Part shown: positions 1-64,000 of the stretch, one piece after another
Numbering within the stretch: the stretch's first letter is position 1
How the letters are laid out: every line of letters starts with the position of its first letter
Assembly: GCA_963734545.1 (NCBI GenBank)
Contig: CAVTHO010000010.1
Span: 128,001-192,000 of the forward strand
Length of the DNA stretch: 64,000 bases
Source: an uncultured Spirochaetota bacterium
GTDB taxonomy: Bacteria; Spirochaetota; Spirochaetia; SZUA-6; Fen-1364
Direction of reading: 5' to 3'
The notes under the pieces: model-generated
The model's database searches: none
Told to the model about the DNA's origin: nothing
What the model saw: the letters and a program-made list of their open reading frames with translations, nothing else
Translations under genes and position numbers: made by a program

Positions 1-1278
1 GCAGGCGATTTCCTCCGGCTGGACTTTCGCGCCGGACACCTGCACGACCGCCTCCGGGCTTTTCCAACCGTTGACGACGAAAACGGGATTGAGCATCGGG
101 TACTTCGGGGAGGCGGTGAACTCGATCTGCTTCCCCCCCGAGGTGCGCAGGACGTATGCCCTCTCGGAGAATGCGAAACCTTCGTACAGAAGCGGGCCCG
201 ATGACATCCCGGGGATCGACTTGACGCACTCGTTGCCCGTCAAGACGGTTGCCGGCCGGTACCATGAGTGAGCAAGCTCTCGCAGATGCTCCGTGGGCTT
301 CTCGGTTGCTCCGACCAGGAAGAGCCACGAAGTCCCGCGGGGAGGCGTCTCAACATGGTACGACGCGGCGATCTTCTGTGACTCCTCGTCCTCCTGCAAG
401 AGGAAGGGCCGCCAGTCGTAGTTGCAGTCGACAAACGAACTGTGCGTGGCCTGGCGCCCTGCAACGTCGTCTCCCCTTGCGGCGAGGACGAAGTCCTCCG
501 CGTCCGTGACCGGCCAGTGCTTGTACACATTGCCGATCCCGCTGAAGAGAGTGAAATAGGGATGGTTCCCGCCGCACACTCCGCAGCGGCGGTATGCGAA
601 GAGCCTCTGGTCCTTGGCAAAAATGACATACGGGCTCGGCCGATCCTTGAAGTTGACTCGCCCGATGTACATGTTCCAGTCCGCAATCTGGGGAAAGGCA
701 GTGCACAGGGGCTTGAACTCATTGAACTGGATGGGCCAATCGAGGGAAATGCTCTCCCCCTTGTCGTTGGACAGCTCGAACGCCCCCTTGGGGCGCAGCG
801 TGGAATCCGGCGTCGTCCCTGCCCCGTTGACGATGATCCATTCCAGAACCTGCCACATGTTGGGGTTGCCGCCGTAGCCAGATTCGTCCCCGGGGTATGC
901 GGTGAGCGTGCGCACGGCCACGCCGTCACGGTACATCAGGTATGTCTCCTCGGCGGTGGTGTTGCCGTGGAAGACCCGGTAGCGCATGTCGGCGCAGGCG
1001 TATTGCCAGCGCACCCTGCCCCGCACGTCGTTGGCCTCGATGATGGAAGCCCGGCTGAACTTGAGCTTCTTGTCCATGATCGGCTCGTAGCAGTGGTTGT
1101 CCTCGGGGCTGTTGGTTTCCAGCCATTCCGGGGTGAACCAGACATCACCGCCCAGGTCGAGGCAGGGCACGTACTGCGCCTTGGACCAGAGGACCAGGCG
1201 GTGCTTCTGGCCGCATTCCACTACTATGGCGTGCCCCGTTGCGCCGGAAAAGCTCAGCTGCGTTTCATAGACTTTCAT
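1..1278 (-). CDS. Uncharacterised ~450-aa protein, paralog 4 of 4 (3' end runs off the window; missing from the ORF track)
   Basis: Manual translation from ATG at 1278 (GGGAG upstream): MKVYETQLSFSG...FTPEWLETNSPEDNHCYEPIMDKKL...YRVFHGNTTAEETY...GGNPNMWQVLEW...CGVCGGNHP...HWP...THSSFVDCNY; same motifs as the ORFs at 2063-6191; no stop before position 1. Confidence 0.9.
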   Translation of the reverse strand, partial: MKVYETQLSFSGATGHAIVVECGQKHRLVLWSKAQYVPCLDLGGDVWFTPEWLETNSPEDNHCYEPIMDKKLKFSRASIIEANDVRGRVRWQYACADMRYRVFHGNTTAEETYLMYRDGVAVRTLTAYPGDESGYGGNPNMWQVLEWIIVNGAGTTPDSTLRPKGAFELSNDKGESISLDWPIQFNEFKPLCTAFPQIADWNMYIGRVNFKDRPSPYVIFAKDQRLFAYRRCGVCGGNHPYFTLFSGIGNVYKHWPVTDAEDFVLAARGDDVAGRQATHSSFVDCNYDWRPFLLQEDEESQKIAASYHVETPPRGTSWLFLVGATEKPTEHLRELAHSWYRPATVLTGNECVKSIPGMSSGPLLYEGFAFSERAYVLRTSGGKQIEFTASPKYPMLNPVFVVNGWKSPEAVVQVSGAKVQPEEIAC

Positions 1279-1309
1279 GGACGTTCACTCCCTTTCCGTT
1301 GGCGGGTCC

Positions 1310-2005
1310 TCAGCGCTTGGCGAATCGATAGTACCGGGGATAGTCCTTCATCAGGAGGTAGAGCGGCTCCTCGTCCTCCTCGATCGTGGGAAACCTGCCC
1401 ACCTGCTCATGGAAGCGGTTGTCCGTGTTGTCGTCATTGCACACCGACACCTCCCCCACAAGGACTTTCGCCCCGACGCCCCAGAACTTGTGGTACATGC
1501 CCTGGGTGAGGGTGATGCTCTCCCCCGGTTCCAGAACTACCGTCTCCCCGGCAGGGACGGCCCGGCTCACGCCGTCCATGCTGACGGTCACCGGCGTGTG
1601 CGCGAAGTCTCCCGTCGCGCTGCTGTTGTACAACTGGATTGCGAGCTTCCCGCCTCCGCGGTTGATGATGTCTTCCATCTTTTTCCAGTGGAAGTGCATG
1701 GGCGTCACCTGGTTCACGTCGACGATCAGGAGCTTCTCCGCGTAGATCTTGCCCTTGCCGTTCTTCAAGCTCAGGTGGCTTCCGTTGCGGATCGTGAACA
1801 GGAAGAGGCCTCGGCGCTGGAATTCCCCGGAACCCCAGTCCGTGATGTCCCACCCCATGTCCATATCGGAGATTTCGCGAGCCTCCGCCCCTTTTCCGCG
1901 CCAATCCTGCGGCGACCAGTACGCAAACGGCGGAAGGTAGAAGTGATTCGCCCTGGCGAACGCGTCGCCTTCCCGCATTATCCCGTTGATCTCTGATCTC
2001 TTCAT
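1310..2005 (-). CDS. D-lyxose/D-mannose family sugar isomerase (cupin, YdaE-like)
   Basis: MKRSEIN start; GWDITDWG, YAEKLL, TPMHFHWKKMEDIINRGGG, PGESITL, GEVSVCNDDNTDNRF motifs of this family. Confidence 0.9.
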   Translation of the reverse strand: MKRSEINGIMREGDAFARANHFYLPPFAYWSPQDWRGKGAEAREISDMDMGWDITDWGSGEFQRRGLFLFTIRNGSHLSLKNGKGKIYAEKLLIVDVNQVTPMHFHWKKMEDIINRGGGKLAIQLYNSSATGDFAHTPVTVSMDGVSRAVPAGETVVLEPGESITLTQGMYHKFWGVGAKVLVGEVSVCNDDNTDNRFHEQVGRFPTIEEDEEPLYLLMKDYPRYYRFAKR

Positions 2006-2062
2006 TCCATCAGCTCCATTCCCGCGGTCACCGGCATCCGTTCGCCCGTTCCCGCATGCAGT

Positions 2063-3412
2063 TCATTTCCCGTAGAAACCGACGCTCGTCCTGCTCGACC
2101 ACGTCCCGTCAATCCACACCACGAGGTCCCGGCCGCTGATCTGCGCCGCGTAGGCGCCCGGGCTCACATCTGTCCCGTTGACCTTCACGCGGATGTCCTC
2201 CGGTGCGGAGGTCCAGTTCATCAGGCGGAAAGCCGGGTTCACGGCCGGGACCGTCGGATCCAGCGAAAACTCGACGCGGTCCTCCTCGTCATGCTGGCGG
2301 AACGCGTAGGCCCGAAGGGAGTAGTCGAACCCCTCGAAGATGACACGGCCTCTGCGCGGGTCTCCCTTTTCCGCGGGGCGGACGATCGTCACGGCGGCCG
2401 GCCGGCGCCAGGACATGGTGAGCCGGTCGAGCTCCGCCGGGTCGGACTTCTCCGGGACGGCTCCCACGAGCATGTACCAGGTGGTTCCCGGAAAGGGAGT
2501 GGGGACGAAATCGTCGTCGCTCGTCCGCCAGGCGTAGTTGCAGTTCATGAAGCAGGTGTGCGTGGTGATCTTGCCCACCTGGTCCAGCGCGAGGGACCCG
2601 AGGATGAAATCCTCCCTCTCTGTCCCCGGCCAGTGGGAGTAGATGGGATCGCCTTCCTGCCGGCCGAACACCTTCATGAACGGGTGATCCTTTCCGCACT
2701 TCGCGCAGCGGATGTAGGGAAACAGCGCCTGGCTTTTCGGGATGATCGTGAACGGACTGGGAGTTCCCCGCAGGCCGACGGTCCCGATATAGTTGCTCCA
2801 TCCGGCCAACTGTGGGAAATGATCGCAGATCGGACCGGGTACAGCGGGAAGCGGCCAGGATACGTTCACCGACTCCCCCTCGCCGCTTCGCAGCATCAAC
2901 GCCTCGGGCGCTCGAATGCAGTCCGTCGGCTTCGTTCCGGCGGCGTTGATGATGATGTATTCCTCGACCTGCCAGAAGTTGGCATTCCCCCCGTGGTTGC
3001 TCGCGGTCCCCGGCCACAGCACCACTTCCCGCACGGCCACCCCGTCCGGGTAGATCGTGTAGATTTCCTCCGCCGTGGTGTTCCCGTGGAAGACCTTGTA
3101 CCGCATGTCGTTCAACGCGTAGCGCCACTTGATCCTGGCGCGCGCCGGCCCGGACTCGAGGATCTCCACGCTGCTCCACCGCAGCCGCTTGTCCATGATC
3201 GGCTCGTAGCATTCCTCATCGTTGGGGCTGTTGACTTCGCACCATTCGGGCGTGAACATCACCCCGTTGCCGAGGTCCACACACCCGACGTACTGCGCCT
3301 TGTCCCAGAAGACGAATCGCCAGGCCTTGCCGAACTCCACCACGACCGCATGTCCCCTGGCGCCGGAAAACTCGAATTGGGTCTCGAACGCCCTCACAAC
3401 AGGTCCGCTCAT
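2063..3412 (-). CDS. Uncharacterised protein, paralog 3 of 4 (449 aa, starts MSGPVVRAFETQFEFSG)
   Basis: C-terminal half of the 883-aa track ORF; ATG at 3412 overlaps the upstream stop (ATGA); shared family motifs. Confidence 0.9.
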   Translation of the reverse strand: MSGPVVRAFETQFEFSGARGHAVVVEFGKAWRFVFWDKAQYVGCVDLGNGVMFTPEWCEVNSPNDEECYEPIMDKRLRWSSVEILESGPARARIKWRYALNDMRYKVFHGNTTAEEIYTIYPDGVAVREVVLWPGTASNHGGNANFWQVEEYIIINAAGTKPTDCIRAPEALMLRSGEGESVNVSWPLPAVPGPICDHFPQLAGWSNYIGTVGLRGTPSPFTIIPKSQALFPYIRCAKCGKDHPFMKVFGRQEGDPIYSHWPGTEREDFILGSLALDQVGKITTHTCFMNCNYAWRTSDDDFVPTPFPGTTWYMLVGAVPEKSDPAELDRLTMSWRRPAAVTIVRPAEKGDPRRGRVIFEGFDYSLRAYAFRQHDEEDRVEFSLDPTVPAVNPAFRLMNWTSAPEDIRVKVNGTDVSPGAYAAQISGRDLVVWIDGTWSSRTSVGFYGK

Positions 3413-4803
3413 GTGACGCTCCCTTCTGAGCCGCGCGAGATGATCCCCCGGTCCGCGAGCTCGAGCGTGACCTTCGAGTCGAAGGATCCCGCAAGCCAGA
3501 GAACCAGCTCGTGCCCGCTCACCTGGGCGCAATAGGCGTCCGGCGGCAGCACGTGCCCGTCCCGGCGGACCGCGAGCCGCTCCGCGGGCGTGTGCCACCC
3601 CTCGACGACGACCACCGGATCGAGCACGGCGGCGCCTCCGGGGTGGAAGACCGCCCGCACGCCGTCCTCCGAGCTGTTCTGACGGAACGTGTAGGCGCGC
3701 CGGGGGAAGTCGTACCCCTCGTAGACGAGCCTGCCGCTGCGGGGATCGCCCCGCTCGCCGGGTCCGCGCACGATCTCCACGGCCGCGGGGTTGCGGTAGG
3801 AGCGCACGACCCGGTCCAGCTCCGCCCCGTCGGCGCCCTCGGCCACTGCCCCGACGAGGATGTACCAGGAAGTTCCCGGGTCCGGCGTGGCCACGTAGTC
3901 CTCGTCCTTCCACCGCATGGAGTAGTTGGCGTCGACGAACGAGGTGTGCGTGGCGACTTTGCCGATGGCATCCCCGGCGGCCACCCACTCGAGGAAGTCC
4001 TCCATGTCGGTGACCGGCCAGTGCTGGTAGATGTTGATCAGGTCCTTGCCGGGGAAGAGGGTCATCGGGGGATGGTTCTTCCCGCATGACGTGCAGGGGA
4101 CGAACGGAAACAGCCTCTGGCTCTTGCAGAAAGCGGCGAAGGGGTTCGGCACGCCGGCAAGCTCCACCTTCCCGATGTAGTTCTGCCAGTCCCCGATCTG
4201 CGGAAAGTGCGTGCACAGGGGAGAGAACCAGTCGGGCGGAAGCGGCCAGGGGATCTTGAGCATTCCGCCGTTGCCGTCCCGCATGGTGAAGGCCGATGGA
4301 GTCTTGAGGAAATCCAGCGGGCTCGTCCCTGCCGCGTTGATCAGGATCCATTCCTGCATCTGCCAGAAGTTCGGGTTGCCGCCGTGGGCGTTCTCGGTGC
4401 CCGGCCACAGCGACACCTCCCGCACGGCGATGCCGTCGGGATAGATCGTGTAGATCTCCTCCGCCCGCGAGTTGCCGTGGAAGACGCGGTAACGCATGTC
4501 GGCAAGGGCGTAGCTCCATTTCACCCGGGCCCGGGCCGGTCCTGATTCCAGGATCTGGATTCTGCTCCACCGCAGTTTCTTGTCCATGATGGGCTCGTAG
4601 CAATGGTTGTCGTTGGGGCTGTTGGTCTCGCACCACTCGGGGGTGAACAGCACGCCCTTGCCCAGGTCCACGCAGCCCACATACTGCGCCCCGCTCCAGA
4701 ACACGAACCGCCACGGCTTGTCGAATTCGACGACGACGGCGTGCCCTTTCCTCCCGGAGAACTCGAAATCGGTCTCACGCGCATGCACACTCGGGTAGCT
4801 CAT
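3409..4803 (-). CDS. Uncharacterised protein, paralog 2 of 4 (464 aa, starts MSYPSVHARETDFEFSG)
   Basis: GAGGAGGGG RBS before ATG 4803; shared family motifs including CTSCGKNHP. Confidence 0.9.
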   Translation of the reverse strand: MSYPSVHARETDFEFSGRKGHAVVVEFDKPWRFVFWSGAQYVGCVDLGKGVLFTPEWCETNSPNDNHCYEPIMDKKLRWSRIQILESGPARARVKWSYALADMRYRVFHGNSRAEEIYTIYPDGIAVREVSLWPGTENAHGGNPNFWQMQEWILINAAGTSPLDFLKTPSAFTMRDGNGGMLKIPWPLPPDWFSPLCTHFPQIGDWQNYIGKVELAGVPNPFAAFCKSQRLFPFVPCTSCGKNHPPMTLFPGKDLINIYQHWPVTDMEDFLEWVAAGDAIGKVATHTSFVDANYSMRWKDEDYVATPDPGTSWYILVGAVAEGADGAELDRVVRSYRNPAAVEIVRGPGERGDPRSGRLVYEGYDFPRRAYTFRQNSSEDGVRAVFHPGGAAVLDPVVVVEGWHTPAERLAVRRDGHVLPPDAYCAQVSGHELVLWLAGSFDSKVTLELADRGIISRGSEGSVT

Positions 4804-4813
4804 ATCCCCCTCC

Positions 4814-6191
4814 TCATCCGTTGAAGCCAAAGGTCGTTGGCCGTCGGAAGGTCCCCTCCATCCACACCACGAGGTCCCTTCCGCAGTTCTGCGCGCGGAA
4901 GGTGTCCGCCGCCCGGGCCTCTCCCCCCACCGTCACCCGCGTGGCCGAGGCCGGGGCGGTCCACCCGTTGACGAGGAACACGGGATTGATCACGGGAATT
5001 CCCTCCATTCGGGCTCAGGGAGACCTCGACACGGTTCTGCCGATCGTTCTGGCGGAATGTGTAGGTCCGGATGGAGTAGTCATAACCTTCCACGACCACC
5101 CGTCCCCGGTGCGGATCCCCCTTGTCCGACGGGTCACGCACCACCACTGCGTCTGCCGGGAACCGGTAGGAGAGCGCCAGCGGATCGAGCTCCGCGCCAT
5201 CCGTTCCGTGGGAAGTGGCCCCGATCAGGAGATACCAGGTGGTGCCGGGGAACGGCTGCTGCACGAAGTCGCTCTCCTTGCGCCGCATGGAAAAGTTGCA
5301 GTCGATGAAGCAGGAATGGGTCGGGACCGTCCCCACTTCCCCGCCGCCGCTGACCCAGCCGATGAAATCCTCCTTCTCGTACGCCGGCCAGTGGACATAG
5401 GAGTTGTGGATCCCGGTCTCGTTGTGATGATCGATTCCCTGGAACAGGGTGAAATAGGGGTGGTTGCCGCCGCACGCGCTGCAGGGCATGAACGGGAAGA
5501 GCTTCTGGCTCTTGCAGATGACGGCGAACGGATTCGGGATGCTCATCATGTTGATCTTGCCGATGAAATTGGGCCAGTCCTTGATCTGCGGGAAACGGTC
5601 GCACAGCGGCCCTGCCTTTTCGGTGGGGATGGGCCAGGGAAAGCTGAACGAGCCGCCGAGGCCGTTCCTCATCGTGAAGGCGGCTTCCCGGTTCAGAACC
5701 TGCGAGGGGGTGGAGCCCTTCGCGTTGATCATGTACCACTCGTGCACCTGCCAGAAGTTCGTGTTGCCGCCGTGGTTGCTGGCGTCCCCCGGCCACAGCA
5801 CGATCTCGCGGACCGCCACCCCGTCGGGGTAGATTGTGTATGTCTCTTCCGCCCGCGAGTTGCCGTGGAACACACGGTATTGGATGTCGGCCAGCGAATA
5901 GCTCCAGCGGATTCGCGCGCGGGCGGGGCCTGATTCCAGGATCTGAATCCGGGCGTAGCGCAGCTGCTTGTCCATCATGGGCTCGTAGCATTCCTCGTCG
6001 TTGGGGCTGTTCTCCTCGCACCACTGGGGCGTGAACATCACCTCGTCGCTCAGCTGCACGGTGCCGGCGTACTGGGACTGCGCCCAGAACACGAACCGCC
6101 ACGGCTTGCCGAACTCGACCACAACCGCGTGATCCTTCTTGCCGGAGAACTCGAACTGCGTCTCATACGCATGAACGGTCGGTACATTCAT
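4814..6191 (-). CDS. Uncharacterised protein, paralog 1 of 4, with a +1 frameshift near 5000
   Basis: MNVPTVHAYETQFEFSG start; the homologous C-terminus (IPVINPVFLVNGW...RDLVVW) continues in the frame of track ORF 4814..5008. Confidence 0.85.
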
Positions 6192-6221
6192 CCCCTTCTC
6201 CTTTTCCGCACGAATGCCGTC

Positions 6222-7392
6222 CTACCGATAGCGGCCGTAGGTCTGCGCGACCTCCACCATCTTGAAGATGTTCGCCTCCGGGGTATCCCTCCCGCACTGG
6301 TCTCCCGTCGACAGCACGAACCCTCCCCCATCGGCACAGGCGTCGATCAGCCGCTTGGCCTCCTCTCCGACCTGGTACGGCGTGGCGCGCAGCATGAAGT
6401 CGAAGGTGTTGAGATTGCCCTTGAGACACACCCGGCGGCCGAATCGCTTCTTGAAACCGGCGATGTCCACGTCTCCGCCGGGCTTCCCTTCCAGGGGCTC
6501 GATGACGTTCACGTCCGACTCTTCGGCCACCAGCTCGGCGATAGCCGCTGACTTCCCGCAGACATGGACGTGGGAGATGATGCCGGCCTCCTTGCAGAGG
6601 GCGCTCACCGTTCGAATGAACGGCAAGTCATATTTACGGAAGTACTCCAGGCTGCTCACGCTCAGGCTCGAGGCCGATCCGCCCAGCCACACCTCGTCCG
6701 GCTTCGCCGCGAGGCCGGCCTTCACCTTCCCGACCGCGTACGCGCTGTACCAGTCCATCACCTCCTGGATGTACGCCTCGTCGTCGACGTAATCAAAGAA
6801 GATGGTGTTGTAGTTGCCGTCGCGCTGGCCGAACCACCAGTCCTGGGGAAGCGGAAGGATGAACGCGTACACCCCGAGATCGCCGATGGCGCCGGCGTTC
6901 GAGAACTGGGAGCTCCATCTCCAGGATCCCGGCTCTCCCAGGACGGACCGCAACCGGGGCCAGTCACGCCTCAAGTCCTTGATGGGCTTTTCCAGCTCCC
7001 AGGGGGGCTCGTCCGTGAAATAGCGCGTGGCCTCGGACAACTCGCCCACGGGCGTCTGCACGCGCGAGTGCTTGATCTTCCCGCCCTCCGGGCAGGACGC
7101 TGATTTCGGAGCCCCACGCGGGCCGGTCATCCGGAACCAGCTCCGGCAGCGAGCCGTAGATGTACATCCCGTCGAAGCCGTAGTACCGGACCGCCTCGAC
7201 GTATGCCCGGGCCACGCTCGCGGAGGTGTAGCCGGAATGCGGAAGGCCATCGAGGTACATCTCGTCGAACGGGCGCCCGCTGAGTCGCACCGGCATCATG
7301 TTGGACATGTCCGGGGACACGGCGACGTGGTCCGCTTCCGTGCAGGAATAGGCCGCGAGCATGCGCGTCCGCGCTGTCCACGCTTCCGCCAT
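6222..7392 (-). CDS. Uroporphyrinogen decarboxylase / MtaA-CmuA methyltransferase-like protein, +1 frameshift near 7081
   Basis: N-part in ORF 6964..7392, C-part in ORF 6222..7250; TPVGEL, HVHVCG, KGNLN, GGGFVLSTGDQCGRDTPEANI motifs of the URO-D/CIMS-like barrel. Confidence 0.8.
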
Positions 7393-7398
7393 GAATGC

Positions 7399-8235
7399 CT
7401 ACCCTTTCAACGCGCCGGCCATGATTCCCCGGACGAACTGCTTCTGGAAGATGATGTAGGCGATGACCGGCGGAATGGTCGCTGCCGCGAGCCCCGCCAT
7501 CTGCAGGCCCCAGTTCGTTATGTAGCGGCTGTTGAGGAAAAGCACGCCGAGGGGGATCGTGTACATCGACTGCTTCTGCATGTAGACCAGGGGATACATG
7601 AACTCGTTGTAGATCCACATGGTGTAGAAAATGGCGATCGTGGCCATGGAAGGACCGGAGAGCGGCACAAAGAGTTTCCGGAAAACCTGCCAGTGGCTGG
7701 CGCCGTCGATCCGCGCCGCGTCCAGCAGGGACTTCGGGACCGATTCGAAGAAATTCCGCAGAACCAGGACACCGAAGGCAGACCAGCTGAGGTAGGTCAG
7801 GATCAGCGCGGGGTAGCTCGAGAGGAGGTGCAGAGTGGAGATGAGCTGGTAGCCCGAGATGATGAGCGCCTGGGGCGGGACCATGAATCCGAGGAGGACG
7901 AAGATGTAGAGGGCCGTCTTGCCCCGGAAGCGAAGGGTGGCAAAGGCATAGGCCTCCAGGGCGCACAGCCCGAGGAGGCCCGCAACGGACACCGCGGTGA
8001 CGAGGATGCTGTTGAGGAAGTACCTGCCCATGCCGGCTTTCAGAAAGACGATCTGGAAGTTGCCCAGGTACAGCGTCTTGGGAAGGCCGAAGATGCTCGC
8101 GAAGATGTCCGCGCTCGGCTTGAAGGAGCTGTAGACCATCCAGACAACCGGGTACAGGACGATCACCGCGATGATCAGGAGGAAGGGGTAGGTAGCCGCC
8201 GTCAGGAATACTTTGTTCCAGGTCCTGCTGCTCAT
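7399..8235 (-). CDS. Carbohydrate ABC transporter permease (MalG-like)
   Basis: Hydrophobic segments; EAA loop SLLDAARIDGAS; GGAG RBS before ATG 8235 (alternative start 8259). Confidence 0.92.
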   Translation of the reverse strand: MSSRTWNKVFLTAATYPFLLIIAVIVLYPVVWMVYSSFKPSADIFASIFGLPKTLYLGNFQIVFLKAGMGRYFLNSILVTAVSVAGLLGLCALEAYAFATLRFRGKTALYIFVLLGFMVPPQALIISGYQLISTLHLLSSYPALILTYLSWSAFGVLVLRNFFESVPKSLLDAARIDGASHWQVFRKLFVPLSGPSMATIAIFYTMWIYNEFMYPLVYMQKQSMYTIPLGVLFLNSRYITNWGLQMAGLAAATIPPVIAYIIFQKQFVRGIMAGALKG

Positions 8236-8251
8236 GGTCGTCTCCCCCGCC

Positions 8252-9169
8252 TCAGACATCGACCTTGGGCTGATACTTCGTCTGGAGGAAGATGATCAGC
8301 ACCGTGATCAGGAGCTGGATGAGAAGAATGGAGCTGCCATAGCCGACCTTGTTCGCCGTGAACGCCTCGAAATACGCCCAGGTGGAAAGCACCTCGCTGG
8401 CGTGGTTGGGCCCGCCGGTGGTCAGCACATAGACGTTCGCGAACAGCTTGAAGCTCTCGATTGCGCCCAGCAGCGCGACCATCCAGTAGGTGGGGGCCAG
8501 CTGCGGGAAGGTGATGTACCAGATGTCCTGGAGCCGGTTGGCCCCGTCGATGTACGCCGCCTCGTGAAGCTCCTGGCTGATCCCGATCAGCCGGGAAACG
8601 AAGAGGAACATGAACAGCCCGAAGCCTCCCCACGCGTCGATCAGGACCAGGACAATGAGGGCCCGGGACGGGCTGCCCAGGAAATCCCCCGCGAGCGAGC
8701 GCAGCCCGATCGCCTTGAGGAATGGATTGATGAACCCGAGGGTCGGGCTCAGTGCCAGCTTGAACGTCACCCCTATGACCACAAGGGAAAGTACGGTCGG
8801 CAGCAGGTAGACGCCGCGCAGAAAGTTGGCGCCCGGTATCCCCTGGTCCAGGATCAGGGCGAGGAGGAGGGCCAGCCCGATCTTGAGCGTCATGTTGCCG
8901 AGGAAGAAGACGAGGTTGTGGACGAACGACCAGAGGAACACCGGATCGTCCTTCACCATGTGACGGAAGTTCTCGAAGCCGACGAAGCGGATCTGCTGGA
9001 AGCTGAAGCCGTTCCAGTCGGTGAAGGACAGGACGAGGGTGCCGACAAGCGGCAGGACAAGGAAACAGACGTAAAAAAGCAGTCCCGGGAAGAGGAACAG
9101 GAAAGCCGGGAGCCGATCTCCATGCCCGAGCAACTGCCCGTGGGTGGGGCTATTCTTTCTGACGTTCAT
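8252..9169 (-). CDS. Carbohydrate ABC transporter permease (MalF-like)
   Basis: SFTDWNG, FVGFENF, ELHEAAYIDGA, TTGGP motifs; start trimmed to the internal Met. Confidence 0.92.
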   Translation of the reverse strand: MNVRKNSPTHGQLLGHGDRLPAFLFLFPGLLFYVCFLVLPLVGTLVLSFTDWNGFSFQQIRFVGFENFRHMVKDDPVFLWSFVHNLVFFLGNMTLKIGLALLLALILDQGIPGANFLRGVYLLPTVLSLVVIGVTFKLALSPTLGFINPFLKAIGLRSLAGDFLGSPSRALIVLVLIDAWGGFGLFMFLFVSRLIGISQELHEAAYIDGANRLQDIWYITFPQLAPTYWMVALLGAIESFKLFANVYVLTTGGPNHASEVLSTWAYFEAFTANKVGYGSSILLIQLLITVLIIFLQTKYQPKVDV

Positions 9170-9277
9170 GGGTGGGTTTTCTCGACCTCGCGTTCTCGCT
9201 CCATCTCCTCGCTCGGAGGCGGGGACGATGCAAAGGGAAGGGGCCGGATACGCCACCCGGCCCGCTTCCGGCGATGA

Positions 9278-10540
9278 CTACTTACGGGCCTCCGCGATGG
9301 AAGCCTGCAGATCGTTGAGGAACTTGTCCCGTGTCAGGCTGCCGGCGAGGAGCGCAACCAGACCGTTGTAGATCTTGTCCTCCCCGACAGACGGGGGCGA
9401 CTCGATCTCGAGCCAGGGCACGGACGCCTTGGCATTCGTGTACACGGTCGCCCAGAGCTTCTTGATGCTCGGGGGCGCCACTTCGGCAATGACTCCCTTG
9501 TAGAGCGCGATGTTGCCGTCCTTCGCCCAGATCACGAACGCTTCGCGGGTTCCCAGCCAGGACAGCACCTTGAGGGCTTCGGCCTTGTGCGCCGCCCTCG
9601 AGGGAACGCCGAAGGTGCAGAGACTCGCGCCGGTAACGTCCGTCTTGTTCTTCGCATTCTTGAAGCGCGGGAATTGCGCGATGCCGACCTCGATTGCCGG
9701 AGGTTCCTTTGCCATGTCAGCGGCCATCCAGGTGCCGGTCTGGAAGAACGGGGACTTCTGGGCATAGAACGCGGCCTGCCCGGTTCCGAAGTCGTCGCTC
9801 GTCATCCCTTCGCTGAAGTAGCCCTTGTTCTTCAGGTTCAGGAAATCATCCGTGGCCAGAACGAAATCCGCATCCGTGAACTTCACGCCATTGCGGGCCC
9901 ACAGCGCGTCGAACACCCTCTGCGCGCCGACACGCTGGGCGAGGAATCCCATCCACCAGTGCATGGCGGGCCAACCGTTGCGCGCGCCGAGAGCGATCGG
10001 GTAGATCCCCTTCTGCTTGAATTTCTCGCAGGCAGCGAGGAAATCCTCGAAGGTGGCGGGGACCGCGATCCCGGCATCCTTCAGCATCTTCACGTTGTAG
10101 TAGAACTGGAAGCCGCCGTGATATGCCATGGGGATTCCGTAGATCTTGCCTTTGTACGCGACCGCGCTTTCGGCAATCGGGAACAGATCGAACTTGTCCT
10201 TCAGCTTGGCCCAGATGTCGGGAATTTCCGTCAACTGGCCCGCCGCGGCGAAGTCCCGGGTCTGCTGGTTGCCTTCCCACTGCAGCAGGTCCGGCGGCTC
10301 GTTTCCGGCGAGGCCGGTTCGGATAACGGTGAAGAAGTCTTCGTTCCCGATGGGCCTGTCCTGGATCTGGATGTTCGGGTTGGCCTTGTTCCAGGCCCCG
10401 ATCAGATCGTCCATGCCTGCCTTCTCACCGCCTGCCGTGAACTCGTGCCACCAGCTCAGGGTTACCTTAGCCTGGCCAAAGGTGACAAGAGACACGAGCA
10501 GGAGCACCAGCACCAATACTCCACGTATAGTCTTTCTCAT
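9278..10540 (-). CDS. Carbohydrate ABC transporter substrate-binding protein (SBP family 1)
   Basis: Signal peptide; NKANPNIQI, PPDLL, GKIYGIP, YYNVKML, GTW motifs; GGAGGT RBS. Confidence 0.92.
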   Translation of the reverse strand: MRKTIRGVLVLVLLLVSLVTFGQAKVTLSWWHEFTAGGEKAGMDDLIGAWNKANPNIQIQDRPIGNEDFFTVIRTGLAGNEPPDLLQWEGNQQTRDFAAAGQLTEIPDIWAKLKDKFDLFPIAESAVAYKGKIYGIPMAYHGGFQFYYNVKMLKDAGIAVPATFEDFLAACEKFKQKGIYPIALGARNGWPAMHWWMGFLAQRVGAQRVFDALWARNGVKFTDADFVLATDDFLNLKNKGYFSEGMTSDDFGTGQAAFYAQKSPFFQTGTWMAADMAKEPPAIEVGIAQFPRFKNAKNKTDVTGASLCTFGVPSRAAHKAEALKVLSWLGTREAFVIWAKDGNIALYKGVIAEVAPPSIKKLWATVYTNAKASVPWLEIESPPSVGEDKIYNGLVALLAGSLTRDKFLNDLQASIAEARK

Positions 10541-10560
10541 GGTGACCTCCTAGACTCGCA

Positions 10561-10590
10561 ACGCTATCACGTGTTTTCCTGAGATGTCAA
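10561..10590 (-). promoter_or_regulatory. Sigma70-type promoter of the ABC/paralog operon
   Basis: TTGACA (10590-10585), 18-bp spacer, extended TGn-TAGCGT -10 in an AT-rich divergent intergenic region. Confidence 0.55.
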
Positions 10591-10678
10591 GAAAAATCGC
10601 GATGTTTTATTACTACATTTTGGAGATATGGTCAGAAATTGTCTTATATTTTTCAGAGAATATTCGCAAAATCCTGAC

Positions 10679-10707
10679 TTGACACCGCTTAAAAACGGTG
10701 CGAAACT
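10679..10707 (+). promoter_or_regulatory. Putative promoter of the LacI gene; spacer contains an inverted repeat CACCG-N8-CGGTG
   Basis: TTGACA 10679-10684, 17 bp, weak GAAACT -10, ATG 6 nt later. Confidence 0.45.
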
Positions 10708-10713
10708 GCCACT

Positions 10714-11712
10714 ATGGCATCGGTCACAATGCAACACGTTGCTCGTCTTGCGGGGGTTTCGATCTCAACAGTGTCCAGAGTCCTGAGAAACGATGAATCA
10801 GTCGAACCTGACAACCAGGTCAGGGTGCGAAAAGCCATCAAGGAGTCGGGCTACCGGGTAAAGCCGGCGGCAAGGCGGGATGATTCAGATCATCGTTTCG
10901 TCGCTTTGATAGTCCCCGAGATCACCAACCCCTTCTACGCAAGCATCGTGAAAGGCGTCGAAAGGGTCGCGCGGACACACGACTTCGGCGTGATGGTATA
11001 CAACTCCGAGGAAAGCGTCGAAGTCGAGAACCGTAACCTTGCGTCCGTCGTCAAGCAGGGCACGCGCGGACTCATCTATGTATCCTGCGTCGTAGAGCCG
11101 AACGATCTCGTGGAAGAGCTCATCAAAAGCCAATTCCCCCTCGTGTTCCTGGACCGGATCGCGGAGGAGAAAAACACGAACGTCGTTTTCACGGACAACA
11201 TAGAGGGGGCCTACCAGGCGGTGAAATACCTGCTGCAGCTCGGCCACCGACATATCGTGTACGTCGCCGGAACCAAGACTTCCAGCACCGAGCGTGACCG
11301 CTACCTTGGCTACTGCCAGGCCCTGCGGGACGAAGGGATCGCCGTCGATGAGCGGCTCATCGTGAACGGCGAGTACGACATAGACGTTGCCTATGAAGCA
11401 TTGAACGGGCTCCTCAGCCGGGGGGTCGATTTCTCTGCCGTCTTTTCTTCAAACGACCTGATGGCCTTCGGCGTCAAGCAGGCGCTTGAAGAAAACGGCA
11501 AGAAAGTTCCCGACGATGTCTCCATCGTCGGCTACGACGACATCAGCTTCTCGCACACGATTTCGCTCACCGTCATCTCCCAGCCGATCGTGGAAATGGG
11601 AAAAAGCGCCATGACGCTCCTCCTCGACCTCATCCATAACCGGGTCACGCCCCCGCAGAGGATCGTCCACCGGCCGTCGCTCATCATCCGCAGCTCCTGC
11701 AAGAGACGATAG
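10714..11712 (+). CDS. LacI-family transcriptional regulator
   Basis: VARLAGVSISTVSRVL HTH; NPFYASIVKGVE, ND.MA.G, VPDDVSIVGYDD. Confidence 0.95.
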   Translation: MASVTMQHVARLAGVSISTVSRVLRNDESVEPDNQVRVRKAIKESGYRVKPAARRDDSDHRFVALIVPEITNPFYASIVKGVERVARTHDFGVMVYNSEESVEVENRNLASVVKQGTRGLIYVSCVVEPNDLVEELIKSQFPLVFLDRIAEEKNTNVVFTDNIEGAYQAVKYLLQLGHRHIVYVAGTKTSSTERDRYLGYCQALRDEGIAVDERLIVNGEYDIDVAYEALNGLLSRGVDFSAVFSSNDLMAFGVKQALEENGKKVPDDVSIVGYDDISFSHTISLTVISQPIVEMGKSAMTLLLDLIHNRVTPPQRIVHRPSLIIRSSCKRR

Positions 11713-11732
11713 TACTCGCCATCCACGAAGGC

Positions 11733-11759
11733 GCGCCCGCACCGACGCGGTGCGGGCGC
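11733..11759 (+). terminator. Strong intergenic stem-loop
   Basis: GCGCCCGCACCG-ACG-CGGTGCGGGCGC perfect 12-bp stem; no U-tract, so it could be a stabiliser rather than a terminator. Confidence 0.45.
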
Positions 11760-11792
11760 CAAAGGTCAGGTTGACAGGGATAAGGAGGAACC

Positions 11793-13634
11793 ATGTACCG
11801 TTGTCTGAATCCGGGAGCGATCGGAATCCGTGCAGGCTGGGAAGAGTGTGCGGCGCTGGCACAAGAGGGTGACTTCGAGGGAATAGACGTGCCGGTCACG
11901 GCCGCGCTCGACGTGCAGAAATGCCTCGATCGACTTGCGGAGTCCGGCCTTCGGCCGGGAGGCACGACGCTTCCCTTTGATTTCCGATCCGAGGCAGCCG
12001 TCTACGCCGACGGGCTGAAGCTCCTGGACGACATCGTTCGGCGCGCCGACAGGATCGGGGAGAGGCGTTTCTACACGTGGATCTGGTCTTTCTCGGATGA
12101 CCGGCCGATGAAAGACAACTTCCGCTTTCATGTGGAACGTCTGCGCCCGATTGCCCAGGCCCTGGACGCACGCGGCTGTGTCCTCGGGCTTGAGTTCCTC
12201 GGCCCGAAAACCCTGCGCCTCGGGCATCGTTACGCCTTCATCCACACCATGGAACACATGCTCGACCTGTGCGAGGCGGTCGGCCCGAACACCGGCCTTC
12301 TTCTCGACGCCTGGCACTGGCATACGTCCCTCGGGACCCTCGAAGATATTCGCAACCTCGCCGCACGCCAGGTCGTCTACGTGCACGTCAACGACGCCCC
12401 TGCCGGAATCCCCGTGGAAATGCAGGTGGACACTGTCCGCGCGCTCCCCGGTGAGACCGGCGTCATCGATCTTCCGGGCTTTCTCGATGCGCTGAGACAC
12501 ATCGGGTACGACGGCCCGATCGTGCCCGAGCCCTTCATGCCGGAGCTGGCAGCACTCGAGCCAATCGACGCGATCCGCCGCGTCGGGGGGGCGCTGCGTC
12601 GTGCCGGGCAGCTCCCGCCGCGCACCCCTCTTCCCACCACCATGAAGGCGATAGCGACAGGCAGCAGGAAAGCTTGGACCGTCGACGTGCCCGTTCCGCG
12701 GGCGCGCGGAAACGAGGTAGTCATCAAGCTCTATGCCAGCCCGATTTGCGGCAGCGTGATGGGAGGCTTTTTCGGAGAGGGAGAATGGATCAATCGCGGC
12801 CACGAGGGGGCGGGCGAGGTGGTCGAAGTGGCGCACAGCACCCGTCTCAAAGTCGGAGATCGCGTGGCAGCCGGAGTTCTGACCGGCTGCGGCACATGCC
12901 CTGATTGCCTTCGCGGAGACGCCATCTTCTGCAGGGAACGGCCCGAGGTCCACGGCACGTTTGCCCAGTTCACACGGGCGGCCGACATCGTGTGCACGCG
13001 TATCCCGGATTCCCTGAGCTACGCCCACGCCTCCCTCATGTGCTGCGGGCTGGGACCGGCCTACGAATCACTCAAGCGCCTGCACCTGCGCCCCTATGAT
13101 ACCATCCTGGTGTCCGGGCTCGGACCTGTCGGCCTCGGGGCAGTTGCCCTGGCCTCCACCCACGGTGCCAGAATCATTGCCGTTGATCCCGTTGCGTATC
13201 GCCGCGAGCTGGCCAGGAAACTCGGCGCCGCGGAAGCCTTCGATCCGTCCGACACCAACTTGTCGGAGATCGTGGTCGGCTTGACGGACGGCAGGGGCAT
13301 TCCCAAAGCCATCGACGCTTCGGGCGATGCATCGATGCAGCGAATGGCAATTGATCTTGCGGGAACACGCGGCGAGATCGCGTTTGTGGGGGAGAACCCG
13401 GGCACCATTCCCCTCTCTCCCAGCAAAGACATGATCCGCAAAGGACTTACCCTGCACGGCTGCTGGCACATGAACATGCTGGATGCCCCGGACCTCATTC
13501 AGTTCCTTCAGCGCTGGCCCGCCAAGGCGGACATGCTGATCACGCACTCCTGCGGATTCGCTGACGTGCAGCAGGCATTCGACACATTCGCGTCGAGACA
13601 GTGCGCGAAAGTGCTGCTCGAGCCCTGGAAGTGA
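11793..13634 (+). CDS. Fusion of a sugar-phosphate isomerase/epimerase (xylose-isomerase-like TIM barrel) and a Zn-dependent alcohol dehydrogenase (MDR)
   Basis: N: LGLEFLGP, LLDAWHW, VHVND, R.LPGETG.ID, YDGP..PE. C: ICGS, GHE, CGTCPDC...C, GLGPVG; AGGAGG RBS. Confidence 0.85.
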   Translation: MYRCLNPGAIGIRAGWEECAALAQEGDFEGIDVPVTAALDVQKCLDRLAESGLRPGGTTLPFDFRSEAAVYADGLKLLDDIVRRADRIGERRFYTWIWSFSDDRPMKDNFRFHVERLRPIAQALDARGCVLGLEFLGPKTLRLGHRYAFIHTMEHMLDLCEAVGPNTGLLLDAWHWHTSLGTLEDIRNLAARQVVYVHVNDAPAGIPVEMQVDTVRALPGETGVIDLPGFLDALRHIGYDGPIVPEPFMPELAALEPIDAIRRVGGALRRAGQLPPRTPLPTTMKAIATGSRKAWTVDVPVPRARGNEVVIKLYASPICGSVMGGFFGEGEWINRGHEGAGEVVEVAHSTRLKVGDRVAAGVLTGCGTCPDCLRGDAIFCRERPEVHGTFAQFTRAADIVCTRIPDSLSYAHASLMCCGLGPAYESLKRLHLRPYDTILVSGLGPVGLGAVALASTHGARIIAVDPVAYRRELARKLGAAEAFDPSDTNLSEIVVGLTDGRGIPKAIDASGDASMQRMAIDLAGTRGEIAFVGENPGTIPLSPSKDMIRKGLTLHGCWHMNMLDAPDLIQFLQRWPAKADMLITHSCGFADVQQAFDTFASRQCAKVLLEPWK

Positions 13635-13669
13635 GGGGAAGCACCCGCGCGGACTTCGTGGAGACCAGC

Positions 13670-16405
13670 ATGGCACAGAGGAAGCAGCGTGAGCCTGAGG
13701 GGGACTTTGGCATCGTCGAGGCGCTTTGCGAATATCAAAGGAACCCTCTGGGCATCGACGTCACCGCCCCGCGTTTCTCATGGATTCTTCGTCACACCGG
13801 CCGCGGCCAGCGGCAGTCTGCCTACCGGATCAGGGTGGCGTCAACCCTGTCCCGCCTCGAGTCAGGACGGGCCGATCTGTGGGACAGCGGACGAATCCGA
13901 TCGGCGCAGTCGGTCAACGTGCCTTATGGGGGCCGTGCGCTCCGCAGCGGGACCGCGTACCACTGGAACGTCTGCGCATGGGACCGCGGCGGACGTCGCC
14001 GCGCGCAAGGCGAAACGGCCAGCTTCGAAATGGGCCTTCTTCACGCCCGGAACTGGCGCACGGGCTGGTTCGGGTGCAGCGGGGCGACGTCCGGTGAAGG
14101 CGTTCTTTTCCGGCGCGAATTCGCCTTCCCGGGAGAGGTGACACGCGCCAGGGTCTATATCTCAGGTCTTGGCTACTACGAGCTTTCGATCAATGGCAGG
14201 AAAGTGGGCGACCATGTGCTCGATCCCGGGTGGACCGAGTACAGCAAGACCGCTCTCTACGTCACCTACGACATCGCCCCCTACCTGATGCAAGGGACGA
14301 ACGCAGTGGGCGTGATGCTGGGAAGCGGATGGCACGGCGAGCCCCTGCTTCTCCTGCAGATGGACATCGCGCTTGCGGATGGAAGCCACGTCGTCCTCCA
14401 GGATGCTGAAGGGTCCTGGCAGACGACCGGGGCTCCCGTCGTGCGCAACAGCATCTACGGCGGCGAGGTGTACGATGCCCGACTGGAGCTGCCGGGGTGG
14501 GACATGCCGGGATTCCGGACCGATCCCCGCGTCTGGGCCAATGCGCGTCGAGTGGAAGGCCCCGGCGGGAAACTGAAAGCGCAGATGCTCGAGGCAATCA
14601 AGGTGGTCCGCACGGTGAAACCGGTTCGGATCACCCGCCCCCAGCCGGGCGTTCATATCGTGGATTTCGGTCAGAACTTCAGCGGCTGGTGCCGGCTCTC
14701 CGTGCAGGGTCCACGAGGGACCTCTGTCGTCATGAGGCATGCGGAGGTCCTCTCCGCGGACGGCACCGTCAACCAGGAAAACCTCCGCACCGCGCGGGCC
14801 ACGGCTGTGTATGTCCTGAAAGGCGGAGGTGGGGAGACCTACGAGCCGCGCTTCACCTACTTCGGATTCCGCTACGTCGAAGTCACAGGCTTCCCGGGCG
14901 AGCTGACACCCGAAGACCTGACCGGCTGCGTCGTTCGTTCTTCGGTCGACACGTCCGGTGAGTTCTCCTGCTCCAATGCGCTGTTCAACCGGATCCAGAG
15001 CAACATCGTGTGGACGGAAGGGAACAACCTTCACAGCCTGCCCACGGACTGTCCGCAGCGCGACGAGCGCATGGGATGGCTCAACGACATGACGGTCCGG
15101 GCCGAGGAAGCCATCTACAACTTCTCCATGGTGCGGCTGTACACGAAATGGATGCGGGATATCCGGGATGCCCAGGACCCCGTCACGGGGGCGATAGCCG
15201 ACACGGCGCCCTTTCTGTGGGGCGGCCGCCCGGGAGACCCGGTGGACTGCTACCTGTTCGTGGCGTGGTTCCTCTACCTTTACTACGGCGATGCGCGCAT
15301 TCTCGAAGAATACTACGACAGCATGAAGCGGTGGGTGGATTTCCTCGGACGCCAGGCCGATGACCTCATTGTGCCCTACACCCGCTATGGCGACTGGTGC
15401 ACGCCGATCAAAGACTGCCTGCCCGCAGACACGTCCGATATTCCTGAGGAATCCCGGGGCGCAGTTGTCCGTCTCGGGTCCTATCCCCGGGCAACCCCGG
15501 GCGCTCTCATCTCCACTGCCTACTACCATTACAATGCCCTCATCCTGTCGCGAATCGCTGAACGGACGGGGAACGGGCGCGATTCACGCCGCTATGCTGC
15601 GCTGGCACGCCGGATAGCATCAGCGCTCAATAAACGCTTCTTCGACCCTGACACGGGCAACTACGCCACCGGGAGCCAGGGCTCCAACACTCTCCCGCTC
15701 TTCCTGGGGATCGTGCCCCGGCAGCAGCGTCATCTGGTCCTGCGCAACATCGTTCAGGACATCGTCGAGAAGCACGGGGGGCACCTGAACGCGGGCAACC
15801 AATGCACGAAGTACATGTTCGAAGTGCTCACGGAGCTCGGGGCGGGGGACGTCGCCTACGGGATGATGAACCGCACCACGTATCCCAGCTGGGGCTACAT
15901 GATCGAGCACGGTGCCACCACGATCTGGGAACGCTGGGAGGAGTTGACCGGGCCGGGCATGAACTCCCACGACCATCCCATGCTGGGAGCTGTCGGCGCC
16001 TGGTTCTACAAGTACCTGGCCGGGCTGCAGGCAGATCCTCGGTCCCCCGGATGGCAGTCGTTCCAGGTCAGGCCGCATGTCCTTTCTGACCTTGGCTCTG
16101 TCACGGCGACGATTCGAACCGTTCGAGGGAGGATTTCCGTCGCGTGGGAACGAAAGCCCGGCCAGCTTACGCTCGACGTATGCGTTCCTGTCAACAGCTC
16201 AGCCAGGATCCACATCCCCTTGCTGGGAAGCACGCACGCGCAGGTATCAGAGGGCGACACTCCGCTGTGGGACGGGACGAAGGGTTCGGAAGGAATTGCC
16301 GGCTTGAGGCGCGTTCGGCAGGTGGACGGATACCTGGCGGTCGACGCGGGATCCGGCTCCTACCATTTCGCTGTCCGCGCCCACGAGCCGGTCAAGCCGC
16401 AGTGA
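13670..16405 (+). CDS. Alpha-L-rhamnosidase, GH78 (no signal peptide)
   Basis: NPLGID..PRFSW, GLGYYEL, DFGQNFSG, PTDCPQRDERMGW, GATTIWERW, MNSHDH motifs. Confidence 0.93.
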   Translation: MAQRKQREPEGDFGIVEALCEYQRNPLGIDVTAPRFSWILRHTGRGQRQSAYRIRVASTLSRLESGRADLWDSGRIRSAQSVNVPYGGRALRSGTAYHWNVCAWDRGGRRRAQGETASFEMGLLHARNWRTGWFGCSGATSGEGVLFRREFAFPGEVTRARVYISGLGYYELSINGRKVGDHVLDPGWTEYSKTALYVTYDIAPYLMQGTNAVGVMLGSGWHGEPLLLLQMDIALADGSHVVLQDAEGSWQTTGAPVVRNSIYGGEVYDARLELPGWDMPGFRTDPRVWANARRVEGPGGKLKAQMLEAIKVVRTVKPVRITRPQPGVHIVDFGQNFSGWCRLSVQGPRGTSVVMRHAEVLSADGTVNQENLRTARATAVYVLKGGGGETYEPRFTYFGFRYVEVTGFPGELTPEDLTGCVVRSSVDTSGEFSCSNALFNRIQSNIVWTEGNNLHSLPTDCPQRDERMGWLNDMTVRAEEAIYNFSMVRLYTKWMRDIRDAQDPVTGAIADTAPFLWGGRPGDPVDCYLFVAWFLYLYYGDARILEEYYDSMKRWVDFLGRQADDLIVPYTRYGDWCTPIKDCLPADTSDIPEESRGAVVRLGSYPRATPGALISTAYYHYNALILSRIAERTGNGRDSRRYAALARRIASALNKRFFDPDTGNYATGSQGSNTLPLFLGIVPRQQRHLVLRNIVQDIVEKHGGHLNAGNQCTKYMFEVLTELGAGDVAYGMMNRTTYPSWGYMIEHGATTIWERWEELTGPGMNSHDHPMLGAVGAWFYKYLAGLQADPRSPGWQSFQVRPHVLSDLGSVTATIRTVRGRISVAWERKPGQLTLDVCVPVNSSARIHIPLLGSTHAQVSEGDTPLWDGTKGSEGIAGLRRVRQVDGYLAVDAGSGSYHFAVRAHEPVKPQ

Positions 16406-16424
16406 CGGCAGTGTCGACTCACAT

Positions 16425-16520
16425 GGCAAACGAGCAGCATGTCCCGGCCCGGCCCGCCATCGAGAACATCCGCGCCGGGCCCTCCGATCAGGAGATCGTT
16501 TCCGGGACCGCCAAGCAAGG
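16425..16520 (-). pseudogene. Remnant of RTX (hemolysin-type Ca-binding) repeats
   Basis: LLGGPGNDLLIGGPGADVLDGGPGRDML, three GGxGxDxL nonapeptides with no intact parent gene. Confidence 0.6.
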
Positions 16521-16530
16521 CGGTACTTTT
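16507..16530 (+). terminator. Putative rho-independent terminator after GH78
   Basis: ACCGCC-AAGCAA-GGCGGT followed by ACTTTT. Confidence 0.45.
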
Positions 16531-16885
16531 CCCTATCGATCCACATTTCACTTCAACTTTTGTGAAGCCGGGCCGACAGGACTCAGCCGACAAAGACCAA
16601 TGCCACACCCGCGCAATGCACCTGTCAATAGAAGCTTCTTCATCGGCCCCATGAGAAGGGCGCCCCTGACGGACCGGATCCCCTCTTCATTTATCCGGCC
16701 CTGCATCAACACGCATGCGGGTGGAGCCTCCCCTGGGAGCGAACTGGCTCCCCAATGCCCGCTTTTTCAGGCTTTTCCCGTCTCGAATGCCTTCGAAGAT
16801 TGACAATGCCTGTGCGAAAAACCACCCTCTCCACGCGAAGGTTGTTGCCCGCAGCTCAACGGGAATGAAAAACAAAGGAGCCTCC

Positions 16886-18421
16886 ATGGACGTGAACAAG
16901 GAGAACGGGTGGTCTGCGATCTGGAAGAAGGATGACTGGCTGTCCGTCTGGATCGGCTTTCTCATCCTTGGCGTCTTCATCGCCGGCTTCGCGCTCAGGC
17001 TCCCTGACTGGAAGTGGATGAGCGGCGCCGAGTTCGACGGGAAGGGTGCAGCCTGGGCGGAGAGAGTCCAGGCGCTCGCGGCGGATGCGGAGGCGAAGAG
17101 AGAGGCCGGCCTCAAGGGATCCCTCGTGGCCCTCTACTCGGCCCTCTCCATGAAGGACCGGCTGAGCGCAGCAGATGCGGCGGCAGCCCTGCAGGATACG
17201 GCAAGAAACGTGCAGGACTCCGACCTGAAGAAAAAGGCGGGCGCGATCGGAGCGGAAATCAGGACCGCCGCGGGCCAGCGCATTGCGCGGGTCATCTCCT
17301 GGACGAACCTTCAGGGGGCGCTCCTGATCCTGGCGGGCTTCTGGTTGCTTGCCGCGATAGCGATCGTTCTCATGGGTGAGAAGCTCGGCAGGTTTCTCAT
17401 TGGATTTCCCGTGGTCTTCGTCCTGGCCGCGGCAGCCTTTTTCATCGCGGGAAACGACACCGTCACCTACTACGGCATCGAGTACGTCATCTGGGCCCTC
17501 CTCATCGGTCTGTTCATCAGCAACGTGCTCGGCGTTCCCGGCTGGCTGAAAGCGGCCGCAAAGACGGAGCTCTACATCAAGATCGGGCTCGTGATGCTCG
17601 GCGCCGAGGTCATCTTCAGCACCATCCTGAAGGCGGGAGCGCTGGCGATGATCCAGGCCGTCGTCGTCATCGGCGCCGTGTGGTACGTCTGCTACTGGCT
17701 GGCCAAGAAGCTCGGCCTCGACAAGGAGTTCGGCGCCATCCTGGCCACGGGAGTCTCGGTCTGCGGAGTCTCCGCCGCTATCGCTGCCGGTGGCGCCCTG
17801 AAGGGCGACCCGAAGAAGGTGAGCCATACGATCTCGCTCGTCCTGCTCGTTGCCATCCCGATGCTGATCCTGCAGCCCCTCATCGCTCGCGCGGTGCAGC
17901 TGCCCCTCAGCGTCGCCGGGGCGTGGATCGGCGGGACCATCGACACCACCGGCGCCGTGGCTGCCGCGGGATCCCTCGTCGGGCCGGTGGCGCTCAACGT
18001 TGCCACGGTCGTGAAGCTGTCCCAGAACGCGCTGATAGGGGTCATCGCGTTCCTGCTCGCTCTCTGGGCCGCGTTCACCCGCAAGGGAGCCGGCGCCGAG
18101 CGGCCGCGCGCAGGGGAGATCTGGGGCAGGTTCCCCAAGTTCGTCCTCGGCTTCATCGTCGCATCGCTCGTCGTCTCCCTTTTCCTGAGCGAGCCGTCAG
18201 CCAAGGCACTCACGAAGCTCACCTCCAGCCTGCGGGGCATCTGGTTCGCCCTCGCCTTCCTCTCCATCGGGCTGGACACGAGGTTCAAGGACCTCATCGC
18301 CATGGGCGGCGGGAAACCGGCGCTCACGTTCGTCCTGGCGCAGGTCTTCAACATCTTCTGGACCCTCCTTGTCGCCTACCTCCTGTTCGGCGGCCTCCTC
18401 TTTCCGGCACCGAGCCTCTGA
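16886..18421 (+). CDS. YeiH / putative sulfate exporter family membrane protein
   Basis: KKDDWLSVW N-terminus; GVSVCGVSAAIA, GAWIGGTIDTTGAV, FPKFVLGF; AAGGAG RBS. Confidence 0.9.
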   Translation: MDVNKENGWSAIWKKDDWLSVWIGFLILGVFIAGFALRLPDWKWMSGAEFDGKGAAWAERVQALAADAEAKREAGLKGSLVALYSALSMKDRLSAADAAAALQDTARNVQDSDLKKKAGAIGAEIRTAAGQRIARVISWTNLQGALLILAGFWLLAAIAIVLMGEKLGRFLIGFPVVFVLAAAAFFIAGNDTVTYYGIEYVIWALLIGLFISNVLGVPGWLKAAAKTELYIKIGLVMLGAEVIFSTILKAGALAMIQAVVVIGAVWYVCYWLAKKLGLDKEFGAILATGVSVCGVSAAIAAGGALKGDPKKVSHTISLVLLVAIPMLILQPLIARAVQLPLSVAGAWIGGTIDTTGAVAAAGSLVGPVALNVATVVKLSQNALIGVIAFLLALWAAFTRKGAGAERPRAGEIWGRFPKFVLGFIVASLVVSLFLSEPSAKALTKLTSSLRGIWFALAFLSIGLDTRFKDLIAMGGGKPALTFVLAQVFNIFWTLLVAYLLFGGLLFPAPSL

Positions 18422-18513
18422 GCAACGGAGCGGACGCCGCGTCCAGCGGTGCGTGAGAGACGCGGCTTCACGCTTGCTCGAGGGAGATCCAAGCGATAAA
18501 GTGGGAATCTGCA

Positions 18514-18826
18514 ATGGACAACCCAGGCAAAGCCGAAAGCCTTTCGCTCCTCATTGTCGACGACGAGGTGCTCACCCGATCCCTGCTCAGGAACTGCCTC
18601 GACTGGGGGAGCCTCGGCATTCGAATCGTCGGAGAGGCGGCAGATGCGGAGGAGGGCTACACTATCGTCAAGGGCCTTCGCCCCGACATGGTGCTGACCG
18701 ATATCCGGATGGGACGGATCGACGGTATCAATTTCGGAGGCACGGTACGCTGGGCATACTCGAACTCGTCATAGCCCGTGATCACGACTACCCGTGTGCG
18801 CGGGAATTCGGCCTTTACTCCCTGGC
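18514..18826 (+). pseudogene. Disrupted YesN-type response regulator receiver domain; 18736-18826 lies in inverted orientation
   Basis: + strand LIVDDE...DMVLTDIRM..IDGINF; the - strand of the adjacent segment reads VKAEFPRTRVVVITGYDEFEYAQR, the expected continuation. Confidence 0.8.
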
Positions 18827-20332
18827 GCGCGCGCCCTGCAGGGGGCTGTACTCGAACCAGTCGAAGTCTGCCGGTGACGAACAGGGCGCTCCGTTCCCGC
18901 TGCTGAACATCGCCAGGTACATCCCGGTAAATCCTCCGGCAACCTCGGTCGCCAGGTAGCGGGTCTCGCCCGCTGCCATCTCCTCAGGTCGGCCGGCGTC
19001 GGACGCTCCGGAGAACCTGTAGGTCTCGCGGTCCGCGTCGACGCGGAGGAGAACCACGCCTGGGTCGACCTCGCGGCACGCCACCTCCGCCGCGAGGCTT
19101 CCGATCCGCCGGCGGACCACGAGGCACCGCTTTCCCCCGCGCAGTGCAAGGAACAGATCGTAGTGGTGCCTCTCGTTCATCCACACAGTCAGCCCGGCCC
19201 ATTCGCGCTCCGAACGGGGCGTGAAGTCCAGTCGGGCCGTCACACGCAAGGCGAAATGCTCCTGACGACGGCCGACCCATGCGGGCGAGCCCGCCTGGTC
19301 CAAAGCAGTCGCCGCTCCGTGCAGACGCAGCCATCCCGGCCGGTCCGCGAGCGACCATGACCAGTCCTCGGGGTTGCGGAGGAAGTTCCATTCCCGGCCC
19401 AGGCTGTTATGCTCGAAGTCGTTCCGCTCAGGCGGAGCAGGCCATGGCTGCGGCGGCGGCAGCGGGCCCGACATCTCGAGGGCCACCCTTCCACCTGTGC
19501 CGATCACCGGCCACCCGTCGGCGTCCCAGGTCACTGGCGCGAGGAAGGTTTCCCGGCCGAGATGATGACAGGGCCAGTGGCCGTTCGGACGTATGCCGAG
19601 GAACACTACCCACCAGTTTCCGCTGCCGTCCTGGACAAAGTCGCCGTGGCCGGTGGCCTGGATGGGGCTGGAGAGACTGCGGTGACTCAGGATCGGGTTG
19701 CGCGGGCAGGGCTCGAACGGGCCCCAGGGAGATGGCGAGCGCGCGATCGTCAGCATGTGCCCGTACTCGGTGCCGCCTTCGGAAATGAGAAGGTAGTACT
19801 GGCCGCGGATCCTGTAGAGGTGCGGCCCTTCGGGGTATTGCCCGCCCGTGCCTTGCCAGATCGACCGCTCCTTTTCGGCGTTCCCCGAGGGGAGATGGAT
19901 TTCTCGCTGGACGATGCCCTCCGAGGAGCAGGAGAAGTAGACCTTCCCGTCGTCGTCAAAGAAGAGCGACGGATCGATCCCTGCCCCCGCGAGCCAGACC
20001 GGCTCCGACCACTCGCCTGCAGGGTCAGAGGCGGTTACGAGAAAATGACCTCCATTGGTAGTATTGGTCGTGATCATGAAGAAGGCGCCCTGGTAGTGAC
20101 GGATAGTCGGCGCGTAGATGCCGCCCGAGCTTCGTGCCCCTCGCAGAGGCAGTTGCGAGGCGCGGGACAGGCAGTGACCGATCTGACGCCAGTGCACGAG
20201 GTCGCGCGAATGAAAGACCGGGACTCCCGGGAAGTATTCGAAGGAACTGGTCACCAGGTAGAAGTCAGTGCCCACCCGGCACACGCTGGGGTCTGGGTGA
20301 AAACCGGGGATCACAGGATTCGTATAGTTCAC
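18815..20332 (-). CDS. Glycoside hydrolase family 43 (beta-xylosidase/arabinofuranosidase) with C-terminal beta-sandwich
   Basis: NPVIPGFHPDPS, SSFEYFPG, YAPTIR, IDPSLFFDDDGK, EGPHLY, GRETFLAPV, GGFTG. Confidence 0.95.
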   Translation of the reverse strand: MNYTNPVIPGFHPDPSVCRVGTDFYLVTSSFEYFPGVPVFHSRDLVHWRQIGHCLSRASQLPLRGARSSGGIYAPTIRHYQGAFFMITTNTTNGGHFLVTASDPAGEWSEPVWLAGAGIDPSLFFDDDGKVYFSCSSEGIVQREIHLPSGNAEKERSIWQGTGGQYPEGPHLYRIRGQYYLLISEGGTEYGHMLTIARSPSPWGPFEPCPRNPILSHRSLSSPIQATGHGDFVQDGSGNWWVVFLGIRPNGHWPCHHLGRETFLAPVTWDADGWPVIGTGGRVALEMSGPLPPPQPWPAPPERNDFEHNSLGREWNFLRNPEDWSWSLADRPGWLRLHGAATALDQAGSPAWVGRRQEHFALRVTARLDFTPRSEREWAGLTVWMNERHHYDLFLALRGGKRCLVVRRRIGSLAAEVACREVDPGVVLLRVDADRETYRFSGASDAGRPEEMAAGETRYLATEVAGGFTGMYLAMFSSGNGAPCSSPADFDWFEYSPLQGARARE

Positions 20333-20464
20333 CAAGGTTCCTCCCCGCATTCCTATTCATCTGCCGGATCGCACTCCAGTACATCATATTTCTTGTCCCG
20401 CATCACGGTTTTCTTGACCTGAGCCGCACCTTGACGCCGAGGTCCGGGCTTTCCATACTGGCAG

Positions 20465-21415
20465 GTGCCGATGCCCCACCTCCTGGTGCTCTCCTACGTC
20501 GCGGCAACCATGATCGGACTGACGGCGCTGGCAGTCTCGGCGGTCGCGGCGATACGCTCCCGAGACAGGGCGTACTGGCTGCTGATCCTCTTCTACGCCG
20601 CGTTTACCGCGCAGATCGCCACCGTGTTCACTCGTGAGTACCTGTACGTGAACGTCACGGGCTTTTCGCCCCGGGCGGTCCTCGTCACCTACGGGGCCGG
20701 CACGGTACTGGTCATGGTGTACATGGCCGCGATCACTCTCTACTACCACCGGATCTTCGCGGTCCGGTTTCAGAGGCTTCGCGACGGCGTGGTGATAGCG
20801 GCAGCGTTGTTCGTCGTGGCCGCTTTTCTGTGGCCGAATTCAGTCACCATGGATGCCGCCCGAAACCTGTTTGTCCGCAATACGCCCGTGCTCGCGGGTT
20901 CCTGCGTGCACATCCTCGTGTTCGCCTATCTCCTGGTGATCGGAGCGGCAGGTTCCAAGGCGGATCGACCGGCGCGCGAGCTGCTGCTGATCTGGGCCAC
21001 CTATGCGTTCGGGATCATCGGCTTTGCCGAAAGCCTCCTCGGATTGGTCCAGCAGGTGAAGGATCCCCGCGTGATCATGTCCGCCTCCGGCCAGGGGTTC
21101 ATGATCAGCACGGTACCCTATGTGCTGTTCGGAGGCGTTCTTGCATACTACTTCGGGTCCTTCCTGGTTGCCGATGCGGGACCGGCTCGGAAAGTCGGCG
21201 ACGAGTTCGCCAGCCGGTTCCAGATCTCGCCAAGGGAACGCGAAGTAGTCCAGCTGCTGAACGAGGGCCTGGGTAATCGGGAGATCGCCCAGAGGCTGTT
21301 CGTCAGTGTTGCCACCGTGAAGACACACGTGCACAACGTCTACGAAAAGACAGGGGCGAAGAGCCGCTATGAGCTCTATCGTCTCATCGAACCCCTGGAC
21401 CAGAAAGCCACATGA
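20465..21415 (+). CDS. Membrane-anchored LuxR-family (HTH) transcriptional regulator
   Basis: About 7 hydrophobic segments plus ISPREREVV...[25 protein letters not shown]; TTGACG-17-CATACT promoter 5 nt upstream. Confidence 0.9.
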
Positions 21416-21443
21416 CGCGAGCCCGCCCGCCTTTTCCCGAGAA

Positions 21444-21494
21444 ATCAATCCGTTGATGGATGCCGGGAACCCCCGATCAATCCGTTGATCGATG
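21444..21494 (+). promoter_or_regulatory. Tandem operator-like doublet ATCAA-N4-TTGAT
   Basis: ATCAATCCGTTGAT at 21444-21457 and 21476-21489 (32-bp period), each followed by sGATG. Confidence 0.7.
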
Positions 21495-21538
21495 GTTCGG
21501 CCTGCCCCCTTGTGATGAACTTCACCTCGGAGGCTTAT

Positions 21539-23140
21539 ATGAACAAGATTTTCTTTGAACTTCTGATGGCCCTGCTCGCCCTTGGCCTTGTCACCGGCTG
21601 CGCCAGCTCGAGCGGCGGCCAGAAGGTCAACGACCCGCGCGGCCGTTTTTCCTTTCAGGTGGGCCCCGAGCTGACACCGTTGGCGGGCGACGAAACCTTC
21701 TATCATTACCGCCTGGAAGGGCACGGCATCGACGCCTTTGTGACAGCCCAGCCGGCTCGCATCGAAGAGGAGGGAGTCGAGCAGACACTGCGGAGGGTCG
21801 GCGTCGACCCGGCGCTCCTCGTGCTGGATGGCAGCACCTCCTTTGGCGACTGGCAGGCCAGGCGGCTGGTCGGCAGCGGAAAGGACCTCGTGGCAGCAAT
21901 AGCGTTCCAGATGCGCGGCGATGTCGTGTATTCCCTCGTGGTCACCGGTACCGCCGCGTCCCTGCCGGGGGACCCGCCCGCCGGCGTCATGCGCATTTTG
22001 GGGAGCTTCACCTTCACCGAGGCCGCGGGCCGCATTGCGGTTCCTGGCACGCGGGAGGACCTTGAGGCGCTGGTACGCCGTTCTGCCGAGGCGCGCGGCG
22101 GGAGCATATCGCTTGCCGCGATCCGTGACGGCAAGATCATCTACCGATACTCCTCCGGCACGAGTCGGGGGAACGAACAGACCTCGCCCGGCACGGCTTA
22201 CCACTGGGGCTCCATGACAAAGGTGGTAACCGCGGTGGCCGTCATGCAGCTCGTGCAGCGCGGGCTGGTCGACCTGAATGCGCCCATCAGCAGGTACCTG
22301 CCCGTGTTCCCGAAGGAGCTCGGGATCAGGGTGATCGACCTGTTGAACCACAGCTCCGGGCTCCCCGACCGGGAGACCGACCACCTGATCGCCTACGCCA
22401 ATCACCCGCTGCCGCCCCTGGAGGGGATTCTGGCGGAATACCTTGCGCGCGTGGATCGGCTCGACTTCGCGCCGGGCACGCAGTCCCAATACTGCAACTG
22501 GAACTACCTGGCCCTCGGGGTCCTGATCGAGCGCGTGACGGGCAAGCCCTACGCGTCGTACGTGGCCGAATCGATCCTTGGCCCATCCGGGATGGGAAAT
22601 ACAGCGTTCCGCCATGCAGACCTGCCGCTGGGGACCCCGCTGGCCAGCCCCATCATTTCTAGCCGGAGAGAGGCTGCCCTGCTGGCTGTCCTGAACGAAA
22701 ACCTCCCGGAGCATGACGGTGAAGGGGTGATCAGTGCGAGGTCGGGTGACTACACCTTTCTTTCCGACATCGACATCCTCGCCCCCTGGGGCGGGCTGGC
22801 CGGCACTGCTGATGATGTCGCGCGGTTTCTCTGGACGAACATCGACGGCGATGCCGCGAAAGCCCAGTGGGGCCTGTCTCGCGCAGCACTGGAGGCAATG
22901 CAGCACATGCAGAAGTCCGCGGATGGCCGCCCGCTCGGTCGCGGTATCGGGTGGGTTCTCCGGCAGGAGAAGGGGGAAGCCGTCCTGGAGCACGCAGGCG
23001 GCGGGCCCGGCATCAGTACGCTGATGCGGCTGTACCCCAAACGCGGGCTGGGAGTGGTGGTGATGGGGAATATCAACGACTACGGGGCGGCGCGCATCCT
23101 CTCCGCGGCAGCGGATATCCTCTCAGGCCAGGGGCACTAG
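21539..23140 (+). CDS. Serine hydrolase (beta-lactamase class C / PBP-like) lipoprotein with extra N-terminal domain
   Basis: Lipobox LVTGC; SMTK (SxxK), LLNHSSGL, YCN (YxN), HAG; GGAGG RBS. Confidence 0.9.
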   Translation: MNKIFFELLMALLALGLVTGCASSSGGQKVNDPRGRFSFQVGPELTPLAGDETFYHYRLEGHGIDAFVTAQPARIEEEGVEQTLRRVGVDPALLVLDGSTSFGDWQARRLVGSGKDLVAAIAFQMRGDVVYSLVVTGTAASLPGDPPAGVMRILGSFTFTEAAGRIAVPGTREDLEALVRRSAEARGGSISLAAIRDGKIIYRYSSGTSRGNEQTSPGTAYHWGSMTKVVTAVAVMQLVQRGLVDLNAPISRYLPVFPKELGIRVIDLLNHSSGLPDRETDHLIAYANHPLPPLEGILAEYLARVDRLDFAPGTQSQYCNWNYLALGVLIERVTGKPYASYVAESILGPSGMGNTAFRHADLPLGTPLASPIISSRREAALLAVLNENLPEHDGEGVISARSGDYTFLSDIDILAPWGGLAGTADDVARFLWTNIDGDAAKAQWGLSRAALEAMQHMQKSADGRPLGRGIGWVLRQEKGEAVLEHAGGGPGISTLMRLYPKRGLGVVVMGNINDYGAARILSAAADILSGQGH

Positions 23141-23415
23141 GAGCCTGAGGGCGATGGTCCGTCTGATCCGGATAGACGTATCTGCCGTGGGCTCCCGGCG
23201 TTTGCTCCGCAAACGCCTGCCGCCCTACGGATATCGCGCTTCGCGCGATGTGCCCTGGGGCATGACGGCAGGCCGGACAGGTCCACGACGGACCTGGGGG
23301 AGGGGCTCCGGTCCCTCCTCCCCCGCCCCGTCCGTAAAGTACGGTGCCTTCCGTCGACATGCTCGTATTTAAAAAAGTTCTGGAAGTGTCGTGACCAAGC
23401 GATATCATTGAAGTT

Positions 23416-23835
23416 GTGGAGATCTCGCGCTCGCTGGCCATAGTGATGATGCTCGGGGCGGCCTGCCTTCTTGTCGCCTGTACGACAACAGGCACGCCAC
23501 CTCAATCACCGGCTGCCGGCAAAACCCAGGCGGCACACCCTTCCGCAGGGGCCGCCGCTCTCGCTCAGGCGCCCACCTCTTCCTCACAGGCTGCCGGCGC
23601 GCCTCAGGCGACGGCGCGCGCACGTTCGGCAAGCCGAAATGGAACCGCAAGACACTCAGGAGGCGTGGTGTCGGAGATGCTGGGAAAACTGTACGACACC
23701 GTTGCAGGACCAAGAACGGGCCCCGCGGGAGCCATCGAATATGCCGCCGTGGCTGCCATCGTAGTTGCAGTTGGAGCGGCGGCCGTTGCCGTGGGCATCA
23801 GGCGACACCGAAAACCGACACCTCGGGCATCATAG
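23416..23835 (+). CDS. Hypothetical small lipoprotein/membrane protein
   Basis: LLVAC lipobox-like motif, Ala/Pro-rich linker, C-terminal hydrophobic helix with basic tail; start uncertain. Confidence 0.5.
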   Translation: MEISRSLAIVMMLGAACLLVACTTTGTPPQSPAAGKTQAAHPSAGAAALAQAPTSSSQAAGAPQATARARSASRNGTARHSGGVVSEMLGKLYDTVAGPRTGPAGAIEYAAVAAIVVAVGAAAVAVGIRRHRKPTPRAS

Positions 23836-23884
23836 CAAGCTGTCATCTGGCGCGGCAGGCCTCGGCCGACCTCGCCGTCCCTGG

Positions 23885-24382
23885 CTACGCCTGATATGCT
23901 CCGCGGGAGTATGTCAGCTCGTAGCTGTGGCTGTACAGCTCGAACACGTTTCCGAAAGGATCCTCCACGTACACCATGCGGTAGGGCAGCTCGCCGGGGT
24001 AGTACTCCCGGATGGGCATTCTCTGGCGGCCGCCGTTTGCAACGATCTTCTTGACCGTTTCCTCGATTTCAGGGTCCTGGATGCAGAAGTGGAAGATCCC
24101 GCTCTTGCGGAACTCGAGGTTGTTCTTCGGCGTCACGGTATCCGGCCACTCGAACATCTCCACGCCGATCTTGTCCGAAGTCGACATATGTGCAATGCGG
24201 AACTTCCCGAACCCCTTGCCGAACACGTCCTTGCACATCACGCCGATGGCGCTGTCATCCTCCACGACCTCCGTCGGCTTCATGATGAGGTACCAGCCGA
24301 AGCATTTCGTGTAGAAGTCCACTGCCTTGTCGAGGTCAGGGACCGTGATTCCCACATGGGAAAATGCGCGTGCCTGTGTCAT
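23885..24382 (-). CDS. VOC / lactoylglutathione lyase family protein
   Basis: FSHVGITVPDLDKAVDFY, GIFHFC, YVEDPFGNVFELYS; GAGGAGG RBS. Confidence 0.9.
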   Translation of the reverse strand: MTQARAFSHVGITVPDLDKAVDFYTKCFGWYLIMKPTEVVEDDSAIGVMCKDVFGKGFGKFRIAHMSTSDKIGVEMFEWPDTVTPKNNLEFRKSGIFHFCIQDPEIEETVKKIVANGGRQRMPIREYYPGELPYRMVYVEDPFGNVFELYSHSYELTYSRGAYQA

Positions 24383-24395
24383 GTCTCGATCCTCC

Positions 24396-25277
24396 TCATC
24401 GCCGGGCCCGCGCCATGCGCGGACGGCTGCTCCTGGCCGGCTTCCCGTTTGAAGGCTTCCCGTCGGACAACGCCGACGGGCCTCCCGTCTGCCGGTACCC
24501 CATTCTCTGTGATATTTCCTCGGCCGCCCGCAGGACGATGGACTGGTAGCGGGGGATCTCCTTGTCCGGCAGCCTGACGGTCGGGACTGAAACGCTGATG
24601 GCGGCGCACACGCCCCCATGAGTGTCTCTCACCGGCGCCGCGACGCAACGCACGCCGATCTCGTGCTCTTCATTGTCGATGGCAAATCCGTTTTCCCGGA
24701 TGGAGGCGAGCTCCCGGTCCAGGTCGGGCCGCCGCGTGAGGGTACGCGCGGTGAACTTGATGACCCTTTCCCGCTTCAAAATGTCATTGACGCGATCCGC
24801 GGGAAGGTAGGCAAGCAGCGTCTTGCCGAGGCCCGTGCAGTAGGTCGGCGCGCTCTGGCCCACGCGCGACATCATGGAAACCCGGAGCCCCCGGGCGGAT
24901 TCGATCTTTCCCAGGTAGACGAGGCTGTAGTCATCCATGGTGGCCAGGTGGACCGTCTCCCCGGTGACATGGGCGATTTCCTTGAGGATCGGCTGCGCTT
25001 CGCGCCAGAGCTCGAGCCGGTCCAGAACGGACATGCCGATCTCGAAGAGCTTGAGGGTGAGGCTGTACTTTTCGGTCTCGGGGTCCTGGCGGACGAAGCC
25101 CAGCTCCTTCAGCGACGTGAGGAAGCGGTAGACGGTGCTCTTGTTCATGCGGAGGCTGTTCGCCGTGGCCGAAACCCGGTGGGCGAGCTCCGTGATGCCG
25201 AAGCTCGGCTCGTGGGAAAGGCATTCGAGAATCTTCATGGTCTTGACGACTGCCTTGGCAGGGGCGGCTTCGCTCAC
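24396..25277 (-). CDS. IclR-family transcriptional regulator (KdgR-like)
   Basis: KSTVYRFLTSL HTH; GETVHLA, PTYCTGLGK, DNEEHEIGVRCVAAP. Confidence 0.93.
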   Translation of the reverse strand: MSEAAPAKAVVKTMKILECLSHEPSFGITELAHRVSATANSLRMNKSTVYRFLTSLKELGFVRQDPETEKYSLTLKLFEIGMSVLDRLELWREAQPILKEIAHVTGETVHLATMDDYSLVYLGKIESARGLRVSMMSRVGQSAPTYCTGLGKTLLAYLPADRVNDILKRERVIKFTARTLTRRPDLDRELASIRENGFAIDNEEHEIGVRCVAAPVRDTHGGVCAAISVSVPTVRLPDKEIPRYQSIVLRAAEEISQRMGYRQTGGPSALSDGKPSNGKPARSSRPRMARARR

Positions 25278-25320
25278 ACGAGGATACTACACAACAACGG
25301 CGCCGGTGTCCAGCATATTT

Positions 25321-25368
25321 ATAAAACGACGTTTTAATATTGACAGCCCCGGGAGCTGGCGCTATCGT
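25321..25368 (+). promoter_or_regulatory. KdgR-type operator 1 plus sigma70 promoter
   Basis: ATAAAAC-GAC-GTTTTAA at 25321-25337; TTGACA(25340)-17-TATCGT; divergent TGGACA-17-TAGTAT promoter at 25312-25284. Confidence 0.75.
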
Positions 25369-25416
25369 GGCCCGGGGCGCGGAGGGGCGAGCCCGCAACG
25401 CCCGGGGGAGGTGACC

Positions 25417-26286
25417 ATGGACAGGGTGGAAGTGGCTCTGGAAGCCGGGTGCATCCACGCGGAAGGGCCGGTCTGGGACGACCGGGCAGGGCGCCTGTAC
25501 TGGACGGACATCGAGTCCCGCACGCTGTGGAGGCTCGATCCCGTGTCGGGACGGCCGGAGACCTGGGCGATGCCGGAGAAGGTCTGCTCCATCGCCTTCC
25601 GCCGGACCGCCGGCCTGCTCATTGCCTTCGAGACGGGGATCTCCTTCTATGACCTCGATTCCCGCACCGAGAAGCGGATCGTGGACGTGGAGCCCGACAT
25701 TCCGGTCACGAGGCTGAACGACGGCAGGTGCGACCGGCAGGGGCGCTTCATTGTGGGAGGCTTCGACCCGAGCGAAAAAGGCCTCTCGGGGGCCTACCGG
25801 CTGGACGCGGACCTCAGCATTCACCGCCTGTTCGGGGGACTGAGCAGCGCCAACAGCACCTGCTTCAGCCTGGACGGGAAGACGATGTACTACGCGGACT
25901 CGCCCCAGGCGGCGATCTGGGCGTTCGACTACGACATCGACGCGGGGGTACCCTCCCACCGGCGGGTTTTTTGCGATTTCAAGGACCAGCCGGGGATTCC
26001 GGATGGCTCGGCCATCGACGCGGAGGGGTGCCTGTGGAACGCGCAGTGGAACGGTGCCCGCGTGGTGCGCTACCGCCCGGACGGCTCGGTGGAGCGCGTC
26101 ATCGAGGTGCCCTGCAGGAATCCGACCTGCGTGGCCTTCGGCGGCCGGGACCTCGACACGCTGTACATCACCACTTCCCGTCTCACCCTCAGCCCGGAGG
26201 AAGTACGGAAACAGCCCCTTGCCGGGGCCCTCCTGGCGGTCCGCCCGGGAGTGACGGGTCTGCCGGAGGACAGGTTCATAAAATAA
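25417..26286 (+). CDS. SMP-30/gluconolactonase/LRE family protein
   Basis: EGPVWD, RLNDGRCD, MYYADS, PDGSAIDAEG, PTCVAFGG; GGAGGT RBS. Confidence 0.93.
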   Translation: MDRVEVALEAGCIHAEGPVWDDRAGRLYWTDIESRTLWRLDPVSGRPETWAMPEKVCSIAFRRTAGLLIAFETGISFYDLDSRTEKRIVDVEPDIPVTRLNDGRCDRQGRFIVGGFDPSEKGLSGAYRLDADLSIHRLFGGLSSANSTCFSLDGKTMYYADSPQAAIWAFDYDIDAGVPSHRRVFCDFKDQPGIPDGSAIDAEGCLWNAQWNGARVVRYRPDGSVERVIEVPCRNPTCVAFGGRDLDTLYITTSRLTLSPEEVRKQPLAGALLAVRPGVTGLPEDRFIK

Positions 26287-26358
26287 AACAACGTTCTAAT
26301 CTATTGACAGCGGGCCGCTCCGGCTCTATACTCGTTCGGGAATGAAACAGTATTTCAG
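26283..26358 (+). promoter_or_regulatory. KdgR-type operators 2 and 3 flanking a near-consensus sigma70 promoter
   Basis: ATAAAAC-AAC-GTTCTAA (26283); TTGACA(26304)-17-TATACT(26327); ATGAAAC-AGT-ATTTCAG (26342). Confidence 0.75.
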
Positions 26359-27148
26359 TAATTCCGCTCCGGGCTCACCCGCCTCCCTGGCGGACATGGT
26401 AGCCGCCTTTCGCGAATCCCTGGGCAGACGCGTGGTCCTGGGTCCCTTCTCGAAGTCCAGCGACCCTGCCTTTGTCGAGGTCATGGGCTACGCCGGATTC
26501 GACTTTGTCGTGCTCGATCTCGAGCATGGCCCCAACAACGTGCTCTCCCTCCAGAACCTGATCCGCGCCGCCCAGGTGTCGGGCCTGCTGCCGATCGTGC
26601 GAGTCAAGGACGACGTTCCCTCCCTCATCGGCGAAGTGCTGGACGTGGGGGCGGGCGGGATCCAGGTGCCCAAGATCAGCTCTGCGAAGGACGTGGAGGA
26701 GATCCTGCGGCTGGGCCGCTTCTCCCCGCAGGGCATGCGGGGGGTATGCCGTTTCGTGCGCGCGGCACGCTACTCGGCAACGGAGCGCCACCAGTACTTC
26801 GCCCAGTCGAACGACACGATACTCGTCCTCCAACTGGAAGGCACGGAGGCCATCGAGAACCTGGACGAGATCCTCGCCGTGCGCGGCGTGGATGTCATTT
26901 TCGTCGGTCCGTACGACCTCTCGCAGTCCCTGGGGACGCCCGGGGACGTGGACAACCCCCGGGTGGTGGAGGCGATGCGCGGAATCGTCGAGCGCTGCCT
27001 GAAGCGCAGCGTCACGGTCGGCACGTTCGTGGACACCCTGGAGAACGCCAGGAAGTGGCGGGACGCCGGGGTCCGCTACCTGTGCTACTCGGTGGACGTG
27101 GGGCTGTTCCTGGACAAGTGCACCGAGGTTGTCAGGAGTCTGTTGTGA
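26342..27148 (+). CDS. HpcH/HpaI class II aldolase (2-keto-3-deoxy sugar-acid aldolase type)
   Basis: GFDFVVLDLEHG, LDVGAGG, P.G.RG, QLE, FVGPYDLS. Confidence 0.9.
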   Translation: MKQYFSNSAPGSPASLADMVAAFRESLGRRVVLGPFSKSSDPAFVEVMGYAGFDFVVLDLEHGPNNVLSLQNLIRAAQVSGLLPIVRVKDDVPSLIGEVLDVGAGGIQVPKISSAKDVEEILRLGRFSPQGMRGVCRFVRAARYSATERHQYFAQSNDTILVLQLEGTEAIENLDEILAVRGVDVIFVGPYDLSQSLGTPGDVDNPRVVEAMRGIVERCLKRSVTVGTFVDTLENARKWRDAGVRYLCYSVDVGLFLDKCTEVVRSLL

Positions 27149-27197
27149 GAAGAAGCCAGGTTCTGGCAGAAGAAGAGATCTTCACAGGAGGTAGTCT

Positions 27198-28280
27198 ATG
27201 AAGAGAACGACACAGGTCCTTGCGGTCTTGATTCTCCTTGGCGCAGTGGCGGCGGGCGCGTTCGCCAGCGGAGGGGGGGAAGCCGCGCAGAAGGGCCAGT
27301 TCGCGTACAAGCAGGCCATCAGCTACGCCGCACCCGTCGCCATCAAGGCGCAGTCCAATTTCAGCACGCTGAAGTACGTGAAGGGAAAGGCGCCGGTCAT
27401 CGCCTACATGCCCCCGGCCACCGAGTTCAACTACTATATCGCCATCGGAGAGGGGATCAAGGCCATCGCCAAGGACATGGGAGCCTCGACATTCATGCTG
27501 GCGCCGCAGAGCGGTGCGGACATCAACGGCCAGATGGGGATGCTCCAGGACGTCATGACGAGGGGAGTCGATGCGATCATCCTCTCCACCCATGACGAGC
27601 ACGCGGCCGCGCCGCTCGTGAAGCAGGCGGTCGAAAAGGGCATCGAGATCGTCATCGTCAACTCGGACATCCTCGACTTCCCCACTCCGGTGCACGGCGT
27701 GGTGGGATACAGCCAGCGGCACGGCACCCAGAAGGAAGGCGAGTACGCGAAGACGCTTATGGGGAGCAAGCAGGTGATCGTCGGCATCATCGAGGGCCAG
27801 CCGGGATACCACTCCACGGAGCGCTGCGGCGGCTTCATCGACGTCATCTCCAAGCTCGCGAACTTCAAGATCGTGGCGAGCCTCCCCGGGGACTGGAACG
27901 TCGAAGGAGGCAACCGGGCCGGCATGGACATGCTGCAGGCGCATCCCGACATCCAGCTCATCTTCGCCGCCAACGACTACGAGATCATGGGGGTGCAGAA
28001 AGCGGCGAGCGCACTGGGACGGAACGACCTGGTTCTCCTCGGCAACGACGGCGACACGGCATGCCTGGAGGAGATCAACGTGGGCAATGTCACGGCCACG
28101 GTGAACACGACTCCCTTCGTGATGGGGCAGATCGCCCTGCAGGTGGCGCTGGACGGGCTGCACGGCAACTTCAAGGGCGGGTTCGTGGAGACGCCGACCG
28201 TCATCACGGACAAGGCCAACGTCCTGGGCTTCCTCCAGAAGCCCGAGAACCTCTTCCCGAAGCCGTCGAAGCCGTACTAG
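27198..28280 (+). CDS. Sugar ABC transporter substrate-binding protein (RbsB-like)
   Basis: Signal peptide AFASGGGE; VDAIIL, GDWN, FAAND, G.DG motifs. Confidence 0.92.
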   Translation: MKRTTQVLAVLILLGAVAAGAFASGGGEAAQKGQFAYKQAISYAAPVAIKAQSNFSTLKYVKGKAPVIAYMPPATEFNYYIAIGEGIKAIAKDMGASTFMLAPQSGADINGQMGMLQDVMTRGVDAIILSTHDEHAAAPLVKQAVEKGIEIVIVNSDILDFPTPVHGVVGYSQRHGTQKEGEYAKTLMGSKQVIVGIIEGQPGYHSTERCGGFIDVISKLANFKIVASLPGDWNVEGGNRAGMDMLQAHPDIQLIFAANDYEIMGVQKAASALGRNDLVLLGNDGDTACLEEINVGNVTATVNTTPFVMGQIALQVALDGLHGNFKGGFVETPTVITDKANVLGFLQKPENLFPKPSKPY

Positions 28281-28481
28281 GTCCTGCGGGTAATGGCTCA
28301 ACTGGAGCAAGCGGCTTTCGGATGTTGCTGCCGCGCCTCGCGCGGTGCGGACGAGAGATGAATGGGCGCGGCGCGCGCGTGGGTCCCCCGGGACTCATGC
28401 GCCGCCGGGCCGGCTGAACAGCCGATTCTCTTGAGAAAAGAACCGAAATGCATATAGCAAACTCGGCGGCAGGGGCATACT

Positions 28482-30011
28482 ATGGCAGGTGAGATGCAGC
28501 CCCTCTGGGAGCTGGAGTCGATCCACAAGTACTTCCCCGGCGTGAAGGCGCTTGACGGCGTCGATATCAGGATATTTCCCGGGGAGGTGCACGGTCTGCT
28601 CGGGGAGAACGGCAGCGGCAAATCGACTCTCGTGAAGTGCCTCTCCGGCGTGCACCAGCCCACCGCGGGACGCATCCTTCTGAGGGGCGCACCCACCGTC
28701 ATCCACGACCCGTTCGTCGCCCGGTCCCTCGGAATCGCCACGATCTACCAGGAACTCTCGCTCGTTCCCAACCTCACGGTCGCCGAGAACATCTTTCTCG
28801 GACGGCTGCCTCGGCGGCGCGGCTTCGCCGTCGTCGTGGACTGGCCCCGTGTGTGGGACCGCAGCGCAGCCCTGCTCGAACGCCTGGGGATACGGCTCGA
28901 CCCCGGAGCCGTGGTCTCCGAGCTGTCCGTCTCGGAACAGCAGACCGTGGAGATCGCGAAGGCGCTGTCCCAGGACGCGAGCCTGCTCATCATGGACGAG
29001 CCGACAGCCTCCCTGGGAATGGACGAGGTGGCGCGCCTGCACGAAATCGTCCGCAACCTCGCGCGGCAGGGCTGCGCCGTGATCTACATTTCCCACCGGC
29101 TGGACGAGGTGACCGGGCTCGTGGACTCGGTCACCGTCATGAAGGACGGCAAGGTCGTTGCCGGCGAGCGCATCGGGAACATCGACATGACCCGGATCGT
29201 CAGCCTCATGATCGGCGGAGACTTCCGCTCGCACTACCCGAAGGAGCGAAACCAGACCGACCAGGCGCTCCTGGAGGTGGAGGACATCCGCACGGCGCAC
29301 GGCGTGCGCGGAGCGAGCTTCACTGTCCACCGCGGCGAGGTTGTCGGGCTCGCCGGGCTCATCGGGACGGGACGGACGTCCATCGCCCACGCGCTGTTCG
29401 GCATCGAGCGCCTCACCGGCGGGCGTGTCACGCACTACGGCGGGGCCGGCGCGGGGCGCGACTCCCGCTTCCCGTCCCCCGGCCGCGCAATCGCGGACGG
29501 CGTGGCGCTTCTCACCGAGGACCGCAAGTCGACGGGCCTGTTCATGAACTTCACCGGCGTGCACAACATCTCCATTGCGCGGCTCTCGCAGATCTCCCGG
29601 CGCGGCATCCTGGACCTCGGCAGGGAGCAGAGCCTCGTGCAGGGACACTTCGAGAAGCTGCGCATCAGCCCCTCGGCGCGCGACCGCTCGGTCCAGTATC
29701 TCTCCGGCGGCAACCAGCAGAAGGTCATCATCGCCCGATGGATCTTCTCGGAAGCGGACGTGTTCATCCTGGACGAGCCCACGCAGGGGATCGACGTCGG
29801 GGCCAAGGTGGAGGTCTACAACCTCGTCAACCGCCTCACGCGGGAGGGCAAGGGCGTCATTCTCATCAGCTCGGACCTGGAGGAGCTTCTCGCCATCAGC
29901 GACACGATCTGCGTCGTGGCCGACGGCCGCATCGTGGAATCGCGCCGGGCGGAGGAGATAGACCGGAAGTACCTGATGGAGAAAGTGTTCACGCGCCAAA
30001 AAGACAGTTAG
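28482..30011 (+). CDS. Sugar ABC transporter ATP-binding protein (RbsA-like, tandem NBD)
   Basis: GENGSGKST, IMDEPTA, LSGGNQQK, DEPTQGIDVG. Confidence 0.95.
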   Translation: MAGEMQPLWELESIHKYFPGVKALDGVDIRIFPGEVHGLLGENGSGKSTLVKCLSGVHQPTAGRILLRGAPTVIHDPFVARSLGIATIYQELSLVPNLTVAENIFLGRLPRRRGFAVVVDWPRVWDRSAALLERLGIRLDPGAVVSELSVSEQQTVEIAKALSQDASLLIMDEPTASLGMDEVARLHEIVRNLARQGCAVIYISHRLDEVTGLVDSVTVMKDGKVVAGERIGNIDMTRIVSLMIGGDFRSHYPKERNQTDQALLEVEDIRTAHGVRGASFTVHRGEVVGLAGLIGTGRTSIAHALFGIERLTGGRVTHYGGAGAGRDSRFPSPGRAIADGVALLTEDRKSTGLFMNFTGVHNISIARLSQISRRGILDLGREQSLVQGHFEKLRISPSARDRSVQYLSGGNQQKVIIARWIFSEADVFILDEPTQGIDVGAKVEVYNLVNRLTREGKGVILISSDLEELLAISDTICVVADGRIVESRRAEEIDRKYLMEKVFTRQKDS

Positions 30012-30040
30012 GCCGGGCAGGCAGGAGAGAAAGGAATTCC

Positions 30041-31051
30041 ATGGCAAGAAGGGTGACCAGTTCGTCGATCGTCGGCCCCGTCATCGCGACGGCGGTCGTC
30101 ACGCTGTTCGTGGGCCTGACGACCGACCGGTTCTTCATGGTGGAGAACCTGCGCAATCTCGCGCTCCAGGTGAGCATCGTGTCCCTCCTGGGGATCGGCT
30201 CGACGCTCGTGATCATCACCGGAGGCATCGATCTGTCTCCCGGGTCCTCGGTCGCCCTGCTGACGATGATGCTGGCGTCCATGCTCAAGTTCATGGGCGC
30301 GCCTCTCGTCGTCGCCATGGGCATGACGGTGGTGATCGGCGCCGGCCTCGGGCTCTGGAATGGCGTTCTCACCGCGTACCTGCGGATCCCGGCGTTCATC
30401 ACGACGTTGGCCTCCCTGAGCATCTTCCGGGGCTTCGCTTTCATGTTCAACATGGGATCGCCGATCTTCTCGATCTCCAACTCCCTCACGAAGGTCTTCT
30501 ACAACACGATCCTGGGAATCCCGTACGTGTTCATCTACGTGGTCATCTTCTTCGCGCTCGCCGCGTTTGTCATGAGCTACACGGAGATGGGCCGCCGCAT
30601 GTACGCCGTGGGCGGCAACGCCAACGCCGCCCGGTTTTCCGGCCTGAACACGAAGGGCGTCGTGATGCTGAGCTTCGTCGTGGCCGGCGTCATGGCCGGA
30701 TTCGGCTCGATCCTCATGGCAGGGCGCCTCAACTCCGGGTCGCCGAACTACGGGGTGGGCATGGAGCTGTCCGCGATCGCCGCCGCGGTCATTGGCGGGG
30801 CGAGCCTGCAGGGGGGCAAGGGCAACGTCATCTCGACGCTTTTCGGCGCGCTCACGATCGTCATCGTTCAGAACGGCCTCAACCTGCACGCCGTGGAAAC
30901 ATCCGTGCAGGGGGTCGTCATCGGTCTCATCATCATGCTGGCGGTTTTCATCGACATGTGGCGCGTGGAGATGTGGTCCGCCCTCTCGCGCCTGGCGCGC
31001 CTCGTGGTGAGGCGGGGGGCCGCGGAGGAAGACCACCGGAGGGGCGCGTGA
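30041..31051 (+). CDS. Sugar ABC transporter permease (RbsC-like)
   Basis: GGIDLS, IPAFITTL, GR.MYAVGGN, ELSAIAAAVIGG. Confidence 0.93.
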   Translation: MARRVTSSSIVGPVIATAVVTLFVGLTTDRFFMVENLRNLALQVSIVSLLGIGSTLVIITGGIDLSPGSSVALLTMMLASMLKFMGAPLVVAMGMTVVIGAGLGLWNGVLTAYLRIPAFITTLASLSIFRGFAFMFNMGSPIFSISNSLTKVFYNTILGIPYVFIYVVIFFALAAFVMSYTEMGRRMYAVGGNANAARFSGLNTKGVVMLSFVVAGVMAGFGSILMAGRLNSGSPNYGVGMELSAIAAAVIGGASLQGGKGNVISTLFGALTIVIVQNGLNLHAVETSVQGVVIGLIIMLAVFIDMWRVEMWSALSRLARLVVRRGAAEEDHRRGA

Positions 31052-32040
31052 CGAAAGCGAAGTTCAAGGTCTACATCAGTGACTACGACTACCCGGACAA
31101 CGAGATCGAGAAGTCGATCCTCGAGCCCATCGGAGCCGAGGTGATCGGGCTGCAGTGCAGGACGGGTGAAGGGCTTGCCGATCTGGCGGCCGACGCGAAC
31201 GCCATCCTCCAGCAGTACGCCAGGATCCCGCGCTCCACCATCGAGAAGCTGAAAGTCTGCAAGGCCATCTGCCGCTATGGAACGGGAGTGGACATCGTCG
31301 ACGTGGAGGCGGCCTACGAGCACGGCATGGTCGTGACCAACGTGCCGGATTACGCCATCGACGAGGTTGCCGACCACTCGATCACCCTCGCTCTGATGCT
31401 GATCCGCCGGATCCCCTGGTATGCGGAGGCCACGCGCGCCGGCCGCTGGCACTGGAGCGAGTCGCGGGGGCCGATCCAGAGGCTGCGTGACTCCACCTGG
31501 GGCCTCATCGGGTTCGGCCGCATCGCGCAGAACATCGCCCGCAAGGTGCGGGCGTTCAACTTCTCCCTCATCGCCTCTGATCCCTACGTGTCGGCAGGAT
31601 TCATGGCCACATACGGCGTGGAGAAGGTGGACTTCGAGACCCTCCTCGCCCGTTCCGAGGTCGTGGACGTCATGTGCCCGTACACCCCGGAAACGGAGCA
31701 CCTGATCAACGAGCAGGCCCTGAGGAAGATGAAGAAATCAGCAGTCCTGATCGACTGCTCCCGGGGGAAGATCGTGGACGATCGGGCGCTGTATCGCGCC
31801 CTGTCGGAGGGGTGGATCGCGTCAGCGGGCCTGGACGATACCGAAGAGGAGCCCGCGAAGCTGGATCATTGGGACCCGGCGGACAATCCCCTGTTTTCCC
31901 TGCAGAACTGCATCATCACTCCGCATGTCGCCTACGTGTCGGAGGGATCGCTCCACGAATGCCGTCACGTCGCGGCGGAGAACGCGAAAGCTGTGCTGCT
32001 GGGAAAGACGCCGCCGGACCTTGTGCGGCCCCGGCGATAG
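31048..32040 (+). CDS. D-isomer-specific 2-hydroxyacid dehydrogenase (CtBP-like)
   Basis: RYGTGVD, NVPDY..EVADH, GLIGFGRI, SRG, EEP, TPHVA; GTGA overlap with the upstream stop. Confidence 0.9.
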   Translation: MTKAKFKVYISDYDYPDNEIEKSILEPIGAEVIGLQCRTGEGLADLAADANAILQQYARIPRSTIEKLKVCKAICRYGTGVDIVDVEAAYEHGMVVTNVPDYAIDEVADHSITLALMLIRRIPWYAEATRAGRWHWSESRGPIQRLRDSTWGLIGFGRIAQNIARKVRAFNFSLIASDPYVSAGFMATYGVEKVDFETLLARSEVVDVMCPYTPETEHLINEQALRKMKKSAVLIDCSRGKIVDDRALYRALSEGWIASAGLDDTEEEPAKLDHWDPADNPLFSLQNCIITPHVAYVSEGSLHECRHVAAENAKAVLLGKTPPDLVRPRR

Positions 32041-32107
32041 ATCCGAAGCCCCGGCACGGGACTCCGTGCGAGGGCGAGCAGCAGCAACAAAAAAGGAGAA
32101 GCGGGAC

Positions 32108-32785
32108 ATGCGGAAGATCATCGGCGAGCACGCGGTCGTGGATGCCCAGATGCTGAAGAAGTACGCGGCGCTCAAGGACGTCATGAGCGTCTCCTGCGTC
32201 GTGAGCGACGCCCAGGAGCGGGCCAACGTGATGAGAAGCTCCATGAAGATGCGCAGCATCGCGCAGACATTCATCGGGCCGGCACTCACGGTCAAGCTCA
32301 CCGCGGGGGATATCGTGGACTGCCTCCCAATCTTCGACGTCGCGAGGCCCGGTGACGTGGTCGTCATCGACGCGTTCGGGGAAAGTGAAACCTCGATCTG
32401 GGGCGGCCTCATGTCCGGCCTTGCGCGGGCCGCCGGTCTCGTCGGCGTGGTCATCGATGGCTCCGCCCGGGACACGGATGAAGCGCGCATGCTCGGGTTT
32501 CCCATCGTTTCGGCGTCCGTATCGCCGCGGGCATCCCACAGCGCCTATTCGGGACGTTTCGAGCCCATCGAGATCAACACGCCGGTGGTCTGTGGAGGCG
32601 TGCGCGTGAACCCCGGCGACATGATCGTGGCGGACGAGATCGGCGTGACCGTTGTGCCCTCCGCGGATCTCGCTGACGTCTACGAGAAGGCTGTTGCCCA
32701 GGCGGAGAAGGAGGCCAAGACGCGAGCGGACATCCTGAAGGGACTCAGCGTGAAGGAGCTCCTGGCGAAGTACGGGCGGCTCTGA
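32108..32785 (+). CDS. RraA family / HMG-CHA aldolase-like protein
   Basis: VSDA, GPALTV, PGDVVVID, WGGLM, DGSARD, V.PGD.IVADEIGV. Confidence 0.88.
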   Translation: MRKIIGEHAVVDAQMLKKYAALKDVMSVSCVVSDAQERANVMRSSMKMRSIAQTFIGPALTVKLTAGDIVDCLPIFDVARPGDVVVIDAFGESETSIWGGLMSGLARAAGLVGVVIDGSARDTDEARMLGFPIVSASVSPRASHSAYSGRFEPIEINTPVVCGGVRVNPGDMIVADEIGVTVVPSADLADVYEKAVAQAEKEAKTRADILKGLSVKELLAKYGRL

Positions 32786-32829
32786 GGGACCGGGGGCGGC
32801 CGGTGTGCACGCGAGAGGAGCGTTTTTGG

Positions 32830-32880
32830 TTGACGGGGCGGGCCGGTCGTGGTATAACGTTTTTGGAACAGTGTTCTAAT
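32830..32880 (+). promoter_or_regulatory. Sigma70 promoter with KdgR-type operator 4 over the start site
   Basis: TTGACG(32830)-17-TATAAC(32853); TTGGAAC-AGT-GTTCTAA (32863-32879). Confidence 0.75.
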
Positions 32881-32906
32881 TACAGAGGATCGGGAGCAAG
32901 GAGGGT

Positions 32907-33920
32907 ATGACCATGAAGCGTTTTCTTGTCCTGTGTTTCGCCGTTGCCGCGATGCTGGGGTTCCTTCTCGCGTTCGGCGGGGTGGAAAAGGCGTACGCCC
33001 AGGGCCTGAAAGGGTCGGCGAACGAGGAGTACATCGCCGTCGCGTGCATGGGCAATCTGGAGTACTTCAGCGCGCACAAGTACGCCTGGAAGTGGATGGG
33101 GGACAAGCTTGGCGTGAAGACGAGCTACATCGGGCCCGCGGAATACGACGTGCCGGGCCAGATCGCGGCCTTCGACCAGGCTATCGCGCGCAAACCCGCC
33201 GGCATCATCACCTTCGGCGTCGAGGCCAGCCTCAAGCCGTCCATCGACAAGGCGGTGGCAGCGGGCATTCCCGGTGGTCACGTTCAGCGGGGACGTCCCG
33301 GATTCCAAGCGCCTGACGTTTGTAGGGACCAACCAGCACGACCTGGGGTACTTCGGCGGGATCAGGCTGGGTGAGATGCTGGGCGGCAAGGGGGATGTGG
33401 CCATCCTCAGCATCCCGGGCGTCAGCATGTTCGACGTCCGCGAGCAGGGATTCAAGGACGCGTTTGCCAAGTACCCCGGGCATCAGGGTGGTGCAGACCG
33501 GCGACACCAAGGCGGACACTGTCACGGCCATCAACGCCGCCAAGGCCATCATGCAGCGGTTCCCCAATCTCACCGCGTTCGCCTGCACGGACTCGACGGG
33601 CGGCATCGCTGCGGCCACGGCGGTGAGGGAGGCCGGGAAGTCCGGCAAGATCAAGGTCGTCTCGATGGACCGCAACTCGGACGTCCTGCAGAAGATAGTT
33701 TCGGGTGTCGTGACGGCCACCGTGGCGCAGGACGACGTGCGGGGAGATGGTCTGGGGCCTCCTGGTCCTGTTCAGCAGGCACCACTTCGATGCGGCGCTC
33801 TCCTCGGACAACCGCAAGGCCAACGTCCAGGCGGAGCCGTTCAACATCTACACCTCGGTGAGCTGGATCGACAAGTCCAACGTCCAGTACTTCCTGGAAG
33901 CGAACAAGCTGTACAAGTAG
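32907..33920 (+). CDS. Sugar ABC substrate-binding protein, about three frameshifts (near 33270, 33478, 33745)
   Basis: Consecutive pieces in ORFs 32907, 33274 and 33371, then the last frame ending ...EANKLYK-TAG. Confidence 0.8.
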
Positions 33921-33931
33921 GCCGAGGCCGC

Positions 33932-33961
33932 GCAGGGGAGGGCTTCCCAGCCCTCCCCTGC
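33932..33961 (+). other. Intercistronic stem-loop after the binding-protein gene
   Basis: GCAGGGGAGGGCT-TCCC-AGCCCTCCCCTGC perfect 13-bp stem. Confidence 0.7.
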
Positions 33962-34003
33962 CGTCATAGAATCTCATGACAAAGAGATCTCAAGGAGAGG
34001 CTC

Positions 34004-35534
34004 ATGGAAGAGCTTTTGATCGTCGAAAAACTGCGAAAGAGCTTTCCCGGAGTCCTCGCCGTTGCAGACGTGAGCTTCTCTCTGGGCCGTGGGGAGATCC
34101 TGGCCCTGATCGGGGAGAACGGGGCGGGCAAGAGCACGCTGAGCCAGATCCTCGGCGGCGCGCTCCGTCCCGACAGCGGCAGAATCATCCTCGAAGGGAA
34201 GGAGGTCTTCTTCGCGTCGCCCCTGGAGGCCATCCACGGCGGGATCAGGATGATGTTCCAGGAGCTTTCCCTGGTGGGAAGCCTCTCCATCGCGGAGAAC
34301 ATCTTCGCCAACCGGCAGCCCGTCGGCGCCCTGGACGGCATCCGCTGGAAGCAGCTTTACCGTGAGACCGCGGAGTTCCTCGAGCGTTTCCACGTTTCCC
34401 TTGACCCGCGCTCGCTCGTCAAGACGGCTGGTCAAGGGCGAGCAGCAGATCCTGGAGTTTCTCAAGGCCATTTCCACGTCGCCCGAAGGTCCTGATTCTC
34501 GACGAGCCGACCTCGTCCCTCACCGAGACGGAGTCCGCCTACCTGATGGACAACATCCGGACGCTGCGCGCGGAAGGAATGTCGTTCATCTACATCACCC
34601 ACAAGCTTTCCGAGGTGTTTCAAGATCAGCGACCGCGTCATCGTGATGCGGGACGGCAGGCTATGTCGGCTCGCGGGAAACGTCCCAGTGCACGGAGCGG
34701 GACCTCGTCGCCATGATGGTGGGCCGCGACATCGCGGACAACTCCACGCGCCGCGCGCTCCCAGCGAACGGCGAGTGTCTCAGGATCGAGGACTTCTCGC
34801 GCCGAGGAGCATTCTCCGGAATCAATTTCAAGGTTGCCAAGGGGGAGATCCTCGGGCTTTCCGGGCTCGTGGGCTCGGGGCGGACGGAGCTGGCCCGCGC
34901 TGTATTCGGCAGTGGACCCCCGTGACAGCGGAAAGGTGTTCCTGGAGGGCAGGCAGATGCATGTGCGCAATCCCCACTGAGGCCATCCGGGCCGGCATCG
35001 CTTACCTCACCGAGGACCGCAAGGAGCTCGGACTCTACCTGAACATGCCCATCCGCGACAACCTGATAGCGCCTACGCTCCGCCGTTTCACCGGCGCGCT
35101 TCGGCTTCATGCAGAACAAGCCGATCAACGCATTCGCCGCCGCGGAAGATCCGCGACTTCTCCATCGTGGCCCCGTCCGCGTTCAAGAAAGTCGGGAAGC
35201 TGTCCGGCGGAAACCAGCAGAAGTGCCTCGTGGCCACGTGGGTGGGGACGGAGCCCAAGGCCATCTTCCTGGACGAGCCGACCCGGGGCGTGGATGTCGC
35301 TGCCCGCGCGGACATCTACGCCAAGATCGAGGAGCTGGCCGGCGGAGGAATCGGCGTCGTTCTGATCTCCTCCGATCTGCCGGAGCTGATCGGGCTGTGC
35401 GACCGGATCCTGGTCATGCACCACGGAAGGATGGTCGGGGAGGTCGCGAGCGCAGGATTTCTCGGAGGAGCTGATTCTGTCGTATGCCACCGGACTGCAG
35501 TCGGGCCGATCGGGAGGAACGCGGAGCACCATGA
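34004..35534 (+). CDS. Sugar ABC ATP-binding protein (RbsA-like), multiply frameshifted
   Basis: GENGAGKST, GLVGSGRTE, LTEDRK, LSGGNQQK, DEPTRGVDV are spread over successive frames; 3' end approximate. Confidence 0.8.
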
Positions 35535-36525
35535 GCAACACTCAGGACATCCGGACCGCATCTCCTGCGCGGGCGCATCGGTGCCATTTTCGCGTTCCGC
35601 GAAACCATCCTCATTCTCGTGCTCGTGGTCGGCGGCATCGTCATGACGGCCGCGTCTCCCGTTTTCCTCTCCTGGGCGAATCTCGAGGCCATCCTCCTCG
35701 GGCTCTCGGTGGAGGGCACCATCGCCGTCGGCATGGTCATCCTTCTGGTCTCGGGCGGCCTGGATCTCTCCGTCGGCTCCACCCTCGCCTTCACGGGCGT
35801 GGTCTGCGGCCTGGCGCTGGCCGCCGGCGCCCCGTCGGTCCTCGCCATCGCGCTGTCCCTCGTGGCGGCCTTGGCGGTGGGCCTGGTGAACGGTCTTCTC
35901 ATCGCCAAGCTGAAGATGAATCCTTTCATCATCACGCTGGGCATGATGATCACGATCCGCGGCCTGCTCCTGGTGATTGCCGGGGGACGGGCCGTGCTGA
36001 ATCTTCCCGCCGTCCTTCACGGTCATCGGCCAGGGCAGGCTCGCTGGGCATCCAGTATCCCGATCATCGTCGTCGTGGTCGCTTGCCGTCATCGGCGATC
36101 TCCTTCTCAGGAACACGCGCTTTTTCCGGCAGAACTACTACGTCGGGGGGAAGGAGCAGGCGGCCCGGCTCTCGGGGATCAAGGTGGACTTCATCAAGAT
36201 CTTCAACTACTGCCTGATCGCCGTCATTTCGGGAGTTGCGGGCCTCATGATCACGGCGCGGTTCGGTTCCGCGTCCGTCACGGTCGGCTCGGGCATCGAG
36301 CTGCGGGTGATCACCGCGGCGATCATCGGCGGCGCGAGCCTCAACGGCGGGGAGGGCTCCGTGCTCGGGGCGCTGCTGGGCGCGTTCTTCATGGCGATGC
36401 TTGCCAACGCCCTCAATCTCCTGGGGGTCGATGTCTACTGGCAGAACCTCGTGACCGGCGTGATGCTGATCCTTGCCGTCGTATTCGACATGATCAACGA
36501 ATCCCGCAAGGAGCACCGGACCTAG
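35531..36525 (+). CDS. Sugar ABC permease (RbsC-like), multiply frameshifted
   Basis: GGLDLSVGS, NPFIITLG (ORF 35619) and ELRVITAAIIGGASL (ORF 36184). Confidence 0.8.
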
Positions 36526-36538
36526 GTGCGGGTCGGAG

Positions 36539-37529
36539 TCAGTTCACCGGCTCCCAGGTCCCCGACTTCTCCGACCTGAAAAGGGCGTCCAGCGCCTTCT
36601 GATTGCTCACCGTGTCCTCGGGAGGCTGCGGGACCGGGCCGCCGCGCGCGCACCGCGCGGGAGAAGGCGTCGAAGACTTCCGCGAACTGGTCCACGGGGG
36701 GAACGACGATGGTCCTGGTTCCCTGCCAGGTCGTCAGCGTCATCTCCACGGGTGCATCAGGATACGCGTTGAAGGGAACGTGGATGGTGAGATGTCCCCC
36801 GGAGCCGACCACGTCCACCTGCTGCCATGCCTGGGTCTGCGTGCCGACAGTGAACACGGAGCGCGCTTTTCCGAAATCCAGCACCCCCGTGGTGAGGGTG
36901 TCCGTTTTCAGGGACGGGTCCCGGTACAGGAGGCCCATCACGCGCGTCGGCTCGCTCCCGACCATGAAGCGCGCGGTGGAGACGGCGTACGAGCCGACGT
37001 CCCGCAGTCCTCCCCCGCCGATCTCCAGGATGTTCCTGACGTTCGAGGGGTCGGGGAACATGTAGGAGAAAAAGCTGTGCACAGCGTGAATCTCACCCAG
37101 CTCCCCTCCGCGCACGAGCTCGGCAGCCCTGATCCACTGCGGGTGAAACCGGTACATCAGGGATTCCATGACCAGGACTCCCTTTCGCTTCGCGTGGTCA
37201 AACGCGTCCTGCCCCTCGGCGGCATTCATGGCAAACGGCTTTTCGCAGAGCACATGCTTGCCCGCGTCCGCCGCTTTTTTCACCCATTCGGCGTGGAGGT
37301 GGTTGGGCAGGGGAATGTAGACCGCCTCCACCTCTTTGTCCGCGAGGAGCTCCGCGTATGAACCGCAGGCTCGCGGGATGCCGAGCTTCGCCGCCGCCGC
37401 CCGCGCCTTGTCGATGCTTCGTGAGGCGATGGCCTGCACGACATTCATCGAGGATTTCCTCACGCTCCAGTTGATCTTGCCCGCGAAATGGCTGGAGACT
37501 CCCAGGACCCCCCATACAACCGGCTTCAT
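36539..37529 (-). CDS. Gfo/Idh/MocA family oxidoreductase (frameshift near the C-terminus, ~36645)
   Basis: EAVYIPLPNHLH, GKHVLCEKP, MYRFHPQ, GGGGLRDVGSY; the C-terminus ...ALDALFRSEKSG lies in another frame. Confidence 0.88.
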
Positions 37530-38602
37530 CTGCTTCCTTCCTCCCTGCTGATTCGCGCCGAGACAAGAACCTTGATCCGCGGCTCGCTCCGCACCCGCAC
37601 GTACTCGAACGCCTCCACGACGTCGTCGAATGAAAAGATCTTCGATATGAGGGGCCGGACGCGCACGGCCCCCGACGCCATGAGACGCAGCGCCGCGGGA
37701 AAAGCGTTGGGGCTTGCCAGCGAGCCGACCATGACGATGTCCCGCGTGACCAGGTAGTCGATGTCCGCCGCGACGGCCGGCGAGCCGGTAATGCTCAGGA
37801 CATTGATGCGGCCCCCGGGAGCCGTGAGGTGAATTGCCTCGTTGAGAGCCGCGGGGTTCCCGCTGCACTCGGACACCACTTCCGGGGAACCTTCCAGCAC
37901 CCGGGACACCTCCCGCGCGACGTCTGCGGCGGACGAGTCCACGAGTGGAATGCCAAGCTCCTCTGCCGTCCCCGCGTGCTCGGCGCTCGGGGCGATGAGG
38001 GCCACTCGGGAGGCGCCCATGCACCGGCAGATCTGCGCCGTGAGAAAACCGATCACCCCGTCCCCGAACACGGCGGCGCGGTCCCCCGGCCTCACGCCGG
38101 TCCGCCGCAGGGCGTTCAGGCATGTCGCCGCCGGCTCCGCCAGGGCGGCTTCCTCGAGGGAGAGGCCCGGTGGAACCGGGTACGTGTGCCGCGCCCGGGT
38201 GCGCACGTACTCCGCGAAAGCGCCGTTCTCGCCGATCACCCCGAGCTCGGTGCGCTGCCTGCACAGATGGTAGTCACCGCGGAGGCAGCTCGTGCATTGC
38301 CCGCAGCCGAGGCTGATATCGCCCACCACGCGGTCTCCCGGCTTCAGGCCGCCGGCCTCCGAACCTGTCGTCTCCACGGTGCCCGACCATTCGTGTCCCG
38401 GGGTGAGGGGAAGCGTCGTCAGCCCCTGGCGGATGTACGGCATGCGGCCGTCGTACAGCTCGATATCGGTTGCGCAGATGCCCACCGCCGCGACGCGCAC
38501 GAGCACCTGGTCAGGGGCCAGCGCGGGGACGGGGATCCGTTCGACGCGCATGTCCAGGGGTCCGTGGATGCGCAGCGATTTCATGAGAGCCGGCGTCGTC
38601 AT
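37526..38602 (-). CDS. Zn-dependent alcohol/sugar dehydrogenase (MDR, threonine/sorbitol dehydrogenase-like)
   Basis: GICATD, GHE, CGQCTSC...C, GAFAEY, EP, GDGVIG. Confidence 0.9.
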   Translation of the reverse strand: MTTPALMKSLRIHGPLDMRVERIPVPALAPDQVLVRVAAVGICATDIELYDGRMPYIRQGLTTLPLTPGHEWSGTVETTGSEAGGLKPGDRVVGDISLGCGQCTSCLRGDYHLCRQRTELGVIGENGAFAEYVRTRARHTYPVPPGLSLEEAALAEPAATCLNALRRTGVRPGDRAAVFGDGVIGFLTAQICRCMGASRVALIAPSAEHAGTAEELGIPLVDSSAADVAREVSRVLEGSPEVVSECSGNPAALNEAIHLTAPGGRINVLSITGSPAVAADIDYLVTRDIVMVGSLASPNAFPAALRLMASGAVRVRPLISKIFSFDDVVEAFEYVRVRSEPRIKVLVSARISREEGSR

Positions 38603-38611
38603 GGGGCTCCC

Positions 38612-38661
38612 ATAGTACCGCATGAGCCGGGCGCTGTCCAGAACATGAAACTATGTTTTAA
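38612..38661 (-). promoter_or_regulatory. Promoter with KdgR-type operator 5
   Basis: TGGACA(38640)-17-TACTAT(38617) on the - strand; ATGAAAC-TAT-GTTTTAA at 38645-38661. Confidence 0.7.
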
Positions 38662-38712
38662 AAACAGAGATGACAACTGATCGGGAGGCGGTGCCGGAGC
38701 CCCTTGGCGCGG

Positions 38713-39285
38713 CTACGCGCTCGCGATTTTCATCCCCAGCTCGAACGCCTGGCTCATGAGGGCCTTGTTCTTGCGGACTTCTCCCGGCGCGTTCGCGCTG
38801 CCGTAGACCATCCCCTCGATCGGCGCTTTCATGAATCCGAAGGCGTCTCGGAATGCATAGATGGCGTTCACCGCTCCGGAGGCCAGCGGATCCACGTCCT
38901 GGTAGGTGAGGACAACGCCGATCCTTTTTCCCGCCATGCCGTGTCCGTCGGGACCGATGAAGGCATAGAGACGGTCCATGAAGAGCTTGGTCTGCGCCGA
39001 CATCGTGAACCAGTACACGGGGGAAGCGATGACGAGGGCATCCGCCTCCCGGAGCCGGGGGTAGATGCCCCGCATCCCGTCACGCTGGACGCACGTGAAG
39101 TTCTTGTTTCGCTGGCAGGCATCGCAGGCGCGGCACGGCCTCAGGTCCATCCCGTGCAGGCGGATCGTCTCGGGGGCTCCTCCGGACTTCCTGACCCCCT
39201 GTGCAACGCGTTCGCCCAGGGTTGCGCTGTTGCCGCGCGCCCGCGGGCTGCCGAGGACGATCAGCACTTTCTTCCGTTTCATCAC
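38713..39285 (-). CDS. Flavodoxin family / iron-sulfur flavoprotein (NADPH-dependent FMN reductase-like)
   Basis: GSPRARGNS, CRACDAC...C, ASPVYW, K.FMDR. Confidence 0.9.
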   Translation of the reverse strand: MMKRKKVLIVLGSPRARGNSATLGERVAQGVRKSGGAPETIRLHGMDLRPCRACDACQRNKNFTCVQRDGMRGIYPRLREADALVIASPVYWFTMSAQTKLFMDRLYAFIGPDGHGMAGKRIGVVLTYQDVDPLASGAVNAIYAFRDAFGFMKAPIEGMVYGSANAPGEVRKNKALMSQAFELGMKIASA

Positions 39286-39425
39286 CTTCTCCCCCCGGGA
39301 ACCAGTATCTCCCGGCTCCGCCGGTTGTCAAGCTGAAGCAGGCTGGCCGCCTGCCAGTAGACTGGAGCTCAACGGCCGCCGCCTGTGACTGCTGCACTCC
39401 AGGCGGCGCCGGTGTAGAATACGTC

Positions 39426-41276
39426 ATGAGGAAGCTGTCTCTGCAGGTGGCGGCGTGTCTGTTGATTGCTCCCGTCGCCTTCGCGCAGGACTTCTTCGAC
39501 CTCGTCAAATCAGGAACGTCCGAGCAGGTACAAGCCGCACTATCAAATGGCGCGAACATCGAGGACAGGAATGCGAGCGGCCTTACGCCCCTGATGTGGG
39601 CGGCAATGGGAAACCCGAACCCCGCGGTCATCACGACTCTGCTGGAGAGCGGGGCCAGGGTCGATGACCGCAACGGCACGACTGCCTTGATGTGGGCGGC
39701 AATGGGAAACCCGAATCCCGCGGTCATTACGACTCTGCTGGAGAACGGGGCCAGGGTCGATGACCGCAACAATGACGGGCTCACAGCCTTGATGTGGGCG
39801 GCAATGGGAAACCCGAACCCGGAGATCATTACGACTCTGCTGGAGAACGGGGCCAGGGTCGACGACCACAACGAGGGAGGCCTCACGCCCCTGATGTGGG
39901 CGGCAATGAGGAATCCGAATCCCGCAATCATCACGACTCTGGTGGAGAACGGGGCCAGGGTCGACGACCGCGATGGGCAGGGCACGACAGCTTCAATGTG
40001 GGCGGCAATCGGCAATCCGAATCCGGAGATCATCACGGCCCTGCTGCAAAACGGTGCCAGGATCGACGACCGCAACAAGGGCGGCCTCACGCCCCTGATG
40101 TGGGCGGCGGAGTTCAATCCGAATCCTGGGATCATCACGACCCTGTTGAACAACGGGGCCACGATCGACGACCGCAACGAGGGCGGCCTCACGCCGTTGT
40201 TGGGAGCGGCGGAGTTCAATCCGAACCCCGAGGTCGTCAAGACACTCCTGGACAATGGGGCCAGGGTCGATGACCGCGATGCGCACGGCACGACGGCCCT
40301 GATGCTGGCTGCGATGAGCAATCGGAATCCTGAGGTTACTGCGACGCTGCTGTCGAACGGAGCCAGGGTCGATGACCGCGATGAGCACGGGACGACGGCC
40401 TTGATGTGGACGGCAAAGAGCAACTCGAATCCCGCGATCATCACCACGCTGCTGGCGAATGGCGCGACGGACGAGGTTGGCGATACGCTGTGGATGGCAA
40501 TGAGGAACTCGGACCCCGATATCATTGCGCCTCTGCTGGAGAATGGGGCCAAGATCAGCTACCGGGACAAGGATGGCGTGACACCGTTGATGCGGGCGGC
40601 ATGGTACAACCCGAATCCTGCGGTCATCGCGACCCTTGTGGAAAACGGGGCGAAGGTCGGCGACCGGTCAAAAAGAGGCTGGACAGCCCTGATGTACGCG
40701 GCACAGTTCAATGCGAACTCCGAGGTCATCACGACTCTGGTGGAAAACGGGGCAATTGTCGGCGACCGGGACAGGAACGGCTTCACGCCCTTGATGCTGG
40801 CGTCACGGGGCAACCGGAACCCCAAGGTCATCGCCGCTCTCCTCACGAACGGCGCGGCGGTTGAAAGCCGAAACAAGTTCGGTTGGACGCCGTTGATGTA
40901 TGCGGCCAGAGACAATCCCGGCCCGGAGGCCGTCACGATCCTCGTGAGGAGCGGAGCGAAGACGAACGACAAGGACAAGAATGGCGTCACACCCCTGATG
41001 TGGGCAGCAATGAGAAACGCGAATCCCGACGTCATCGCGAGCCTCGTGAAGAGTGGCGCAAAGCTTGACGACCGGGACGCGAGCGGCCGGACAGCCCTGA
41101 TGTGGGCGGCAGTGGCCAACCGGAATCCGGAGGTCATCACGGCCTTGTTGAAGGCCGGGGCAGATCCTCGGATGAAATCGAACGAAGGTCAGACTGCCTT
41201 CGATTATGCCGCGCACAACAGCAGGCTGAGGGGTTCTGACGCTTACCGGGAACTGCGCGCGGGTCGAAAGCCGTAG
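39426..41276 (+). CDS. Secreted ankyrin-repeat protein (16 repeats plus caps)
   Basis: Signal peptide ...PVAFA-QD; repeated GxTPLMWAA..NPNP.VI..LL..GA.VDDR units of about 34 aa. Confidence 0.93.
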   Translation: MRKLSLQVAACLLIAPVAFAQDFFDLVKSGTSEQVQAALSNGANIEDRNASGLTPLMWAAMGNPNPAVITTLLESGARVDDRNGTTALMWAAMGNPNPAVITTLLENGARVDDRNNDGLTALMWAAMGNPNPEIITTLLENGARVDDHNEGGLTPLMWAAMRNPNPAIITTLVENGARVDDRDGQGTTASMWAAIGNPNPEIITALLQNGARIDDRNKGGLTPLMWAAEFNPNPGIITTLLNNGATIDDRNEGGLTPLLGAAEFNPNPEVVKTLLDNGARVDDRDAHGTTALMLAAMSNRNPEVTATLLSNGARVDDRDEHGTTALMWTAKSNSNPAIITTLLANGATDEVGDTLWMAMRNSDPDIIAPLLENGAKISYRDKDGVTPLMRAAWYNPNPAVIATLVENGAKVGDRSKRGWTALMYAAQFNANSEVITTLVENGAIVGDRDRNGFTPLMLASRGNRNPKVIAALLTNGAAVESRNKFGWTPLMYAARDNPGPEAVTILVRSGAKTNDKDKNGVTPLMWAAMRNANPDVIASLVKSGAKLDDRDASGRTALMWAAVANRNPEVITALLKAGADPRMKSNEGQTAFDYAAHNSRLRGSDAYRELRAGRKP

Positions 41277-41358
41277 GGCCGGGATGATCCTGGCGGAGAC
41301 CTTCGCGCCGCCGAGACGGCAGGCACCCCGGCGGCGCGAGCTGCAGCACAGAAGGGGC

Positions 41359-41889
41359 TCAGCGCCTGAAGCCGTTGCCCCCATAGCCGTACTGCGTGAG
41401 CTGCACCGCCTTCGACAGGTCGGCGCTCTTGGGGCTGTACCACAGGTTGCCCGAGAGCCTCTTCCCGGAGCCGATCATGGCGAAGGCGCCCAGGTCCCGG
41501 ACGCGTGGGATAGCCCTGATCACCAGGTCGGTGCCGATGATAATCACATCGTAGTGGTAATTTATGTCCTTCACGGGGTTCATTGTAAGGCCCAGTGTGC
41601 CGCCCCCGGGTGCTTTCACGCCCTTGACCAGCTCGGCGAGCGTGCACAGGCGTCCCGGGCCCGAATCCGCGTTGATGCAGTCCTGCTCGAGGCCCCAGAT
41701 GCCGTACACGAAGAGGAATGCCACCTGCTCGCCGGGCTGAAGGGTGAGCACCTCCTCGTCTCCGTATTTGAGCTCCTCGAACTTTGTGCCGTCAGGCACG
41801 GAGACGGGGGAAGGCGCTGCCTGCGCCATGGCCGGCAGTACGAGCATGAGGCAGAGAACAGCGAGCACGTGTCCGAGTCGAATACGCAT
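41359..41889 (-). CDS. Hypothetical exported protein
   Basis: AAGGAG RBS, signal peptide ...PAMAQA, 176 aa, no recognisable family. Confidence 0.7.
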   Translation of the reverse strand: MRIRLGHVLAVLCLMLVLPAMAQAAPSPVSVPDGTKFEELKYGDEEVLTLQPGEQVAFLFVYGIWGLEQDCINADSGPGRLCTLAELVKGVKAPGGGTLGLTMNPVKDINYHYDVIIIGTDLVIRAIPRVRDLGAFAMIGSGKRLSGNLWYSPKSADLSKAVQLTQYGYGGNGFRR

Positions 41890-42037
41890 CGATCAGCTCC
41901 TTTTGTCCAGATTCTAGTGTCATGATTCTATGCGACAACCGGTTTGCCCGCAAGCTGATAAAGGAGCGGAGGGCGGATTGTCCGGTGTTGGATTAGAAGA
42001 CCTTTCTTGTCATAATACGGCATTTCCGGGAGGTTTC

Positions 42038-42700
42038 ATGCTCGCCCTCGAAGGGATCTGCAAATCCTACCCCATGGGCTCGGGCAGGCTGGAGGTGCTC
42101 AAAGGCATCGACCTTCGCGTCGAGGCCGGGGAGTTCGTTTCGGTAATGGGCGCCTCGGGCTCCGGGAAGTCCACCCTGCTGAACGTCATCGGAATCCTGG
42201 ACGACTATGACAGCGGGGAGTACCGCCTGCAGGGCACGCTCATCAAAGACTTGACCGCGGCAAGGGCGGCTTTTTTCCGAAACCGCTACCTGGGCTTCAT
42301 CTTCCAGGCATTCAATCTCCTTGCATTCAAGAACGCGCAGGAAAATGTGGCGCTGCCCCTTTACTACCGGAAAGTGGGGAGAAAGGAGCGCAACCGGATC
42401 GCCCTGGATTACCTTGAACGAGTGGGCCTCAGGGACTGGGCGGAGCACACCCCCTCCCAGCTCTCGGGTGGAGAGAATCAGAGGGTCGCCATCGCCAGAG
42501 CGCTTGTCACGGGCCCCAGGATCATCCTGGCCGATGAGCCCACCGGAGCCCTGGACTCCCAGACCTCGGAGGAGATCGTCAGGCTGCTGCGGGATATCAA
42601 CAGGGAAGGAGTCACCATCATCATCGTGACGCATGAGCACGAGGTCGCCCGGATGACGGACCGGATCGTGAGGATCAAGGACGGGAGGATCGAGGGGTGA
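42038..42700 (+). CDS. ABC ATP-binding protein (MacB/LolD-type)
   Basis: GASGSGKST, FQAFNL, LSGGENQR, LADEPTGALD, VTHE. Confidence 0.95.
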   Translation: MLALEGICKSYPMGSGRLEVLKGIDLRVEAGEFVSVMGASGSGKSTLLNVIGILDDYDSGEYRLQGTLIKDLTAARAAFFRNRYLGFIFQAFNLLAFKNAQENVALPLYYRKVGRKERNRIALDYLERVGLRDWAEHTPSQLSGGENQRVAIARALVTGPRIILADEPTGALDSQTSEEIVRLLRDINREGVTIIIVTHEHEVARMTDRIVRIKDGRIEG

Positions 42701-43956
42701 GCATGTTGTGGGACGCGGACGAGTGGCAGGAGATCCTCTCCGGTCTGAAGAAACACAAGCTGCGAACCGCCCTGACAGCCTTCGGCGTGTTCTGGGGAAT
42801 CTTCATGCTGGTGCTCCTGATCGGAATCGGCAACGGTCTTGAGACCGGCGTGATGCGGCAATTCGAGGATCTGGCCGTCAACACCCTCTATGTATGGTCC
42901 GACAGGACCTCCATCCCCTACAAGGGATTGAAGGCCGGCCGCTGGTTCCCCCTGACCAACGAGGATACGGGGGCTCTGCAAGCCTCCTTTCCCGAGATCC
43001 AGAACATTTCTCCTCAATTGAACCTGTGGGGCGATTATACGGTGGACCGCAAGGACAAGAGCAGCTCCTTCCGTGTTTCCGGCGTCGGACCGGAGTATCT
43101 CAGGATCAGGGCCACCCGGATAGAAAAGGGACGGCCGTTCAACCTCCTCGACATGGAGAGAAAACGCAAGGTGGCGGTGATCGGCACCCGGGTGCGGGAG
43201 GTGCTGTTCGCAAACGGCGAGGATCCGCTGGGCCAGTACATCAAGATCAAAGGGGTGTACTTCCAGGTCGTCGGCCTGCTGGGGACCAGGGCGGTCGGCG
43301 GCAACCGCGAAGAGGCGGAGACCATCGCCATTCCCTTTTCCACCATGCAGCAGGCCTTCAACATGAAGAATTGGGTCCACTTCTACGTCATGAACGTCAA
43401 GACGGGCCGTCCCCTGACGGAGGTGGAGAGCCGGATCAAGAGCTTTCTCGCCCTTCGCCACGAAGTCTCTCCGCAGGATCCCCGGGCCATCGGGTCCTGG
43501 AACAATGCCCGTGAGTTCAACAGCCTGAAGGGGCTCTTCGGGGGCGTCAACATTTTCATCTGGATCGTGGGCATAGGCACCATCGTGGCCGGGATCGTGG
43601 GAGTGAGCAACATCATGCTGATCATCGTCAAGGAGCGTACCCGCGAGATCGGGATCCGCATGGCCGTGGGTGCGACGCCCGGCTCGATCATCGGCATGAT
43701 CATCCGCGAGTCGGTCCTGATCACCTCGGTTTCAGGGTATCTGGGCATGGTGGCGGGAGTGGGCGTGATCGAGCTTGTCAGCCGTCTGATGAACACCTTC
43801 AGGATGCAGAACCAGTATTTCTCCAATCCCTACGTCGATATTCGCATTGCGATCACGGCCACGGTCCTTCTGGTCCTGGCCGGGACGGCCGCCGGGTTCT
43901 TTCCCGCCCTGAGGGCGGCCGGAATCAAGCCCATTGAGGCTCTGAAAGAGGAATAA
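42697..43956 (+). CDS. ABC permease (MacB/FtsX-type)
   Basis: LRTALTAFGVFWG, GVSNIML..KERTREIGIR, PALRAA.IKPIEAL. Confidence 0.93.
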   Translation: MSMLWDADEWQEILSGLKKHKLRTALTAFGVFWGIFMLVLLIGIGNGLETGVMRQFEDLAVNTLYVWSDRTSIPYKGLKAGRWFPLTNEDTGALQASFPEIQNISPQLNLWGDYTVDRKDKSSSFRVSGVGPEYLRIRATRIEKGRPFNLLDMERKRKVAVIGTRVREVLFANGEDPLGQYIKIKGVYFQVVGLLGTRAVGGNREEAETIAIPFSTMQQAFNMKNWVHFYVMNVKTGRPLTEVESRIKSFLALRHEVSPQDPRAIGSWNNAREFNSLKGLFGGVNIFIWIVGIGTIVAGIVGVSNIMLIIVKERTREIGIRMAVGATPGSIIGMIIRESVLITSVSGYLGMVAGVGVIELVSRLMNTFRMQNQYFSNPYVDIRIAITATVLLVLAGTAAGFFPALRAAGIKPIEALKEE

Positions 43957-43962
43957 TCCCTT

Positions 43963-45069
43963 ATGAAAAAGTTCGGCGGGCGCATCATCGGGATCCTGCT
44001 TCTCGTTCTTTTCCTTGCCACGCTGGCATTCCTGGTCAGCAAGTCACGCAAACCCGCGGTCGTATATGAAAGCGAGAAGCCCGAGGTCATGGATATCGTG
44101 GAGAAGACGGTGACCACGGGATCGATCGTCCCCAAGAAGGAGATCACGGTGAAGTCCCGGATGTCCGGGATAATCAATGAGGTCTTCGTCGAACCCGGGG
44201 ACAAGGTAAAGACCGGGGATCCCATCATTTCGATCAAGGTGGTGCCGGACAACGTCAACCTGAACAAGGCGGAAATGGACTTGAAGAAGGCGCGGATCGC
44301 CCTCGAAAAGGCTCAAGCCGATTTATCGAGACAGGAAGGGCTGCATACGGGAGAGGTCATCGCTGACGCGGAATTGGAAAAATACACCGTGGCCTACCGG
44401 CTGGCCAAAGAGGACGTGGATTGGGCGGAGAACAATCTGCTCCTGCTCAAGGAAGGGGCGTCAAAAAAAGCGGGCCAGGTTTCCAACGTCGTATTCTCGC
44501 CGTCCGCGGGCACCATATTGGAGGTGCCGGTGAAACCGGGAGGATCGGTGATAGAAAGCAACAACTTCAACGAGGGAACCACCATCGCCTCCATCGCGGA
44601 CATGGGGAACCTCGTCTTCGAGGGGCAATTGGACGAATCAGAGATCGGCAAGGTGCGGCCGGGGATGGAGTTGATCATCTCCGTCGCCGCCCTTTCAGAG
44701 GCCAGGCTGTCGGCCCGCCTGGATTTCATTGCCCCCAAGGGGGTGGTGAACCAGGGCTCGGTCCAGTTCGACATCAAGGCCCATATTTCACCTCCGCCGG
44801 GACTGCTCCTTCGCGCGGGCTACAGCGCCAGCGCCGACATCGTCCTGGGCAGAGCGGAAAAGGCGCTCACCGTGCGGGAGCAGAACGTCCTTTTCGAGGA
44901 AGACAAGACCTTCGTCGAGGTGGGAACCGGGGGCAACCAGTTCAGCCGGCGCGAAGTGACCCTCGGATTGTCCGACGGCATCCACGTCCAGATCAAATCC
45001 GGGCTCTCCGCCGGAGAGTCCATCAAGGTCCAGACCGTGAGCGAGAAAGTCAGATCCCCTGCGTCATGA
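43963..45069 (+). CDS. Efflux periplasmic adaptor (MFP, MacA-like)
   Basis: N-terminal TM; lipoyl motifs SGII.EV.V.PGD.VK.G and SPSAGTIL; coiled coil; GLSDG. Confidence 0.9.
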   Translation: MKKFGGRIIGILLLVLFLATLAFLVSKSRKPAVVYESEKPEVMDIVEKTVTTGSIVPKKEITVKSRMSGIINEVFVEPGDKVKTGDPIISIKVVPDNVNLNKAEMDLKKARIALEKAQADLSRQEGLHTGEVIADAELEKYTVAYRLAKEDVDWAENNLLLLKEGASKKAGQVSNVVFSPSAGTILEVPVKPGGSVIESNNFNEGTTIASIADMGNLVFEGQLDESEIGKVRPGMELIISVAALSEARLSARLDFIAPKGVVNQGSVQFDIKAHISPPPGLLLRAGYSASADIVLGRAEKALTVREQNVLFEEDKTFVEVGTGGNQFSRREVTLGLSDGIHVQIKSGLSAGESIKVQTVSEKVRSPAS

Positions 45070-45119
45070 TGCCGCGGTGCATACACACACGCCGCGGGAA
45101 TTGCTGAAAGGAATGCACG

Positions 45120-46484
45120 ATGAGTAAAGTTGCGTTGCTCGCGGCGGCACTTGCTCTTGCGCCCCTGCTCGCGGCGTTCGCCCAGGAGACGACGCCGGAG
45201 GCGGCTGCGGAAGCCGCCCTGGCCCAGGAGGCCGCCCTGGGGGTCGATGCGGCTGTGACGCTGGCCGTCGCCAACAACCTGTCGCTGAAGTCAGGGCGCA
45301 TCACACTCGGCAAAGCGGCGCGGGCCCGGAACAACGTCTGGAACACCTGGCTGCCCTCGATCGACGCCTCGGTTGCCCTCAATCGGTTCAATGAAGAGCC
45401 TTCCGTTCCGGGATTATCGCCGTGGTACATGGCCTTCCAGGTGGAGGCCAGCCTGCCCCTTTCGCTGGCCAGGGTGGAATCCGTCAACGCCACGGTCCTG
45501 AGCTACGAGTCCGGGCAGATCGACTACGAGACCGCGGAAAAACAACTGGAGCGGGACGTGCGCAAGGCCTTCTATGGCCTGCTCCTGTCCCGGGAGAGCA
45601 TCCGACTTGCCGAACAGCAGCTCGCCACGGCGGAAAAGCAATATCAGAAAGCGTTGAAGAATTTCCAGGCCGGCCTGACGCGGAAGCTCGACACGCTGAG
45701 CGCGCAGGTGTCCGCGGAGAATCTCAAACCGGCCCTGGAAGAGCAAAGGGTCTCCTATGCCACTTCCCTGATGAGCTTCCAGCTCCTTTTAGGTTTGGCG
45801 CCATCGGAGCAGCTTGCCCTTCAGGGCACGATAGAGGCCGAGGCCCATCATTTCGATCCTCTGGAGCTTTCCGGAAGCTACATGAACGGCAGGCTGGACG
45901 TGAAGAGCCTGGAGAAGCAGATCGAGATCATGGAGAACCGCAAGAGGCTGCAGGAGCGCTCCGCCTTCACGCCCACGCTGTCGGCTTCCGCCTCCTACGC
46001 GCCCACGATCAACGATCCCTTTGCATTCAAATGGGGTAATGGAAGTGATTGGACCGACAACGGCAAGGTGACCCTGGCTCTCACGATCCCCCTCGACGGG
46101 TTCATCCCGGGTTCAGCGGACCGGGTCGCGGCAGCCTCGGCTCAAGACGACGTCGAGAACGCGCGTATCGCCCTCCAACAGGCCCGTCAGAAGGCGGACG
46201 TGGAGATCAAATCCGCCGTGCTTGCATTGGAAAAATCCCTGCGCACAATGCAGGCGCTCGAGCTCAACGTTGCCCGGGCCCAGGAGGCTTATGATTTGAC
46301 CGACACCTCGTACAATGCAGGCACGGTGGAGCTGTTGGAGGTGCAGAACGCCTCCGATGAGCTGCAGAAGGCGAACCTTCTGCTGTTGACGGAAAAATAC
46401 AACTATCTCTCCGGTCTGATCGACCTTGCCTACTCATTGAATACCACTTTGAGCGATCTGGTGGAAAAGCACGGCCGCCAATAA
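45120..46484 (+). CDS. TolC-family outer membrane efflux protein
   Basis: Signal peptide, two OEP-like repeats (V.KAFY.LL, Y.AG....LEV..A); follows the MFP gene. Confidence 0.88.
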   Translation: MSKVALLAAALALAPLLAAFAQETTPEAAAEAALAQEAALGVDAAVTLAVANNLSLKSGRITLGKAARARNNVWNTWLPSIDASVALNRFNEEPSVPGLSPWYMAFQVEASLPLSLARVESVNATVLSYESGQIDYETAEKQLERDVRKAFYGLLLSRESIRLAEQQLATAEKQYQKALKNFQAGLTRKLDTLSAQVSAENLKPALEEQRVSYATSLMSFQLLLGLAPSEQLALQGTIEAEAHHFDPLELSGSYMNGRLDVKSLEKQIEIMENRKRLQERSAFTPTLSASASYAPTINDPFAFKWGNGSDWTDNGKVTLALTIPLDGFIPGSADRVAAASAQDDVENARIALQQARQKADVEIKSAVLALEKSLRTMQALELNVARAQEAYDLTDTSYNAGTVELLEVQNASDELQKANLLLLTEKYNYLSGLIDLAYSLNTTLSDLVEKHGRQ

Positions 46485-46595
46485 GCCCCCGGGTGTACCC
46501 CGCCCGAGAGAACACCTCGAGCTCATATATGGCGGCCACTCCCGGCGGCCGTGTGAAACGCCAGTCTCAAGCGCTTCTGGCCCGGCCGCCGTACA

Positions 46596-47045
46596 TTAGT
46601 CGCGCAGCGGGAAGTTGATCTCGGTGAGCATGTCCTCGGGCTTCGTATTCTGCGGGTCACTCATGTAGACCTCGTAGCACAGCCCCGTGGGGCTCGCCTT
46701 GTTTTCCGCAATGAAGGCCGTGATGCCGTTGTAGGTCTTTTCCAGGGTTTCATAGGGACCCTTGTGCATCGCAACCGCTGTCCGCCCGCCGGGGATCGCG
46801 CCGGGCTTCATCCGGCCTTCAGCGCGGAAAGGTACTGCCACGGGGAACCCCATCTCCACGTCCAGATCATTCATGTCCATGTTGTGGTAGATGGCGAACG
46901 GGGCGCCGACGGGCTGCACACCCTGCTTCCCGAGAAAACTCATGATCTCCCCGTACCCCTTGCCGAGCTCGCCCTGCAGGTTGGCCATCGCCGTACGGAT
47001 CCGAATGCACGCCGTGCGCTGCTCTTGCTTCTTTGTGATTTCCAT
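46596..47045 (-). CDS. GyrI-like small-molecule-binding domain protein
   Basis: GAPFAIYH, H.GPYE.L, YEVY.SDP....PE.MLTEI.FP; GGAGG RBS. Confidence 0.88.
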   Translation of the reverse strand: MEITKKQEQRTACIRIRTAMANLQGELGKGYGEIMSFLGKQGVQPVGAPFAIYHNMDMNDLDVEMGFPVAVPFRAEGRMKPGAIPGGRTAVAMHKGPYETLEKTYNGITAFIAENKASPTGLCYEVYMSDPQNTKPEDMLTEINFPLRD

Positions 47046-47113
47046 AATGCCCTCCTGGGATCGAATTGTGGCGCGCCTTCTCGCGCACCGTGTCTCGATC
47101 ATGGGGGATGCTC

Positions 47114-47133
47114 TACGACAACAGTATGTCGTA
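47114..47133. promoter_or_regulatory. Palindromic WYL-regulator operator
   Basis: TACGACA-N6-TGTCGTA perfect inverted repeat between the WYL gene and the GyrI gene. Confidence 0.75.
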
Positions 47134-47170
47134 TTCACCGGCGATTTCCGGAGTAAGAATGCGCCTCGGC

Positions 47171-48103
47171 TTACCGGTACAGTTGCAGGGTTTTCCGGCT
47201 GATCTCGGCTATTCTCTGCCGCAGCGGTGCAGGAGAGATCACCTCCACGCCATCGCCATAGCTCAGGATCATGCCGTAGAGCCAATTGTCCTCGGGGAAG
47301 TCCAGTCTCACGATCAGGGCGCCCTGCTCATCCACGGAGATGTCGGCGCTGGCAAAGTAGTCCTCGACGAACACGCGCAGCTCGGGCCTGAAGCGCAGCA
47401 CGGCCGACACGGCCGCCGGTCCCTTGTCCAGAAGGCTGTCCAGGTAGCCCTGCACGCTCACCTCCCGGCGCTTGAAGACTTCCGGCTTCAGCACGGGGTC
47501 ACGCACCCGGGAGAGCCTGAACAGGCGGAACTCCTGCCGCGACCTGCACCAGGCGAACAGGTACCAGGAGAACCACTTGAAAACGATGGCGTAGGGCTCA
47601 ACGACGCGCTTCGAGGTCTGGAGGCGCGCATTGGTGTAGGTGAAGGAGATGCACCGGTTGCGCGCCACGGCGTCCTGAACGAGCGCGAGGTGCTCTTTGC
47701 GCCGGGCAGAGAACCCCAGGGCGCTGAAGTCTATGCAGAGCCGCTCCGCTCTGTGCGCAAGCTCGGGGGAGGCTTCCTGTCGCGCGAGGCTCTTTATTTT
47801 GTCCGCCGTCTTCTGGATAGCGCCGCTTTCCAGGGAATCCGCCACGCCCTGCAACGCCGTTGTGATGAAGAACAGGTCGTCGAAAGTAAAGAACTGCCTG
47901 TCCAGCCGGAAGGTGTCCAGTATCTTGTAGCCGCCGTTGGGCCCATGGATGGCCGTCACGGGAATGCCCGCCGCGCCTATGGTATCGAGGTCACGCTGGA
48001 TGGTGCGCACCGTGACGCCGAAACGCTTTGCGAGCGCCGTGGCGCTCACGAGGTCCCTGCCCAGGAGATGGATGACGATGGAGAGAAGCCGGTCGATTTT
48101 CAT
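47171..48103 (-). CDS. YafY-family HTH-WYL-WCX transcriptional regulator
   Basis: MKIDRLL, FGVTVRTIQRD, GPNGGY, R.VEPY, WYLFAWC, FRLFRLSR, VEVISP..LR. Confidence 0.95.
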   Translation of the reverse strand: MKIDRLLSIVIHLLGRDLVSATALAKRFGVTVRTIQRDLDTIGAAGIPVTAIHGPNGGYKILDTFRLDRQFFTFDDLFFITTALQGVADSLESGAIQKTADKIKSLARQEASPELAHRAERLCIDFSALGFSARRKEHLALVQDAVARNRCISFTYTNARLQTSKRVVEPYAIVFKWFSWYLFAWCRSRQEFRLFRLSRVRDPVLKPEVFKRREVSVQGYLDSLLDKGPAAVSAVLRFRPELRVFVEDYFASADISVDEQGALIVRLDFPEDNWLYGMILSYGDGVEVISPAPLRQRIAEISRKTLQLYR

Positions 48104-48253
48104 TGCGGGACTTTCCCCCGTGGTCGCGGCCGCCGCATCTGTCCGATTCAGGGCACCATGCCTGTCGCCCCCGACGCCACGTCGCGCGTTGTGGCAGCAT
48201 CATAGAGCCGACAAACAACTCACACAAGCCTGAGAAAGCAGGTGTTCGCCTCC

Positions 48254-48463
48254 TCATGACGCACAGCAGCCACGCACGAAACCCTCGGTGATCGAAAAGA
48301 CCTCGTCCGAGGTCCAGAAGGCGTTGCCTGCGTGATCCGCGCCTTTCACCTGGTACATCTCCACCGCGTGCCCGCACTGCCTGAGCTTCTCGTAAAGGAA
48401 GACGCTCTGGCCAAACGGCACCAGCCTGTCCTTGTCGCCGTGGAGGATCAGGAATGGCGGCAA
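48254..48463 (-). pseudogene. C-terminal remnant of an alpha/beta hydrolase (esterase/peptidase)
   Basis: PPFLILHGDKDRLVP..QS and GADH supply the triad Asp and His; the nucleophile-containing N-part is absent. Confidence 0.75.
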
Positions 48464-48572
48464 GATTGACATGACTATGACCTCACTCTACAATCCTGAC
48501 GACGAGCGTCACGACGACCTCGCCACTTTCTTCCTGCCCGTCGACGAGAATCAAGCTGAGGAAAGGAATGCT

Positions 48573-48749
48573 ATGCCAGAGCGAATCGGCGACTATCTGA
48601 TCAGAACAGGCGCGATGAATCAGTCCCAGGTGGACGAGGTCGTGCGGCTGAAGACAGCCGGCGACCAGCGGCACTTCGGTGACATCGCTGTCTCGCTGGG
48701 CTTCATAAAGGCGGCAAACGTCGAGGCGTTCCTCGCAGCTCAGAAGTAG
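48573..48749 (+). CDS. Stand-alone MshEN-like (c-di-GMP-binding motif) small protein, 58 aa
   Basis: RIGDYLIRTGAM...V...V..K and HFGDIAVSLGFI...V...L..Q resemble the tandem RLGxxLxxxG motif; AAGGA RBS. Confidence 0.7.
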   Translation: MPERIGDYLIRTGAMNQSQVDEVVRLKTAGDQRHFGDIAVSLGFIKAANVEAFLAAQK

Positions 48750-48796
48750 GACACACTGATCGCCGCTTCGTTCGGTCTTTACCCTCGGCGGCATCC

Positions 48797-50698
48797 TTAC
48801 TCGGCGTCGCGGACGAACTCGAAGTCGTCTGCGTTGCCCCAGCTGCCCGCGTTGCCGTCCATTGAAAGCCCGATCTCGCAGATCCCGCCGCTCACGGGGA
48901 TGCCCTTGATCTCGTAGAGCACCCATTTCTGCCAGCCCGTATTGACTATGGTGGCCTGGAGCTCAGGACCTCCATAGCCGCGCGCGAAGAGGAGGTAATT
49001 CTTCTCCCCGCCGCCGCCCATCGCCCAGACCCGGAGGGAATACGTGCCGTCCTTGAGCCCTTCGAAACGCCGTGAGAGGGTGAACTGGAAGGGCTTGTCG
49101 AGCCAATACTTGAAGGAATAGTCGCCCGAGTGGGCGTTGCCGGGGTTCTTCTCGACGGGCGCCGCCGCTTTCACACCGGGCCCCGAGAGCTGCCATTCGG
49201 AGGGAAGGGTTCCAGACTCGAAGCTGGCGTCCTTGATGAGGTTGACATCGAGCACGACGTCGACAGTCGCGGTAACGGAATTCCCATAGCCGAGGAGCTT
49301 GCCTTTCACCTCGACCGTGCCTATGGACTTCAGGGCTTCGGGGTCGGGCTGGTCCCATCTGACCTGGACGCTTCGGATCGAATCGTCGGAGAACACGGCG
49401 AGGGTGTATTTCGGAAGCTCGAGCCTGGTGCCCGCGGCCAGTTTTGCCTTGACGTCCTCCACGGACACGAGGGAGAGATCGGGGACTTCCTGGTTTGAGG
49501 CAACGAGCTTGAACACCTTGAGCGAAGGCAAGGCCTTGCCCTGGAAGTCGAAGAGGGTCTGGTTCTCCCAGACTTCGCCGTCTCCCGTCCTCCAGCCCGC
49601 CCCGGCGACGGGTATCCAATCGGGCTCCCAGTAGAAGATGCCGATGCCCAGGGACTTCGGCGTCTCGGCCACCGCCGCGATGATATCCCGTATTGCGGTA
49701 GCCTGCCCCTGAACAGTCGCCCTGTAGCCTCCGAGCCTGTCGGAGCCGGGCCCGAAACTGTTGCCGAGGGAATCGCCGTTATCGAGGGTCCAAGCGTAAG
49801 CAGTCTCGGCAACGATCAACTGCTTCCCGTAGCGGGTCTCGAGGTCGGCCATGTTGGCGACAAGGTCCGCGATCTTGCCGTGCCAATAAGGATAGAAGGA
49901 GAGGCCGATGACGTCGAAGTCGACGCCGGCTTTCACGAGGGGATCGAAGAGCTTCCGGTAGAGGGCATTGTCCCCGCCGTTCGAGGCATGGATCATGACC
50001 CTGATCCGGCGATCGCTGCCGCGGACCGCGCGGATCGCCTCCTTGAGAAGGGCGACGAAGCCCTCCTCGCCGCCGATCGCCTCGTCGCCCGATTGCCAGA
50101 GCTTGCCGACAGGCCAGAGGAAGCCCCCGTCGACCTCGTTCCCTATCTGGACCATGTCGGGTGCAGCGCCGGCGGCGCGCATGGACTTGAGGGAGGAACT
50201 GGTAAAGTCGTAGACGGCCTTCTTGAGAGCATCGAGGCTCAGGCCCCTCCACGCGAAAGGCATCGTCTGTTTGGAGGGGTCTGCCCAGAAATCGCTGTAG
50301 TGGAAGTCGGCGCACACCTTGAGGCCGAGCTTTTTCGCCCGCTTCGCGATGCGGATGTAGGCCGCGACATCGTCGTTGCCGCCGCCGACCGGGTCGCCGG
50401 CCCTGGACAGGACTCGACCGCTGTCGATGACGTCCTCGCGATTCACCGGATCGTTCCAGATGCGCAGTCTTATCCAGTTGAGGCCGCCCGACTTGAGGAT
50501 CGCGAGGCAGTCGCCTGCCTTCCCCTTCTCGTCGGAGAAAGCGGCGCCCGAGGACTCGAGCTGGCCAAGCATGGAGACGTCGGCGCCCATGATGAAGTCC
50601 TTCTTGAGGTCGAAGACGGGCACGACGGACACGCCGTCGGCGCCGGCCCAGGCGCAGAAGACGACGAACGATATGAGAGCGAGGAGATTGCGTTTCAT
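48797..50698 (-). CDS. Arabinogalactan endo-beta-1,4-galactanase, GH53, with Ig-like and CBM-like C-terminal domains
   Basis: Signal peptide; GADVS, RLRIWNDP, DFHYSDFWADP, VQIGNE, SFYPYWHG, AETAY, FYWEP. Confidence 0.95.
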   Translation of the reverse strand: MKRNLLALISFVVFCAWAGADGVSVVPVFDLKKDFIMGADVSMLGQLESSGAAFSDEKGKAGDCLAILKSGGLNWIRLRIWNDPVNREDVIDSGRVLSRAGDPVGGGNDDVAAYIRIAKRAKKLGLKVCADFHYSDFWADPSKQTMPFAWRGLSLDALKKAVYDFTSSSLKSMRAAGAAPDMVQIGNEVDGGFLWPVGKLWQSGDEAIGGEEGFVALLKEAIRAVRGSDRRIRVMIHASNGGDNALYRKLFDPLVKAGVDFDVIGLSFYPYWHGKIADLVANMADLETRYGKQLIVAETAYAWTLDNGDSLGNSFGPGSDRLGGYRATVQGQATAIRDIIAAVAETPKSLGIGIFYWEPDWIPVAGAGWRTGDGEVWENQTLFDFQGKALPSLKVFKLVASNQEVPDLSLVSVEDVKAKLAAGTRLELPKYTLAVFSDDSIRSVQVRWDQPDPEALKSIGTVEVKGKLLGYGNSVTATVDVVLDVNLIKDASFESGTLPSEWQLSGPGVKAAAPVEKNPGNAHSGDYSFKYWLDKPFQFTLSRRFEGLKDGTYSLRVWAMGGGGEKNYLLFARGYGGPELQATIVNTGWQKWVLYEIKGIPVSGGICEIGLSMDGNAGSWGNADDFEFVRDAE

Positions 50699-50767
50699 GA
50701 CGATGCCTCCAGGCTCTATTAGAAACATTTTTCCGAGCCGAGTAAATGGCAGGGAGTTCATGCGCCC

Positions 50768-51586
50768 CTACGCCCGTCCGAGGAATCTCCTAAGGAAGAC
50801 GTCGAGCCACGACGCAGGCAGGAAGCTGACAAACGCCCTGAGGCGATTGTTCCCCACCCTCCAGCGTCGCCGCGGCCTGCGGCGTTCCAGGGCGTGGACG
50901 ATGACACGAGCGACCCGCGACGGGTCCATCCCCGTCTCCATTTCCCTGAGAAGCACCCGTTCGGCGCTGCGGAGCGCCCCGCGATAAACCGCGCGGGCCG
51001 AGTCGCTTTTCAGGCTTCGGGCCGCGCTTCCGAGGAGGGGTGTCCGTATGGCGCCGGGCTGAATGACCGTCACGCGGATCCCCAGGGGGAGGAGCTCGCG
51101 CCGAAGGGTTTCCGCGTACGCCTCGAGCGCGCGTTTGCTCATGACATACGGACCCGTGAAGGGCATCAAGGCTCGTGTCGATTCCGAGGAGACGAACGCG
51201 AGCGTGCTCCCGTGCCGCAGGAGCGGCATGAGCTCCCTCACAACCTGCGCCGCGCCCAAGACGTTCACGTCGAGCGCGCGGCGGAGCTCTTCATCGGCAA
51301 CGTCGAGGAGCGGTCCCCCCACGTAGATCCCGGCGGCACAGACGATCCCGTCGAGACCGGCCGCGGACCGTTGCATCGCTCGCCGTGCCCTTTTGATGGA
51401 CGCGACATCCGTGACGTCCATCAGGAGCGGCCGAACCGGCATCGACCGAGACCAGCGCTTCAGCACGGTGCGTCGGGAATCAGCCGCGAACACGACGGCG
51501 CCGCGAGAGGCGAGCATGTCGGTCACGGCCGCGCCCAACCCGCCGCAGGCGCCGGTCACGAGATAAGCGCGAGCGTGTTCTTTCAA
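50768..51586 (-). CDS. Short-chain dehydrogenase/reductase (SDR)
   Basis: TGACGGLG, VSS, YVMSK, PGAIRT; TTG start overlapping the upstream stop (alternative 51595). Confidence 0.9.
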   Translation of the reverse strand: MKEHARAYLVTGACGGLGAAVTDMLASRGAVVFAADSRRTVLKRWSRSMPVRPLLMDVTDVASIKRARRAMQRSAAGLDGIVCAAGIYVGGPLLDVADEELRRALDVNVLGAAQVVRELMPLLRHGSTLAFVSSESTRALMPFTGPYVMSKRALEAYAETLRRELLPLGIRVTVIQPGAIRTPLLGSAARSLKSDSARAVYRGALRSAERVLLREMETGMDPSRVARVIVHALERRRPRRRWRVGNNRLRAFVSFLPASWLDVFLRRFLGRA

Positions 51587-54500
51587 CCCTTCCAACAGAA
51601 AGAGGAGCGGCCGGGACGGACGATCAGCTTTTCTGCGTAGATGGTGCCTTGCATGGTTATTTGGTCATAGGCAAAGAGGCTCACGCGTTCTGCGGGCTTT
51701 CCCAGGATCCCGGTCAGAAGAGACCCTGGCAAGAGCGTGAGGTCGTCAAGGGCAGAGAGCCGGATCTCGTCCCCCACCTCAACCGAGCCGCTTATTACAT
51801 TATCACCCCAGGCGAAAACGATCACGTCATCCCCTGCCCTGATTTTCCCTGACATCTCAAGATCTGAACAGCCCGTCATCATGACATCATAGGCGCCGTT
51901 TACTTCCCCTCCAATGCTCAGCAATCCCTTCGCATACAAGTCGACGTCTCCGCCGGCATTCAGAGTTGCCCTGGCTGTCACTGTCAGGGAGCCCCTGGCG
52001 TGGAGAGTGATGGCGTCAACCGCCGTCACCCCGGCGTCGATCAGGATACCGTCGTCGGCGCACGCCTCCACGTCATCCACCGAGGTGACGTCGCCCTGAA
52101 TGAAAAGGCCAGCACCCGAGTGAATGAGCAGATCGGGCATTTCATGGCAATCATGGCACCAGTGACGGGAGCTGCATGGCGTGTACCCCGCGCCTGCTGC
52201 AACCGCGCCCCGAAGCTCGATGTCACCGGAACATGTGCCCAGAACCACGTTCATGCCTGCCGTAAGGGTGGCCAGGTCATTGGTGGTCTTCAAAGAACCC
52301 CTGGCATGAAGTTCGAGATCGCCCCCTGCAACGAGCGGGGCGCTGATCAGCAGGTCCTTGCCTGCGGAAACATCGAGCAGACCATCGGCCCGGACGGCGG
52401 CCTCGATGGCCGCAGTACCGTCATCTGTTCTCACCTGGATGTCGTCCGCTGCTGCCACTACCCCGGAGATTTGGATGCCCTCATCTGCCCACAGATCGAT
52501 GTCACCCCCCGCGCTCGTGCTTCCCAGGAGCTGAATTCCATCTCCTGCGCGGATGCGCAGATCGTCACCGGCGATGATCTGCCCGGTCTCACCGCTGAAC
52601 AGTTGTCCCGCCAGGCGTACCGATCCGTCTGCGTCGAGCTCAATGTCGCCGCTGCATGGCGCTGATGAGAGGTACTCCACCGAGATGTCCTGGTATTTCG
52701 ATCTCAGGTAGATATCGTTGCCCTGGGAACCGAGATAGACCACCGTGATTGTCCCGGTGGCGAAGACATGGACCTTGTTCTCCAGGGTGAAGAACAGCTC
52801 CACATCGCCCTCGAGCCAGCACACGTTCAACTTCTCGCCGCGCTCGAACTCATAGAGGGCATACTTCTGACCGCACGCGTGAATCGCTTTGAAGCTCCTG
52901 TCAAGTCCTTTGTCGATTCTTCCCTGCGCGTACAGGATTCCAAGCGCGCCGCTCAGGTCTACGCCTGAATCATGGTTCACCGCCTCGAGAATGCTTCCCG
53001 CTGAGCTCACCGATATCTGGCCATATTGGGCTCCCGCTCCCACATAGTCCACCACGATATCCCCGCCCAGCGTCATCAGGCCGATGTTATTTCCTTTTGC
53101 GTCAGTCAACGATTCGACCCATACCACCGTCATGCTGCCGCCGGCAATCACGCGAACAGGTCCGTTGGCGTTTTTCAGATTTCTGAGGACAATGGCGTCA
53201 GCTTCCCTGATCTCCAGAGTCCCCTGGCCCGCCAGATTTGCGTCAAGGGTATTCACGCGGGTGCGCAGGAAGATGGACGAGTTCGAGACGAGCGTAAGGA
53301 GATCCGTTGCAACAGGCTCTTCTCCTTGCATGTAGATCCGGCCGCCGGCCTGCAGAGAGATCGACCCCCCAGCAGTCCCTGTGCTCACCATGCCGGTGAT
53401 CAGTATCTCCCCGCCGGCCACCATGTCGATCTCACCGTCCGGTGCGGTCACGGACGCCAGCGCGATATCATTCATCTCGCTGATGTGAATGCTGGTTCCG
53501 CCTTCGGCCGCCAGGGTGCCAAGCTCCACCTCGAGATACTGATTCTCCTCCGAACCGCCTCCGATGGAGGCGCCCGCAGAGAGATATGCCTGGTCTGCAA
53601 TCAGGTCAACCTCATCATCACCGGGCTGCGCCTCAAGGATCGATCCCCCGGCCGTCAGGCTCACCACGCCAACCTGCGCGCCGGCGTCAACGAAACCGAT
53701 CAGGATGTCCCGGCCGGCGCGGATAGTGATGCGTCCCTGCCCCGATTCCAGATATGTCGCGGTGATCGTTCCGGTGGCGTTCACATCGATGACACCCGTC
53801 ACCATGACGATCAACTCGATATCTCCCTGGTGATGCAGGATCAGATTCGCCCCGCGGAATTCGAGGGTTCCGAGATCCAGCTCGAGCTCCAGGTTCGGGT
53901 CAACAGAGCTGCCGAACTCTCCCGCCACCTCTATGGAGGCAGCGCGCGCCGCCAGGTCCACGTCCGGATCGAAGGCATCCACCTCGCGAATGTTCCCCGC
54001 AGACGTGAGATAGATCCTGCCGCTGCTGCGTCCCGCCCGGACAAGGTCAATCAGGATGTCACCGCTTGTCGTTGTCAGGTGTATGTCGTTGCCGTCGGCA
54101 TCCAGCACTGAATCGATGTTGACCGCGGTGATGGTGCCACCCGCCGCAATCGAGATGGCTCCGTCAGAGGCCTGGAGGCCTGCCAACACGATGGCGTCGG
54201 TCTCAGTGACCGAAAGAGCACCAGCCGAAGTGGTTGTTGCGACCAGGCTCGCGACGGTCGTCGACAGCGTAATATCGCCCGCCGACACGGCTGCCAGCTC
54301 GTCTGCTGTTACGATGGCCATCAGGTATCCATCAGAAGACAGGATGACGTCGCCCAACGTCCCGGCATGGATTTCCGCCGCCACGATATCGCCGCCTGTC
54401 GACGTCAAGGCAATATCGTTGGAATCTGCGTCGGTCATGGATACGCACATGGCGGCGTTGATCGTTCCACCCGCTGTCACTGCGATCGATCCGTCAAACG

Positions 54501-57500
54501 TCAGGACGCATCCAAGGAGAATGTCATTTGTTTCACGAATGACGACGTTCCCAGCCGCGGCAACTTTGGCCTCCAAACGCGCTACCGTGGTGTCCAATGT
54601 GACGTCGCCCCCCGCAAGGACGACCAGCGCATCAGAGGTCACCGCGGCCATCACAGCTCCACCAGCGGCCAGGGTGACATCTCCAGGATTGCCGGCAAGA
54701 ATGCTCGCTGCCGCAATATCCCCGCGGGCAGTCACCGTGATCGAACCATCCGCCGTGGTCACGTTCGACAGGATGATCGAATCGGTTTCATCGATAATGA
54801 TGTCCCCCACGCCGCTGGTCGCGGCCGTAAGAGTATTGACTGTGGTCATCAGCGTGATCGGACCGGCCGCGCTGACAACCAGCTCGTCCGCAACGACGGC
54901 TGCAGCAACAGCACCACCGGCGGTAATCTCGACTGAGCCGTTGAAGGCCACAGCCTCCATCACAATCGCATCACTCTCGCTGACCACGATGTCCCCGGCC
55001 GGGGCATGGGCAACCAGCACATCCACATCGGTGATGAGGGTCATTCCCAAATAGGCCCCCACCTGCAGCCTCTGCGCCGAGATCACGGAGCCCGGCAGCG
55101 AACCAACCGTGCTGCCCTGCAGGGAAACTTCCCGCGCCGATACCGTCCCCACCACAGTGAGGTTTCCCGCACTGACTGACAACCTGCCGTCTGCCACCAG
55201 GATGCCAGCCAACGTCAGATCATCGGATTCGCCGACCGCGACATCCCCGCTTCCCTCAGTGCTGAGCATCAAGGAGGCGACATCCGTGATCAGCGTGATC
55301 GCGTCTGTCTCGACAACGGTAAGCTCTCCATGGTTGGTCGCAGTAAGGGTATCCACACTGGTATCCAGAACCATCGAGCCACCGGCTGTCGCAATCAGCT
55401 CATGCGCCGCTATCTTGCCGACGCCATCGGTAATCGCGCCCGCGGAGGTAATGGTGATCCGGTCCTCCGCTGCCTCCACGCTGCCGACCTCAATATCTCC
55501 TGACCCGATGGTCGTGAGGCTGATGTTCTGCCCGATTCCCCCCGCGGTCACCGTCCCGACCCTCAGCGCTGCCCCGCTCACATCGATCAAGATGTCCCCG
55601 TCCGCGGTCTGCGCAAGCGCAACTGCCAGGGGCCCGCCACCAGCCTGGCTGAACAGGATGTCCCCCGCTCCCGTCGTCAAGGAGGTCACGCTCACCGGCG
55701 AAGTCAACGTATTGTCCAGATCGATCACGCCGTCGGTCGTATCCGCAGCGATCAGCGAAGCTGCCGTCTCGATGGCCCCTTCCGTCCCGATCCCCCATCC
55801 CGCGTCAATATCCAGGGCGTACGCAGTGATGTCCATGTCAGGATCCGACCCGTACTCCTCTACTGAACCCGCTGCCATCAGTGTCACGCTGCCAGAGCCA
55901 CCGGCGACGATTCTCCCCACCGTAATGTCTCCGGCACCCGCGGTCACGCTGATCGAACCATTCGCCGTGGTCACGTTCGACAGGATGATCGAATCGGTCT
56001 CGGTTATCGGTTATGATCGCGTCTGTCTCGACAACGGTAAGCTCTCCATGGTTGGTCGCAGTAAGGGTATCCACACTGGTATCCAGAACCATCGAGCCAC
56101 CGGCTGTCGCAATCAGCTCATGCGCCGCTATCTTGCCGACGCCATCGGTAATCGCGCCCGCGGAGGTAATGGTGATCCGGTCCTCCGCTGCCTCCACGCT
56201 GCCGACCTCAATATCTCCTGACCCGATGGTCGTGAGGCTGATGTTCTGCCCGATTCCCCCCGCGGTCACCGTCCCGACCCTCAGCGCTGCCCCGCTCACA
56301 TCGATCAAGATGTCCCCGTCCGCGGTCTGCGCAAGCGCAACTGCCAGGGGCCCGCCACCAGCCTGGCTGAACAGGATGTCCCCCGCTCCCGTCGTCAAGG
56401 AGGTCACGCTCACCGGCGAAGTCAACGTATTGTCCAGATCAATCACGCCGTCGGTCGTATCCGCAGCGATCAGCGAAGCTGCCGTCTCGATGGCCCCTTC
56501 CGTCCCGATCCCCCATCCCGCGTCAATATCCAGGGCGTACGCAGTGATGTCCATGTCAGGATCCGACCCGTACTCCTCCACTGAACCCGCTGCCATCAGT
56601 GTCACGCTGCCAGAGCCACCGGCGACGATTCTCCCCACCGTAATGTCTCCGGCACCCGCGGTCACGCTGATCGAACCATTCGCCGTGGTCACGTTCGACA
56701 GGATGATCGAATCGGTCTCGGTTATGGTTATGTCTCCCACGCCGCTGGTCGCGGCCGTAAGAGTATTGACTGTGGTCATCAGCGTGATCGGACCGGCCGC
56801 GCTGATGACTACCTCGTCCGCGACGATAGTGGTTCCGCTGCCGGTTCCACTGTAGTGCAGGTTTGATATGCCATAGTAGTCAGCCAGAGTATCCGATCCG
56901 AAGTTTTCTTCAAACCTGTAGATATCGTTATGGTAAAGACCTAGTAACAGGTCATTTCCGCTTCCACCTGTAATCGTATCTATTCCGGGAGAGCCCAGGA
57001 GTTGATCATCTCCAGGACCGCCATCGAGAGTATTGGTTTCAGAGATCAGTGTATTTGGAGAAGCTCTCCCATAGCTTTCATCGAGCAGATCGTTTCCTGA
57101 CTCACCATAGAGATGATCGTTGCCCGTTCCACCGAGCAATTTGTCATCACCATTCCCGCCGTAGAGATAATCATTTCCTTCATTCGCGAAGATGGTATCG
57201 TTGCCATCTCCGCCTTGTATGGAATCATTCCCCTTTCCAGTTACGATGACGTCATTGCCGCCGTAACCATACACCTCCATGTTAATGGCGACGCTGTTCC
57301 CATCCGCAACAATTGTTTCTGCGGCATTCGTCCCATAGATAATGATCCTCGAGATCGTGCCTGCCGCAAAATACCGCATGTTTGAAATAGCGACATCTCT
57401 ATAGAGATACTCTATGCTCTGGATAGACCAGTCACTCCATCCCAGAGGAATAAAGCCCCATTTCCACCTGAAGTACCTCGTGTAATTCACCTTTTCAGCG

Positions 57501-60500
57501 ACGAGAACGCTGCGAGTAACATCCGGCGCATCTACAATCAGATTTCCATCAACAACGGCTATCCGCAGTCTAGAAGCGCTCGAATTGTTGATTGTCAGTG
57601 TTCTCTGATTTGCCGGACCTGATAGACTTGCCGAATATGAATAGTAATCGAACGGGTTGATGAGGCTCGTCAAATCATAGACTTCCGTTTTGCTGGACTC
57701 GAACCAGCTTGATATCTCATCTACGAGATCTCCTATCAGATTGCCGATATCAGTAAACAAGCCATCAAAGAAATCCACGACATCTGATCCAAAATCAAGT
57801 ATCGCTTCTCCCAAATCCACGAAAGCGTCAGCTACCGCTTCTGCAGCTACGACCAGCGCCTCACCCGCAGCCTCCGCGGCAGCCCCGATTGCATCGAAAA
57901 TGGCATCAAAGACACCCAGTCCTCCGTCAATGTCCCAAGAGTTTCCATTTCCGGTTACTTCGAGCCATACTCCCAGAGGCCCTTCAGCTCTGATCCTGAA
58001 CGTACCAGCCTGCCAGTCCACACTGAGCGCGGCTGAAGCGATATTGATATCTTCTCCCAGGATAACAAGCGCTACTGAACCATGACCGGATACTCCGGTG
58101 TTTTTGATTGCGACACCAAGACTGCCTCTGATTCCGAACTCAGTGATCCCACTGCCAATTGTCAGATCAAGAGCCAGCTCTCCTGCCAGGCTGAAGGAAC
58201 CATTGCTGTAGATGTACCCTGAAATGCCAATGTCAACGATGCCGAAAAAGTCTATTGAGATGTTGTTGAACGCAATTCCCAGAATACCGCCCTGAGCGCC
58301 CAGTACCAGGTCTCCTGATGTGTGAAAGAGCCCGAAGAGATCTATGGTGGCGCCTATTGCGACAAGGTATGTGTGGGGCTCAATCGTCCTGCTGCCGATC
58401 GTGACCTGTTCACTGCCCGTGTTTATTTTCAGAGTGAAATTGCCGCTGATATTTATTCCCGGTATGCCGTCAAAGACATGCACGCCAAGATCGGCGTACA
58501 TGGCGAAGACGCCGTCCTTGATGACCGCGCCGCCTGTCACATCGAGTTTTCCGAAGATGCTCAGATCCACTTTGCCTGCCAGCGCGAGATACAGTCCTTC
58601 ACCGCTGATCTTGAGCTGGAAGTCAGCGGTGATCACGAATACGCTGGCAATGGTCAGATCGCCGTGCAGAGAAACAAGGAAATAGGCTCCCGGTGATTCA
58701 AAGGTCCCATCCAGCCGGGGTGCACTGCCGCGGATCGTGAAAGCCGCCGAACCATCAGGGTTCACGACAAACCGTGCATCCAGCGTCCCTGTCAGCCCGC
58801 TGAGCGCGGTGGTGTTCGCGATACCCAGCCTGTTGAGCTCTGATTCTATGAACGAGCCCGACAGATCGACCGTCCCTTTCAGGAATGCGACATAACGCTG
58901 CGGTATGGTGATTGTCTGATCGACACCGGTGGTGTTGAACACAATCCGCGCCCTGGCATTGAAAGCCAGGACGCTGCTCAGCGCACCACCGACGGAGACC
59001 GAAACATCTATGTCAGCCGCGATGCCGCTGGCGTTGATCACCAACCCGCCCAGGGCATTCATGTCAAACAGCTTGGCCCCGCCGGAAGCCCCGATATCAG
59101 GCCCGAACTCAAGCCCTGCTGCAACAAACGCTTTGAGTCCGGCACTGTCGACCTCAAGCAGCAGCAGGCCGTTGAGTCTTACAACTGCATTCGAAGACGG
59201 ATCTGATTTCGGGCCATCGTATATTGTGACCTGGCCGCCGAGCTGGAAGCTGATCAGGAACTGGTCGAACACCAGGACCGCCGGTGAAGTCGGGTCTCCG
59301 GTATTGACCTTGAAGCCCACATCCAGCGTGCCGCTGCGGTCCGCGTCAGCGGCCTCGGCGAGGGTGTCATTCGACAAGAACGCCTTGACTTCGTCGACCT
59401 GGAGCAGACCGTCCTCGTTCGTATCCAGTGCGCTCGCGACATTCGCCCAGCTGACTTGCACCGCGTCTGCGTCCGTGCTCGTGTAGAGGTCGGCATAAGC
59501 GCCGCCGGGTCCCTGTCCGGCCAGCATGCGCAGCTCTCCGACCGTGATGGTTCCGTCGTCATTGGTGTCAAACAGGTCCAGGACCTCGTTGAAGCTGGCA
59601 GGGAAGTCCACCACGGAGACGCCACTGGCCGTGCCGATGCCCACGTTGATCGCGATATCGAAGCGGCCAGTCGCCTCGAGCATGTCGATGCCGACCACGC
59701 CAAAGCTGTCGACACTGGCCTTTGCGGCCAGGTACACGCCGACATCAGAAAGACTCACGGACGCCATGACCATGAGGCCCACATCCAGGTCCGTGATATG
59801 GAAACCGACGGCGCTCGAGCTCAGCTCATTGGTGTCGACCGAATGGTCGCCGTCCGTATCGGTCCAATAGGGGCCGTTCGCGCCGATGAATGCCGTCACA
59901 TTGGCGGCGCCGATCGTCATGGTCGTGACGGTTTTCGTGCTGCCGTCGGTGAGCGTCACCTGCTGCGTCGGACCCAGCTCGAAGGCAATGCTTCCGGTGA
60001 GATAAAGCGCGTCGAAGATCTTGAGCTCGACGAATCCCTGGGCGCGGATGAGGGAGGTGCCCATGGCCAGGTACACCGGCTCACCGCCGGTCTGCACCTC
60101 CAGGCCCAGCGGATCTATCTTGCCGTCTCCGTCAGCGTCCGCGGCAGCGGCTGCGGACGCGCCCATCAGCGCGGCCGCCTCGCCCACCTCCAGAGTCCCG
60201 CTGGCATCCGTGTCCAGCGCCTGGGCGATCAGCTCCGTGTCCAGCACCTTGTCGGCCGAATCCCCGGCTCCGTACAACCCGGAGAAGGCGTTCTGGCCGC
60301 TGGCGGCGCGAAGCTCACCGACCGTGACCAGCCCGTCGTCGTTCGTATCGAACAGCGGCAGCCGTTCGTCCGCGAACGCGGGCGTCGTTGCAAAATCCAC
60401 CACGGGGAACAGCGACACACCGTAGATCGTGGGCGAAGACTGGTTGACTTCCACGAGGATCTGCTCCGCCTGGACGGTGACGCCGTCGATCCCCGCGAGA

Positions 60501-63500
60501 CTGATCGACCGGGCGCTTGCATGCAGCGCGAAGTACTTTCCCGGATCCAGGGGATTGCTGGGACTCATCATCGCCATGCCGAAATCAAGGTCGTCCAGCA
60601 CGAGCCCCACGGCTTCCGGGTTCACTTCAGCGGGAACGATCTTTCCAGTGACCGGGTCGCGGTCGATCTCGCCGTCCCCGTCGGCATCCACCCAGTACGG
60701 TCCGTTGATGCCCACGAAGGCGTGTACGTCCGCCGCGCCTATGGTCATGAAGCCCACTTCCTTGACCGTGTCGAGAACGGGAATCGGTGTATCGGCAGGC
60801 AATCCGTAGTCGTTCAAGAGCTTGCCGACGTCGGCCGTCACCTGTCCCAGGAGCCCTCCGGCGGTGTTGACCGTGGCTCCCGGTCCTTTCTCGAAGGCGA
60901 CGCTTCCAGTGATGTACACGAACTCCGATATCCGGATGGTGGCTTGTGCGACACTTGCCCCGATGCGCTCGTTGCCGTCAAAATCGATGTACACAGGCGG
61001 GGTGTCGACTCCGGTGCGGATTTCCAGGCCCGGCGGGTCCAGCTTGCCGTCGCCGTCCACGTCCGCTCCCGACGCCGCGGTGGCTCCTGCCAGCGCTGCC
61101 GCTTCGGACACTTCCAGCGTCCCGCTGGCGTCAGTGTCCAGCACGTCCAGGAGCGTGCTCAGCGCCACGACCTGGCCGTTGTTCGCCGCCGAATTGTACA
61201 GCCCGTTGTAGCTCTGGGCGCCGTTCAGCCCACGCAGCTCCCCGACCGTGACCAGCCCGTCGTGCCCCGGTCCCGTATCGAACAGGAGCAGCCGCTCGTC
61301 GGTCGCAAAGCTGTTGGCGAAGTTGATCACCGGCGCGCCGAAAACGCCGCCCGGCCATTCTTTTCCCGTGTTTACTCCCACCCGGATGCCTTCCAGTGTC
61401 ATTTCGACAGCGGGAAGTCCCACGAAGCCCACCAGATCGGCAGACGCCTTCAAGGCGTAGAACTTGGGAAGGACCGAGTCCAGGCCCGGCAGGGCCGCCA
61501 GCGTAGGCGCCATCATGACGAAGCCGAAGTCCGCGTTGTTTACGACCAGCCCTATCGCGTCCTGGTTCACCCCGGTTTCGTCGGACACCAGCCCGTCGCC
61601 GTCCGTGTCGATCTTGTACGGCCCGTTCAGGCCCACGAACACGTGGGCTCCCGAGAAGCCGATCTGCATCGAGTCCACTTCCAGGTTGTAGATCGTCGAG
61701 AAATCCGTGCTGATGCTCAGCGCGTCTTCACCCAGCCCGATAGTGCCTTTCTTCGGCAGGACATTCAGCGCGTCGAGGATGCCGCTTGCAAAGCCAGCCA
61801 GGTCACCGGGGAATCCCGTGGCCACCTCTACCCGGTACCCGGGTCCCTTCTCGAAGGAAAGGCTTCCGATCACGTACACGAACTGGGAAATCCGCAGAAG
61901 CACGCTTTGCGCCGCTGCTCCGATCCTCTGGTCTCCATTGAAGGTCAGGTAGACCGGCTCCGTCGTTGTCCCCGTCCGTATTTCGTAGCCCGCCGGGTCC
62001 AGCTTGCCGTCGCCGTCCTGGTCCGCTCCCGACGCCGCAGCTCCTGCCAGAGCCGCCGCCTCGGTCACTTCCAGCATCCCGTTGTCGTTGGTGTCCAGCA
62101 CGTCCATGAGAGTGCTCAGCGCCACGACCTGGCCATCACTCGCCGTCAAAGTGTACAGCCCGCCGTAGCTCTGCATGCCGCTGACGCCGCGCAACTCCCC
62201 GACCGTGATCAGCCCGTCGTGCCCCGGTCCCGTATCGAACAGGAGCAGCCGCTCGTCTGTCGCAAAGCTGTTGGCGAAATTGATCACCGGAGATCCCAGG
62301 CCTCCCGGCCACCCGCCGGAATCGTTCACCTCCACCAGCACCTTCTCAAGGGACGCCTGCAGGATGCCTTCCAGTCCGACAAGCCCGGCGCTCGCCGCCG
62401 TGGCCTTGACCGCAAAGAACGTCGGAAGGATCTTGTCGAGCCCGGGAAGCGCCGCCAGCGGCGACACCATCGTGACGAAACCAAGATCCACGTCGTCGAT
62501 CACCAGCCCCACCGCGTCCTCATTTACCGCGGTTTCGTCGGCCACCGAACCGTCGCCGTCCGTGTCGATCTTGTACGGCCCGTTCAAGCCCACAAACACG
62601 TGCGCCCCCGAGATGCCCATCTGCAGGGACCTGACCGGGAGGTTCTTGATCGTGGACAGGTCAGTGGTGATCTGCAGATCGCCCAGGCCGACTGTTCCCT
62701 CCAACGGGATGATCCCGCTGATCGAATCCAGCAGACTCTCCGCGATGTCCCCCAGGTTGGCGGGCAGCCCCGTGGCCACCTCCACCGTCTCTGCCGGCCC
62801 CATCTGGATGGAGAAGCTGCCGGTCACGTACACGAACTGGGAAATCTGCAGAAGCACGCTGTCCGCGGATGCGGCCATCCGCTGGCTGCCGTCGTAGTCC
62901 AGGTACACAGGGGCAAGACCCGTCCCCGTCCGTATCTCGTAACCACGCGGATCCAGCTTGCCGTCCCCGTCCTTGTCCGCTGCCAGCACTGCCGTGGTTC
63001 CTGCCAGCGCCGCTGCCTCGGCTGCTCCCAGCATCCCGTCGTGGTTGGCGTCCAGCGTGTTCAGGAGAGTGCCAAGCGCCACGACCTGGTTGTCGCTTGC
63101 CGCCGAATTATAGAGTCCGCCATACTCCGGCGTGCCGTTCAGCACGCGCAGTTCCCCGACCGTGACCAGCCTGTTGTGATCCGTGTCGAACAGAAGCAGC
63201 CGTTCGTCAACGGGGAAAGAGGCCGCGAAATCGATCCGGGGCTGCCCCAAAGTACCGCCCGAGGAGGAGTTCACCTCTACCCGCACATTCCGGACGGTCG
63301 CTTGCAGCACACCTTCCAGCCCCACAAGGCCGGCGGTCATTGCGGTGGCTTTTAAGGAATAGAACGTTGGAAGGCCCGACAGCATCTGCGGATAGAAAAT
63401 CACCATCCCGAAGTCCACGTCGGTGACCTGCAGACCCACCGCGTGGGGATTGGCCTCACTGGCGTCGAAGACCCGGTCTCCGTCCGCGTCCACCCAGTAG

Positions 63501-64000
63501 GGACCGTTCAGTCCCGCGAAGAGGGTTACGTTTGTCGCCGTGACCTCAAGGGGCGTCACCAGCATGTTCTCAACACCGCTCGACAGGTTGACCGGGACGT
63601 AGCTGAAGGGCTTGCGAAGCGTGAAATTGCCGCCCGCGTAAACGAAGGAACCAATGGCCAGGTCCAGGTCTGCGGTCAACTCCAGGCCTGTCGAAACATC
63701 GAACTTGATCGCAACCGTCCCGGCATCCCCCAGGGAGAGGGTTTCATCCAGCGTGTATCCCTCCAACAGGGTGGAAAGGTTCTGCATGGCCAGGTCGAAG
63801 ACCATTGTCGAAAGGCTTCCCACGGCGGTGCCGCCGATATCCAGGAGGGTCGGTCCCAGACGCGCCACCAGCTCGCTTCCGAACTCGCTGATGTCGAACA
63901 ACCCCAGGTCCAGGAGCTTCAGTGCGGCATCCAGGTTGCCCAGCTCCAGGCCCGTGACAATCTGGCCGGCGTCGGGAAGGGTCCCCATTACGGCCTTGAT
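51583..64000 (-). CDS. Giant repetitive surface/secreted protein (>4100 aa, 5' end outside the window); single +1 frameshift at 56008 splits it into two track ORFs
   Basis: ORFs 55838..63988 and 51583..55974 join in frame when C56008 is removed; DxDxDG EF-hand-like repeats, GGxGxD RTX repeats, Gly/Thr/Ala-rich beta-helix-like repeats. Confidence 0.85.
55296..56731. repeat. Near-perfect tandem duplication, unit 717 bp (239 codons)
   Basis: 55296-56007 matches 56014-56725; I saw two substitutions, plus one extra C at the junction. Confidence 0.9.
59300..63520 (-). repeat. About 950-bp module repeated 4-5 times inside the giant gene
   Basis: DERLLLFDT...VTVGELR...LDT..G.LEV.EA...ADxDGDGKLDP.G.EIRTG recurs near 63200, 62250, 61290, 60360 and, diverged, 59570. 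Confidence 0.85.

Follow-up and report, generated by a model that had tools for sequence, protein, structure and literature searches.

A widespread uncharacterised protein module, tandemly repeated in a spirochaete sugar-uptake operon, as a candidate glycoside-cleaving family

The described proteins closest to the family reported here are mostly carbohydrate-active proteins that contain a large beta supersandwich. The GH186 proteins OpgG and OpgD (1txk, 8ip2) combine a large N-terminal supersandwich-like domain with a smaller C-terminal beta-sandwich, and excerpts of PMC10514313 place the catalytic site of the GH186 beta-1,2-glucanases on the N-terminal domain, which provides a precedent for glycoside hydrolysis on such a fold. 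Galactose mutarotase (aldose 1-epimerase, e.g. L. lactis GalM, 1l7k) is built on a large sugar-binding beta supersandwich, and in GH2 beta-galactosidase and GH38 alpha-mannosidase (6sd0, 7dd9) the supersandwich is an accessory domain attached to a catalytic core of the TIM-barrel or GH38 type. The cysteine glycosidases of families GH127 and GH146, which are (alpha/alpha)6 barrels with a Cys3-Glu zinc site, are a precedent for a Cys-rich zinc site in an intracellular glycosidase. Finally, the C-terminal region of LamG proteins from Acidobacteriota, Bacteroidota, Planctomycetota and their relatives is homologous to the module described here over its whole length, and has the same invariant Trp, Glu, Asp, Arg and His residues.

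This ~430-aa module comprises roughly a thousand clusters at 50% identity and occurs in polysaccharide-utilisation loci, but lacks both a Pfam model and a solved structure. Four copies are encoded in the window, the 64,000-nt stretch of DNA from an uncultured Spirochaetota bacterium that was analysed here.

The operon and its four paralogs

A first-pass annotation, made from the sequence alone, had described four tandem, co-oriented genes in a sugar-uptake operon. All four were found on the minus strand, and genes for a binding protein, permeases, a LacI regulator and an isomerase surround them:

4814..6191, minus strand: paralog 1, a module-family gene that starts at 6191, with a single-base frameshift near 5001-5005 (the listed in-frame ORF is 4800-6191)
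3409..4803, minus strand: paralog 2, intact, 464 aa, the protein used for the structure model
2063..3412, minus strand: paralog 3, intact, 449 aa, its start overlapping the paralog 2 stop
<1..1278, minus strand: paralog 4, 426 aa inside the window, from a separate, deeper clade, shown in the ORF list with open ends only
1310..2005, minus strand: D-lyxose/D-mannose isomerase (cupin; PF07385, E 2.1e-100), between paralogs 3 and 4
6222..7392, minus strand: MtaA-like gene of the URO-D superfamily with HxCG and GDQCGRD motifs, frameshifted near 7121, a conserved neighbour of the module family
7399-8259 and 8252-9256, minus strand: two ABC sugar permeases
9278..10540, minus strand: extracellular solute-binding protein, the operon's first gene
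10714..11712, plus strand: LacI-family regulator, divergently transcribed

From the divergent LacI gene, the order is solute-binding protein, two permeases, URO-D/MtaA-like gene, paralogs 1-3, D-lyxose isomerase and paralog 4. Paralogs 2 and 3 share an ATGA overlap, indicating the translational coupling that had been claimed for two of the genes; the paralog 1 stop is separated from paralog 2 by a 10-nt gap with GGAGG in between. The ORF list masks the array, as had been pointed out. For paralog 3 it shows just an 883-aa fused ORF (2063-4714), whose C-terminal half is the paralog and whose first half is an out-of-frame shadow lying over paralog 2. Paralog 1 is frameshifted, with frame -3 following an intact ortholog down to 5001 and frame -1 taking over at 5005 and reaching its stop at 4814-4816, and the open-ended paralog 4 has, by comparison with a 452-aa ortholog, ~26 C-terminal residues past the window edge. 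The two frameshifted operon genes (paralog 1 and the URO-D-like gene) may reflect a decaying locus or assembly errors. A promoter and terminator scan gave signals no better than chance. GH78 and GH43 genes are also located nearby within the same window.

Pairwise identity among the four paralogs is 45-60% over ~450 residues, far above chance. Each motif listed previously was found in all of them: FTP(E/Q)W.E.NSP.D..CYEP.MDK, Y(R/K)VFHGN..AEE.Y, GGN.N.WQ..E, P(L/I)C, C..CG..HP, HWP...EDF and TH..F. The variation described at neighbouring positions was likewise seen, with Q replacing E in paralog 1 and H, Q, E or L two residues past WQ.

Family extent, predicted fold and conserved residues

Pfam, which had been proposed as a check for a characterised family, contained no full-length match, and Pfam and NCBIfam searches of the paralogs returned nothing at E <= 0.1. 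The PDB sequence search gave no meaningful match; its sole match, a stretch of class C beta-lactamase (E 0.0035), is at chance level. A zf-dskA_traR match in paralog 3 (E 0.016) was rejected as under the cutoff. A word-index search retrieved 123 relatives, including 111 short ones without a Pfam domain and named, if at all, 'hypothetical'. Profile searches of 50%-identity representatives found 944 at E <= 1e-3, 548 at 1e-10 and 235 at 1e-30, and 297 relatives are present in contigs sampled at one genome per species. The module is spread over at least ten phyla, bacterial and archaeal. None of the 240 relatives listed carries an enzyme name, the closest ESM Atlas clusters are nameless hypothetical proteins (named clusters gave no usable match), and a short-form profile search for longer relatives gave three matches, none functionally named. 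The module family is not described in the excerpts retrieved from the literature on fucanase families, URO-D/lyxose isomerase operons, supersandwich and new GH families, and sugar demethylation.

The family has two architectures. Short forms are stand-alone proteins of ~440 aa. In the window proteins there is no space for a signal peptide, since the conserved domain starts at approximately residue 6, and a crude hydropathy test detected a hydrophobic N-terminus in 0 of 117 short forms versus 80 of 106 long forms. These results bear out the earlier remark that the paralogs lack signal peptides, and on this sequence evidence the window paralogs are predicted to be cytoplasmic. Long forms (670-1700 aa) are secreted and carry the module at the C-terminus. 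Their Pfam partners, as counted in 52 long relatives, are LamG (15), CBM9 (6), Calx-beta (5), PKD (5), a T9SS tail (3), dockerin (2) and GH115_C (1), along with pentaxin, F5/8 type C, Flg_new_2, TSP3 and FlgD_ig, once or twice each; 22 of the 52 have no other Pfam domain, and the Pfam scan found a known catalytic domain alongside the module in none of them.

A resemblance to the unannotated C-terminus of LamG proteins, put forward in the first-pass annotation, proved to be genuine homology. The short-form profile matches long proteins across positions ~12-436 with E down to 1e-68 (for example P0112, E 3.8e-52, residues 298-686). The long-form profile detects 1716 clusters at E <= 1e-10, and its best 120 matches all contain PF13385, with only LamG, ConA-like or hypothetical as names. 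The LamG-type long forms are secreted, fused to LamG, CBM9, PKD or Calx-beta and devoid of the Cys3His set described below, whereas the window proteins are stand-alone, predicted cytoplasmic and in possession of this set. The proposal of a candidate new intracellular family in a carbohydrate setting is in agreement with its size, its lack of Pfam, NCBIfam and PDB matches, the predicted cytoplasmic location and the sugar-utilisation neighbours.

The AlphaFold2 model of paralog 2 (pLDDT 94.9, pTM 0.94; N-domain alone 96.6) is divided into an N-terminal beta domain of ~340 aa and a C-terminal beta-sandwich of ~110 aa. Its best Foldseek matches in the PDB are supersandwich domains of carbohydrate enzymes, namely GH2 domain 5, the GH38 C-terminus, galactose mutarotase and OpgG (GH186), at a probability of ~1.0 but a best TM of only 0.44, a distant fold likeness. 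The GH2 and GH38 accessory domains are top matches (E 2.5e-8, TM 0.34-0.44), and the window paralogs have the supersandwich-like domain without a TIM-barrel or GH38 core. With GH186 both secondary structure and domain split agree, at a Foldseek E of 1.1e-5 but a TM of only 0.27-0.37; OpgG, unlike the window paralogs, is periplasmic and lacks a Cys/His site, and the paralogs have no GH186 sequence match in Pfam (MdoG), NCBIfam or the PDB. The N-domain alone matches mutarotases at probability 0.99-1.0 and TM 0.39-0.43, under 0.5. Compared with galactose mutarotase, the module adds the C-terminal beta-sandwich, its conserved residues are of other kinds and come in another order, and it has secreted multi-domain relatives; neither PF01263 (Aldose_epim) nor DUF4432 matched the paralogs in Pfam (E <= 0.1). 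GH127 and GH146 differ in fold, their catalytic domain PF07944 has no match in the paralogs, and secreted relatives of the module can do without the Cys3His set.

Conservation was computed over 210 module domains, short and long forms together, using paralog 2 numbering. W36, E59, E70, D74, R91, W96, E116, R128, E151 and W262 are conserved in at least 98% of the domains, H261 in 95% and H286 in 92%, giving a range of 92-100% for this set, which is present in all four paralogs; C68 is conserved in 91%. Such superfamily-wide retention would fit the active site that had been suggested for the invariant Glu, Asp and His residues. The Cys3His set (C197, C237, C240 and H244; P(L/I)C ... C-x2-C-G-x2-H) is also present in all four paralogs, and among 62 short forms C197, C240 and H244 are invariant and C237 is at least 90% conserved. 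Across the 210 domains, 115 have the complete CCCH (all <=520 aa), 69 have none of it (64 of these long) and 26 are partial. This all-or-none pattern follows approximately one phylogenetic split, between the short and long clades, and counts as roughly one event. Of the Cys3His zinc site proposed earlier, the single metal site fits a set gained or lost as a unit, but nearly all secreted relatives lack it. Because of this absence, the set is more likely structural than catalytic, and we consider it a probable structural zinc site of the cytoplasmic subfamily.

Proposed function and alternative readings

A survey of 77 loci for genes within 7 kb of a module gene, a check suggested by the first-pass annotation, revealed sugar-utilisation loci that often include genes for rhamnosidases, fucosidases and the catabolism of deoxy-sugars. 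The neighbours are Zn-ADH (33), LacI (19), URO-D-like (15), TonB receptor (15), ABC transporter (14-15), GH106-like (11), GH29 (10), aldo-keto reductase (9), GH141-like (8), GH13 (7), amidohydrolase_2 (7), RhaM (5) and RhaT-like (4). Most of the fucose/rhamnose signal is due to distant Acidobacteriota long forms; the short-form neighbourhoods are more mixed, with URO-D-like, Zn-ADH, DUF6785, GH13 and GH106-like genes.

We propose, with confidence evenly balanced for and against, that the module represents a glycoside-cleaving enzyme family not yet characterised, whose cytoplasmic members have expanded 3+1 at this locus. The module would be the catalytic unit, a hydrolase, or possibly a lyase, acting on glycosidic bonds, with a putative catalytic set of E59, E70, D74, E116, E151, H261 and H286 together with R91, R128 and three Trp, and C197, C237, C240 and H244 would form a structural zinc site peculiar to the cytoplasmic subfamily. 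Polymers would be the target of the secreted relatives, in which the module follows LamG, CBM9, PKD, Calx-beta or dockerin domains, and oligosaccharides brought in by the operon's ABC transporter would be that of the stand-alone cytoplasmic forms; the released sugars would go on to the D-lyxose/mannose isomerase and dehydrogenases. The neighbourhoods loosely hint at glycans rich in L-rhamnose or L-fucose as substrates. Against cleavage, the paralogs match no known catalytic family in Pfam, NCBIfam or PDB sequences, the structural similarity is weak, and in most of the top Foldseek matches the supersandwich is an accessory rather than a catalytic domain. Should the module prove catalytic, it would found a new family of carbohydrate-active enzymes, explain the role of the many proteins annotated as 'LamG domain-containing' in soil Acidobacteriota, Planctomycetota and Bacteroidota, and fill gaps in the turnover of rhamnose- and fucose-containing glycans. 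Being small, apparently soluble and modelled with confidence, the intact cytoplasmic paralogs are well suited as starting points for biochemistry.

The same accessory role in most PDB matches favours a domain without catalytic activity that binds carbohydrate or serves as an accessory, like the supersandwich in GH2, GH38 and PL8; or else the module may be a mutarotase, epimerase or isomerase of free sugars. The top structural matches include galactose mutarotases (TM 0.42-0.43), the two conserved His and the Glu/Asp residues of the module resemble the mutarotase catalytic set, and sugar isomerases, dehydrogenases and DUF4432 proteins are found among the neighbours. We nevertheless find this pair of readings rather unlikely. 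A monosaccharide enzyme is hard to reconcile with LamG, CBM9, dockerin and T9SS proteins that lack any other catalytic domain (52 of 52), a mutarotase with the missing Aldose_epim and DUF4432 matches, and an accessory domain with about a dozen charged and aromatic residues that are invariant across 25%-identical sequences, more than binding modules usually retain.

Glycoside cleavage would also be the activity if the module already belongs to a Pfam-less CAZy family, such as the endo-1,3-fucanases of GH187, with the window genes as cytoplasmic members. Acidobacteriota long forms do adjoin GH29, GH141-like and L-fucose catabolism genes. According to excerpts of PMC11943901 and PMC11685898, GH187 was defined through a catalytic domain discovered in a 101-kDa multi-domain protein and has homologs in Planctomycetota, and the latter source describes dbCAN v3 detection of GH174/GH187 as unreliable. 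The absence of an enzyme name among the 240 relatives listed speaks against prior CAZy membership, which we consider decidedly unlikely. Membership in GH174 was judged unlikely from residue positions alone, as given in the excerpted PMC11943901: the catalytic residues of Fun174A (D119, E120 and E218) are N-terminal, whereas the module occupies the C-terminus of long forms and lacks an invariant D-E pair.

Across several phyla of Bacteria and Archaea, the URO-D-like gene lies immediately upstream of a module gene in nine loci, and 15 of 77 loci have it within 7 kb. Its closest PDB relative is the methylcobalamin:CoM methyltransferase MtaA (E 7.6e-17), and it contains HxCG plus another Cys motif. 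Locus L018, from Bathyarchaeia, has the module gene followed by a URO-D-like gene, a corrinoid protein and a second URO-D-like gene. The short forms could form, with the adjacent MtaA-like Zn enzyme, a two-protein system for anaerobic demethylation of O-methylated sugars (methyl-fucose, methyl-rhamnose, methyl-uronates). Against it, corrinoid proteins are confined to 2 of 78 loci, with none in the window, the long forms and many short forms have no URO-D-like neighbour, the archaeal URO-D-like copies adjoining module genes lack the Cys of HxC, and the retrieved literature excerpts contained nothing on corrinoid-dependent sugar demethylation. A complex prediction with the URO-D-like protein of locus L001, its adjacent module protein and Zn scored 0.00 without controls and is neutral on binding. 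Overall, a demethylation system appears quite improbable. Slimmer still is the chance of a new glycoside-cleaving class that has its active site on a supersandwich-like beta domain and in which the Zn-bearing cytoplasmic forms of anaerobes, with an MtaA-like (sometimes corrinoid-linked) methyltransferase, degrade O-methylated deoxy-sugar oligosaccharides; if true, the MtaA-partnered reading would amount to an undescribed anaerobic route of sugar-ether demethylation.

Paralog history and divergence

The related locus L001 retains the same set of four genes. Paralog 1 is 88-89% identical to its intact ortholog there (L001:8613-9989; dN/dS 0.054) and paralog 2 is 79% identical to its own (L001:10001-11362); overall, identity between orthologs is 74-89%, versus 45-60% between paralogs. 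The dN/dS values of the paralogs (0.05-0.11) point to purifying selection and are rough because dS is saturated (1.4-2.3). A quick tree search groups paralogs 1-3 as recent copies and places paralog 4 in a different, older clade, so that the array is a lineage-specific triplication plus an anciently diverged paralog.

The first-pass annotation had left a choice between substrate diversification and a hetero-oligomer. An obligate hetero-oligomer of the four paralogs, suggested by tandem, co-transcribed and partly coupled genes (two of them) and by the conserved set in L001, has a very slight probability given the frameshift in paralog 1, the separate clade of paralog 4 and the single copy in 65 of 77 loci, with multiple copies among the closer short-form loci (L001-L041) only in L001 and L039. 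Diversification is favoured by these single-copy loci, the 3+1 history and the retention of paralog-specific residues in orthologs, and we read the residues that each paralog has of its own beside the invariant ones as signs of probably diverged specificities.

An unannotated protein family in a closely packed operon

The four paralogs of the window belong to a real, large and unannotated protein family. They are encoded within a closely packed gene string on the minus strand (1-10540), in which genes either overlap or are separated by gaps of 6-57 nt, and a LacI regulator gene is divergent from this operon:

10714-11712, divergent from the operon: LacI regulator
9278-10540, minus: solute-binding protein
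8252-9256 and 7399-8259, minus: two ABC permeases
6222-7392, minus: URO-D superfamily gene (URO-D-like), frameshifted near 7121
4814-6191, minus: paralog 1, with a frame switch at ~5001-5005
3409-4803, minus: paralog 2
2063-3412, minus: paralog 3
1310-2005, minus: D-lyxose isomerase (PF07385, E 2.1e-100)
<1-1278, minus: paralog 4, crossing the window edge, ~26 residues missing

The stop of paralog 2 and the start of paralog 3 form an ATGA overlap, 10 nt containing a GGAGG separate the end of paralog 1 from paralog 2, and pairwise identity among the four proteins is 45-60% along their whole length. All motifs quoted in the first-pass annotation were found in the four paralogs. Its remark that the ORF list obscures the array also holds, as paralog 3 is listed only within an 883-aa ORF, the first half of which is an out-of-frame shadow of paralog 2, and both the truncation of paralog 4 and the frame switch of paralog 1 were recovered. 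A hairpin with a 10-bp stem (9241-9263, minus) lies directly 3' of the solute-binding protein gene and could act as a stabilizer or attenuator within the operon; the scan for terminators as a whole gave no more than chance.

Searches of the four paralogs against Pfam-A and NCBIfam (E ≤ 0.1) gave no match, and a four-paralog profile found no meaningful match among PDB sequences, so that the suspected lack of annotation was confirmed and, by sequence, the family lies outside everything described in these three collections. A word-index search returned 123 relatives, of which 111 are proteins of 285-482 aa without a Pfam domain, called 'hypothetical protein' where named, and nine are of 677-735 aa, one of these with LamG. 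The full HMMER scan of a 62-sequence profile against 1.84 billion representatives matched 944 proteins at E ≤ 1e-3, a number that falls to 548 at 1e-10 and to 235 at 1e-30. Most matches are 550-1770 aa long and carry the module C-terminally (median extensions of 291 aa N-terminal and 3 aa C-terminal to it). A one-genome-per-species collection contains 297 stretches encoding a relative. The 78 loci kept from these, 77 with MAG or uncultured titles, come from Chloroflexota, Bacillota, Spirochaetota, Armatimonadota, Aerophobetes, Acidobacteriota, Bacteroidota and Planctomycetota, from the archaeal Brockarchaeota and Bathyarchaeia, and from further groups.

Fold, conserved residues and the two forms of the family

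The AlphaFold2 model of paralog 2, built with 62 sequences, is confident (pLDDT 94.9, pTM 0.94) and consists almost entirely of beta structure, divided between a large domain (~1-340) and a smaller sandwich (~341-455). Its Foldseek matches in the PDB are exclusively supersandwich domains of carbohydrate enzymes, including domain 5 of GH2 beta-galactosidase (6sd0, E 2.5e-8), GH38 Ams1, OpgG/OpgD (GH186), galactose mutarotases and PL8 lyases, at query-normalized TM of 0.25-0.34 for the full model. For the N-domain folded alone (pLDDT 96.6) the best TM rises only to 0.44 (6sd0), with 0.42-0.43 to galactose mutarotase and 0.37 to OpgG. The structural check proposed in the first-pass annotation thus yielded a confident monomer and supersandwich-type matches, but no close characterized fold; with a best TM of this size, the modeled fold would be an elaborated form, distantly related to the galactose-mutarotase-like supersandwich, without a close solved homolog. 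In galactose mutarotase and GH186 OpgG/OpgD such a domain is itself catalytic on sugars (PMC10514313 for GH186).

Among 210 near-complete domains of both forms aligned to the profile, W36, E59, E70, D74, R91, W96, E116, R128, E151 and W262 (paralog 2 numbering) are at least 98% conserved, followed by H261 (95%), H286 (92%) and C68 (91%). This acidic, basic, His and Trp set is kept down to ~25% identity, as might be expected for a sugar-binding catalytic pocket. The residues C197, C237, C240 and H244 behave differently: all four are present in 115 of the 210 domains, every one in a protein of ≤ 520 aa, none in 69 domains (64 of them in long proteins) and a partial set in 26, a pattern that is essentially one clade split. 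That the four occur as a unit, with C-x2-C-x3-H spacing, is consistent with the single Cys3His metal site proposed earlier. We argue that this predicted site is structural rather than catalytic, because it is confined to the cytoplasmic forms and absent from the secreted ones; a structural Zn site in the cytoplasmic branch is probable.

The domain begins within residues 1-30 of the short forms, and a crude hydropathy test found a signal-peptide-like N-terminus in none of 117 of them versus 80 of 106 long forms. Fifty-two of 56 picked long relatives were scanned with Pfam, four being left out for size. No known catalytic domain was found in them, and 22 have no other Pfam domain at all; the remainder carry LamG (15), CBM9 (6), Calx-beta (5), PKD (5), a T9SS sorting tail (3), dockerin (2), GH115_C (1), or pentaxin, F5/8 type C, Flg_new_2, TSP3 and FlgD_ig (1-2 each). 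The link to LamG proteins made in the first-pass annotation proved correct: a profile of LamG-fused forms matched 1716 clusters at E ≤ 1e-10, and the best 120 of these all contain PF13385 and are named only 'LamG domain-containing protein', 'Concanavalin A-like lectin/glucanases superfamily' or 'hypothetical protein'.

Sugar-utilization neighborhoods and candidate activity

ORFs within 7 kb of a family gene at 77 loci were clustered, and cluster representatives were scanned with Pfam. Sugar-utilization genes surround the family gene, in agreement with the sugar-uptake context first noted for the window.

Table. Genes recurring near family genes
Zn-dependent alcohol dehydrogenase: 33 loci, 12 copies adjacent
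LacI: 19 loci
URO-D-like: 15 loci, 9 copies adjacent; further tblastn-only matches, e.g. L001, L013, L035
TonB-dependent receptor: 15 loci
ABC sugar transporter parts: 14-15 loci
GH106-like rhamnosidase: 11 loci
DUF6785/6784: 11 loci
GH29 fucosidase: 10 loci
Aldo-keto reductase: 9 loci
GH141-like: 8 loci
GH13, GntR, SSF symporter, Amidohydrolase_2: 7 loci each
RhaM mutarotase: 5 loci
RhaT-like: 4 loci
Lyxose-isomerase-like cupin (short form): 4 loci; full-length lyxose isomerase also in L001, L003, L028

The long-form loci of Acidobacteriota, with receptor, GH29, GH141-like, dehydrogenase, lactonase, dehydratase and aldolase genes, look like L-fucose or L-rhamnose utilization loci; the short-form loci are more mixed, yet are sugar loci in every case. 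Outside the operon, the window has further sugar genes:

11793-13634, plus: fusion of a xylose-isomerase-like TIM barrel (AP_endonuc_2) and a Zn-dependent alcohol dehydrogenase
13601-16405: GH78 rhamnosidase
18815-20350: GH43

The fusion is 77% identical to a gene that, in the Spirochaetaceae MAG locus L001, immediately follows the ortholog of paralog 4; its place in the window is thus at the opposite end of the operon. Beyond GH43 lie lactonase, HpcH aldolase and GH53 genes. The plus-strand set at 25135-32785 (SMP-30 gluconolactonase-like, HpcH/HpaI aldolase, ribose-type ABC transporter parts, 2-hydroxyacid dehydrogenase and RraA-like aldolase) resembles non-phosphorylative deoxy-sugar catabolism. 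The window also encodes a 691-aa protein with ankyrin repeats almost throughout (39201-41276, plus) and an ORF with RTX and EF-hand repeats that is cut by the window end (55838-64000, minus; >2716 aa).

Elsewhere, a ~460-aa protein that matches DUF455 marginally (E 9.7e-9) lies upstream of the URO-D-like and family pair in Chloroflexota (L003, L006, L007, L013). In Armatimonadota, Hebobacteria and Brockarchaeota (L017, L020, L021, L023, L025, L027-L030, L033, L048; 7 copies adjacent), genes flanking the family gene encode DUF6785/DUF6784 proteins of ~650 aa, which may substitute for the ABC transporter.

The finding is real, and the preferred interpretation is a candidate new family of carbohydrate-active enzymes that probably cleave glycosides. 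Less probably, it is an existing CAZy family that lacks a Pfam model, such as GH187; membership in GH174 looks unlikely from published descriptions. The general kind, an uncharacterized enzyme within a sugar operon, is already familiar.

The best PDB relative of the URO-D-like protein is the methylcobalamin:CoM methyltransferase MtaA (4ay7, E 7.6e-17), with uroporphyrinogen decarboxylases and Acetobacterium CdmB ranking next. HxCG and GDQCGRD are retained in the bacterial copies, and GDQCGRD aligns two positions away from the Cys of PGCG in MtaA. The His and Cys of HxC and the PGCG Cys are the Zn ligands of MtaA. In a Bathyarchaeia MAG (L018:11284-14377) the genes after the family gene encode, in order, a URO-D-like protein, a corrinoid protein (B12-binding and B12-binding_2, with DxHxxG) and another URO-D-like protein, which looks like a three-component methyltransferase set within a sugar locus. 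A corrinoid protein was not found in the window and occurs at only one other locus (L030), ~9 kb from the family gene. The likeness to MtaA and the corrinoid set adjoining the family gene suggest, with low probability, that the cytoplasmic forms and the MtaA-like methyltransferase together degrade O-methylated deoxy-sugar oligosaccharides.

History of the gene array

The L001 operon has the same order (LacI, solute-binding protein, two permeases, URO-D-like, A, B, C, lyxose isomerase, D) and all its genes are intact; its A-D are 89, 79, 76 and 74% identical to paralogs 1-4. In a quick maximum-likelihood tree of 73 rows, with five long-form domains added as outgroup, every window paralog pairs with its own L001 ortholog. 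Paralogs 1-3 and two other sequences form one clade (SH-aLRT 94), and paralog 4, L001_D and the relative P0085 form a separate, deeper one, which points to a triplication plus one older paralog. The orthologs retain the paralog-specific residues that adjoin invariant positions, for instance TPQW (paralog 1), WQ-x-H/Q/E/L, CE(E/T/V)N and GYGGN (paralog 4). The hetero-oligomer offered earlier as an explanation of this variation is unlikely as an obligate assembly, since only 12 of the 77 loci have more than one family copy and one of these, L035, is a split gene; diverged specificity, the other suggestion, is the simpler reading.

Two neighboring operon genes are frameshifted in the window, paralog 1 and the URO-D-like gene, the latter being intact in L001 (7411-8583, 390 aa), and this suggests early decay or assembly errors. 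Between the window and L001, dN/dS is 0.05-0.11 with saturated dS and is lowest in paralog 1, so that the frameshift of this gene would have arisen very recently or else reflect an error of assembly. In L035, a Chloroflexia MAG of long-read style, the family gene lies in two overlapping pieces in different frames (9995-11303), an apparent frameshift.
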